Part shown: positions 1 through 64,000 of the stretch, one piece after another
Position numbering within the stretch: the stretch's first letter is position 1
How the letters are laid out: each line of letters starts with the position of its first letter
Assembly (NCBI GenBank): GCA_036172245.1
Contig: JAYWIR010000015.1
Location: 186,001-250,000 of the forward strand
Source of the DNA: Raillietiella orientalis
Lineage: Eukaryota
DNA: 64,000 nucleotides
Reading direction: 5' to 3'
The notes under the pieces: generated by a model
What the model saw: the letters and a program-made list of their open reading frames with translations, nothing else
Told to the model about the DNA's origin: nothing
Databases searched by the model: none
Program-made: the position numbers and the translations under genes

Positions 1-859
1 CAGGCCGTGATATCATCTGTGAAATGTGAAAACGCTCTTGTTTACACGTATCAAAAACATCGCTTGAAATTAAGAAACTCAGAGATCACTGATACCATCC
101 GAAGAGCATTTCGGAAATTCTCCAGTAGCTGCAAACTTTCCCAGGGATTTACATTTGCAAGACGGTTGCACGTAAAAATTGATAAACGGTAAAAAAATGC
201 TGTATTTGTAGCGTTTGTTCAGAGAAGGAAAGAAACAGAACAGAGGATTCTGCGTGTAACCGACTCAAAAGTTCGTCACGCTTACAGGCTGATGGCTGCA
301 AAGGAAGTGAGCTGATTTTTCGTTTCGCTCAAAGTGCAACTAGAGCTTCTACGAGAGTCCAAAGCTAAGGAAGCATTCTACGATTCCATTTTCGACATTC
401 TTCCAGCCTATAACATTTGACCTTTGAACAGTCTTCGCATAAAACCCCACATATCTTCTATCTCCTGTGGTCACAACACAGTGGTGACGTTGGATCAGAA
501 AGACAAAATGGGGTCTAATAAAAAAAAAAAAAAAATACGTTGCATCTATTCGTGAATATTTTCACAAGTCAGAGAACCAAAATTTGCATATCCACAGTCT
601 TGACAAGCCAAAAACGGAAATACTTGAGGTGATTTCTCTGTAGACTTGAATCATCTCTTTGATGCGTTCGAGGCTTGCTTCTCAAGTGCGAAGAACGTCC
701 AAGTTCAAAGGAGGAATGTATGTCTTTATATGATTATAAAAAAAAATACATAACATTACACAATGCACAATAATTAAGACCTGCGAGTCCTACATTTCTT
801 TTCCAGGAAGGAAGAGGACACATGTAAACGAGTAAGTAAAATGTAATGAAGGAAGGTTA

Positions 860-2990
860 CACACAACGAAGGCCAGTAGAGTGAATCCATAGTTTAGAAT
901 AGCAACTGTGATTGTACCACGAGTGTTGAACGGATTGGTGCTCTGAGTGTAGGGTGGACTTTCCGTGTTCTCTCTTCGTATATTAGAATGTGCATATTTA
1001 GTAGATGCTTGGATCCATGATTCTAATAACTTCCTAGTGCCTTGATCATTACTGTTATCGGAATCTAAAGTTTCTATCGGAATTACTGAAGAATGTGTTG
1101 CGAGAAATTATATACTTCCGGTTCGAATGCCATCATGCACCATCGGAGGAATGTTCCAGGAGCGCCTCGAGTTCTGAACCAATCACTTCATAAGCATTTT
1201 CAATCTCGAACACCCGGAATTGTCGCTGGAAGCAATCGATGGAGGAACCTGGTCAAACAGTGGGCCGCTCGTGACAGCGGCCACCCCTCTGTGTGCTTAC
1301 CACACCAAGTCGTGCATTTATGAGGACGCTTCTCCAGTAAACAGGGCCACACAGTTTTGAGGTCAAGAACGTAAATTCCTGTGGACGGACCCAGGATATC
1401 GGCTCCAACCCGCAGCGGTGAATCCATTCAACAAATCCTCCGCCTCCTACTCCTGGACGCCCATCGTGAGCCGGCTCCTCAATAACGGGCAAAGCTGCAC
1501 TGACAAAGGGGATGGTGGGAGACATGGAAAATACCCCCCTTACATTGTCCCAAACATTCTAGAAAGAGATCAGTCCATTGCTGGTTAAAAGTAATGCACT
1601 CGATGTTGAAATAGGAAAAGAATTCTTCAACTAATTGTCTATTACCATTATAAAGTGAAAAGAGATGGAATATGGGTCGAACGTTTGAGTGGAAATTCGG
1701 TTCCGAATTCCACCTACTTAGCATCGTGGCAGGACCGAGCGAACCATTTTTGCCCATGCATCCCTAGTGCCTATGGGACTTTCTTCGCTGGCCATCTGGA
1801 CCGGGTAGATTTTTTTTATAAAGGTCATCAGTAAATCTCCGGAAAAATGGATCTCCAAAAGATGTAACCTCGGTCGTGTGCAGTACTTCCTCGTCTTACA
1901 CCGGCAATGTCAGCCTCACGTGTACCATCCAAACAAGCAGGCTTCCAGGAATCCGGACAATGCGACCATTGCAGATGCCGTGCTGGTCTTCGAGTTGCAA
2001 TTTGCACAAGTTCTAACTGAGTTTTTTTTTTTTTACAAAACCAGATGGCTTATTAGAGGATCTCGGATTATCTAATGTGTGAAAAATAGGCAACTGACAG
2101 TTAGGTGGCATGTCTTTCGAGCACACCACTTGCAGCCAGAAGGCTCTCATCAGCATACGCACCATCTCGAGTTTCATATTCGTTGTTTTCATCTTTTATC
2201 CTTGATTCCCAACAAATTTCCTCAAGATGTCTTCTTTAAAGCAACGTCCCGTCATAATGGTGAAGTTCCTTTTCGAATAGTTTCTTTTTCTTCTTTCCCC
2301 AGAAATCCCAGAAAAAACTGGACGTCACTTGACAAAAAAAAGCGCATTTTTGTTGATCTTCCTGATTCTGGGGAAGGAGGAATCCTTCTGTTGCACAGGT
2401 CACACCGTTTAAGGTGTCTATGGACCGAGCGGGCCATTGTCCCTCACGAAGACGAGTCCACTCCGTGATTTTCCCATTGGTCGCCATGAGCTTCCGCCTT
2501 CACCCCCACAATGCCTGCTTAAGACGTGGTACTATTTTGACGATGCCCGAAATTTGCTCTTTCTCCTCCGTCGCGCAGTATCTCGGACAATCAGCTTCGG
2601 GCTTGGCAGGTCGGTGTCAGGTCTTCTTTGCAAAAAAAGAAATGGAAGTCCCAGTTTTTTAGCACGTTGTTCACTCTCCGAGAGCTCGGTTTTCGTCGTG
2701 TTCCTCACTTACAACCGCTCACCGACTCCTTCAGCAGGAAGACACGGCTGAAATTTGGCCTCATTGTGGATCAAGCATCCGTAAGAAATCGCGGCTGAAA
2801 ATAGAAATTCCTTTGGGATCTTCTGCTTTCTCTGCCTTCTTCCAGCTTTTTTTTGGGTAGGGGGGGGAGTAGAGGGGGCCTCTATTTCTTGCTTCGCTAA
2901 GCACTCCAGGAACGTTGGCCTTCCTACGGAGGACTCACAAGACTCTTCAACTCTGTCCACACCATCCGAGGGTGCGTGTAACTCTTCAAG
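860..2990 (-). pseudogene. Decayed Maverick/Polinton-type protein-primed DNA polymerase B (core and C-terminal part)
   Basis: Minus-strand fragments in the expected order across frameshifts: HRHLKRC..RIPP..KMRF then FFWDFWG (cf. H..C...P...F / DFE); IIRDP...RTCANCN (endonuclease VII-like VRDH...CN); KGVFS...LPVIEE (cf. KGVFPYEY...LP); FVEWIHRCGLEPISWVRPQEF (cf. YGLDP); STQRGG (RGG motif); MAFEPE; TRKLL...KYAH. Matched by eye. Confidence 0.6.
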
Positions 2991-2996
2991 ATAGAG

Positions 2997-4154
2997 TTTG
3001 TCGCCCGGTCACGCCGGGGAGTTTATTATAAAAAATAAGAAACATACATGTGTAGGGCTGTCGGCCCCACAACATCCCCAAATATACCGAACCTGCCGAG
3101 TAACCAGCACGCAGACAGGCGGGGTTCGCCTCGGCAGCGGAGGGAAAGGGGGCAAACAAAAATAAAAATCAATAAAAAAAACTCTGACGAGCACAGGAAG
3201 GCACTGTCCACTTCATGAGGAGCACTGTCCACTGGAAGGCGTCCTCTGCATCCTTTCCAGGATGCTGGCAAGTTCCATCCGAGTATGCCCCTGGTGGGGC
3301 CATCTTGCGGCCGTCCTCATGAAGAGCAGGGCGAAGCCGATGGCGTCCCTGTCGCGCCGTTCTCCTCTCGCCGCAATCCCGCGTAGGCAGCAGCATAAGA
3401 CCTGCTGGGAATGCGGCAGGCGAAAAGGCGTCGCTCACGAAGAGGCGCTTCGTCACTTCGCTGGGATCTTCCGTCGGTGCACCAAGGGCAGTGGCGTAAA
3501 TCAACCACAAGGGTCGGAGGGCAACACAGTCTACGAGCGGGTGCGGGTGCTAGGATACTCGTTCCCCGCAGCTGCAACAGTTGGGGTCCACAGCCACCCG
3601 GGTCCAGTGAGAGCGACTCACGTTACACGATAGACCCCAGCGCAACAGCAGAAGTGCCGACTGCCACTTCGGGGGGAGGGCTTGGTTGTTCTTCAGAGCT
3701 AGGGGCCACTCGAAGTCTTCCTGTGGGAATCCCAGCAGCTCAACCCAGCCGAATAGTCTTTTCGGTGGGGCAGTTGGGGTCGCAGCGTCCGTGATCTGGC
3801 CCGTGGTCCAACCACCTAATCTCTTCGCTCTTCCACCAACCTCACATCGGGCCTTCCTTCTGATCGGCTAGTTAATATGCCCAAGTGCTCCCTGAGGGAG
3901 GGCAGTACCGCGGCTAGGGAGGTTCTTTGCGTCCACGCACAGGTGGTGAACTGCATGATAACGTTCTGCAGCGAGCGGTTGTTGTAGAAGGAGGGCAGCA
4001 GTCGCTTCCGCATCTCCGGGCTCGCTCCGTTGTTTTTGGCCCACGTGCGAACGGTTTCCTGCAACCGGGCACTACCCTTCGAGGGCCGGCAGAAGATCCA
4101 GTTTTTGGTGCTGGTCAGTTTGACCACCTGCCGGAGCTCCAGTCCGCTTGAAGT
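2997..4154 (-). mobile_element. 5'-truncated L1/Tx1-like LINE 3' end (zf-RVT region and 3' UTR) inserted with a 5-bp TSD
   Basis: Minus translation WQSALLLLRWGLSCNVSRSHWTRVAVDPNCCSCGERVS*HPHPLVDCVALRPLW resembles the L1 ORF2 CCHC finger. The 3' end reads AATAAACTCCCCGGCGTGACCGGGCGACAAA. TAGAG is duplicated at 2992-2996 and 4155-4159, and the host sequence rejoins when compared with the uninterrupted copies near 52490 and 63355. Confidence 0.7.
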
Positions 4155-4700
4155 TAGAGGGTAACCCAGGAGGGACCACCCTATGAGTCCAGGAAGGTTC
4201 CGAGGATGGAGTCCGTTCCTTTTACTCTTGGGAGGAAACCCTGAAGGGAACCCTCGTCCTGGTTGTCTCCGAGGGGAACTCCCGTAGGAGGTCAGTCTTC
4301 GTTTCTTCTCCGGAGGGAACGGAACTCGCAAGGGAACCGTGTCCTCTAGGAAAAAGAACCCCGAAGGGACGCTTCCCAATTTCTCTGAAGGGCGCTTTCC
4401 GAAGAGGGTTGAGCGCTTCCTGATACTCGGGAGAGACAATCCCCTGAAGGGGGTACAGCTTCATTTTCACATCCAGAGGGGAACCCTGAAGGAAACCGAC
4501 TCTCCTTGATTCCTGAGAGGACCCTGGAGGGTCTATCCTAGTTAGTCAACAGGGGCATCCGGCTTCCACTAGCGCCACACCCGAAGCCTGCGGGAAGGAC
4601 TCGATACCCGCTTCGTGTCCATTTCTCGGCGTCGATCCTCCACGTGGAGGTTCGAACGCGCGGCGCTCGATGCTACGCGCGAAGGCCCTCTAACGCGGGT
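4155..4700 (-). repeat. Family-X repeat, copy 1 (continues at about 2890-2996 beyond the L1 insertion)
   Basis: The reverse complement aligns by eye with 51802-52530 and 62745-63460. A 24-bp block CCACGTGGAGGATCGACGCCGAGA is identical at 4624-4647 (reverse complement) and 62810-62833. Confidence 0.85.
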
Positions 4701-6359
4701 GGAAACCTTCAGGCTTCCCGCTACCATCAGGAAGCCAAAGTCTTCCAGATCTTGAGAACGCTTCTACAACACCTCTAAAACACTCGTCTCTTCTAAGCCT
4801 CTGAGGCGCCTTCAAGTTTGCTGTGAGTTTCTCCCCATTCCTTCTGGCAATTAGGAGATTCTAGCATGAGCGGCTTAAGCTCGACTTACAAATTACGTTG
4901 CCACGTTGAGAGTTTCCGTGGAGAGGGTTCTTTCCGAGGGTTGAGTTTCGAAGGAGCGAGCGCTCCTTCCCAGTAACGCTGGGTCTGTTCACTCTTCGAA
5001 AATGCCGCACGCTACATTCAGAGAGACTCTTTTCGGTCCATCTCTGAGCTTGACCTTGTGGTCATCAGGCGTGTCTTGCCAGCTGTGAAAACTGTGGACA
5101 ATCACCTCCGGCATTCCGCTTGCTCTTCTCAAGGACTTCTCTGGTGATGGTTCATCAGAGGAAAAGTCCCTGTTGAGAGAAAAAGTCTTATTTTGCCGGT
5201 TGCCAGCTGTCGTTCCTTGCTCATAGGGCCAAGAGTGCTACAGCGAAGAGTGCGAAGGATGCTCGGACCTAGTTTTTCCTATCCTGTACCAACACTTTAA
5301 GAGCGATTATTGCTAGATGGCGAACGGGACGTGGATCCTCTGAGCCGGTGCCACGTATCCGTATCCAAGCATTCAAGCGTTCCTGCGGCTGTGCGCTGCA
5401 ATTGGTGGGCGTGCAGAAAATCCAGGGATTCCCCTTCAGCAGGGAGGCTGGGACTCAGAAGGCAGACGCGTTGCCGCATCATCCGTCACTCACCCTTCCT
5501 GAATGGAGCTGCGGTCCCTCCGAGTCTTGAGCGTTTGAAAAATCGCACCGTAAGGCGTTCTGGATCCTCGCGCGGCGCATCTGCCGAGCAGCCGCCACAG
5601 ACAGTTCCACGTCCGCTTTCCAGAAAAGCCTTACGGCGGAGTCCTGAAACCAGCCGTGGTGGATGCGAGTTCTAAAATCCGGCTTCGCTTTCTCACCAAA
5701 TCTCGAGCAGCCACAGCTCTCCATTTGTCGAACCCCTTGCTAAGGTGCTGAAAACTCTTGCGTTTCTTCTTGATCTCCAAACTCCTCCCTTCGTCATAGA
5801 GAGAGGGAAAAAAAAATCGCAGCTCCCGGAAAACCTATGCAGCTGGATTCAATGGATGGCTCCTTAATGGAGATTTCTGGATCACGCTGGAAGTAGCTTA
5901 CTCACGCTTAGCCGCTTCCAATCGTTTCTTTTGAGAGAACGGCAGCCAACAAAGGGATGCAGCTACCATGGCGTGAGGACAGCACTCTTACATTTCGAAG
6001 CACAGGAAGGAAAAAAAAGGTCCTGTTTTGCGTGCTCCGAGATATGGAAATCAATATCCGGATCCTGGAATTTGCCCACTTCAATTACATTGACAAAGAA
6101 AGGGAGTGAATGGCCGTTTCCACATGCTCACTGTGACTTGCACGCGTCAATTGGAGTCGCACAATCTCTTCAGCAGCATTTCCATCTCATCGAGTGGATG
6201 GAAACGAACGTGGAAAGCCGACGGAAAGATGTAGTGGCGCTCAAAAATTCATTTCAAACTTCTCATAGCATTCGTCTCTTCCGATCTTTAGGATGAGGCA
6301 TGCATCGGCGTGGGATGCAGGAATTGTCCAAGATACACTGGCTTGCTCAGGCATAGCAA

Positions 6360-6360
<1 letters not shown>

Positions 6361-6436
<76 letters not shown>
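6361..6436. repeat. Compound microsatellite (AC)22(AT)16
   Basis: Read directly from the sequence. Confidence 0.97.
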
Positions 6437-6440
<4 letters not shown>

Positions 6441-7859
6441 ATAGAAAAAATGAAATCTATCCCCGTCTCTATTTTGCTCATCTCTCTTCGTTCGTTCTCA
6501 TTTACGAAAAGCTTGATGGCCAAAAGTTTGAATGCCCTGCATTGCATTCCCGTTGATTTATGGCAGAGAGGGACTGCTGTCCACGTTCGTTCTGAGAACA
6601 GAATTGGTTCTCTTCCAAAAAAAGAAACAAAAAATTGAAATCGTCTCCAGGAAGAAAATGGTTTGTTTACCGGAAGCATTTATAGTGCATGCTACGTTGG
6701 ATGCCCATCTCCATGTCTTATATATACGATCTCACTGTGAAGTCTTTTCCCATCAGTTTTCCAAAACACTCCTGATTTTTTTTTTTTTTGGCCTCAATGT
6801 TATCGTGATGTCTTCTGCCTTCCAAGATATAAGGCGAATGAATGAAAGGACGATGAAGACTCCGTGTATTTTTCACTTATGCTTATGCCAAACGAGGCCC
6901 GTTTGCCGCGCAAGACATGACTGTCCCTGAAGGAAGAACTCGAGACTCTGGTACGAATGGTGGGCAAGGGAAGGCGGAGGGGGGTTTGGTGGCGAAATTG
7001 TTTATTTCAGGATTCAGGAGTGGAACCCAGGGATTTTCGAACGTGTTTGAGGGAGTCCATAAAGGCATGAAACAGGAGGACTGAAATGCGAGATCTGCAA
7101 ACTGCGAATCGCCTGCCGCTTAAGGACATAGAGCCGATAGAGTAGAGTGAAGGATGCTGGACAATAAGGGGTAAATTGACGGATGAAAATGTGATATGCA
7201 GCGAGACGAAAGAGAAACGTCAGTAGCATTTCATTCCTGCTCCTACTCATTTCCGCTGAGTAGCAGAATAACTGGGGTGAAAGTTTCGAGGGCCACAGCT
7301 TCAGTAGCTGCAAGACACGAGCATTTCAGCTTCTGTTACAGAGGGTTTTTTCTACGAATCAGGCATCAGCTGTAAGATTAATTCACTGATACTACTACTA
7401 ATATCCGGCAGTCATGAAATCATCTGCCTAGAATGCATGAAAGTAAGCCAAATAAACCTGTGTCATCCGTTTGTTTCATAGGTCTGTGAACCTCGCCAGA
7501 CCGCGAGCGGTTGGTTCCAGTTATTTCATAAATCTTCCTTCAAATATGCAAAAACAAGAAAAAAAAATAGAGAGAGACAACAACGAGAGTCTGTCATCGT
7601 TTTTTTTTTTTTTTTAGAACACCAAAAATCACAAACAAATAAATAGTAGGTTTCTGCGACGGACCTTCTTAACGAGGCAAATGAAACTTATAGATAGGGA
7701 CAATCAGAATTCCTTACCAGCCCAGTGAAAGTTTAATATTGCTTACCAATGCTCTTCTGAAGCTGAAAACAAAACTGCGAAGAAAACATTCCTTCGTATA
7801 TGTATATACTGAGCTACACCCTTTCCCACTGATCTCTTAGGGTGCACAAATTACCGATA

Positions 7860-10330
7860 CTGTCACGATGGTCCTTAAATCAGTGCCATCAGATTTAGTT
7901 GCCTATGGTGCTATCAGGCGCTGCAGCTGTTCTGCAGCGACCGTTCGTCATTGGTGGGACTTCCATTTTAGTGTTACTGAAAGTGGATCCCCAGTCAGCA
8001 TCGGCAGAAGAGTTTCAGCTAATCATCATCAGTATCGGCGCCGCAGCTTGAAACTCAGGTCGTACCAGCTGGACAGCAGTTCATTGTTCTCCAGTCCACC
8101 AGCCCGCAGGGTCCTGGGCAGGACTCTTTTCCGAGAGAGCAGCCGATCGGATGCTTGAACGCAGGGAGTTACGGCGTCCCGTGAGCAGCAGCCCTCTTCT
8201 TTATGCGAGGAACATTTCCGATGGGCAGAAATTAGTGCAGCTTGATGTGCCAGGGGGACGGTTCGATACCACGTCGGAGATCGAACTTTCTCGCGGGGCA
8301 GGTCCGATTACGCAAGTAGCGGGCCTATCTCTGGGAAATATCCCAACCGTTACTGATCCGATTCGCGTCTGGCGTGCTTGCAGCTGATTATGAACAGCGT
8401 TTTTGCAAAGTTTTCCTCCTCCTCTTCTGTCGCCTTTTTTTTTTTTTTTTTTTTTCTTGTTCTTTTCACTCCGTTTTTCACGATTATGGAGATGCGGAAC
8501 ATGCAAGCGTCACATTTATACGTATCGATCCATCTAGCAGCGCGCCATCTACGAAACCAATCCGCCGTCCATGGAGTGCAAGTTTCCTGAGAGGCTGCTC
8601 GTAGGGAAGGGATGCTGGAACGGAGGAGCATTTAATTTTTATAATCAGGTAAGAGGACGGGATAACGTGAGCGTTCTTGGTTTCATCCCGAGCTCTCGAA
8701 TCTCTGCCAATCGGATTCGTTCGCTCTTGAAGAGGAAGATCTGGAACCCAACGCCGGCACGGAACAGGGAAGGCTGGCCTCCGGGTTCTTTCAAAAGAAG
8801 TTCGACTAGCAGCAAGGACGCTGCAGATAGCGCCCGGGGGGTTAGGTTTGCAGCGAGAACACGGAGCAAAAGCGTACTTCTTGGTGAAAGTTCACAGTTC
8901 TCGTAGTTGCCTAGGTGAAAGTTCTAGGGAACTCTGCTCCTCGTGATGGTGATCCACATGCCTTGAGTCCGCCTTCTAATAGGAGATTCCGGAGTCACTG
9001 CCGATGAAAATTGAAACGAATGCTTCATTTTTTTGTTTCGAGCCTGCACTTTTTTCTGTCGACACATTTCCAGTTATTTTCTTCCGAGATACATCTAATT
9101 ACATCTGTCAGAACGCGCTTCGTTCTGTTTAGAAATGGTTGGTGCAAGAAAGATAAGCGGATTCTGCTCTTTACCTGTGCACCTTGCCACATGAAATTTT
9201 AATCCTTTCCGACTGAGTTATTGAAACATGTACCATTCAGATGTGATAGCCAAGGAATGCACAGGAAGGTTGCGTAGTATCCGCCATTCATTGCTGCAGC
9301 TGATGCATTGAGACATTAGCAAGCGAGTCTTTCTTTCGGTGTTCCTGATAACATTCACATCTTGATTTGAATTATCAGGGTGACAGCAATCGTCTTTTAA
9401 AAAACTCAATTCGTCTTCTCACCAAAGTACAAAAGAAAACAAAAAAAACTAGCAAAGGCTACTGAATGTTGCGCAAATAATAGTGGGCTACCGGTTTTTC
9501 AAGAATTCTTCTTGTCTCCGGAAACAACCAGTTCTGCATTCTTCATGAATTCGAATTCTCGCTTGCAGCTCATCGACCTATTCTGCGCACATCCATCCGT
9601 TTGAAGAATAATTGATTTGCTACTCATTAGAGTGATATGCACCTTTATTTATGTATTTAACAAAATAGATTAGACAGATCGTTTGACCAGAATACCACTA
9701 TACCTATTAGGTTTCGGAGCACTGTTTTCCACGAACTTCTTGATTTGTCTGCAGTAATTATGGAAGTGTGCTGGAGAATGTTCAGGAAAATAATTCTTAT
9801 GCATGCAAGTCTGTGGATGAGTCTGCACGAAACAGGCACTATAAATATTCTGTCCCAGATCATCGCTCTTAGTCCCGTCCGATTTGCAATACCTACTTTA
9901 TTGGATTAGAACTTAATTACTACGCAACGCAGAGGTCATTGTGTAAATGATCTGAAGTTGCGTCCTGGAGCAAGTTCCACATTCCTGTTGACAGACACTG
10001 CTTTTCCTTCCCGCCTTATATAAGGTTCATGAAAACACATATGTCTCCAGAAGGAGTGGAAGAAACATCACACGGTAGAGGAGACAGGAAAATGCTTTCA
10101 TCCATGACTGGAACGCCTGGTGAACAAAGATGCGCGGTCTCTAAATCGATGCGTCTACAGCATGGAGTTTCCATGGCGGCATGTAAAACGGCAACCGGCA
10201 AAAATGCCCGCAACCGGATCACAAAAATTTCTCGTGCGTTCTGACCGACAACACGCGCAACCTTTTCGCTTCGAGGTGAGTCTTGCAGTGCTGTCTCGAC
10301 GACGCTCTTTTTGACAGACTGTTTTCTTCT
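7860..10330 (+). mobile_element. Decayed CRE-like (restriction-like endonuclease) non-LTR retrotransposon, interrupted at about 9000-9700
   Basis: Ordered remnants: VAYGAIRR (RPIAVG..RR), QLDSSSLFSS (LD..NAFNS), SSSPLLYA (GPLLF), CQGDGSI (YLDDG), APGGLGLQR..AYFL (GGLG thumb), HASLW, DRH, GRGDRKMLSSMTGTPG (DGKRPDGMT..PW), QKFL...QPFRFEV (KY...P..FE). Confidence 0.5.
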
Positions 10331-10449
10331 AATGTTGCCTTAGAGTTCTCTTGTAAAGCCAGAATAACAAATGTGTGAAATAACGCTAACCTGGAGCCAT
10401 CCGTACAGAGAGAGAGAGAGAGTGGAAAAAAAACATTCTTAGAAATAAG

Positions 10450-11240
10450 GAGGATTCTTATTGTGCGGGTAATGGGGCCACTAGTGGTACTAAGTGCCTT
10501 TATGATGGAATGTTCCGTCGCTCCAAAGATACTACACTTGGACGGAGGAGAATATCAGCAGGTCACAAGGCGAAAGATTCTTTTGGATTCACAACTGTTG
10601 TGAAATACAATACAACTTCCTGATAAGAACGCTTAGCACTCGGTTCTGTCTGAAATTCAGGTAGGACAGCAGCCACGTGCACATTAAACCCTTCCTTCTG
10701 CTTTCATCACGGATTGAGTGCTCACTCTGTTTTCGATTCTCAGCTGTGCTGAATTTCGCTTCCCAGTTTGGTTTTGAGCTGAACTGGTACTTTCGGTGTA
10801 TCGTGCTCATGCTACTGCGCCAAAATAACATGGAAGAGATCTGATTTGCCGTGGTCTCAAAATCACATGGCAATTCTTCTTTGTGTGTGTTTTATGTGAT
10901 TCTTTCAGTCCTCTTACTTACCTGCTTGTTTGGAGATAAATTTCCTTCCCATTTCGGCTACTTTACCACTCCCAGGTTTCTCTGCATGCTACGCAGCGAT
11001 GCGTCGTTCCAGAGATGGAATGAAAACGCAAATACTTTAGAATTTCGAGTATCTTTCAAGGCAACTTTGGCTAGAATGAGAGATGGATGATGTTTCCGAC
11101 TCTTCTGACTTCCGAACTGAATGAAAAGAACATTCGCTTCGGAACGTTTCTCAGAGGAATACGTGAATGTCACCTTGGATACTTCTCCAGCTAAATACCC
11201 AGCCTGCGGTGTCAGGTATCAAGTATCAATACCATTCTTC
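10450..11240 (-). pseudogene. Decayed Maverick-type retroviral integrase, copy A
   Basis: YLTPQAGYLAGEVSKV..SQKSRKHH (N-terminal YY.P..sfgg..kL..Q..Hkp), SKVFAFSFHLWNDASLRSMQ (WQADL.DMQ), KFSTAENRK, WLLSYLN..VLSVL..NLSPCDL. Confidence 0.5.
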
Positions 11241-11249
11241 CTGAAGGTT

Positions 11250-11560
11250 TACTTTCCCAAAGACTTCCTGAACGCTTGGAACCATGCAGGCTCATTCGCC
11301 GTGTCTTCGTTTTGGTCTTCGCCAAATGTCGAAACTTCCATCCTTGCAAATTCAAACGTTCTAGGAACGTGTTACCTGGGAAGTGGATAGCCTCCTACAG
11401 TATTGCACTTTGACGTCAGTCTACTCCGCCATCTATCGATGCTGATTTAGCCAGGAACGACCCTGGATGTCAGCAACTTTCTGTACACTGCTTGCTGGGC
11501 TGCTTTGCAGTTCGCATCAGATTCCGAAGTTGCATTTTACTGCACATCTGCTCACTTTTT
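11250..11560 (-). pseudogene. Possible remnant of the conserved uncharacterised Maverick ORF that precedes the integrase
   Basis: RW...VGGYPLPR*HV...NEPAWFQAFRKSL resembles the W..g..ipgs.i...P.G...F...L pattern and lies directly upstream of integrase A. Confidence 0.3.
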
Positions 11561-11769
11561 TCTGAACATGGTCAAGCGGAAGGTTTCTATGGTTTTTCTA
11601 TCGCTTGCTTTTTTTCCCTGATGCTCATACCTTAGGACTCATTGAAGAGTCACCTTTTAATCAGGAAGGATATTTATAATCGCTTAAAGTGAGTGGTTAT
11701 CGTTGTCAAGCAGCAGAATGACACCACGATCAGTCTGTATTTGTATGTTGTTTTCATGAAAGGCCTCAT

Positions 11770-12560
11770 TAACTGTCTCCATTCTGCTTTATTCGGGTTT
11801 GGAGTCGCAGGCATCATGAGGCTCTTCGATTTCAAGTCTCAGCATTTGGAGCTCGTTTGACCTCTTTGTCTTTCAAACCGGATCGAGAAAAACGCCCCTC
11901 GATTTTTTCTTAACTGGTCTCGAAACTCCTGGAAGATCTCGCGACGGATTCGAAAAATCGCTGTATTCTTAACTGGCTCCCCTATAATCGCTTTCAAAAT
12001 ATTACGAGTCTACTAATCGTAAAATGCAGAAGATCCACCTACAGCCCTCACTGGCCATTGAGAATCACCGGCTTCCCAGGTATGAAGCCTTTTCTCCCAG
12101 CCCTGAACCGCATCTTTGGATGGAAAAATAAAAACAAAAGTTCTTGAAGAATCTTATTTCAAAAGTCCTTTCATGGAGATAGAAAATGAATGAAAATGGA
12201 GATTATCCCATTTTCATTATCGGGAATCTAACTTGCCTTCCTTCTCCGGACTTACTACTGAAGGAGGCACAAGACATTCAGCATCTTCAGTCTTTTATGG
12301 TTTTTGTTTACATTCGGGAGACGGCATGCAACGCACCGACGTCTGTTGCACTTATATGCGCTCAGCTAAGCAAACAATAACTCCAGATGAAAATGTTTCC
12401 TTAAGCACATGCTGGAAGCTTCATCTCTTCGACAAAGCCATCAGCAGTTCACGCTACTGCTCACTGGTCGATTAGCAGTTTCCGACTGAATTCGTTCCGT
12501 AACCGTTCAAAATCGGAACCCGCTTCAGGCCTCCGAACGAGACTCTTGTCTCTCTCAATC
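11770..12560 (+). pseudogene. Decayed Maverick packaging ATPase (A32/FtsK-HerA type)
   Basis: PFCFI (degenerate Walker A region), NWLPYNRFQ, SPDLLLKEA (DDLM.E), TSVALICAQL..QMK (SVI.I.QNL), LFDKAISSS..LVD*QFP (LFKNPRD..QI..L..Q.FP). Confidence 0.45.
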
Positions 12561-13500
12561 GCTTCTGCCAAATGTCCTTGTTCTTTCTCAGTTTCCTAAA
12601 TACCCATCAAAATCACTCTGCCGCGTGTCTCGGAACAGTTTCATGGAATCCTCCACCCTGGACGATCATTACGTCACTTTGGGGATCCTCAAGATTCGCC
12701 TTTGAGGATTTCGGACAAGAGCTTGTGCAGTTCACGGAGATCAGGAACAAGGAAAGACACCTTTGAATGTTTCGTTTGTTTTCCTGAGCTCGCGGGATTC
12801 CTCGAGGATCCCTCGCGTTCAAATTGCTTCCCTTTGTGTTCCGGAACCAGAATTTCAGCTTTGCCAAACTCATCAGATCCCTGTTTTTCCTTCTAATCAT
12901 GACTGAATTTCAAGGGAAGGCTCCCGAACCCCGCATCTCCTCAGGAAATTCTTCCTGGAATTGCAGCCGACGAATTGACTCTTTTACCGGCGTACCAGTC
13001 AGATGATATTCACTTGCGGGATGTGGGCGATGGAGATCGTAGTTCCATAAGATTCCCAGAAGGCAAGTGCGATGCAATGGACAGCGGAAAGCAAAAACTT
13101 GCCGTTTCATCACTCCTCATGAAACGGGAAGTGTTTCATCCACTACACTATCTAGTGTAGCGAGTCGGAATTTTGATCAAATTTGCGATCTTGACCGAAG
13201 AAGCCTCGTTTCCGGGGACGTATGGATTTCATCCCTGATGACTTCACATGCTCCAAGGAAGAAATTCTTGCTTTTCTTTCTGTTTGCAACCCGATCTGCC
13301 CTTAAAAGTGGAAAATGGAAAACTGTTTCTGATTGCGACAGGAAGCTAAGAACTCTGTTGCTGCTGGAAAGCTGGAAAAGCAAAGCTGGTATGAGGCAAA
13401 GCGTAGCTTCCAGTTGCACTAGTCACCTAAACACAAACTTAAGGTCGGCTAGACCAGGTCAGTTATGAATCTTTTATCCTGTGTTTGTGTGTGTTGATAA
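12560..13500 (-). pseudogene. Decayed Maverick-type retroviral integrase, copy B, with a chromodomain-like tail
   Basis: QLEATL..LSSSN, VANRKK..GACEVI, IHTSPE (TD.G.EF), SRFMRS/MKRQVF (ERFNRTLK), LLGILWNYDLHRPH (L..YN..H), KNRDLMSLAKLKFWF (GD.VRisk.K..F), LLSEIL (FY..EL). Confidence 0.6.
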
Positions 13501-14319
13501 GACAAGAGTTTTCCGTTATATAAATTACATTGTAAGCTGTAGAAGGAACGTCTTTTAGGTTGCTTTCATCAGTGATCTTTTTAAACAAGCTGTTAACTTA
13601 ATCTGCTGCCTACTTAGAAGGATTCCATTATTTTTATGTATAGGTAATTTATCAGCTATTTATTGTTTTCATCCCTTAAATCTGAGCAAATTAGTCTTGG
13701 GGTAAAGGTCATTGAAATGCCCTAGATAATACTCATGTTTACGGAAAACTTTCATAAGAGCGAATGAAAAGAGAATTATTTATTTTTTCTGAATTTATTT
13801 GTTGAATTATTTAATTATTTTTTCTTTGTTTTGAATTTTTGGAACTCTGAAGAGCATCATACGCTTAAGCAAGGAGAAGATAACACGGGAGATGCTATCA
13901 CGGGAGATGCAGGAAGAAATTTGGAACGCATTTTGTGGTAACTTATATATACAGAATTATGTGAATCGTGACTTCAATTTGATTGAAAACTGCCATTAAT
14001 ATCTATTAGGTGACACATTCAGTTAACCATCTATTTTTTCAACCAAATGTATTCGCATTGCACCTCACATTCTGCATAAAGTTACTAATTACACCTTCAA
14101 AAAGGAAGTTATGTTTTAATCATAATTTTCATGATTATTAATAAATTGTATCTGCTGTTTCTATTCACAGTAGATATGCGATTGGAAGAAAATAATGGCA
14201 TCGATAGAAGAAGAAGTAATTATAACGTGCAAAGAAAAAACAAGAGTCCATTTTCCTGCCTTCATTCTTCCTTCTAATTGGGGCCGTCGATGTTGAGGTC
14301 AAGCTAGAGGTAGTTGCGA

Positions 14320-14770
14320 GCCTCAGAACTCACTGCAAGGAAACATCTACTAACATCGTTAGGAGGTGGATAGTGAAGTTTGAGGAAACAGAGCGAGCAG
14401 AGCACAGCGTGTGGTGTTTGGAAGGCTAACCACCAAGGAATGGACCACTGCAATTCAGAGTCCGTGTATGCGAACTTTTGATGTGGGATGGAGATTAAAA
14501 TTTTAATTTACCGTGACCTCAGTAAGAAATAATTGCGACTAATGAGCCTTCCCATCATCTCTTCAAGTGATCGTTCGAATCCTGCTGCATCGTTGTAGCA
14601 GTTGGTATTTTTCAGATACAGTTCATCCTTTGAGTGACGTCTACTATCACAGCTGTTGTATTTGGGGAAGTGAAACCCAAATGAACCTTCACAGCATGAG
14701 GGTTCCTCAAGATCAACATTTTGGATTACTCCAAAATCCCATGTTACACATTCTTCTTTCAGAACTACTT
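14320..14770 (+). mobile_element. Tc1/mariner-superfamily transposase fragment
   Basis: TNIVRRWIVKFEET (HTH, TIRRW..KFEETG) followed by WYFSDTVH..CCIWGSETQ (WFSDEAHF...RIWGSENP). Confidence 0.6.
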
Positions 14771-14849
14771 TGAAAGTAGTGTTTCGTTTCCTTGTGTATG
14801 GAGCCTCTCTCATTCTTCTGCTAGTTTAAGAAAGGAACATGAATTCATG

Positions 14850-16250
14850 GATTATTCTTCAACACCCAGGGACTGTTAGAGAATTTTCGAACGAGCAATT
14901 TCCTGAAAAATCAATCGGAACTTGGCATATTTTTTCAAGGTTATCTCTCCACTTAATCTTAGTTCGTCTTTTTTTTTTTTTTTCTATAAGGATGTGAGAA
15001 GGGTAGTTTGCCCCATGAAACCACAATCATTGGCAGGATTCCAAAGGAGCTATAAGAGGTATCACACAAACGCAATTTCAGGATGCAATTTAGAATCGGC
15101 TCAAGCATTGCTCAAGATGAACAACAGCTAGAAGTTTCATCAAATAGTACCCCAACTCGAGTTTCACGATTAGCTTAATTTGTTTTGCCCTTTTTGTGAA
15201 TATGTAACCGTATACACATTATTAATATATAGAGATGTACATCCAATAAATGCATGCATGCACCACGACCACATACAAGAGACTAAGAGTTTTGCTTCTA
15301 TAAACCACCAGTGGTTTTATACATTTGCGTGTGCTGGAACAGTTCTGTTTCGTTCCGCTCATTGCAGTGACGCCGGACTAGGATCTCGACCGATCTTCCG
15401 AACATTCAAAGGTGCTTTGGTGAAATGGTTCCTCAAGAGTTTCCATTGAGATGCAGTGGACCCAAGTTATATCACTCTGTTGCCGTGAGGAAGTATCGTC
15501 TTACAGCAGTAAGGAAATAACATGGTGTGCGCTATTCCGAGGTTCAATAGACTTTTCTGTACGGTAAAAGACTAACAGATGCTCGTGTGGATTCGGATTT
15601 GGGAATATTTGGGAATATTAACTGTGCCTTGATGAGAATACCATGAGAATGAAGACCTCACCTGACCCTCCTGAACTATGCAGTCTTTCAACACATGCAT
15701 AAAATTTTCTTCAAACCACACGGAATCAGTAATAGGTTGTGTAGATCAGCTTTCTTGAGCTCGATGGACCCAGATTGAGAACACTTGAGTTTTAAAGATC
15801 AAAGCACTCTGGATCGCTTTGCTGCAGAAAACATGGATTTTCTGATGTTCATCAACGATGCTGATGAAACAGAGCTTCATAGGAATGACAGTTAGAAGGA
15901 AACTTGAGCGAAAAGGTTTTGTATCCACAGAAAAAAAAAACGTCAGCAACCAGTGGCTCTCGTATATCGCAGCGCAGACCCAATGAGAGCAAACGATGCA
16001 GCTGTCATAGGTGGTTCCATCTCCTTGAAAACATTCTTAAAGTTAATATCCAAGTTCCGATAGATATCCCCCGTATTCTTTTGCGGCATTTCTTCCTGGT
16101 TAACGTTTCGCCCTCATGTTTTTCATTCTAAAAACTTTTCATGACGTCTCCAATGTTGCCATCCGGAGTGCAAGGCTGTTTTCTTGGCTTACGAGTGTAG
16201 AAAGGTGGAAAAAAACCTAAAAGTGGGACGATGGGACTCAGAAGAGGAAA
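14850..16250 (+). pseudogene. Decayed Maverick major capsid protein
   Basis: EVSSNSTPTR (vs...YPYR), DAGLGSR...VKWFLKSFH*DAVDPSYITLLP*G (N.GL..R...g.lH.D.f.q..Ll.g), LTDARV, SVIGCVD/SAFL..EHLSFK (IG.VD..AFNG..NPF.F). Confidence 0.45.
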
Positions 16251-16699
16251 AGGAAATTGAGATGCTTCTTAGTATGCAGTTTTTTTCGCAGTTAATCATG
16301 CTAACGCAGGCATTAAATAAATCTTGAATTAGTAGCATGGAAAAAGACCGAGCGAATGCGAAGAGTTTGCTCTCGTGACAATTCGATGACAGCAGCAGCT
16401 TGTTTCCTTGTTCCTTACTCTTAGGTGCATCTTCCTCGAAACAGTTCATACGTCAAGTCGCCCGCGAATACTCTGTGCGGGCTTTTCCTCCCAGAAAAAC
16501 AGGGTTCAGGAAAGGTAACAAATTGGAAATTCAAGTAATCAACTGAAAATCCTCATAATACGCCGGCAATGGCTCTAATGGCGTTCTGGGATGCTGCCTT
16601 GCTACTGTGCTTTAATCCCAATCTCGGAGCTTGGATCAATCCGAATTCATGATAGTTCTCATATGAAACAGTCAAATGTGAAGTCTGTTCCTAGGAATT

Positions 16700-17230
16700 T
16701 GCATCATTAGGCTCGGCTGCCCTGATCCCACAGTCATCCAGCCCACCAGCCCCCACAAATCTAGCACCAAAGACCCATATTCATCACAGTATCCGACGCA
16801 GTCCGAAAAAAAATCGTTCACGTTGAAGCGAGCGTGGATGAAAAAAGCACGAGTTTCCAAGGATCATCCGTTTTCTTGCCAAAATCCTTCCACGTTTTGA
16901 TTTCGAGAGAATTTCTTGTTCAATCATTGCAGGGGAGGCTGCAGCATGTATGTATGCACGAGGACCATTCAGTAACAGCCAACTGCGATTCTGACGCCAG
17001 CAAATTGATGCCAAGTGGTTTGTGGACGTATAGAACTTACCACACTGACTCAGACGACATGTCTGGAATAAATAGACTACATTTGATGTATAGCTTACGC
17101 TCAAGAACGCGTGTTCTAGAAAGTTGTGAAAAACTTTCCCTTTCATTTGTGAATTCGAAATTCGCATAGTTTCTATTGATGCAAACAAATTTTCAACATC
17201 TTCCAAAGTGATCGAAAAATTATAGAAAGT
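16700..17230 (-). pseudogene. Decayed adenovirus-type (Maverick) cysteine protease
   Basis: KGKVF..FL, YLFQT..SQCG...NHLASI (iNtd..pG.HWvai), RSLQ plus SDCVGYC (lQ...s..CG.yC). Weak on its own; supported by the neighbouring Maverick-like remnants. Confidence 0.35.
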
Positions 17231-17399
17231 TACAGTAATCATATAAATCATATAGTCATTTGCTTTTGTAGATTAAAGCATATTTTGCAGTTTCCACATA
17301 AGAGTGATTATAAAGCGTTAGTATTTTTATTGAAATGGAATTGAATTGATTATCTCACAGGATCTACATTGTGTCGCAATAAGTATTTAGAGCAATCAC

Positions 17400-18150
17400 G
17401 TTTCTATGTATTACTTCGCGTGAAAATTGCGTAGCAGGGCATTCCGTTCCCCTCATGTGGCTACTGCACTTCATATTATAACAAGCACACGCCCTTATGT
17501 GGAGATGAGATCCACATATCTGAAATAAAACCTTGGCACCTCTCTTGGGCATCGCAGTCAAATCAGCCATCTGGACAAGATCAGTGGACGCGTCGGTCCA
17601 CTTCGTTGAGCGTCCAGCCATCGGTGGGATACTTTGCAGGTTGCAGGTGGCTTGCATACATTCTGTTGCTTCTAGCGACGAGCCGAACGTCTCGATGACT
17701 CCGAAGGCCTTGAGAACGAAGCGCAAGGATCTCACGTCTCCGTGGTGCTCGGAGCTCAGGACGCTTCGCAGTTTCAGATCACCTAGATGCAAACGCCTCA
17801 AGAAAATGTCCCGCCATCTTGGCATAAGCCTTTCATCAGAGTAATTGCTGCGAATGCAGTTATTCATGTTTTGAATGGATTTCAGACAAAGTGCGGGAGC
17901 AGGATTCCATCCATAATCTGAGGAGGTTTCCGCGCAGTCAACAAGGCCCTTTGAATCCGAAGGGAGAAAAAAAAGGAGGACGGCAATTTCCCTGAGGCCG
18001 AAGAATCGCTCCCTGAAGCAGGATCACCAGGAAAAAAGTCCTACTCCACCGCTGGTTTCGAAGCTCCCTCATTTTCAGAAGAACTTCCGCTATCGTATGG
18101 CGGCGACGATCCCATGGCAAGACTCTGGACTTCAATTTGCCAACAAGAAG
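17400..18150 (-). mobile_element. Possible decayed Ty3/Gypsy gag
   Basis: WDRRR..VLLKMREL (GDRKPSQLLR.MR.L), SDERLM..IFLRRL, and a C-terminal ICGSHLHIRACAC knuckle-like segment. Confidence 0.3.
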
Positions 18151-19249
18151 AAGCGCTTATGGAGCAGTTGACGGATCAACCTACTGTGGAAGCAAAGAAC
18201 TCGAATCCAACCAATACGTGAAAGCACGTGCAAACCCGTTTTTTGCATCTCTTTCGACGGTGCCTGAAAATTCCACCGTACCTTCCAAACTGATGGTAAG
18301 TTGAAATTTCAGGAGAATATGAATCCCCTTCTATGCATGTCCAAGTCTGCTACATTCGCGCAAGACTACGTACAATGAGCTGCTCATGATGCCCGGATCG
18401 TTGTTTTCAGAACAGGAAACATGGCATAGCAACAAGATATTAAGTTTAGCAGATGTTGATTTTAGCAAATGTGTTCTGGGAGCTGCATCACCCGAAAGTT
18501 ATAGGACAGTATACTATCACGCATGCAGAGGAGGGGGAGGGGGGCATGGAGACGCTGTACAGTTCCCGAAAGTTTGCACTGGATTTCTCCGGCAGGCTTT
18601 TTTCCTTTCGCGAGAGCACACGATCCCTCGCTTATTGTGGTCCGTCCTCCATTTTGAGAATTTTCCTTTGTCATTACAGAGTTGGCAATTATTGCTTTCA
18701 TTCGTTTCAGCTTTGATGGCCGTGTTTGAGTAGGAGTTGCTGCTCCACTCTTCTTTTTGCTATCTGTTTGTCTTCAAGTATCCTAATTCCAAAAGACAAC
18801 CCAGCAATCCGCTTCCAGAAGGCATTCCAAGATTTTTTAATTGCCGCTTTCCAGCCCATTGTGTTGGAAGTCAAAGATAGGGGGGGAGCGTAGTCGTTCG
18901 GTGTAATGATGCAAGAATAGCCAAGCTTCCTGCCATCTCAGTCGTTTTTCTGTATGATTCCTTCGATCGGGTCTTTAAGTCCGAACATCTGGCGAAACTG
19001 AGGAGGAGTCAGCACGTCGGATCCACCAATTCTTCTCACGTTTTAAAAATCGGTTGTGTGCGAATTCCTCTCTTTGATCAACGACGGCAACAGCAACAGC
19101 AAAAAAAAAAGCAATAAAGACATTTTCTCTTGACTTGAAGTCAAGCACCCTCTACTGCGTGTGTTTTTTGAGCAGGATCACCATCTCCAATGGCAAGGCA
19201 TGAGTGCTCATTAATAAAAAAGATTTCCCGTGCCTCCCCTTGCTAGATG

Positions 19250-22200
19250 CTTCCTGGGTCTCTAGCTTTTCATCTTGGGAGCAAGTCCCATCTGGGTAGG
19301 CAAACATCGGGAGACGGATGCAAACAACGGGAACCAGGGTGGAGCGAAGATGAACCGTCTCCAGAAACTGGGAAGCTGCAAATCGTGGGTATGAGAGCAT
19401 GCTTCCAGCAGAGGAGATCAGCGGACAGAAGATAGAAAGGCACCTCTGGGCGAGATATGCATCTGGAGAACCTGCGGAAGCAGATTCAAATCTCCACCTG
19501 AGATGCATCGTCCCGTTGGTGTGCTACGCGGCTCGAACAGCTACTGAGATGTATTCGCTGAGGAGTTGGCTGCAGGAACGAGCGGTCAGCTTGTCTTGAA
19601 AACACTTGAACACTTGTCTTGATCGGAAATGAAAAGTCAATTCCTGAGTCGGGCATACTGTTCTGCAGGAAGATTTTCCATGCAACCGAGAACACTTGGG
19701 GTCTGCGGGATTTGCCCATGAGGCGCGTCTCAGTACACTACCTGTGGGAGCCTCCGTTACCAGAGATTGAACCTGAACTAGATTTGCTAATTCGTAACAT
19801 GAGAAGAATCCCTCAAGCACGTACGCAGTCAAGGAATCAGCAGCTCGGCTCTAATGGCTGAAAGACCGGATGGGCTGCAGTCTGGATAAAGAGACTCCTC
19901 TTTAAGGATCTTGGAGAGATCATTTAGCACAGAAATGTTGGGACTCGTCTCCTGCCGGCTCGTTCTTGGGACGGACCCCAAGTGTGATGAAGATCTAGCA
20001 CTCCAGAGCGGAGGACGAGTGCTGGATGTCGTTTGTCCACTTGAGAGCTAAATGATCTCTTCAAGAGAGTCAAGAAGAAGAGGACGGTGAAAAAGTATTG
20101 AGGTTTAGCCCTTCGTTGGAACGTGTGTTCTCTTGTGAGAAAGATCGCTGCAGCATCTTTGGGATCATGAAGCCTCACCTGATCTGAGGTGAGGGGAAGA
20201 CTGAAGACAGATCACATCAGCAAGCAAATGGTGCACTTCGAACATCAAACAATTCCGAGATGCACATCAGGAGTCAGTTGGACCACGCTGACCTAGGCCA
20301 CGATGAACTCAACCTCCGAGAGAACCAGTTTCGTCTGGAGAGTGAGGGAAGGACAGACTACTTCGGACGTGAAAATGAACTGGCTGTTTGAGTGGGGATC
20401 GCCGAGGTCATTGACTCCAGGCGGAGCGGTTGCATTTACACGTGCCCTCGTGGTTGGAGGTTTCTGACGGAAACAATAAAAGATTGGCAGCCGCAAGAAG
20501 AGTCCGCATTGAAGATCGAACCATCCAATTCACTGACTGGTTAAAAGAACCTCCTCGCATCTCGAGATCGACTCATGCCGACCTTCTTCCATCTTTCTGT
20601 TCTTCTGAATCTGGACTGAGGGAGCAGGGAAAGGAGCGAAAAAGGAGGAACAAATTTCCTTTCTCAGAGAGCGCGAAATTGGCATTCCAGACGACTCACG
20701 CAGCTGCAGGATGCACCGGGACTTCGTTCCTACGATTCTGTCTAATACATGTGTCAATATGTGTTTCGTGGCGTCTGCAAGAGATGTCCACTTCCGTCAG
20801 TCGATTCTGCTATAAACATAGCAGAATCATGGGCATCCCGCTCTTGCATAAACATGCAAGAGCGGGATGCCCATCGATGATCAGCAACACCCGCAGCAAC
20901 GATTCTGGATCAGTGATGGAAACACGGATGCCGCCTCTCTCCTCACGTGTTCATTAAATTCTTTTTCTCCGCCTCCTCGTGATCACTCTTGTCACTGAGG
21001 CATCACGTCCTGTTTCTCCATCTTCCCGTGATGCGAATCGAGTGTGATCTCAGAGTGGATGTTTTGCTTCTCTCAGCTAAGCCTTCGTCCAGGAAGTGCG
21101 GTGGAAAGCTTCTTGCCAGGAAGACACCTGACACCTGCAGACCCCATCCACTGAGTCAATATTTAAAGACGTGCGCGAGCCTCGCATGAAAAATTCCTTC
21201 TTCAGCTTTCAGAGTTACTGTAAACATCGGGATGCTGAAGTGCGAGCAGCGGACCACACTTGGGGTGACTGCTCCGTCGGATACTTTTTACCTGCAGAAG
21301 GGAGGGTCGGCCTCCGAGGTGCTCAAGACACCCCAGAAACGTGTACATCGCCTCCACATTTGCGTTGATGATTTATCCTGACGACCATAGCCTCAGATGG
21401 TTCCTGTTCACTCATGGTCTCGACAGAGGAATGGCAAATTTTTCTCAACCGTGAACGCCACATTAGAAAGCATCCTTCGATATATCCTCTAGTGATAGCA
21501 AGATGCTCAAGGCTATATAGGATTTCCTAGTTCGTTCTCCAGGATTACGGAACAGTCAGCTATTATCGCTCGCCCTTGGAGGTCTTCTCCAAAGAAGTCA
21601 GTTTTCCTGGAAAACCGAATCACACAAGGCGAAATAACACCCGTGGCTGTCGCTTTCTTCTGGATTAGCAAAACAACGAGTGGACGACGAAGACAACAGA
21701 CCAAATAAAACCACAAGCGTGCGGGCAGAATCTCAAGAACCCAGCCTCTTTTCTGCTGCTCCTAGGCAACGGGTCTCAGAATTCCCATCGTGGGAAACCG
21801 GTTTTCAATGTGTCCCGACTTCCAAGCAGTGTTCCTGATCTTTCTACAGGCTCGCAGACACCTGCATGGAACAGTGTGCCTCTGCGCCAGACAGAGATAC
21901 TTTCTTTATTGTCTATTAAGCGATTCCAGCATGCAAGAAACAGGGGCCGAGCGGTTGCGCTTTTAATCAAAATCCTCCTACCAGTGGGATGGACGCCCAG
22001 TATATTTCACGCTGGTTGTAGTTTCACGACATGACGCAGGAACTATCGGTTTTCTTTACGACGACAAGCCAGGTACACGGGAATGAATCTGAAGTAAAGT
22101 GGACCATATAGCTGAAATATACTCAGGAGTTCGAAACATGCTCGGATACAGGAAATGACTTGGAAATCATTTCTATTACCCGTTCCTGCAAATGAACTCG

Positions 22201-25200
22201 GGAATTTCACGTTGATGGCACACAGGTGCACATCCCCATTTCGATTGGGGAGAGGAAAAAGAAAAAGAAAAAAACGAAAGCGGAGGCAGTCGAGAATGAG
22301 TTGGCACTTTTTTAACGCTCCATACAAAGCGCAGAGCTGAGGAACGGAGGGGACACGGACACACCACAGAAAGATGTGCTGTTGTTCTTCGAGCCGCCGA
22401 GTGCAGCAAAGCTCTTCGATCCCGAAATCTTCTGGGTTTCCTTCGCTTCCCTCGAATCACGCGGAGTGATTCAAGGGAATCGCACCCCTACTATCCTCTT
22501 GCCGGTTGTGTTCCGCCGCAACCCTCGAGAGCAAGAGAGGCCCAGGTCCTCGCTTGCTTTCTCGCATGCTCCAAAGAGGCAGCGTCATGGTTTGTTTAAC
22601 GACGTCAAAGTTTCATTCCTATGGAAGGTAGCTGAACAAGCTGGAGCTGCATCATCTAGCAAACTGGAGTGCAGCGCCACCTCGGATCATGAAACATTCT
22701 CGTGCGGAAGAACTCCACGGCGGCGCAGGCACACAGGTGGATAGTAAAGAAGACGTTTGAAAGTTCAAGGCCGCTTGGAGATTTGAGGGTATGAGGGCAG
22801 AATAAATGTCGGATGAAAGTGAAAGCCCTTTTTTGCTTTTTCTTCCTTCAGATGTTTTAAAAATTCAAGTTGCGGTCCATTTCCATTTCAAAGTTGAGCG
22901 GCACAAAGAGAGTCGTCTTGCAATCTTGTGCGCGTCTAATAAAGAAGGAATAGACAAGTGGAGAACAAGAAAAAATCCACTGAAGGAGGAATTAAAACAT
23001 GACGGCTTTCGCGCTTCTTGACGGACAGTTAACGACTAGATCTGCCCTTCAGCAAAGCAGGAAAAATCTCAGGAAAAGCACTTCCACAAGAGCTCACTTT
23101 TAGATCATTCAGATGTGGTTTCCAAAGTATATATATGTATATATAAAAAAAATTGGTTTCCAAATCAGTGGAAACCAATTCCGAAAGTCGGACTGCCAGT
23201 GGATCTCCTTCATCCTGCTCGCACTAATGGTGAGAAGTTTTCTGTTTTCGTTCTTAAGAGGGTGAAGCGAATAGCGGAACGCACCCTTCTGAAGATCAGG
23301 GAATCTTCTGTAGCAGAAAAGGTCAGAGAGTAAATGTCAGTGCCTTGCTTTGCCTATTTCTGTTCCATGGGGATTCCGAATGCCTCAGCTTCTCCTTCCT
23401 GAAAGAAAGTTTAACGAACATGCCGGCGCCCCAGCGATCATCTTAGCCTTTGGTCAAAAGGAGAGATTCTTTCGAATGCATCACTTGGCAACTTGACTTT
23501 GTTGTTGATGATTTCTTATTTTTTCGTTTCAGAAAAGTCTTTTCCATTCTGGAATCCCGAATTGCTCTTCCTGAAATTCCCTCTCCTAGACTTCAGGAAG
23601 ATGGATCTCGAGAGTGCAGATCTCTGTGCTTTTAAACGATGTGATTTGGCTTAAGAAAACGAGCGTTCTTATCAGCGGATGTTTCCTGATCTCATGTTTC
23701 ACCACTGGGCCATAGCTGTCAGTTATCCTGGACAAGAGACGTTCCAGAATGTGTGTGCAAAAGTATTTTCTGATTTCTCGACGGGAAAGTTTGTTTCCTG
23801 AACGGGTGAAGGGTTTTCCTGCTGGAAGCAGGGAATCGGGTAATTCCAAAGTGATCATCTCATAGCTCAATGATCTAAGCTTCTGAGCTCCAAGGAACAA
23901 TTGGATAATTAAACTTTTAATCTTTTGATCGCATCGAAGAAATCATGGATCGCCACGAATCACTCCCTCACGAACAAGTTTTTTTTTTTAAAAAAAAAAA
24001 AAATTGGCAACGATTTATTACGCCAAAAAAGAGTGTGATCTTAATTTCTCTGCTAAAGTTTTTAGGAAATCATGGAAATAATTAAGAGTACCAGCAAATC
24101 CCGCACGATTCATCAAAAAGTCTTTTGAAATTTAGAAATTGATTAGCATCGATCGTGTCTGTTATTACTTTTCAAGTCTGTATGTTCCTAATTCTTTGCT
24201 TTCCTCCTTGATCACAGTTATGGAGGCGTCTGATACTTCTGTCAGGTTATTTCGGATTCTTAGAGAGTTGAGAATTTTGATCTCCTGAATGCCTTTTTAT
24301 TCTTTCGAAAATGAAAAAAAAAAATCATAATTTCCGAATGGAATAATTCTTTACGTAACCGGCGCTACCTGGATTCTCATTTTCAATGGTTTTGCTCTTC
24401 ACCCATCCTTTTCACCGCTGCCCTCACAAAAGTCACGTAATTAAGGACAATTGTTCTCTATCAAAAAAAGGAAAAGAAGAAAAACCTTTATTTCGTTTCT
24501 GTTCTATGGAATGCATGGAAAGTTTTCCATGTTAGGTCGCAGCACTTTCTCAGATAGTTGTTCCTCAGTGAAGTGGAAGTCAAGCATGGGCATTACCAAT
24601 TTCATTTCTTTTCGTTCTTGTTAACATGTGTGCGCTGAAAGGTCACAGGGGTCTCCGATGCTTTCGTTTGGAGGACTTCATCCTTGCCTCCTGGGAAACA
24701 GCACGGGGTCTTTGCCGCTTCGGATGCAAATGACAGTGCCTATGAAGACAGCCATCAATCGAGAATCTCTCCTATTCCACATCAGACTCTCCGATCCTCA
24801 TCTTATTGAAAAACATCGAGCATCGATTAGCTTTCTGGATTGTGGGGAAAGAATCTAATGTATTGGAATAGTTGATCAATCAATTGCTGATTTATTTGGA
24901 ACTAAAAGAAGCAGTCTTGTCGTGCATAAGCGACCTTGGTGTTTTCTTTAGCCTGTGTTCAGACATTGAGAACCGAATCTTTAAACCTTCACCACAGTTT
25001 AGCGATATGCAAGGAAACGTCCTCCATGGCACGATGATGCTTTCAAAAGTTTTCGTTGATTTCCTCATTATATATTCCATATTAATTTGCACGTTCACAT
25101 TTTTATGCGTATTCTAAATCCGAGAAACCAATCGTTTCAGTGGCACCTATCTGAATTGGAAGGTGCGTTGCCAAATCCCAAGGTCTGACATTTCATATTC

Positions 25201-27150
25201 ACGTACATTCCTACAAATAAGAAGCAGTTGGAAATACACGTAATAATTATGGGTATTAGCACAGGCCAATTAATCAGGAACAATCTAAGATGTACATCTG
25301 GATACCATGCTTGCTATGACGAGCTGGTTCCGTTCTGCAATTATTCACAAAAGGGTTCTTCTACGTGTTCCTGTGATGATGATTATTAAAAGTTGTACAT
25401 CACGTGGAAAGTTTGCGCATTCCAGTACACCACTTGTGATGCTGGTCTATGTCATATCGAGACTCACGTGTTGCATCGCCGCTCCGAAAAAAAATGATGT
25501 AGCAGGGAACTCTTCAAAAAGGAAAAAAATCCCCAATTTTGCTCTCAGCTTTTCTCCTGGAACCGAATTTTCGCACCAAAATCCATCCTTGCATAAACTC
25601 GCATGCTTGATTTCGGAGAACAATTCTGGTTCTTTCTATCTAAAGGATTGCTTTCTCGGTGCTCCCACCGTGTGGATCCGTGGAAGGGGGGAAAAGTTTT
25701 CAATGATGTGGGAAGCAGGAAGGCCTCGCGCTTCTATCCGCGACTTTTCTGGCATCGTTGCACCGGGCGTCTCTTTCCAATTTTGTGATCAGCAAGGATT
25801 TTCGTGGTTGGCGTCTCCAATAAGGAGTGCGAAGCATCCTTTGTTCAAGAGCCATACTTTGAATGGCTCTCGCGATGTGGTCTGCAAAATGAAAAGAGCC
25901 TTGGGGAATTGTCGAAGAAAACGCACTGAAATTAGCTTTCTGCTTTTTGATTAATAAAGGAGACACTGAGAATCTGCATGCGCTTTCGGTGAACTCCAGT
26001 TTGAATGCTAAAGCGTTAAAGGAGAAGCTTGTGTGAAATTTTCCTTTGGATAGGATTTTCCTTTGGACAGGATAATGGCAAGACCCTGTTGGGAGGCTGA
26101 GTGAAGGGACGTTCTGTTTTGGACAAGCTTTGGTGGAGCCTTCCGTGTCTCCCCGAACCGAACGAGAGAAAGCCTGATTCCACCGCTTCGGTTCTCGGTT
26201 TCCCGGATCAGTCTTTATCGCTCCATTGCAAACACAAGCTGAATGGAGGACCGACAGCGGACTGACAGAATCAGCCCATCAATGCAGCTCAATCCAGCTG
26301 CAAAAGAACACGGCTGGAAGATCTCGTAACCAGTGGATTCCCCGCTGGAGAGCAAGGGCGAGTCCCTACACACTGGGAGCTTCTGAAGTGTGACGCAGCC
26401 CGTTCAGCATCCAACGCCATGAGTGTGCTGAGTGGATGAGAGCCGCGTTTAAATGTCAGCCTCGAGGGTGCTCCGCACCCAAACTACTGATATCCGCAGT
26501 TTATTGAAGCGAACAGGCGAGCATCGGTCACCGAGCACCACGTTTTAACTGTGTCCTGCAAAATCCGCGCTGAGGGTTTCGGCACGAAAATGTCGGATTC
26601 CCTAAGTGTCCATCTACACTCTTGCCTCGTGTTCAAACTTCCTTCGAGAGGCCCATCTTCATGTGGCAGGCTTCTTCTGTTTCAGAGCGGTGGATCTCTC
26701 ATACCGCTGTCCAGTCCGTTGTGAGGTCGAAGAACGATGATAGTCGAAGGGGGATTTCTGACGAGAATTCCTCTCTCACTGGATTCCGGAGAGGAAATCC
26801 TTGATGCTGCAGGGAATCCGTTTCCCTTTTTGGAACTCTGAGATGAAGCAAAAGGTGGTTAGACTCCTCAGGTTTACCATATCGTCCGCAGTGCGAAGAT
26901 GCGCCTCACCACCGATGAAAATCACGACGCACCCCGAGTTGTTGGTCATGTTGGGATGGGGCACATTGCTTGTGCACATGGCTGGCCACAGCCGCAGAGC
27001 TTGCCGACATGAGGTGGCCTCAAACCGACAAGCTAACGTCCGTAGCCCAGGATCACAAGCTTTACTGAATAATGGTCGAGATACGATTTCCTCATCGGAA
27101 GACTTGCAAGACGGCAATGGAGATTTCGGTAAGGGACCATGGAAATCAAG
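19250..27150 (-). mobile_element. Near full-length decayed L1/Tx1-like LINE (APE endonuclease about 25020-23600, RT about 22000-20100, zf-RVT about 19700, putative ORF1 about 25300-27150)
   Basis: CISLNCGEGL, GNAHA (NVYAP), LRDFC (GDFN), LPDS..PFTR..SRRE; PLFLACWNRL..VWRRG, LRPVA..LEILPARL, LLSLEDISKDAF (LD.SKAFD), RLHDPKD (GGLGL.DP), RRASWANPADPKC. The ORF1 call rests on position only. Confidence 0.6.
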
Positions 27151-28299
27151 AAAAAAGCTGACCTTATAATAATCATTGAAGACTGGAAGAAAGGCAAAGC
27201 AATGATTGGGATTTAAAGGTTTGCGTAATTCGTGTAATTCGGCATTGAAATAAATGGAAAGGTAATGGGTTTATAATGCGGAATCGCTAAACCCGATGTA
27301 AAACAAGTTGCAGGAAGCGATCGTGGGAGGAGGTAATCGGGAATTCCTGCATCTCAAAGCGTTTCGTAATTGGGGTTATCTGTAATCAAACTGTTTCATT
27401 ATTTTAGGTTTATTCTGGAAAGACCAAAGCAGACGAGAATTAGTTCAGTAGTGACACTTTGTGTACGACGAAAGGAAAAGCGTCTGCAACGCACGCAAGA
27501 TTGCTAAATATGGCATTAAATTAAGTGATTGCTCTTTGCCCTTAGCATAATTAAGAGTCCAGTTATGCTAAGGCTACCGGTGGCAGCTACTGCATTTGAT
27601 CTTCCATTTGCTTTCGCGACATGGTACGTAAAGGGTTGTAAGGAGGGCTGCTGCAGTGCAGCGCTCACGTTTGATTTGTACGTAGGAAACGCGTTGAATT
27701 GGTGGTTGCTATGAGATTTGTGCAAGTGCGTGCTGGTAGCTATGGTCAAATGTAAAAAAGCGAAACCAATGTGCTTCTCATCTGTAAGAAAAAGTAAAGG
27801 TTTTACATGATGATATTTTTAAAAAAAAGAAAAAAAGGAATTAGTTACTTTATCGAAGGAAATGGATAATTAAGAAAAATTTCAATTACATTCGTGACAA
27901 CAGTTTTAGATTAGACGATACTCTAGAAGACGTGAAATTCAATGAGAATAGATGATTTTTCATTCTTAGTAGTGGATTCAGCTTCCTTTTGTGATGCTTT
28001 ATTTTTGTATCTCCCAAGTATTAGGGAATAACTCGGTCTCCGCCTTCCGAACGCAAATGAAAAACAGCGAAAATACATCCTAGAATGCATCCCTACTATC
28101 CTGGTTACCTCTTCTTATGAAACCATGGAGGAATTTATTTTTAACAGCAGTGCGACTGTGATATCCTAATATTCCAGGAGTCCTGAAAATGTTCTGTCCG
28201 CAGTGAGACAGAAATTTTTCTAATATGGCGATGATTGAGTGGAGGCCAGCTCACTTCATTAAAATGGGAGTGGTGTTTTTTTTTTTTTTTTTTCTCGCA

Positions 28300-31200
28300 A
28301 ATCTTTCCTCCATGAAGCAGAATGAGATCAGAAACCTGAAGTTTTTTTTCTTTTGCGGGATACTCCAAAGATTAAGAACCAGGAAGAATTTCGGAGTAAT
28401 TTGTTGCAAGCATCGTTCTCCTTGTGACAGAGAGGATGAGTTGAAGGGGAAATCCAAGATCCGGAAAACAACAGGATAGAGTCTTCTGAATGATGAAGAT
28501 ATTCGAGAGAAGATTTGTAAAGAACAAACCGCACACCGACATCGTCATAACAACACAGTGGTAAAGAATTTTTTTGCAAAAAATTGTTGTAAGCGTTGTA
28601 AAGAATTTGCGCAGAGTAGTACAGTAAAGAGTAGAAGGGGCGCAGAAGCTAGAGTACAAGTTGCACGTTGTAGATGGAACACGACTTTTCAAGGGTAGCA
28701 ACCAAAATGATAGAAGCAAAGTTTGCTTAGGTAGCTGGTAGGAGATTTGGATTAGGCTGTTACAATCAAAGAGCTGATCAAGCTATCTTCTCCCTTCATC
28801 TACCCGGAATCTCTTCAATCAGGAGAGCCAACAGCTGTCCTCAGTTTGTGAATCCATTCTCATTTTCCGCCACCTTGTTAATCTCCATCATTTCCCATCC
28901 TGACCGGTGACACGTTCATGGTGATGAAAGTGGTGGCTCCCCTAACGGTGGCAAAGTTAAAGGTTCAATCGCAAGATCTCCGCACGAGTGCGTACGTGGT
29001 CGTGGAAAATGAAAAAAAGGGGGAGAGGGGAGATTTCACTAAGAGCAAGGCAGGACTTACAGATGGACTGCAGAGTCGAAAATCGATGATTCTAGGGATG
29101 CAGCCTTTGGTCAAGGATAGCACCAAGACGGCCGAATCACTCCTCCCTCGTGCGAAAGTCAGGACACACGCAATCAGTCTGCTGCAAGAGACCACTCTCT
29201 TCACGTTGCTGATGATGATGTGCATAATGATCAAGTTTTTGAAAATGTTCCCTATTTTTTCTTTTTTGCTCTTTTGTGGTGGTTTTCTGAAGACGGTCCG
29301 GTGTTATCAGCCGACTCTGAAGGCAGCTGACAAACACTGATTGAGCATTCGCACAAAAATAGGATTTAATCTCTGAGGAGATTATGTGACGTGAAGAAAA
29401 CTCTCATGCAACTGATAATCGAATCGAATTTTCTCATCTTGTAAGGAGCAGCACTTAGTTGCGCGAAGGGAAAGCTTTTCCTGTATTCATCAGACGCGTT
29501 CATCTCTGGTGAATATTTTCCACCCGTCAGCGTCTGAGGGCACTGTTTCGAATTTCCTCTGAGCACAACTGTGAGGTGATCTCCTCGTTATCATCATGAT
29601 TCATGATGCTCATTTATAAAGTGGAGATTTGTTGTTATGTGTTGTGTCTTTTCAAAGCATGAAAACCGTGTTTTCATGCTTCCCTAGCAACAGTGAAAAA
29701 TTTCAAAGATCAGCTGAATGGGGGATCTTAGCCAGTTTTAACTCTTTTGATTAATTGCTGCGCTTCAATTGAAATGAAGCTCATGGATTCCTGTGAAGGA
29801 TCAGGGATCATGTGGATCTTTTCTGCGAATGGTTTCCGTGGTGGAACTCCGTCGCTGCGTTCCGAGAGCTCGGTTCTCATGTTCTGCTGCTGCGGATGAA
29901 ACCAGCGATTCTCTGCAGACTTTTTGTATACGAAAGTGAGGAACTTGTGAACCCAAACAGAATTTTTTTTTTTCTCCCTGAAAATGCAACTGCGTGCATG
30001 CTCACCTACGGCACTCCCCTCTTCCTGCACCATAATACAGGAAGTTCTCAGCTGTGTATGAAGGATTTTACACGCCTTCCACATCATTCATTCCAAGGAA
30101 CATACTTCTTCGGAGAGCAGCTCACCCCGCCCCGTGCTTATTCCGGAATTCCTTCTGCGACAGTGCCCGATGTACAATACTGTCTCAAGCTCCCTCACCT
30201 ACAGAGTTCCAGTTTTTCTTTTGTTGTTGATACGATTCCTTGAGGCGGTCCGGAACCCAGGAATGAGAAGATCCAAACAAAACCTTGTGGATTTCAAGGG
30301 TATGCCGGATCATTCTCTCCTTTTCGGATGCTGCTCTGATCTGCGAGGAGGGGTTGGGCGTTTTACAAAGCATCATCTGGGTGTCGTGATAGCAAGATTC
30401 CAGAGATCACTTATCTTGCCCTTTGCTTTCCTCCAGAATACATTTTTGACCGCACTTGTTCAGCGGGAAGCACAAGATACGATTCAAACCAGAAAGCTGG
30501 AAAAATTCCCCAAATGAATCTTCCTCTTTTCGTCTTCAGGAGAGAAACCATTCTAGCTTTCCATCTCCCTCATAAGAGCTGTCAGCTCTTCAGTACCTCC
30601 TTAAGAAACCGTGCTTTTTTCATAGTCCCGTCCTCTTAATTTTTTTCTTTTTACCCTGGTCCTTTCCATGATAGGGCTGCTGCAAGGCGTTTTCCTTGGG
30701 ATGTGGATGAAGGCATCCATCAACCCCAGCAATTTAATCTGTGGGAGATTTCTAGCTTTGTGCTGACCCAACTAATTCAGACTTCTTCCGCCATGCCTAC
30801 ATGATCACGACCAACATCTACGGCCATCCGTTATCTACCATGAAGAAGGAAAGCCACTTCTGAAGAGTGCCACAATCGGAAGCCAAGCATGGAAACCAGA
30901 ATCAATGATGACATTTCCGCTAGCACATCTTCTCTCTTCCTGATCCTTAATTGAGTGGATAGCCGATTTCAAGGTACGACGGAAGCAGCCACTTTTGTCG
31001 TCCTTCCTGGACTAAAAAGCCAACATATAAGTGACGTTCCTCTCAATCTGGTGCGCACCGTAAGCGCAAAGCAAGAGACCGCAATTCTTTTTTGGCACCA
31101 GATGAGACGAAACCGATCCACGGCTGAAGCCCATCCCCGGAACCCTGCCGCATCCTTGCGACACTCCGGATTTATTTCCCGGTTCCCCTGCCACCCAAGG

Positions 31201-31450
31201 TCTCCCAGGACGATCTGCGTGCAAGTTTCGTCGCCCCGCGGAAGGAGGAGACGGTGCCAAGCCAGCAGCGGTGGCGGGCTGGAGACATCCGAGGCAGGAG
31301 AGACGCTTCGACAGGGAGGACGGAAGCCGTGCCTTTCGGACAGCGCAGTAGTCACAAAGCGCTTCAGGAATATTGTTTCCCGGAATAACTCTGCTGGGAA
31401 GGGCTGGAAGTCTGTTCTCCGTGTGAGGGCATTCGGTCATTTCGGCTGAA
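28300..31450 (-). mobile_element. Decayed CR1/L2/Jockey-group LINE ORF2 (endonuclease and RT)
   Basis: GFRPP (YRPP), IVLGDLG (GDFN), ISIEAQQLIKRVKTG (Ev..ik.lk.gK), DEYRKSF..LSA..FFTSHNLL, LIACVLTFARGR..SVSPALL. Confidence 0.55.
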
Positions 31451-32594
31451 GACACGAACCAAAGTTACCCCACATACCGCTCTCTCTTTCAAAACCTTTG
31501 CTTTCGCTCCTCCTCTGCTCGCAGCAGTTCCATTGAATTCCAAGTAGTCTCCGATCCACTGTGGTCCCTACGCAACACGATGCTGTTTGGCGGTCCTTCC
31601 TCTGTCCCCTCAAAACGGAAACTCACCACCGCTCGTGTTCTTTGACCATGGAGTTTTCCACACAGGGAAGGTTTTGCCTTTGCTTTCAATTACCCGGAAT
31701 CGATCGACGCTCTTCCCTTGGTGGGTTCTTCAAGGTTAGGTGGGTTACAACTAAGGAAGTTCTCTTTCCCATGCTTTCCGCTTTATTCGCTTGCTCCATT
31801 CTGATCAAGCTGCATGGAACTCGGAGCTTTCCGCAGCTGCAGGATACGATGATTTCCGGCATTTTCCTTGCAAATCCGCTATGCAGAACTTGTGCTTCGT
31901 TGTCTACCCACAAAACTGCGAAAGAGTGCTGATGCATGACCAGCGAAATGATCGATCGGGAAGCAGCAGTGGAGTCTCGGTGAAAAGTCAACGTGATTCG
32001 ACGGAGTGCAAGCCACTGCGTTCACCTTACCTGAAAATCAAAGTCGACACGTGCCGCCTCAGAACACGGCCACGCAGATGAGTGGATTTGGTGGCCCGAT
32101 GAGGTGTTTAAAGTGTGAAATCGCAAGGTGAGGGCTTTCGATTCTCACCTATCACTGATTAAAACCAAGTTGATTCATTTGAAGACATAGGTTACCGGTG
32201 ATGCAAGAAACAGAACTATTAAGAATGCTGGTAAACTCGCCCTTAATTTTTCCTTCCTCTCCCCATTTTTTTCTCCTAAGGTTCACTAGACGTTAGCGCC
32301 GAGTTGAAAGCAAAGTGTTTATCAGCTGGTGATGGAAGTGAAGAAGCATCCTTGAGATCATGGGACTCAGCAAACAGTGAATTGAGGAAAATTCTTAGGA
32401 AATAGGTGGAGTGTCATAAAAGGAATGACCTTCTCGAGCGGCAAACAGCCCACTGCGTCTCATGGGGGGCGACCTGCAGCCAAAGCTCTTAAACATGGGT
32501 CATGAGAGGCATGTCCGCATCAGCACGGGGGAAGGAAGGAAGTCCTCCCGTTCCCATTCCTAAAACTGGCTGCGCATGCCTTCTGGTTCATCAT

Positions 32595-33408
32595 CCGGTC
32601 ACGCCGGGAAGTTTATTATAAAAAATAAGAAACATACATGTGTAGGGCTATCGGCCCCACAACATCCCCAAATATACCGAACCTGCCGAGTAACCAGCAC
32701 GCAGACAGGCGGGGTTCGCCTCGGCAGCGGAGGGAAAGGGGGCAAACAAAAATAAAAATCAATAAAAAAAACTCTGACGAGCACAGGAAGGCACTGTCCA
32801 CTTCATGAGGAGCACTGTCCACTGGAAGGCGTCCTCTGCATCCTTTCCAGGATGCTGGCAAGTTCCATCCGAGTATGCCCCTGGTGGGGCCATCTTGCGG
32901 CCGTCCTCATGAAGAGCAGGGCGAAGCCGATGGCGTCCCTGTCGCGCCGTTCTCCTCTCGCCGCAATCCCGCGTAGGCAGCAGCATAAGACCTGCTGGGA
33001 ATGCGGCAGGCGAAAAGGCGTCGCTCACGAAGAGGCGCTTCGTCACTTCGCTGGGATCTTCCGTCGGTGCACCAAGGGCAGTGGCGTAAATCAACCACAA
33101 GGGTCGGAGGGCAACACAGTCTACGAGCGGGTGCGGGTGCTAGGATACTCGTTCCCCGCAGCTGCAACAGTTGGGGTCCACAGCCACCCGGGTCCAGTGA
33201 GAGCGACTCACGTTACACGATAGACCCCAGCGCAACAGCAGAAGTGCCGACTGCCACTTCGGGGGGAGGGCTTGGTTGTTCTTCAGAGCTAGGGGCCACT
33301 CGAAGTCTTCCTGTGGGAATCCCAGCAGCTCAACCCAGCCGAATAGTCTTTTCGGTGGGGCAGTTGGGGTCGCAGCGTCCGTGATCTGGCCCGTGGTCCA
33401 ACCACCTA
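32595..33408 (-). repeat. Second copy of the L1/Tx1-like 3' fragment, 812/814 identical to 3005-3818
   Basis: Direct comparison at offset 29590. The only differences seen are G>A at 32609 and 32650. No TSD is evident. Confidence 0.95.
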
Positions 33409-33874
33409 CTTCCTTCGTTCCTTAGCTCTCCTGGAGCTGCCACCGAGTCCTCAATGGAGCAGGCGACGTCCGGGATGATCTGCTCTTCTGTCTACCGACA
33501 AGATCCGGTTGAAGCATGGCGTCGGCTTCCGGTGTCGAATGGCTGAGGGTCACATTACCTTCATTTCCAAAAAGCTCTCCCGTTCCTGTTCCTGAAACTG
33601 GCTACCTATGTCTTTTGTTCTTGCCTCGTCATTCGTCAGTAAGCTAGAAGAGACAGCCGAGTTTTCGGAGGAACAGTGACCAAGTCCTGGCTTATCTGAT
33701 TATGAAATGTTGGTGATCTTCCCAAGCAAATGCAAGGAGTCCTCAGTGTACGTGCAATCATCTCACCTATGCTGACAGATGTCAGATGAGGTAATGCTGG
33801 AAAGTTTCTTGTGATAAAACAGCAGTTACACCTAAAGAGTTCCACCCAGATGATCCATATGCATGCAGGCCGCG

Positions 33875-34475
33875 CATTCTAACTGCTGAAAGTCTGGTAG
33901 CATGCGCTTCCCATGCTCATCAGCTTTCTAAGGTCTCACTGTAATATTTGTCACTACCACTGAGGTCTGCTCGTGAGGCACCATCGGTTGAGCTCATTTC
34001 CCGGACCCTTCTGCGCTTAGCGTTGCGACTCACCTTCTCGCTATCCGCCGCCCTTTGACGAAAAGCTGATTCGTACTTTGACGGTAAGGTGGCTTTCCCT
34101 CAGCGATTTTTGGAGGTGGTATTTGCCGCTTGAATGTCATTTATCTTCAGGGTCGGTTGCTTCAGAGGATGAGTCGTTACGCACTCCTTAGCAGATTCCG
34201 ACTTCGGTGATTGCCACCGTCCTGCTGTCCATAGCAACCGACAGTAACTTCCATGGTGCCTGACGAACATCATCTCATTGGAAGCTCCTTGACCCGAGGT
34301 TCCGTTCATCTAATGGCTCCAGAACTGCTTGCTAAAACAGGTTCGCTGGTCGCGGCAGTCATAGATCTGGCAGCGTGAGCTTCAGAGTTCAAGAGTCGGA
34401 ATTCCCACCCATCTAAAGTTTGAAAAATAGGTGAGATCACTTAGACTCCAAGGTCGAATAGCAATCACCCTTTCA
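33875..34475 (-). pseudogene. 28S rRNA: Degenerate 28S (LSU) rRNA fragment
   Basis: The plus strand matches the reverse complement of conserved eukaryotic LSU blocks in order: AATATTTGtcACTACCAC (~33943), GAGTcGTTACgCACTCCTTAGCaGATTCCGACTT..GCCACCGTCCTGCTGTC (34171-34229), ACCCATcTAAAGTTTGAaAA (~34407). It carries many substitutions and indels. Confidence 0.85.
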
Positions 34476-35749
34476 AGTTTTCTCATCCCCAACTTTAGCA
34501 AAGGACGGACGCGTTCCTTGCCAACGCAAGGAGACTGACACAAAGTTGTGGGAGAGAAAATCGACTTTGTTTCGACTTTGCTCCGCCGCGGTTCAGCAAG
34601 GATGCCTCTCTGTGCGGATTGCGTCATGGGTTGCCTTTCAGAGCAGCGCCAGTTCCGTCTCGCCTTCTGGGTCCGTCCGTCCGGATTATGTTTCTCTTCT
34701 ACTTTTGTCTGATGAAAATTTTGTTCTCCTTCATCCCAAATCGCTGAACTGATTCTCCCTTGAGGTGGTGATCTTTTCTGGCTCTACGATGATTCTCAGA
34801 CAGGAGCGATCTTTGACTTGAAGTCTAGATAGTCTTCAGGATGGAATTTCCATGCATCTTTGTGCCTTTGTATGTGTTTGACCCATCGCTATAGGTGTCT
34901 GTACAGTGTTTGTTTTACTCACGATATCTGTTCTTAGGAATTGCAATCGTTAAAGCAGTTCTAATCTTTAAAATACTCTGATTGTACCATTTAGCACGTG
35001 TTGCATTTGTACCCACTAAACCACATGTGTTGCAGCACTTCCGTACAATCCAACTTCAGCTTCGTCTATTTCGATCTTTCGTTTTTTTTTTTTCAAAATT
35101 ATGAATACAATGACGAGGATGCTGAGTGCACTGAGTACACTGCCACCCGACTGTACACTGTCTTTCCGACTTCTGTGATCTGTGAGGTGGTTTGCTTTGA
35201 AGTTTGCCCTTCTCTGACTGCAACAAGGTTCTTTCTGTTCATTGGCTTTCATGGGTTAAAAATCAGTCTTTTCCAAGTATGATTTCCCGTCCTCAAGCGT
35301 TATCTTTCCACTCGTTCTTTCCTGTGATCTTCTGCAAAGAAGAAGAGTTTTCTCTCGTTCTTAATGCTTCGAGCCACCGTACGGAACGATGGCTCCTGTT
35401 CCAGGCAATGCGACCGTGCCCGCCGTTCCTCCGCACTCGTCCCTGGAACCCGCAATTTCTTGTGGTTCTTGTCCCCGGAAAAATTTTTAGCGGTCCCACA
35501 TATCTCACGTACGCCACCGGCGATCCCGCGAGATCCCTTCTCCCTTTTCCCTCGCCTTCCCCGCGCCCTCTCCGTGCTTCGAAAGCAAAACGCGCCGGAC
35601 GGCACAGGTTTCTTCCTCCCCACTTGCGATCCGTTTCCAGAATCGGGAGTCACGGGAAGCTGGTGAGTTCGCCGCAGAGGAACTCACCGCCTGGGGGGGA
35701 CACATCCGCAGCACCTCCTCCCTTGCGCTCACACCTCCCTCCGCTCAGA

Positions 35750-36830
35750 ATCGCGAGCGCCCACGAGAAAGAAGATCCTTGGAACGGGCTTCACCTTCTC
35801 GAAAACATTCCGCTGCATGCAAAACCTTTGGAGGCAACGAGGTGTGTTCCTTTTCGCAAACCTTTCGAGGGATTGCTGCGCACTGCCTCAGCAGAACAGC
35901 AGGAGGTTCCAGAAACTTCATTGTGCTGCTGCATCCCTCTTCTCGAGACGAACATGTGTTCGCTCCTTTCATCTTCATCACCCAATTGTTCACGGTTTGT
36001 CAGTCGTGAGAGTGCGTTACTACTAAGTACGGCTCGTAATGTGGCTGAATGATTACGAGGACTGGCAGCCCCACCTAGCCAATAAAAGACATTCGGGCAG
36101 ACTTCGCTCGCGATCGCACAAGTACCTCTCGCTTCAGCCGCCCATTCGCACTCTGACACCTTGACATGGTCGTGCCGGTCACTCCGATCCGATGCTGGAC
36201 CCGGTGCAGGACTCGTGCGTGTGGTTTTCGAGCGTTCTGGAACCGGAATGGTTTCACCCCATCGCCATATCCTCCGTTCGATTTTCCTAACAAGTAGGCG
36301 AGTTGTTTTGATTGGAAACGTCTCTTGGGTGGATCTCTTCCGCATTCCATTGAGTATCCCATGCTTTCACTTCGGTTCACAAATACGTCTGCTTTGTGAA
36401 GATCAGTGATCCTTCGCACCCGGGCCACTCGCAGCTGAACTTCTCTCTGACCCTGGGTTCCAAGAACACTCTATTTCGTTAATTCTTAGAATGAGATTTC
36501 CTTTTAAGCAGGGTTTGGAATTTTCAAGAGCCACCTTCATTATCCGTTCTCATCATTCCATTTCATCCTACGTGCACCAGTTGTCGGACAGCACTCGACC
36601 TTTTCCAGAAATTCTCTCATTCTCAAAGAGGTTGAGGGACCTTCCTTTCCATGAGGCTTTTCAGCTTCCGAATGCTTTGCTGCATAGTCGTTTCGCATCT
36701 CAAGTTTTCTTCCAAGTGAACAGATTTCCATTGCTGCATTTTCGTTTCCTTTACGTGAGAGACGATGTCCTCATCTCTTGTTCACGGGGTGCAAACACGA
36801 TGTATCCTTTCGCTATCTTGGGATCGAGCT
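35750..36830 (-). mobile_element. Possible decayed Kolobok/Mutator-like DDE transposase
   Basis: GYIVF..RKRKCSN, CCPTTGARRM, MECGRDPPKR (EC..H..KR), CPNVFYWLGG. All weak matches. Confidence 0.25.
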
Positions 36831-39139
36831 AAATGCACTTCGCAGACTCTTTGCAAATGAGCGAATAATCCTGCAAGTCTTCGAGAACTATTTTTTTTTT
36901 TGTTTTTTACCTTAAAAAAAACTCCTTTCCAACGAAACTGAGCGCTAAGAGCTATGGATGCTGCCTGCTCTTGCAGTTTGAAGTCCCAAGTTCGAAAGGC
37001 TTTTACTCCTATTGAGTTACATCACTCCATTTTCATCTGCGTCCTACGTGTTATTCATTCCTGAATTATTCACTCACTTCCTAGAAATTCACATTTCTGA
37101 TGCCCGTTCTGATATTTCAGGAAATGTGAAGGATGCGATGGGAATTCCTCAAGCCGTTAAGGCCTGTCTTCCTTATTTTATCATTCCTTTCGGAATTCAT
37201 TCAAGGCGTTTATGTTTCTTTCTTTTTTCTTTTTCTTTTCTATTTTTTTTAACGATGCGTTTTCCTTGAGTAGCTTTTGGCAAGATTAAGCACTCTGCAA
37301 ATCTTTTTTCCTTTTTTTGGAGCCACCTTTTTTCTTTTTGTTTTTATCCAAAATGAGCATCCGATTGAAGTCGCTTAATTTGTTTTGCCTTTTCAAAACT
37401 GTTTTCGTTCGCTGCCTCCTCTCTGCTCACAAGTTTTGGAATTTGCTGCATCGCGCTCGATGTCTGATCTTCTGAAAGCAGTTTGATTGCAGGCATCCCA
37501 CAAGACTGCACCTTGTTCACTGCATATAGATGTACCAAGTCAGAGACATGTATTCAGAAGTATTCGATGATGAGATGATGCGGAATCATTAAGGAAATAA
37601 CGACAAAGTGCCTACACTTTGTCGTTATTTCAGAAAAAGTTCATAGATCTCATAGTTAATCTACGCATTTGGATGCACGATATGTGTGTGCATGTGCTAT
37701 TTATGCATATTTGATTATGTGCCCACCTTTGAATCAAGCAGACATGCACTGAAAAAGTCATTATTTTTTTGCGATTGTATACTCGAATAATTTGGTACAT
37801 TTCAAACTATTGCTAAGGTATGAAATTACACAAATTTTCACAGAGTGTTTAACTGCCTAACAAGATGGCGTGCAGTGTTTTCCATGTGTTTTTGGGTCTG
37901 TTGGATTGCATGGGAGTGTTGCAGCGTTGTCATCCCATGTGGCTTATTAGGTGCAACGCACGTCACCTGATGCAATCCGAGCACTTCGGAAATTGCAACT
38001 CCTTAGAACGGACGTCACGAGGAAACGAGTCATTGTACACATACCCATAGAGACGGAAAGATACAAAGACGTATGGAGATTCCATCCTGAGAAATGACTG
38101 GATTTCGAAGTCAAAGATCGCTCGTATCTGAAGAATCGCGGAGTCGGAGAGAAATCAACGAATTCGACGAGCACGGAGTCGATACTTCACCGAGCGAGGT
38201 GAGTTCTTCCGGGGTGGCGGTCCACGTGCAGCAGCCGCAAGTGGAATCTACAAGAACACGCTTGAACAGGTTGATCGGCAAGTCGTCCCTTCTTATTTGT
38301 GCGTCTTCTCGTTTAAGTCGCGTGTTCCGCAGAGATCATTTTACCGGGTAAGAAATGCAGCGGCTGGCGTGCCTGCTTTTGGAAGCTGGGCTGAGTAAAG
38401 ACGCAACAGTAATTGGCTCATGCACCAGTGGCTTCTGAGGAGCAACCAGATCAGTAAACATTCCCCGAAACATTCATTCCCACAGCAGAAGAAACTGAAT
38501 ATTTCTCAGAAACAATTTCCAAATCGTAGGACTCTAGAGCAATGGATCAGAATGATCTGGCGGTCCCAAGCTTTCCTTGCAAGTTATTCTCCAATTGAAA
38601 GAAAGAGAATCCAAAAGTCATGGAGTAATTAATGGCCATTAGGATTTCGAAGGAATCACGTTTTTTTTTTGTTTTTGTTTTTTTATTACTTTTCTTTGAA
38701 AATGCACCAAGACGTTCTGCAGGCCAAAATCTGCAAATGCCACTAGGATTACCTAGTGGGGTTTCCTCCTTTAAATGTCTCTTTTGCAACTGCAGGCGAA
38801 TTAAAAGTGCTGTTGTGATGCCACGAAATCAAGAAAGAGAACGGACTGAGAGCTCCCTGTCCCTACAGAACCATTGAAACCTATCTGGGGACGAAATATT
38901 CACTTGCAGGACTTCGTTCAGTGAAACTGTTTAAATTTAAAGTTTCCTCGTTTCACAGCGATCTCCAGTTGCAAATTCCCAATTAGGAGCTCATCTCCGA
39001 TTACTTGTCTCGTTTCTACCCAATCAATTTAATTCATCATGAAATCAATTAAATAATTAATTGATTTGGAGATTCCGATCCAATTTGATGGGCTGCGGGG
39101 CTGACTGGAGTTCTTATGGAGACTGAAATGCAGCCCCAA

Positions 39140-40700
39140 AATTATAATTCTTTCACACACAAGTGATTGACATCAGCGAGACTGACATTTCTGATAAAAG
39201 TGTCGGTGTTGATTCTTTTGTTCTTCGAGATGCCATGCGCCAGGGTTACCAGTTTCAGCAAAAAACCTTGGATCGGCACCTTGAATCTTTCGTGAACTGG
39301 AAGTCTGGAGCTCTTCCGGAAAGTGCATTCCCTTACCAAGAACTCCAGCGTTTCTGTGGTTCGGTTTCCGGAGTCTGGACGTGGCTGTCCGTGTGCTTCC
39401 TCTCCTATATTTCATATTCAACGACGTAAGATCATCAGCAGTGCTGAGCTTCCGGATTTTCGAAACTGATTCCTGGACCAGACCTTGATTCCGCTCACGA
39501 AGATCATTTATTAAATTTCTGGTTCATGCTAACGAAATTCATTATTCCTCTACTCAATTTCCTCTTGTCTGATTTTGGTTTGGTAGAGGAAGTGCTCGCT
39601 TCTTCATTGTAGGCTTTTTCCGCTTATCAGTCAGTTCGGGGACAGTTTGAGCAATTGAAAAGAAAATTCACTCCTACTACAGTTCTCGAGCTACTTAAAG
39701 GCTTTTCAATTGCTGATTCCACCTCCATCTTCAAAATGTAATGAAGAAACTGCTTTTGGAGAAAACAAGGGAGGAATTGAATCCACCGAAGGCAAAAAGC
39801 AATATGCTGAAGGATATTGCCCCGGAATAAGTTTGCCTTTTTTTTGTAGTGTGGGTTCCAAAGAGGTGCTGCCATTAGCGGAATCACCAGTCAGATATAT
39901 AAATTGAGGCAGGGGCACCCTCGACGAAGGTTAAATTCTCTTCCACGTGAGATGGGAAGCTGATCAAACCTCCAACGTTTCCTCCAGTCTTGTGAAATTG
40001 GCACTGGCGAAGTCCACACGCGGAATTCTTTGCAGTCCACATTTTCCACGGGGGTCGCGATCTGTGCTGTTTCTGGAGATGTTTTCGCACCGAGTAGCCA
40101 TCGCGAAGTGATGGTGGTAGATTTTTTTTTTTTTTTCTTCCTGCTGATTCCAATCCATCGCACACTTCGAAAAAATGACGCGAAGGAGGAAAAAAAAAAA
40201 AAGGAGAAAGAAAAAGAAATTTCGAAGTGCGTGCACCGTCGAGTTCTGCGATCAGACAGTCACTCGTTTGCCGAAAAACTCTGTTCTTGGGATCACGGAT
40301 GCTTCGTTAGCTGCATCACAATGCTGCTGGATTATTCTCAGATCCCGCTCGAATTTTCCGCTACAGCAGTTCTCGTAATCTTGCGAGAGCTTATTTCTGG
40401 CAAAAGCATATCGAGCAAATTTTTTTTTGAAGAGAAGCTCATTAAGAAAAGGCTCTCGATAGCAACATGCTTCTGCATGTAGCGGTCTGTCAACTTTGCA
40501 GTAATGCTGGTTAATGGCTGCCGACCATCTTCCTGTCTCCGTTCGGCATCTGGAGGGGAGCGTTCATCTCCTGCGTCTTGCATCCCTCTCCATGCTGAGT
40601 CGGAACACTGTTGTCAACTGCTGCAATGCCACTGGCATCCGGTAGGGCATCATCTAACTGTTCTCAGCAGGTGCAAAGCACGATGAATTCCTGGCTACTT
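39140..40700 (-). mobile_element. Decayed hAT-like transposase
   Basis: VLCTC..SGIAAV..TQH (BED-like), DMLLPEISSRKITRT, ANFTRLEETL..LTWKRI, EKPLSS, KLVTLAHGIS (dimerisation-domain-like). Confidence 0.4.
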
Positions 40701-41949
40701 TCCGATCTTTGCGAATGGATCCTTTTTTCTCACGTCACTCCGAACCACTCCTTGGAGCGAGCACTTTTTGGTCTCTTTTCTCTCTCTCGGAAACGAATTG
40801 CAGTACTCTTTTGCCAAAATCTTCGAATAGCATTTCTCAGCACCCAGAGTCTCAATGATCTCATTCTTTCGGTGGCGCTCATTTCCACTTCTTCTAAGGA
40901 ACCATTATGCATTCTCTTTTTGCTATTTTCCAAGACATTTGCAGGGATTCGTTCGATTCCCTTGTTATGTGGATGATATTTCGGCGGTTTCTCGTTCCAC
41001 ACAAAGTGCTGTTAACGAAAAATCTCTTTTTTTGAATTCCCAGGGATGAATTATAATATCCTGACAAATGTGATTCCACAGACTGGTAAAAAAGGAACCC
41101 CTCAACAGCCCAGTGCATGCGTGATCCGAAGGGGCATGACATGGTTACTGCTGAAGCACTTGCGAGCCCCGTGTCTTCGGAGTTAGGTTTGAATGTCTTC
41201 CACGATCTTCAGGCTCAAGAGGCTGACCTCACTCTAAAGGGGTCTTACTCCTGATGGAAATGGGAATTCCCAAGCATTCTAAAACTCTGAACGGAACCTG
41301 GAAGCCCGTGAGACCAGGGCAGGGTGCTTCATGAGCGAATCACCACCTCCGTCTCAGAGATAAAGTCAGAAAGAGCAAGACAGGCAAAAAGCACTTGGAG
41401 AAGGAACGACTTTTTTTCCGAACGCTGCTCCTGCGTGTAGCTGGAGAAAAAATTGCCAAAGACCTGAAGTGATGAATGAACGCCGTCTTCCTCACTATGG
41501 AGAATGTCTTCGTGATTCCTAAACGACGAGGAAACCGCATACAGAGGGCATAGAGGCTGAACTTCAGCACGATCGATCGCGTATGCATTACTCCTCAATG
41601 CAAGGCCTGGCAAAGTTGTCTATTTGTCTCTGGATGAATGAGCAGTATAATTAGTCTTTTTCCATTACAGCCAATCAAGATAGTAGGTTCTCCGTGTTTC
41701 CTCCTCGAAATTTTTATGCATGAATCTATTACCGAGTGCCTCCTTCTAAAAGACGAAGGCGGCTTACTTATTATAAGGAAAGTACTGATGAAAACATGAA
41801 GGATAATTAATACGTGAGGGAATCTCCAGCAGTAAAGCTCAGAAACACAGAAACCTCTCACAACGTGGATCTGAAAGAGCTTGCATCACCCCCACATCCT
41901 GGTCGTCGTTGCTTTGATTTTTGCCTCCTGTTAGTCACAGCTACAAGCT

Positions 41950-43400
41950 CGTTTCATGCTTGCTGCATGCGTTTGCACGGATTTCGGGATGGAAGCGGTT
42001 CCTTTGTCATCAGGATGAAGCAGATAAATGAATGAAGGCTGCCAAAAGGGAGTTCTTTGTTCATTAAGTAGATGCGATCAAAAGTCAACGCTGATTGGAT
42101 CATTCCAAAATGTTCGAAGGACAAGAGGAGTAGCTTATGGGAACACCGCTTCGCATCCATTCTTCCGGAACAAGCAGATTTTGGGTGTTGCTGTAAAACT
42201 CAGGAAGACAGGAAGCAGTTTTTTGAGTGCGGAGTAGGACATCAACGGAAGGACCAGTTGGTGCGCACAAGAGGACAGACGAACCTGGAAGTCCTGGGAG
42301 TCCTCTGTTGCATGAAGAATTCGAGAGAACGTAAACGGGCTGTAGCGCATTGGAGATGCAGTTTCATCTGAATGTCCTGTTTATGCAGGATAAATAATCA
42401 CAGCAAGGCGTTGGTCTTCCGATCCGTTTGAGGGAAAGAAAACGGAGCAGCCAAACCGTGGCAGGATGGACCAAGGGGGAGGCGTTTACAAAGCCGAGTT
42501 TGATTCATTCAGACAAGAAAATTGCAGCATTCGAATTGGGAGCGAGAATAGGCATCCATTCGACGAACAAGGATTCCATGGAGCAGAATCAATTCGTTTT
42601 CTTTGATATCCATGAATGCGCTTTCATGTGCCGCTGATACGAAATCTCGGGATGAGATGAGAATGCCAGAACCCGATTCTCTTTTCCATCTCGGATGCTT
42701 GCGGAGAGGCATCAAGCAGAATCACGTTCTCACGATTAAGAATTCTTATTCCTCTAATTGGCAAATTTGTGAGAACAGTGATGGAGCAAGCATTCGGGAC
42801 TGCGGCTGTTGCCACGCTGTCGACTCTCTTCGTAGGCAATTTTCACTGTTCCTGGAAAGCACGGCACTGCTGATCCTTGGAGATTGGCTGGACTATTGCT
42901 ATTGATTAAAATTCCTGCCTAGTCGCTGGATGATTTCGCGAATCCTCGTGGAAAGTTCCAGAGCAGTTGGATTCCAAGGGACTTCACTAGCCGCAGAGAG
43001 TGCTGTTTCTTCTCCCGAAAGTACTCATTTCCCTGGTTTATTTATTGGAAATGAATGCGCGATCCTCCCCACCCCACCCCTCCTTTTTTTTCTTCATTTC
43101 ATTTCATTTCCGAAGGAAAAAAAAAAGAGAGAAAGCTTCCTCTATTTTTTTATGATCCTCATTTTTGATTCGCATTCGCACTTGTGCAAACAGGCTCCTG
43201 CGTCTGGGAAGAATCCTACAGATTGAGAAACCAATTAAGTCGTGCATGCCTTTGGAAGGAAGGGATTGGCGAGGAAGGTGTGCCCGGGAAAGGTGCATCT
43301 GGTTTCATCCGAGAGTGTGGTGAATGTGGATGCTGCCTTCGCTGCCGAGTGGACCCGCCTTGGCCGATCTCTCTCTCCGCAACTTTTTAACAAATTTCAT
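41950..43400 (+). mobile_element. Decayed CR1-type LINE reverse transcriptase
   Basis: DWIIPKCSKD..HRFASILP, VAGWTKG, CAADTK (FADDTK) ..LGCLRR..QNHV, LGDWLD..LKF..SRAVGF, LPSLP..ADL. Confidence 0.6.
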
Positions 43401-43549
43401 CCCCTCCCGTCCCGAAAAGCACGGAAATTCATAAGTTGTTTTCACTTTAATTCGGCGAATGACTGAGATAGAAGAAAGGAGGGATGGAATTTAATTAGAC
43501 AGTAAGTCTGGAAGCAAATGCAAATTCATGGAAAGAATTATGCATATTA

Positions 43550-46500
43550 CTTCCTCGGTATTAGCATATCCGAGGATACTCTCAGGAAGAAGTCGACACA
43601 TCTTCAAGGGGACATATGGCACCCCAGCTCTCTTTCATGCTTTGTTTTTGATTTCTGATGTTCGCGGACAAAATTCCGCTCAAGTGAGAGGAAAGGATAG
43701 AGGGAACTTACTGCAGAGTGAAGCGTGAGGATGACGGAAATGCTGGCAAGAGCTCTCTTGTAGTGACTCTGAGCCTTCGCAAAACGACATTGGTGTTGTC
43801 CTCGATCTATTTTAAGCGCCTCCGGCCACCCGATTACTTTTCCTACAGATTTTCCCGGGTTGGTAACATCCCCCGAACACCTTCTGCACGCCGACAAAAC
43901 TTAGAAAGGCCGCCGAGAAAGCAGTCCTCCGTCTCAGTAGGTGGTTCCTTCTCTGAAATGAGGAAGGACTTGACCTCACATTCTCCTGAGAAAACCTTGC
44001 ATTCTAACTCTCATCTCCGCGAAGAATATTCTGGCCTACGCCATCTTCTTCTGAGGGATGTCGTGATATTTGTACCTGGTTTCCATCATCCAGAATTCTT
44101 CCTGAAGTGGCGAATCGGGAAGATTCGTCACTGCACGGTATTTCGTGTCGGTACTGCCGTGTGCAGCAGAACAAGTGAGGGGAATTGATCCACCGACAAA
44201 ACTCATTCTCCTCGGCATTTTTAAGGGCTTTCGAGTGTCATCATCAGCCTTCGTTGTCACACGTGATATGGGCGAGCTCGGAGATGCAGTTCCGGCTTGA
44301 AAATTCCGTCCCTCATCGAATGCCTTCTCTCGTTCAGGAAATCCATCTACGATTCTGATGGCTTCCTTTAAATCTTTCGACATAAACACCTGCTCTACGG
44401 TGCACAGAAGATGCATGCACAAAGTCGACACGAACTCCAAACTCGAAAGTGCTCACCGGTTTCTTTGGAAGGAGAGCAGATACTACAGGTAGCACGGCAA
44501 TTAACAAAATAAGGAACAGAAACCTTTTCCACAGAAGAACTGCTCCATGGCAGCAACACTTTCTCGCTACTTTTTGCCTGGAGCATGGGCACCTCGCATA
44601 GAGAAGTTCAAGGTCAGGATGCATTTATCTTCCGGTATCTCGAAAATCATTCCGATTCGGATGCTGAGAATCCAATTCCCGTAAGTGGGATCGAGAATGC
44701 TTTCCTTTGATTCTGAAATCTTATTGTTTTAAACAAGTTTCATCTCCCTAGGAGTATTCTGCTCGCAAAGAAATGCCAATTCCTTGGAGGAACACTTCAC
44801 GTCGTTTTTAGGTGTGACCATGCACAGAGCATTAAGCATCGTCCAGCTAGAGTACCAGAGGAAACCGTTTCCTGAAAAACGCTTCTCCGTCCCCTCGGTC
44901 CAGCGAAAGATGGAAACAAATTTCTTTGACCTCCGCGTTTTTCGATTCTGTCGGGGATTTTGATTTCTTTAGACAAAGAACTAACTCCATGGCTTTTCGT
45001 CCGCTACATTGATTACGTACAAAACCAAATTCACTAAGATCCACGGAAACAGTTCTGGCTAATTGCAGGTTGCCGTACTTTCTACCACAGTTTCCTCACG
45101 ATCCAGAACAGAATAGAAGAGCTCGAAAATTTTTGGTGGACCAAAGCTCTCTGCGCCAATTTCCATTTTCATTTCTGGAAAAAATTTGGGAGAATAGCTT
45201 CCGGGTCTCATCAGGCTGTATGCACTCGCTGAGAGACAGATTACAATTAACACCTTATTCATCTTTCTTCTAAGCTCGTGCCAGTGAAATTTTGTGCTCT
45301 CTCGATTTCGTACGAGAGGTTCCCGGTGTGTCTTCCCGATCCCTTGCTTAGCATCGTATTTTTTTTTCATTGGTAGTTGCGTGACGTCTTGGCCTCAGAC
45401 GGCCCTTTCGGAAAGCACGTTCTTCACAAAGCTTCCTCAACATAGAAGAAAGTGATGCCTTTCCAGTCAAACATGCCAGCATGTGTCCGTCTTGCCTGTT
45501 TCCATGACTTCGGGTTTCAAAATCGCAGATCTCCGTTCCTAATGAAATCTGCTCGTGGAAGTTCTTTGCTGATCATTTGTGTACAGTTCTTTCCAAGGTT
45601 AATTCGATCTTGACATCAATGCCTGCAGATATCAATAAATAGTTACGTCTGTCAATAGATCTGATGCAGATTTCTTCCTTCCACTCAAGAATCGCTGCTC
45701 GAAGCTGCATTCCTGGGCACATTTTTCCGCTCCCATGAGAAGCTTTCTTGAGCACATAGCGGCAAATGTAAAGAACCTCTAAAGTGAAAGGAAATCCTTC
45801 TATGACCTGCTAGAGTGAGCAGTGGTTCATCTTTCTTCCCTGAAGATTAGGAAGCAACTTGTGTTTGATGTGAAAATGCAAGCACTGAAGCTGCTTTTGA
45901 AACGATCCCACGTGATGTCGGAAACGCTTCTTCCTTATCGTGCGGTGTTCTGGAAGCTTCGTTCCCCATTAAAACTTCCGCCAATTTCTCTTCTAGCCGT
46001 TCGACCAAAACTCGCCAAACTGTCGTTGGTTTGGTACCTGCTAAACGACCGAGAGTGAAATCAGGAAGTGTCTTGGCTGGACGGTGAGCACATTCAGCGG
46101 CTCCTGCGGTTTCATCTCTTGGCTTTCCTTTAAAATCGATACTTTTCCTCTCGACGAGTTCGAGCAGCAATGCAAACCACGAAGCAGCCACGAAGAAAAG
46201 GGAGACATGAGTGGGAGCCAGTGGTTGAAAACGACCAGAAGCGTGCGGGTTCCTCGGAAGGTAACTGAACAGTGCACCGAGTGGACGTCGAGTGAAATTA
46301 AGAAGCAAACCGGGGCGAAAATGAATTGGGAGCGTAGGGGCTGCAAACAGTGGTGCGAGTCTCTCCCACCCGTTTGCGGGCGTCCACCATTCGTTTGCAC
46401 GAAAGACGAGAAAGCTCCATCACGCAGCTAATGATAGGCGCCGTCTGAACGAATTCGGAGTTCCATCTGTGAAAAGGAGAGAGAGAGAAAAAATATTGCA

Positions 46501-47450
46501 AGAAAAAATGGAAAATTAGGAAGGGAATTTCCATTTTGGAGGAGGATCGCAATTTGCTGACAATCTCCTGTTAATTATTCTGAGGGATGCTTGATCATAA
46601 CGCTTTTTCCCTCGTGAGATGCACTCGTACCATCGGAAGGTTCCCTCTGTGTTTCGTGCTGCGATCGTGGGGACATCGCACTTCTTGCGGGAATTTATTA
46701 GTGGAAGAGCACGCCGACCAGTATGGGGGAAATCTTTTTTCATTCCTAGTGAAACTACATGGGGCTGGAGGCAGGAACCTCTTCCTTGCACTCACCGTAC
46801 ACGTCCTTCTGTTTGGGTAAACATCGAAAAAGTCCGGAACTCAATAACTTCTTTTCGCGTTGGAGTTATTGCGCAGTTCCCACTGTGCTGAGTGTCTCTC
46901 AGAAGCCTTTCATAAAGAAAGGTTAGTGTAGCTCTCGTGCCCGACAAAGGTCCTTTCCAAGCTGCTGGTCAGAGAAACCGCTCGTTAAAATGGTCGGAAT
47001 CTCTGTTTCGCTTGAGGAACGAAATGGTTTCTAGATGAGAGTGCCTGGCGGTGATACACAAACGAGTATGGTTCGTTTTAATGGCATCCGAAGATTCGAC
47101 GGGAGTCGGTGTTCCTGATGAGGGATGAGAAGCGTAGTAGGAAACTGCTCTAGCAGTGATGGCAGGCGCCGAACCTCGCCAAAGATGTCGGCAGTGGGAA
47201 AAGACCTGCGGTGAATAGCAATGGCGTGTCATTTCCAGTAGACCAGTGAGGGGAGATGGAAATTCTTGTAAGGGTAAAGGAACGAGGCGCCTGAACATCG
47301 GGAGGGGGGGGGGAGAGAAATTTTCCCCACTGCCAATACAACCCAGCTCCCCCGTTCTCTCATCTCTGAATTGCTTCCGCAGCGACGGAAATCCCCCATA
47401 ATCTATGTCGACGGTCATGATCATAATCTACATGTTTTCGTGGTCCTAGC
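43550..47450 (-). mobile_element. Decayed LINE (endonuclease about 46000-46780, RT about 43600-44620, putative gag-like ORF1 about 47000-47450)
   Basis: TLLVVFNH (GDFN), KFHWHEL, FELFYSV, LVLCLKKSKSP, IAVLPVVSALL, VSTL..EREKAFDE, IFFAE; RHCYSPQVFSHC is knuckle-like. Confidence 0.55.
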
Positions 47451-48949
47451 AACGTGGACCCCTTCTTACTCCTTTGGATCCTCATGATAGCAAATCAGCG
47501 ATCATCGTCCCAATGAGAGTCCCAAAAACCGAATTTTTCATAATCATGGCAGACCATGAAGACGCGCTGAACAATCGCCGGGAATTTCCCCCTCGTGGCA
47601 GCGCAACAACTCGAAAGGTAGTGCTCTGGAGCTCGCTTAATCCTGGGGGTATCGTATGTAGCAGGCCGGCTTCCCGAAAATTCTCGAAGATTGGCTGTAC
47701 GCGCTTCTGCTTAGACAGAAAGAACCCTCACCGAAAAGGAAACGCAGCCCTTGCCATATTTACAGCATCCTCATCAGCTACGAACTGCATCGGGAGAGCC
47801 ATCGAATTTCGCTTCTTCACGGGTCTTATTGGAATCCTGCTTAGAGAGGGCTCCTGAACCTGAAAGCGGAAATGAGGAGGAAAGGGGAAACGCGTTCTGA
47901 TGAAGGTAACCCAACTTTCTGTTGCACGATCCGATAAAAATTCCCTGTCTCAACGCAAAATGCATCCGCGAAAGCATTCTACTTGGAGGAGAGTGGGCGT
48001 AACCACGGAACGGATTGGGCGGACGGGCGAAGGCGGAAGGGGAGAGATGATCGAGGGATCCCTAAATGATCATGAAACTGGAAGACCGGCAGCAACGAAA
48101 GCAGGACGACGATCAACCTCCATGGAAAGGAGGCAACGAAAATGGGATGCTTTGGGGGAAGTGGCACGGATCACGAGCTCTCAGTCCTATGTTCGCCCCT
48201 TCGAGGCCACAAGGAGGCAAGGATGCTGGAAGCTGTTTGGAACAGTGGCTTTCTGCAAGACATTGCATGTATCGCTTTTGACGGTTCCCTGACGAACATC
48301 CCTCCTTACTCTGCTCTCAGGAGCTCAGAGCTCTACATAACCTCCTATTAAATACAGGTGATATGAAGAAACGGCTAGGGATAGAGACGGCCCATTTGCA
48401 TGCCCGTTCTCGCTTGAAATGCTTCGCTCATCTTCGATTCCAATGACTGCCAAGAAATTGACATCTCTCCGCTGTCTCTCGAGCCTCCGCTCGCCTTCAA
48501 AGAGAGAGATGCTGGCATAGCTAGGCAAAGCTTTGTTTTTCCCTTCGGTTGTTTTTGTGGTTGCTGAAAGAGCAGCTATTGAGATGGAGAATTTAAAAAA
48601 AGAGAAAAAAAAAGGAACGGCGGAGTTTTTCTAGGGAAGAACCAAGCTAGGTCACGTCAATCAAAGGACTAAGGAAGAGGGAGGAGAAGAGGAGGCGAAA
48701 TTGGACTAAGAAATTTGGTGGCTCTTTCACCCCTCTTTCTTGTTTCTCTTTTTCAGAGCTCGCCAGCTCCCGAGGAAGCCGTTCCATTTGTCCGCTGTGC
48801 GTTCCAAGCAAATATTCGTTCTTAGTTCGCTCCGAATGATTCTGCTAGGTCAGCTTCCGGCTTTTCGTGCTTCTCGGAGATTCATAATAACAAAGATGTT
48901 CCCTTCGCATTTGAGCTTCCAGTGCTCGCGACACAGGTGATCACCTGGG

Positions 48950-51650
48950 ACAACGCAAAGCTGGTCACGCTAGCGCGAAGGCAGAGGCGCTGAGACCTGC
49001 CGCAGTGCAGGGAGTGACGCTGCCAATCTTCACCAAGAAGCAGAATGGCAGTTCCCGCGTCACGGTTCCCCGTAAGCTACGAACGAACTGCTGGGACCAG
49101 TTTCTGAAGAGCAGCATCCGAAGCTGGGTCCATCCGCTTGTCTGCAGTTGGATGTCAATGATGTGACGTGAACGGCTCAGGTTGCAGGTTTCTTTGCTAA
49201 GCCCTCTTCCAATGCACCGTGCACAAGAGATGGTTCTCTTCGTAGTCTCCCAAGAAGACCACGGCTTGCGGTTCCTTCCCGCCCGAGCTGACGGTGGCCC
49301 GTGGAGAGGTCCGACTGAAAGTGACCAGCTCTGGAGAAGGGGTATCAGAGGATTCCTCTTGCCGGACGTGTCAGGATGTCAGTAGCCTGGTTTTGTCTCT
49401 TTCAATGAACCATCCTGGCATGCTAAAGAGATGCAAATCGTTATCGCACATGGTCCCTTCTCTTGCTTAAACTTTGATCCATGGTGGTCATTTAGAGTGA
49501 GTAAATTCCGATCTTTCCCTCCCTCCCCGGTTCCTTTTTCGCCGAGTCAGAAGTCAGGAGCCGGGTTCAATGTTTTGTAGAAATCGACATCCTTTGAACT
49601 ATTCCTTCCCTACCATCTCCCAGAGCGGATTTCGGTAAGAACTACCAATGATGGACGAAGGTGGCTTGAGGACATCCCAAGCTTGTGGTTTTAGGCTTAC
49701 GGTTTCTTTCTGCGTTCGTGGACCCGACGATGAAACCGACAGCCAGCTGCAGCTTTTCGTCTATATGAGACCCTAAGAGCGATTCCAAAAGCAGATTTTC
49801 CAAACGTTCGGAAGACTGCGGTGAGAGATGTGCATGCTACTCTCATTCCTCGACAGTTTCCTATTATAGTACCACTTTTAATTTAATAATGACTCCTGTT
49901 GGGAAAAAGTGAAAAACGTCCAAAGCAGCGGTGCATGCCAATTGAAGGACTCACTGTCAGGATGCACGCAAGGTTCTTCTTGGTTTCCAACCAGGAGCTT
50001 CGGCACTTCGATTTCTTCAAAAATATGGTTTGAGCAATCAATAAGCGCCACCCGACAAAGGATCTCCGGGTAGGGGGAAGCATAAAAGAAAAAAAATTCC
50101 TGCGCCGTTTCTTTCGCAGGTGGTGCGTTGCTGCCCACCAGCAAGTTCGCTTCTCTTCCGCATCCTGATCGAACGGTTTCGCCGTCGCCACGTAGGCACA
50201 TCGCTCTCCCTATGGCACTCTGGAGCATGGCGTGCATCTCGGGAGACATCACGGAGAATTATCTCGAAAAAAAAAAAAAAAAGTGGCAAAATTCCGAGAA
50301 GCTGAATTAACCGATGGAGAGGGGAGGGATTTGCCCGTGACAGAACATAAAGATAGTTTCGACCGAATTCGACCGAAAGATCATGTAGTCACAAAGGTCA
50401 ACCAGATGGCGCTCTTTTTTTTGGAGATGTTTGCATGATGTGACATAGGGTCGCTCCCAGTCTGAATCATCTAAAGGGTACTTCCTGCTATCTCAAGTGT
50501 ACACACGAACACCAGCCGGTTGACGCCTCATTTATGGTTTTAACAGTCACAAGCGTTGAAGAGTGGTGACTCGAATCGATCAACATATCTTTCGTTAAAG
50601 CAACGAATTCACGGTGAGCTCAGTCCCTGTGGAGGGAGGTCGATCGGACCATGCAAGAAGACGAGCGGCTGAAGAAACAACAAGGTGCAACTCGTGCCGC
50701 TCTTCGATCCCTTCGCTAAAGACCTTGCGAGAGGACCGGCTCGAATGTCAGGGAAACAAGCTTATCCCCTCCAAGATCTCCGGATTTTCATCCTCGGAAG
50801 ATCCCATAATTATTTGTATTTGGAACCAGCGAAACAACAACTGCGCCATCATCGCTTTTTTTTTTTCTTTTTTTGTCACTCATCGCAGACGATTGAAAGC
50901 CGGAGAGAGCCAAGTGTCCAATGAAACTTCCTCTTCCAGAGAGAAACAGCAATTCTTGCAAAATTAGACGTTCACGGCTCAGCTGCTCATACGAGATGCA
51001 TTTGTGATTTGCACCCCATTTTCTTGGCGAAGAGCGATTTCTGGTACCGTTTCGTGAATGCGTTCAACGCTCTTTTGTTGGAATACCTCGTTAACCTGCC
51101 CTTGTAGCAGTAAAACTATCCAATATCATCCTGATAAGATTGCAGCATCCTTTTTAACGATAGAAATGATTGTCTTTTCAAAGAGGGGATAGAGTTCTTT
51201 CACTCATGCGTCTTCGAACAATTTCCAAACCAAGTGTTCCTCTTAGCATTCACGGACAGGCTGCAAGGGAAATAGGAAATCGGGAAGAGCAAAAGGTCCT
51301 CCTCTCTTTCTGGAATCGTCATCGTCCCTACCAGCACTCTGATTTCGCCGAATCGGGCGGTCCAGCGGCTCTGAGGAAGCGGAAATTTCCAACTACATGA
51401 CAACTAACCCGTGACTCAGTAGCGCAAGGTCCATTGTGCAAGAGCGCTCGCCGCCCTTCGTTGCCTTGCCCTTTGAAAAATGGATTTAAATGGCAAAGCA
51501 GCAGCAGCCGATCTTTAAATTCAGTACTTTGCGAAGGAGAACTATCAGAAACTCCGCATGCGATGGTAGAAGCTGTATTCGGCTTTCTTTCCTCTTCTTT
51601 TGTATACCTCCATCGGAGATGTGTATCTTGTTCATATTTGTGGCCACGCT
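48950..51650 (-). mobile_element. Decayed LINE ORF2
   Basis: VLVGTMTIP, AILSG*Y, KETAQEFFFFYAS, EIEVPKLL..HPDS, TSLTAVF, LENLLL..HIDEKLQLAVGFIVGST, NPLIPLL. Confidence 0.45.
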
Positions 51651-51801
51651 TCCGAGCTCGCTTCCCTGATCGTCCAATTGGATAGCATCGGTAGGACCAA
51701 GGAATTAGAACACTACTTTTGAAATGGAAAATGAAACGGGTAGACTGAGGCAGGACTCTTGGTTACGAGAGTGTCCGCGAAAACTGCGTAAATCCTAGTG
51801 A

Positions 51802-52530
51802 GTCCGTGTCGGAGACCGTGTGGTTACGGTGGTCCCCGCGCGTAGCACCATGCTCGTGGGTTCGAATACTCCGAAGGAATCGACGCAGTGCGTGGTGGGT
51901 TCCGAGTATGATGACGCTGGCTGACCTACATTCATCCGAGTGCGGCACTGGTAGTGGTTGAAACCGGATGCCCCCCATGACGGCCGGGACAAATGGGAGT
52001 CGATCTCCGGGTCCTTCCAGGAATCACGGAGTGGGAGTTTCCCTCCGGTTGTGAAGGAGCGGACCCCCCATTCCGGAGGGGACCCCTCCGCGTCGGACTG
52101 ATGGAGTAGGTGTGCCGCCACCACCTCTCCAGGGAGTACAGAGAAGCGAGCCGATCTCTTCGGGCAAGCTGCGTCCTTCTGAATTTCGTAAGCGTCGCTT
52201 CTGGGTCCTCTTCAGAGTAAACAGGAGTGAATCCCTTGCGGGAGATCCCTCCGGAGAAGGAATTCCAGGATCGTATCCTTTCCGAGTTCCCTTCAGAGAA
52301 GGAAGAATGGAGCGGATCCCCTCGGGGTCCTCCGGAGAGAATCAGGAAGGAGGATTTCCTTCTGGATTCTCTTTCGGAGACAACCAGAGTGGAGGTGATC
52401 TCCATTTCCGGGGATCCCTCCCCAGGCGTGAGAGGAACGGACTCCGAGTCCTTCCTGGATTCATAGGGCGGACCTCTCCCGGGGTTTCCCCTATCTTGAA
52501 GAATTACCCTCCCTCGGGTGGCGTGGAACC
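51802..52530 (+). mobile_element. Family-X copy 2: 729-bp insertion with a 16-bp TSD and a tRNA-like 5' head (SINE-like)
   Basis: GCGTAAATCCTAGTGA occurs at 51786-51801 and 52531-52546. The head carries GACCGTGTGGTTACGGTG and CGTGGGTTCGAATAC (B-box-like, 51859-51869). The body is homologous to 4155-4700 (reverse complement) and 62745-63390. Confidence 0.75.
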
Positions 52531-52619
52531 GCGTAAATCCTAGTGAACCATGAGTATGTGTTACTTTGCTCCGGATTCATTACTATGCCAACGTTTCCCT
52601 TCACCTGACTCAAAGAATA

Positions 52620-55100
52620 TTGTGGAATCCTGTCAGCCGCAGGCTAACTTGTAGGAAGGAGGGATTGGTTCGTAGTTATAACACTTTGACGATGGGTTCG
52701 CGGATATCCCCTGAGCGATGGAGACCCTCTGTCTGAGTAGCAGATTGCGTTTGGCAGAGAACTTCATGATGCTGAAGAACGCTTGTGATGGGTCGCCATT
52801 TCGGTATGCAGAAATCAGCCCCCTACGAAGTGGCGATTTCTCCTCTCAAAATGGCTGCTTCTTCATGGTTGATCAGCAAAGAATTCAGCAGATTTTCCAG
52901 TCAGGTCTTCTGACGAATTTGAAAACTCAGTGTGCCTGGAAATGAAGTAAACACGAGTTCTGAGGAACACCTCGCGGTGGATTTCGTAGCCATCCATCCC
53001 GCTAAAACCGCAAGTGTTCAATAGTTCTCATCGGTCACTTGCTGAAACTACGAATCCGACTTGTTCTTGAACCTTTATCTTGACAATATTTTCCAATGGA
53101 AGAGACAAAGAATAAGCTGAAGAGCAAGAATCCCTAATAAGAATTACGATGTATTTGTATGGGAGTTATTCGGTCACTTGATATAAAACTGCAGAGAGCT
53201 TCATGGTTCAAGATCAGTAATCACTTTTTTTTTTTCTCGGTGCAAGGATAGGAGTTGAAGAATGACCTGTTGATGGATAGTGGAAATGTTGTAAAAGCAT
53301 TTCATTTTGAAGAGAAGTATTTTAGTCTCAAAGACTGGAACCCATCAGTTTTCCACTCTTGGATCGTACTGGTTATTTGCATATAAAAGAGCTTCTTTGC
53401 GAAGGAATGTTGGGTCTTATTGCCATCTGTTACTGTTGCTCAGTTATAATAAAAAATCATTAGACGTATACGCGTCATTCTACTCAGTCCCAATGAATTA
53501 TCTATTCATTGATACTTCATGAATACAAACAAAATACATAGTGTGGTTCAGAGTAATGCACGAACAATAAAAGGTTTGCTATCTTTTTTTTCTTTTTACG
53601 AAGCTTCGCCTATTGCAAAGAGCACGCACGACCCATAGTCCTGGGGCAAGACTATGGGTCATTTTCGGAAAAGGGAAAGCTGATTTCATGCTGGAATAAT
53701 TTGAATCCCTAGTTTTTAAGTTTTACCTACGCAGTCGACTGATTGAAGCTTTGATGTTCGTACCTAAGCGGCAGCAGCAGGATGGCATAAGCTTACCAAA
53801 GTGCAGTTATATGTTTTATGTTATTACTCTGTCATATGCAAGCAGAAGAATTTGTGCTTCCTCAATAAGGATGGATCGGTCACCATTCGATCCGTACCGA
53901 ACGAGTTCAGAGAGCCTGCTTTCCTTCCATCTCATTAATCGCAAGACTCTGTCGCTTACATTGTGCAGTTATTTGAAGAAGTACTTTGCTATTTGAGCTT
54001 CTCCTGTAGTGAAGGTACTCATCACGATGGATAGATATGTTGAACAATTCTGCTGACGACTTAGCATCGTTTTTTCTGAAGCATCCACTATGACTTCGTG
54101 GAATTCTTGTAACTTATTCATGAAATTCGCTCTGTCTACAATGTGGCGTTTCCAAAGCGGATACGTCGATCATCCAGAGATGCTATCTCCCAGCTCTCCG
54201 GTATTGATGTGTTTTTTGCACAATAAATGTCTTCATTCTGCTTTTCATGAATAGACAGAAGCCGTTTACCTTGCCGCCAGTAGGGGTGGCAAGCAGTTAT
54301 GGGTGCTGCCGTTCGGAAACCGGTGGGGCAAAACTCGAAGGAACCAAATAGTATGACGAAATCCTATCGCACTTGTGTGTCGACCTGTTCCAGGAATCTC
54401 CTATTCATCCTGTGTTCCCTCACAGATGGTTTCCCCTTTGCTCGTTATGTCTTTCAAATCCCCCTCATCACTCTCGTTTTCGTCGATGGCTTTACCTTGA
54501 TGGCTGAGGGTTCTCAAATAACAAATCTGTTCGCTTTCCTCCTCCTCTCTCTTCTGTTTTAAACATCGGATCTCCTTCCATCATTCAACCGTTACTATGC
54601 CTTCTAATCTTATCAAGTGCAGGGAGCGTGCATCCATAAAGTAGATTACCTCTTGCCATACCTTCTGAGAGTGATTTTCTTCCAACAAGTTCCGCCACTT
54701 TTGGGCACATACGCTATTAACACTGAATCATATTATTATGGTGTTGTTTTCCTAGCACTGTTTACACACAAAAATAAGGATTTTCCTGATTTGTTACTCC
54801 CTTCCCATTGCTGCAGACTCTGTATGCTGTTTCTGGAGATTTACTCTATTCTTTTCTATCTCCTAGATATTTTGCTTCGCAAAAAAATGTACACCCTAGC
54901 TCAAGTTTCGCTGAGTTGTAGAAAATTACGCCTGATTTCAAAACTTCCCAACACATTTACAATGACTCTTTGGTTCCTCTGCTGGAACCTTGGAATGCAA
55001 CAGCCTCCGGAAAACGCTTGCAAGACGAGCCTGGATTTCGAGACCAAACGCCATCGGTCCGGGAGATAAACACAGAATGAGCGCTCGAACAGGTTGCCTT
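52620..55100 (-). mobile_element. Decayed Ac/hAT-like transposase
   Basis: SHCKCVGK..STTQRNL..H (BED), SIPESW, STSSNNCTM (DNa.Nm), TE*NDAY (TRWNSTY), QEWK, LSR*RFK (LDPRFK), VITTNQSLLP. Confidence 0.4.
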
Positions 55101-57029
55101 GACTGATGTCGGGTAGAGCGAACAATCCAGGATACAGAAAGGGAAAAAAAGATCATCACCATCATCGGCATCGTCCGGTCGCCTGGTTGTCCACTAGTCA
55201 AATGAGTACGTCATATCGAATGCAGCCAGTACAGTCCTGCATTCCCTAATCACTAGCAGTACCAACTATAATTACTGCAAGTGATCAGAGATGAACTGTC
55301 AGTTCCTGCGCGTGCGGATTCCTGCTATGTAGGTGACTAGCAATGGTTTTGATGCTATTTTGAAAAGAGGTCAAGAAGACCTCAAAAGAAGCGGGTTTAG
55401 GGGTAAGGTGTGAAGGATGGAGAAGGGCAAGTGGTTACTATAAACAGCATTGCTGATCACAGCGAAAATGAATTTAAACTCTTATCACGTCCAACTGGTC
55501 GAAGTAAAAGATGAATACCCTCACTCAGTACATCATCTGATTATCAACAAAACTGGAAAACAAGTACCTTGGCCGCAGGCGATGTAGCCGTAGTTCTTTT
55601 CTGCTTGAACTTAGGAACGATGGTGATCTTATATGGGAAAAAAAAGTTAAAAGAAACTGGAAAATCGCGAAAATAGCAGTGGTACCATTCTGTGGTCAAT
55701 GGCCGGCCGTGAGCGTGCTCTCATCCACGAAGCACTTTAGAAAGAATGATGAAGATACGATTGCTTCCAAACAGAATGGGGAGGCATTGCGAAACAATCA
55801 TCATTGCTGAAATCTGCTGGATAGTCGCCTAGATCTTCGAGTTTCTCAGAAAGCGGTACAGAGAAGCTGACAAGATTAGTAGTTACAATGCAAGAACCTC
55901 GCTGTGCAACCTCGGCTGATGAGAAGAGAAAAGAAAGACGTGAGAGGAGAACCTTCATAGAACCTTCATTCTGTCGAGAGAAAGGGCTCGGGAAAAATCA
56001 TTCCGTCGAAGAGTTCCGGGGTTAAAATTTTGTGGCTTTCCTCCATCCGTCTTTCACTTTCGACTCCATGCATTTGAAGCTTTTCCTGCGTCTACTATGA
56101 GCAGGCAAATTTTTCCCGTTCGTTCCTACCGAAATCCATTTCATCCATTCTACTGTGTTTGCTTGTTCCAAAAGGGAACGGGAAAGAAGGGAAGAAATTT
56201 TTGCAGTCGTTTCGGAATAATGCACCGCGTTCGCCTTCTGTTGCAACGGACTTCGAGATCCCATTTACGCATCTCCTTTCCGAATTTGTCATTTTACATC
56301 TTACTCGACTCATCTAGAAGCGAATCATGCCATGCCCGTTAAAGGATGGATAAAATATGAAAGGATATTTTCTCGTTTTCCCATCTCGTCGCCAAAGAGC
56401 TCAAGAAAAAAAATGTTTCTATAGGGTCTTCATGGGATAATTTATTCTGGACTTTATTAGGATTCACAGCGTCTTGATGGTTAACATTAATTGAACTATC
56501 TGCAGTATTTATCTTCCAGATCAGTTGGTCCGGAGCACAGAATTTCTGCGTCATAATCGCACATGAGATTTTTTGTTTTACCCTTAATGATGACAGTGCG
56601 AGGAATCGAGTGGTATAATGGATACAATGAAGAGTGGAATGCTACTTGGGAAAGTTCAAGAAGAGGGACGAATTGATGCGAAAGCAGAGGGGGAAAACTT
56701 TCTTGAGAGAGATGCATTGCATACCTCTCCTGTGTCAAGCATTTAGGCAACCAGGGAACTTAAGACAGGTACGCAACGAGCCCCAATAGAACTCTAGGAT
56801 TCTTTTTGAAGAGCGCTGATCTCAGAGGAGAGAAAGCTTCATTTTGCTGGAAGGATTAGGAAAATTGTTGCTACGCATCCAGGAGAATCTGCCTGTAAGT
56901 TGCAGTTGGAAGCGATAGGATTAGGCAAGTATACGCACAGTTGCGCCCGATGGACAAACAGGAGACAGTATTAATCAAGAATGAGATGTTTCAGCAACGA
57001 AGAGCACGGCGGCTAGAAGCTTAAGAGCT

Positions 57030-59900
57030 GAGCTGATGGTTTGATGTAGCTGTTGATTTTGGGTGCTGTGAACGATTCCTTGTTAACATTCCACATTCCA
57101 GCCTATGACTTTAATCGATGTGCACGGTATGGAAAAGTGGTAACCGTATCTCATCAGTATCGGCGTTTTGGTTGAGATCAAAGTGTTCGGGAAAGTAGAA
57201 ATGGGAGGAAACTACCTGGGCAAGTCAGAATATGGAATTTTCGTGTGAATAAGAAGAGGCAACGATCAATAGCTCTCATGACTCCAGGCTTCGACAGCGG
57301 TGTATCAAAGCACAAGACCATACAAATGGGCAGAATTTGTCACTCAACCATCGCTTTTACCCATTAAAACCATCCGCAGCTTGGATCTTTCAGAAACATC
57401 CCTAGGGACGTACCCTCCTAGAGATTCACCACGCAGGAAGTAGTAGAGCCTGATTCCGCCAGAAGGGCAAACATACTCTTCTTTCGGGTGAAGTGGACGA
57501 ACGAAAGGGAGAATATCTTGCCGGAAAGAAAAAAGCAGCAGGGAACGTGTAACTTGAGAGTTATGGCAAGTTGTTGTTGATTCCGTCGTAGTAGAGTCAG
57601 CCTTTCAGCTTCTAGACCAAGCTTCCGCTATAACAACAAGAAAGAACACCAGAAAGAGGAGAATCGCAAACTTCAGCTCCTAAGCTTTCCAAAAGCTAAA
57701 TAAGCAAACTGCATGAATAATCAAGATGGTAATTTCCTCTTTGGAACCTTCAGGCACTCAATGTGCAAGGTTCTTATGAGCGTTTCTCACCTCAACACTG
57801 AATCTCTTCTGAATCCAATGCCTCATATTTGAAGTCGCCCACACCATGGCAGTACCAACAGATGAACAGCATTTGGTTCCAACCTGCTTACAGGATGGTC
57901 GTGAAGACTCTTCAGGTGAAAACATTCTTTCAAGTCATTTTTCCCTTTCGATGACTGTTCCGCAAATCGCTCGTGCTCTGAAACAACCAGAAGACCAGAA
58001 TGCACGCTTATCTTGCCCGAGGCAAGAAGCAGGGCCTCAGGGACTCTTGCATGCAAGCAATGCAGCTCCTACAATCTGGCGGTTCCCAAGACATCAGGCA
58101 ACCATATGCTTCCGTCGATACAATGAACTGTCCTGAATGTGGAAAGATTAGGAAAGATTTTGTGTGATCAAAAGATTCTCGAACGGCAGTCGATGGTTCT
58201 TGTGGAGCGTTTTTTCAAAAAGAGTGCTCTTTAAACTAAAGAACTAGTAAGCAGAAGGAACTAATTCTTCTTCACACATACAACTCGTCTCTCACAGAGC
58301 GTTGGGGTCAGCATCCCCGCAGAAGAGTCATCCGCTGATCGGCATTCTTATGAGCTGCCGATATACTCGCATCAGCATGCACTGCAGAAAAGAACGGTAG
58401 GGATGCTCGCTCGCATCCCCTTAGGATTTGAATTGTGTGGAACGCAGCTCGCAATTGGGAAGAGACTAACGAGAGCTCTCTTGGCAAATGCAACCGCAGA
58501 AGAGATGGTCGACAGTGCTCCGATGCATGAACCCATCAGTGTTTGGGAACAAGCGCACCGCCCACGTGCCGTTCCCTGTCGTAAACAGACCGGAGTGCGA
58601 TTCTGCACGGAAACCTCGCCACATGGCCATGACGGCGCAAGAGACACGACGGCGTATTTGCTTCCGTTCCAGACCAGCCGTCTCTTCAGGATGGTCATGC
58701 ATTTCCAGACTGAGGAGTTGCATCGTTCATTGTGATGATGGTTCCCGTCTCGGACTTTTTCCCATCCAAGGAAATTTCAGTTTCCCGATTTCCCGATGGG
58801 CATTTCCCCACCGGGCCTTGCCTGCTGCAGCCTCAGTGGCCAGCGCCTACTGGATCTCCGAAGGGCTTTTCGCTATGAGGCGATCCGAGTTCTCAAAAGC
58901 AGGATGGAAGATTTCCGGCCTCCCGTACTTCTTATCCGAGAGTCCGTCATTTTGATTTCCTCCTCCTGATGTTTTCCCCACGGCTGCAGCGAGTCCCCTT
59001 TAACTCCGTCCCCGATTGTTCCCATGATGGATCGGTTTGGTCGGTTAGCGTCCTTGTCATCGGTTGCAGAACATCCGGAAGCCGTGCTGATTATGCTGAT
59101 CCTCATCCGTGATGAATGAGCTAGAGAGGTTTCAGTTTCTCCTTTCGACGAAAACAGAGGGCGCTTGCGCAACGTCAGTTTGGCCTTGACATGGAGCCGC
59201 ACCTTCCTTCGAGTCCTACACCGAGAGGCGGTCCAAATTAGGGCAACAGGGAATCAATTGACGGTCTACTGGTCAAGAACGGCTGAGCGCCCTGCTCCTC
59301 GGGAAAATCTGTCTTGATGTGCGCCTCACGGCGTGGTTCCAGATCTGCGGTTGAGTCCTCCTCATCCATCTCAGTCAGTCATCGCCTCGCAAGTCCCTGC
59401 ACCAGTTCATTCCCGGAAAAATTAGGAGAATGAGCAGTTGGTGGGTTGAAAATGACGCTGGCGCCGAAATCTCCTGGAAAAGTGGTATCTGGACACTCCG
59501 CATCCTCAGGTACGCCACCGAGGATCAGGAAACTCGTCCTGCATCAGGAATTTGAACACCAAGAAGCAGGGGCGTCGTCAGGAGCCGAGGTCATCTCTGC
59601 AGGGGAGAAACCTGAGGAGATTTTTGGTTTGTCTTCTGGGAACAGCAAGGAGACTTGTTCGATGCAGCAAATAGAGAAGAACTGAGAAGGAAGGAGCAAA
59701 GCGCAGTTTATGAACTGTCCACCCGGTGAGACGTGCGACTCCGGCTGCTCGACGCATCAAGAGCCGTACTGTCGGTCCTGTGCGTCCCACACCGAGATCC
59801 AGAACTGGTCTGGATCAATCCACTCGAGCCAGCGTCCGGCTCTCGTCTGGAGGGAGACACCCTCCAATCAGCCAGCCCGAGGGTTCAGGTAGAGAGGAGA
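57030..59900 (+). mobile_element. Decayed Ty3/Gypsy pol (protease, RT, RNase H, integrase)
   Basis: AVDFG (DTG), FQKLNKQT (DYRKLN..T), MPH../YQQMNSI, PFDDC (YLDD), QKELILL, LARIPLGFEL..IGK, HGHDGARDT..RSC (H2C2), HDGS, DPHP, RIKSRTVGP (GPY/F), in Gypsy domain order. Confidence 0.65.
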
Positions 59901-60499
59901 CATCTCTTCCCATGCACTGCCGATGCATATCCCTCCCCCTTTCTCCGCCTGAGTTACACACTTATGAAACTTCCAGAAATCCAGCTCATGGTAAGAGCAC
60001 ATGAAGTCGGTGAACACTTCGGATGCTACGCCGCAACTCCCTCGATCCCCTAGATCGGGAAGGAAGGGGGACGCTCACCGGCCCATGTGCGCTCCGACGT
60101 TTGCCTCTCGTAGGTTGGGTAGGCAGCTGAAAGGGTTTTCAATGTGAGCATACTTTCTACTTCCCTCAGAGCCTGGGTGGGGATCTGGCCGAGATTTTCC
60201 AACGGAGTGCCTGATGGTGGAGCTTCGTCTCTTGGAATGGCCAGCCAGATCAACTCATCCTCCCAGACGGTGGGCAGAGAAGACGGAGGTCCCCTCTTTT
60301 CAGGTCTCTCTCTTTCGTCTTCTCATCTTCTTCAGGGATCGAGCTTCTTCTGGCTGCTGCTTCTTTGGAGATCGGTCTGTAGCTGGAGGTAGAAGCTAAG
60401 AGGGGGAACACTGCTCAGAGGGGGAGGAGAAGGTTCCCGGTGGTGTCTAGCTCTTAGCAGGAAAGAGGTAGAAGGAGTCGAAAAAGAGACTCTGGCTTT

Positions 60500-63400
60500 C
60501 CGTACAGAAGAGCGGCTATTGGATGCTCTCCCTGCGAAAGATTGGAGTGGAGGACACGAAGGATGCCGGATCCTTCGATTCCTCGAAGGAGTCGCCTAGG
60601 AGCGATCGGATTCAGACTTCTCCGGTTACCTTATTTCCGGAGGAAGAGCAGCAAGTTCTAGATGGACTCCCGAACGGACGGGGGTGGGGGAAGGACGAAT
60701 ACCGACCCTCTCTGGGCGTTCTTCTTCCACGAGAATGGAAAGAGTTCAGGAGCAGGGACGATCTGGCGGAAGATTGGAAGGAGATTTCCCTTCAGCCTTC
60801 TGCCAGATCTTCCTCGACCTCGTCGTTTGACCTCCAGGAGCACAGGGAAAGGGTCCACTCCTTTGGGCACAAGGGGAAGAAGAGGTTCTTTATTTGGGCA
60901 TCCTTGCCCCACATGGTAACAGCAAAGAGAAGAGCGCACCAGTCCCTCAGAGAAAGCGTCACCGAGACGAGGGCATCAGAACATTCAGGCAGTCTGTCTG
61001 CGGGAGGGTCGCCTGGACACGGTGCAGTGACAGTCTGAGCTTTCAGAGACTCGGGCGGAATCAAGTGTGGAAGACTCCCCAGAAACCTTTTGCGACTCCA
61101 TTAGGTAAGGTCTTCAGGGAAGTAAGACCTTCCATCTTTCGAGATGTTTCTCTCCCACTCCATGGAGGACTTGTTCAGCTCCTCGTCGCTTCACAATCTT
61201 CCCCCTTCCCATTGAAAAAAAGAAGAAAAAAGAGAACGGCACCTCTTGATGTGAGAGCGGCATTGCTGTTCGAGAAAAATAAGGAGGAAGACACGGAGAC
61301 CGCTGCCTTCCTCCAGAGAACCTCGAGACCTTTTCCCGTCCACCACGCCCATCCGGCTTCCCGAATGAGTCCGACTCTCCTGTTCGAACTCTCCTCCTCT
61401 TCCGGTTGCATCTCGGAGAAGAGCGCTTGGAGAAGCTGGAGGAATCTGCTCGGGAAGGGGAGGTTCGGGAACGCGAACATTAAAGGCTGGAGACCGAGAT
61501 CTGGTGCTGAGGTAACTCCCAGGAGCCGCTCGCGCGGACGCACCGAGTGGAGCTTTCTCGTGAAGCTCCTGGAACTCCATCCCTCTCCGCCGAAGATGCA
61601 GTGGCGCCATTCCTTGCGCTCTTAGCTCGGTGCTTCCGGAATGATGGAGCGTCTGGCCCCGAGATCGCCCGATTCGACTTCGGCACTGGTCGCCTGGAAA
61701 GTCAACGCCGAATGGTGAGAGAAACGAGGTCCGCAGTTCACCTTAGAGAAGAGAAGACTTCCTTTCTTCCTTGGAAGCACAGGGTCATTTCTCAAGATGT
61801 TTCCGGGTAGCTCCGCGGCTCTCTTAAAGTTCAGGCACGGAGAAGGCTCTAGAAAGAACTAAGGCAGGGAACGCCCGCTCCTGGGATCTTGAGGATGGCT
61901 GCGCTCCCTCCCGACCACCCGAAAGACACGTCCTCCTCCCTCGTCCTCCCTTTTTTATCCTTCCCCCCCATCCGCTTCCTTTTCTTCTGGACAAAAGCTC
62001 CGCGTTGGTAGGCCGTCGCCTTTAGGGAAGTCTGGATCCCGCGGAGCGTCGGGATGGCGAGACTGCTTCAGAAAGGAAGAGGCCCACGGGGCGGAGGGAA
62101 AGGACGAAGACGGCGCCATCTCCCGCGGTGGAGGCCGGTTCCGGAGAGAGGGCGTCTGGGAAGGCTCCATGGGGAGAGTAGCGCTCCACTTCAGGAGGGA
62201 CGGCCGTCCCTCCTGGAACTTCCGTTCCCGCAGTTCGGGATCGCTCTCTCCCTCTACGTATAGCCGCCATGAATGATCGCCTTCGCCCTGCTTCCTCAGG
62301 GAAATTGCCGGCGTCTTCGGCGCGCTCCAGAAGAGAGAGAGGGGTGAAGGTGGAAACAGAAACGCAGGTGCTGCTAAAAGCTAGCTTGGTGATGCGAGCG
62401 AAGGTTGGGCAGAGAGGAGCGAACGTGATCCTTTTGAGAGGAAGAGCCGATGGCACCCGCAGGACAACATACGATCGCGCGCGCGCCTTGCGCTCTGCCC
62501 AGAATGCGGCATCTTCCCGGTGAGGAACCGAGCCAGGATCCACCGCTTCCCTCCGCGAACACGGATCTTTTTCTTCACTTCCTCATTCCTCCATGAGGGA
62601 GAGAGGAACTTTCGCCGTCCAGAAATTGACCGTGTCCTCGCGATCAGCTCATGGGAAGAGCTCAGTCATCGCTCTGCCGGCGGTTGCTTGTCCGAGCAAT
62701 GACGCCCTGAGGTCTGCTGCCCTTCGCCCTTCCGCATTCTCGGGGTCCGCGTCTGCGGCCTTGCGGCTATGGTTTCGCTCGTGACACCAAGAGTAAAGGA
62801 TTCGAATCCCCACGTGGAGGATCGACGCCGAGAGAAATGGGTGTATCGCTGGTTTCGAGCTCCCCCCGCTGGATGCCTCTGATTGACCTATCCGGGAGCA
62901 GCATGGTGGAAGTCGGATACCCCGATCATATGGTCGGGATTGGAAGTTGACCCTCCAAATCAAGGAGCCAGTTTTCTTCGGAGTTCCCCTCCGGTTGTGA
63001 AAGTGCAGCCATTGCCCTCCCCTTCCCTTGGAGGGGGACCGTCCGTCGCTTGCCACAGAGATGGTGGATGTACACCCCTCCAGAGCGTGGAGAGCACTCT
63101 GCTCGCTTCGGGCAACGTCCTTCGAAGAAATTTGGAAGCGTCCCTTCGGGGTTCTCTTCAGAGGAGGAAACCAGGAGCGAATTCTTCCCGTTGGGTCCCT
63201 CCAGGAAAGAAATGAGGAGTGGTTCCCATCAAGGGTGACACCCTCGGGAAAATAAGGGAATGGTTTCCTTCGGGGTTCCCAAACGTAAGAGAGGGAAAGA
63301 ATCCTTCGTCCGGAGTGTTCCTGGATTCATAAGGTGGTCCCTCCAGGGTCACCCCTTAACTCTTGAAGAGTCACACGTACCTAGGGGTGGTGTGGGCAGT

Positions 63401-64000
63401 GTTAAAGAGTTTTGTGAGTCCTCCCTAAGGAAACCAACGTTTCTAAAGTACTTGGCATTGTCGGGGAGGGGAGTTTCCTTCTGCTTTTAGGCTTTTGACT
63501 TCCACTGTGGGCGCGTCCGGCTCCTCTTGTGGTCTTACCGACGCGTCTCGAAGGGCTCTTCCCAACGAACGTAGGCAGGCGCAACTGCTCCTGTCCTTGC
63601 GGCTGACACTCTGCCCCTGGTTTGATGGAGTCTAAAGACCTCAACAGTATAGAGGAGCTTCTGAAGAACGAGGATTCGTAATGGAGAACAGGCCAAAGCT
63701 GCTCGGAGCCCTCTGGGTTTCGAGGATTGGAGCATCCTTCTGGCCATCGAATGGTGCTCCCTCAAAGAGGGATCAGGCCCGAACAAATGGTGAGGAATAC
63801 TGGCAGAGGCTAATTGCCCCTTCAAAGTGCCGCGAACGAAGCCCGCAGCCATGGAAACTGTGATCCTTCGCCTTCCTGAGGAACAGACCCTCGCGGAAAC
63901 TTCCCGAAATGACTTTTGGTGCTTTCGTGACACTGAAAGTCATTTTGGGAACGGCGGCATTGCTTGCGTCCGAACTCCAGGCCCTGAGGAAACGTCGGCT
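60500..64000 (+). pseudogene. Decayed N-terminal region of a second Maverick-type PolB (C2H2-like fingers, family-X copy 3 at about 62745-63460), running off the window end
   Basis: SFDLQEHRERVH (C2H2-like), ALCPECGIF, RLPEEQTL..FWCFRDTES (P...F..DFES). DNA homology to 2890-4700 (reverse complement), e.g. 63361-63456 versus 2897-2991. Confidence 0.45.

Follow-up and report, generated by a model that had tools for sequence, protein, structure and literature searches.

A dispersed non-coding repeat of about 700 bp inserted with target-site duplications: a candidate non-autonomous retroposon family

Introduction

Maverick/Polinton elements are 15-20 kb long, end in terminal inverted repeats (TIRs), are flanked by duplications of 5-6 bp and encode PolB and an integrase. 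The hallmarks of LTR elements are TG...CA termini and duplications of 4-6 bp. A transposase that produces duplications of fixed length is ill-suited to a family in which this length varies. For copies made by LINE machinery, truncation of the 5' end is the commonest pattern, and the heads of old SINEs often fail tests of tRNA similarity. A 3' end shared by a SINE and a LINE was reportedly described by Okada et al. in 1997.

According to the SINEBase paper (PMC3531059), SINEs are elements composed of a head, a body and a tail; the head must match a tRNA with 60% identity or more along 60 nt or more, and the A and B boxes count as an indication only. The 175 SINE families of SINEBase span 75-662 nt in the same paper, a range exceeded by the unit described here (710-729 bp).

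This unit lies in a 64-kb window, i.e. the whole stretch of DNA that we analyzed. With its three dispersed copies of 645-729 bp it is a short (<1 kb), interspersed and non-tandem repeat in the SINEBase sense, and it is non-coding, as are the tRNA-derived SINEs without a poly-A tail; it also shares with tRNA-derived SINEs a discrete common terminus, duplications of variable length and an internal duplication, reminiscent of “quasidimeric” variants (PMC3531059). A B-box-like motif, of a quality that occurs in the window at chance frequency, lies about 55 nt from the constant end. Unlike tRNA-derived SINEs, the unit has no covariance-model similarity to tRNA, 5S or 7SL, no A-box match better than those of random stretches and no simple-repeat or A-rich tail.

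With 5'-truncated LINE copies and LINE-dependent non-autonomous retroposons the unit has in common one constant and one variable end, the lack of TIRs and LTRs, and individual duplications of variable length, a feature of SINEs and LINE-dependent retroposons that is found here in two of the three copies. It differs from 5'-truncated LINE copies in that none of its copies carries reverse transcriptase or endonuclease coding sequence or a poly-A. The inverted orientation of two copies is the sole likeness to Maverick/Polinton elements. About 58 kb of non-coding DNA separates these two copies, each of them a short insertion in its own right; no Maverick genes are present, and the duplications measure 11-20 bp, not 5-6 bp.

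Results

The mid copy and its target-site duplication

An earlier note on this DNA had described a mobile unit of 729 bp bracketed by a perfect 16-bp direct repeat. Both copies of the repeat were located immediately around the segment, hereafter the mid copy:

51786..51801, no strand: first copy of the target-site duplication of the mid copy, GCGTAAATCCTAGTGA
51802..52530, no strand: mid copy of the repeat family, 729 bp, 59% GC, starting with GTCCGTGTC
52264..52345, no strand: internal duplication of 82 nt, in the mid copy only (profile positions 406-478 are matched twice)
52531..52546, no strand: second copy of the target-site duplication of the mid copy, GCGTAAATCCTAGTGA
Predicted insertion-free target sequence of the mid locus (i.e. 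without the 729 bp): would contain ...GAAAACTGCGTAAATCCTAGTGAACCATGAG...

If the four nucleotides before the first copy are added, the duplication extends to 19/20 and reads AAC[T/C]GCGTAAATCCTAGTGA; its sole mismatch, C/T, falls at a CpG. Of the exact direct repeats of at least 14 bp spaced 50-2000 bp apart in the 64-kb window, all except this 16-bp pair are T-runs. When the window was simulated with a first-order Markov model, 12 of 100 runs contained one or more 16-mer pairs somewhere in the sequence. Thus the 16-bp repeat is by itself only mildly unusual, and its weight comes from its abutting the exact ends of a segment that has paralogs.

As had been claimed, the homology with the copy near 62745 begins with the very first base of the insert (GTCCGTGTC at 51802, GTCCGCGTC at 62745). 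The 60 nt that precede the mid and right copies share 14/60 ungapped matches, which is the random level. The reported absence of a poly-A tail was confirmed at the end of the insert, and neither end of the element carries an A-run or a simple repeat. A continuation of the mid copy past the duplication was considered from a string common to the tail of the right copy (CCAACGTTTC) and was rejected, 15 of 500 shuffles scoring as well.

Paralogs in the window

The window holds three copies in total, at about 2.9-4.7 kb, 51.8 kb and 62.7 kb; an nhmmer profile built from these three found no fourth one in the 64 kb at E<=10. The features of the left and right paralogs are as follows:

2896..2991, minus strand: far end of the left paralog, 79% identity to 63361-63456
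4152..4700, minus strand: main part of the left paralog, inverted relative to the other two copies; its terminus ACCCGCGTTAGAGG matches GTCCGCGTCTGCGG at 9/14
62734..62744, no strand: first copy of the target-site duplication of the right copy, GCATTCTCGGG, abutting the GTCCG start
62745..63454, plus strand: right paralog, 710 bp, with the GTCCG terminus found in the mid copy
63455..63465, no strand: second copy of the target-site duplication of the right copy, GCATTGTCGGG, 10/11 relative to the first; it begins where the left/right homology stops

Pairwise identities among the three copies are 62.1%, 64.6% and 66.4%, and the corresponding K2P distances 0.55, 0.50 and 0.47. RIP-like hypermutation was rejected as the source of this divergence, the ts:tv ratio being just 1.3-1.9 and the copies GC-rich. 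The left paralog is the most degraded copy and is split by an interruption of 1160 bp (2992-4151). The left and right copies lie in inverted orientation about 58 kb apart, and their homology is confined to the unit of about 710 bp. The GTCCG end is common to the three copies (with the left copy at 9/14 there), and the discrete terminus that they share can be written GTCCGYGTC. The other end varies, the mid copy stopping there about 55 nt short of the end of the right copy. The hexamer TTCGAA is invariant in the alignments of all three copies, in agreement with the earlier note.

A block of 20 nt common to the left and right copies was also found in public collections, at one viral and 15 metagenome loci. 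We regard these as chance matches: they cover merely 20-24 nt in unrelated, apparently bacterial sequence, and no tRNA lies there.

The right copy has its own duplication. Its flanking repeats match at 10/11, with the consensus GCATT(C/G)TCGGG. If position is ignored, i.e. if a match is accepted anywhere in 171 nt, 99 of 1000 shuffles score as well; for a 10/11 match that falls no more than a few bases from two predefined boundaries, a hand estimate gives p ~3e-4. The weight of the right duplication rests on its position. For the left copy, a search of the flanks gave no recognisable duplication (388 of 1000 shuffles score as well). Two of the three copies therefore carry individual duplications, of 16-20 bp (mid) and 11-12 bp (right). 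The right copy, since it has its own 11-bp duplication, is itself an insertion and not a part of a larger element. The claim of a mobile unit flanked by target-site duplications is strengthened by this second, independent duplication at the homologous GTCCG boundary, and the evidence supports a separate mobile unit whose insertion duplicated the target site.

An observation of another kind concerns the interruption of the left paralog. It contains one (3005-3830) of two direct copies of an 826-bp sequence, the other being 29.6 kb away at 32595-33420, with 99.3% identity. This sequence starts with CCGGTCACGCCGGG and ends with ...CCAACCACCTA; visual inspection showed no clear duplication or TIR. 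The sequence is apparently a young element, of unassigned class.

The GTCCG end as a putative tRNA-like head

The likeness of the head to tRNA-Ser/Leu proposed in the earlier note stands at the level of motifs. The strings on which it was based, GACCGTGTGGTTACGGTG and CGTGGGTTCGAAT, are present in the sequence, and a D-arm-like hairpin, ACCG-TGTGGTTA-CGGT, is visible in the mid copy and may resemble that of tRNA-Ser. A B-box-like motif of the mid copy is the following:

51859..51869, plus strand: B-box-like motif GGTTCGAATAC, one mismatch to GGTTCGANNCC, including TTCGAA

In the mid and right copies this motif lies 55-58 nt from the GTCCG end, with one mismatch in each. Matches to the B box with at most one mismatch nevertheless occur at chance frequency in the window (19 observed, 13.66 expected). 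Over the 9 specified positions of the A box, each of the three heads has 3 mismatches in its best match, and 31% of 41-nt stretches drawn at random from the window do as well. TTTT runs, which would stop Pol III, number 0 in the mid copy and 2 in the right copy.

Covariance models and ARAGORN, on the other hand, do not support the likeness. ARAGORN found 0 tRNA genes in the 64-kb window; under relaxed settings the mid head is never called and the right head is called at the 80% setting only, at which the window gives 38 calls. The Rfam models of tRNA, 5S, SRP and snRNA have no match in 51000-53500 or in the whole window. The earlier note had named the absence of a tRNA covariance score as a point against its proposal, and such a score is indeed lacking for all three heads: scans of 121 nt gave no match to tRNA, 5S or 7SL even at E<=10. 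Similarity to tRNA, 5S or 7SL of at least 60% identity over at least 60 nt was thus found neither with Rfam nor with ARAGORN, and the search of phage records brought up no annotated tRNA. In these records (2.3 Gb) the mid head matched 11 entries, 10 of them under annotated protein genes and one in an unannotated record, and the right head matched 0. Judged from sequence comparison, a tRNA origin of the head is not supported.

A near-palindrome centred on CACGTG surrounds TTCGAA in the left and right copies (4628-4660 and 62799-62829; TCGAaCCTCCAC/GTGGAGGaTCGA in the left copy), and a second B-box-like string, GGATCGACGCC, is found 20 nt further on. This palindrome, most of which is gone from the mid copy, is another possible reason for the conservation of TTCGAA.

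Coding content and structure of the unit

Terminal inverted repeats were not found: the first 60 nt compared with the reverse complement of the last 60 nt score at the shuffle level (897 of 1000 shuffles score as well for the mid copy, 120 of 1000 for the right copy). LTR features are lacking too, neither the mid nor the right copy having TG...CA termini or duplications of 4-6 bp.

Between the mid and right copies, the long ORFs of the minus strand show no protein similarity (BLASTP E 0.68), and they have no Pfam family, i.e. no conserved ORF was found, and the minus-strand ORF of the element has no protein match at E<=0.01. The plus-strand ORF has one match among 1.84 billion representatives, P0003; we judged it compositional and did not retain it (an unnamed 1480-aa tandem-repeat translation, 24% identity, 7 stretches).

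The body of the element shows a degenerate periodicity, with lags of about 38-42 and 80-93 nt (array period ~40/80 nt). Folding z-scores of the RNA are -2.50 (mid) and -1.80 (right) over 20 shuffles each, a weak signal slightly better than the shuffles. Conserved sequence strings of the element matched no paper in a literature search, and a keyword search returned only papers on transposable elements in general.

Protein families in the window and the Maverick proposal

The earlier note had placed the other two copies just upstream of PolB-like sequence, and had proposed either a SINE that colonised a Maverick or a Maverick piece reminiscent of VA RNA. We scanned 466 ORFs against Pfam: 95 ORFs of at least 110 aa over the whole window; 148 ORFs of 45-109 aa in the regions 0.8-7 kb and 57.5-64 kb (E<=0.1, all matches below the cut-offs); and 223 ORFs of 68-109 aa in the rest of the window, the region 7-57.5 kb being covered by ORFs of at least 68 aa only. 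To these were added 24 frames read through stops, which extend over about 2.2 kb to either side of the two paralogs, or over 546 nt downstream of the right copy, where the window ends.

Neither set contains a match to the PolB (DNA_pol_B_2), integrase, capsid, packaging ATPase or protease families. No PolB or other Maverick-type Pfam family thus lies beside either paralog or anywhere in the window, and no VA RNA or other Rfam family matches the copies. The link to a Maverick or to PolB is not supported, in either form of the proposal. The same 466 ORFs and 24 frames contain no reverse transcriptase, endonuclease or other LINE-like domain.

The sole Pfam match above its curated cut-off is to Carla_C4, the Cys-rich nucleic-acid-binding protein of carlaviruses, in an ORF at 50599-50964 (plus strand; E 2.5e-5, 24.6 bits for a cut-off of 20.9). 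This match, about 0.8 kb upstream of the insertion, covers a short Arg-rich stretch with a CxxC and is probably spurious. A match to NYAP_N at 8204-8509 (minus strand) was rejected as noise (21.6 bits for a cut-off of 38.6, a poly-K stretch, no homolog). Since the 466 ORFs scanned in the 64 kb contain no credible protein domain, and since the CpG observed/expected ratio is 0.86 at 47% GC, the window is non-coding eukaryotic DNA without strong CpG depletion.

Other features of the surrounding window

A lone fragment of eukaryotic large-subunit rRNA is present at 34128-34268 (minus strand), corresponding to model positions 1199-1334 of 3401 with 73.7 bits, above the gathering score. It adjoins an inverted repeat (34791-34947 / 37992-38137, 70%) and may have been captured in a repeat. 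A palindrome of 46 bp with 91% self-complementarity lies at 20829-20874. A compound microsatellite, (AC)22 followed by (AT)16, occupies 6361-6437 and produces there an Rfam match to SCARNA7, which we consider spurious.

Discussion

We propose that the 729-bp segment belongs to a family of dispersed, non-coding and non-autonomous retroposons about 700 bp long, and that it was inserted through target-primed reverse transcription by the enzymes of a LINE encoded elsewhere in the genome; we give this reading a probability of roughly 0.55. LINE-type retroposition of a non-autonomous element is suggested by the combination of duplications of variable length, a discrete terminus, the lack of TIRs and the lack of coding capacity, the pattern of ends and duplications being judged on three copies within the 64-kb window. 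Duplications of 16-20 bp and 11-12 bp in one family fit staggered nicking of the LINE type. The unit would pass through an RNA intermediate, and the endonuclease and reverse transcriptase would be supplied by a LINE partner outside the window, in which none is visible. Target-primed reverse transcription would then insert the unit. The three copies show no 3' tail in the form of a poly-A or a simple repeat, and no LINE-derived tail is demonstrable on them with no LINE in the window.

Two orientations of the unit can be considered. If the constant GTCCG end is the 5' head and bears the promoter, the tail is shorter in the mid lineage. A second reading, no less conventional, makes the constant end the 3' one, from which reverse transcription proceeds; about 55 nt would then be missing from the 5' end of the mid copy.

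The divergence of the copies bears on their age. Despite a difference of about 34-38% between them, the duplications are intact. Had the mid copy gathered half of the K2P distance in place, an intact 16-mer pair would have a probability of ~exp(-8) = 3e-4 (hand calculation). Because the copies are 62-66% identical and their duplications nevertheless intact, the source lineages diverged before the insertions, which are much younger than the split of these lineages. The earlier proposal of a younger insertion from a source elsewhere is in keeping with this disparity (a copy difference of ~35-38% against a perfect 16-bp duplication).

Several other explanations have to be weighed against a LINE-dependent non-autonomous retroposon. 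The unit could be a bona fide tRNA-derived SINE. Its GTCCG end would then be a degenerate head of the tRNA(Ser/Leu) type that contains a Pol III promoter, and a LINE would retropose the Pol III transcript of about 700 nt. The GTCCG end common to all copies, the spacing of the B-box-like motif in the mid and right copies, the D-arm-like hairpin and the lack of a TTTT run in the mid copy speak for it. Against it stand the silence of the Rfam models on the three heads at every scale (121 nt, 2.5 kb, whole window), ARAGORN calls at background level, A and B boxes no better than chance, two TTTT runs in the right copy and phage records in which no annotated tRNA is matched; SINEBase moreover asks for at least 60% identity over at least 60 nt and takes the boxes as an indication only (PMC3531059). 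We hold this reading to be unlikely. The copies could also derive from the 3' end of an autonomous LINE through 5' truncation, in which case the reverse complement of the orientation chosen in the earlier note would be the sense strand and the GTCCG end the LINE 3' terminus. One constant and one variable end, together with variable duplication lengths and no poly-A, make the classical pattern of a stringent-type LINE. The window nevertheless contains no longer copy with coding sequence. The left copy is the sole one able to extend, and neither its three forward read-through frames (700-2895) nor the ORFs there contain a reverse transcriptase or another family; nor are the long ORFs on that strand conserved between copies. 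This origin seems distinctly improbable.

An event at the DNA level, i.e. without an RNA intermediate, could take the form of a templated or ectopic repair insertion (staggered-end fill-in), of an unrecognised class of DNA transposon or of a chance repeat. The lack of a poly-A and of a LINE in view, the end point of the mid copy, which differs from that of the other two, and the 12 of 100 simulations with a 16-mer pair are in its favour. A one-off templated repair is nevertheless unlikely because a second copy carries its own duplication at the same element terminus, which such repair does not predict. The features of a cut-and-paste DNA transposon or MITE are lacking, the putative TIRs being at shuffle level and the duplications not of a fixed length (16-20 bp in one copy, 11-12 bp in the other). 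An event of this kind, taken as a whole, is in our view very improbable. As for a Pol III-transcribed, VA-RNA-like piece of a Maverick/Polinton, or a SINE within a Maverick whose other copies would sit inside Mavericks next to PolB, the inverted left and right copies about 58 kb apart superficially resemble terminal inverted repeats, and nothing else speaks for it. The Pfam and Rfam results, the restriction of the left/right homology to the ~710-bp unit and the 11-bp duplication of the right copy itself make it extremely unlikely.

The account proposed here, an unclassified non-autonomous retroposon family with target-site duplications, is more ordinary than the eye-catching one of a SINE born from or living in a Maverick, and the family may already stand in a repeat library. 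For repeat annotation it nevertheless provides a defined unit: a GTCCGYGTC terminus, a length of ~710 bp, a body periodicity of ~40 nt and a variant with an internal duplication of 82 nt. A bolder view, which we offer as speculation with long odds, is that of an unusually long SINE-like family (~710-730 nt) whose lineages, ~35-38% diverged (K2P ~0.5), were each retroposed so recently that their duplications are still near-perfect, implying long-lived and independently evolving master RNAs. Their head would be a tRNA-Ser-like Pol III head too degraded for covariance models, or the RNA would be a fast-evolving structured one occasionally captured by LINE machinery. If the pattern of divergent copies with intact duplications holds genome-wide, it would mean that several old source lineages have stayed active.
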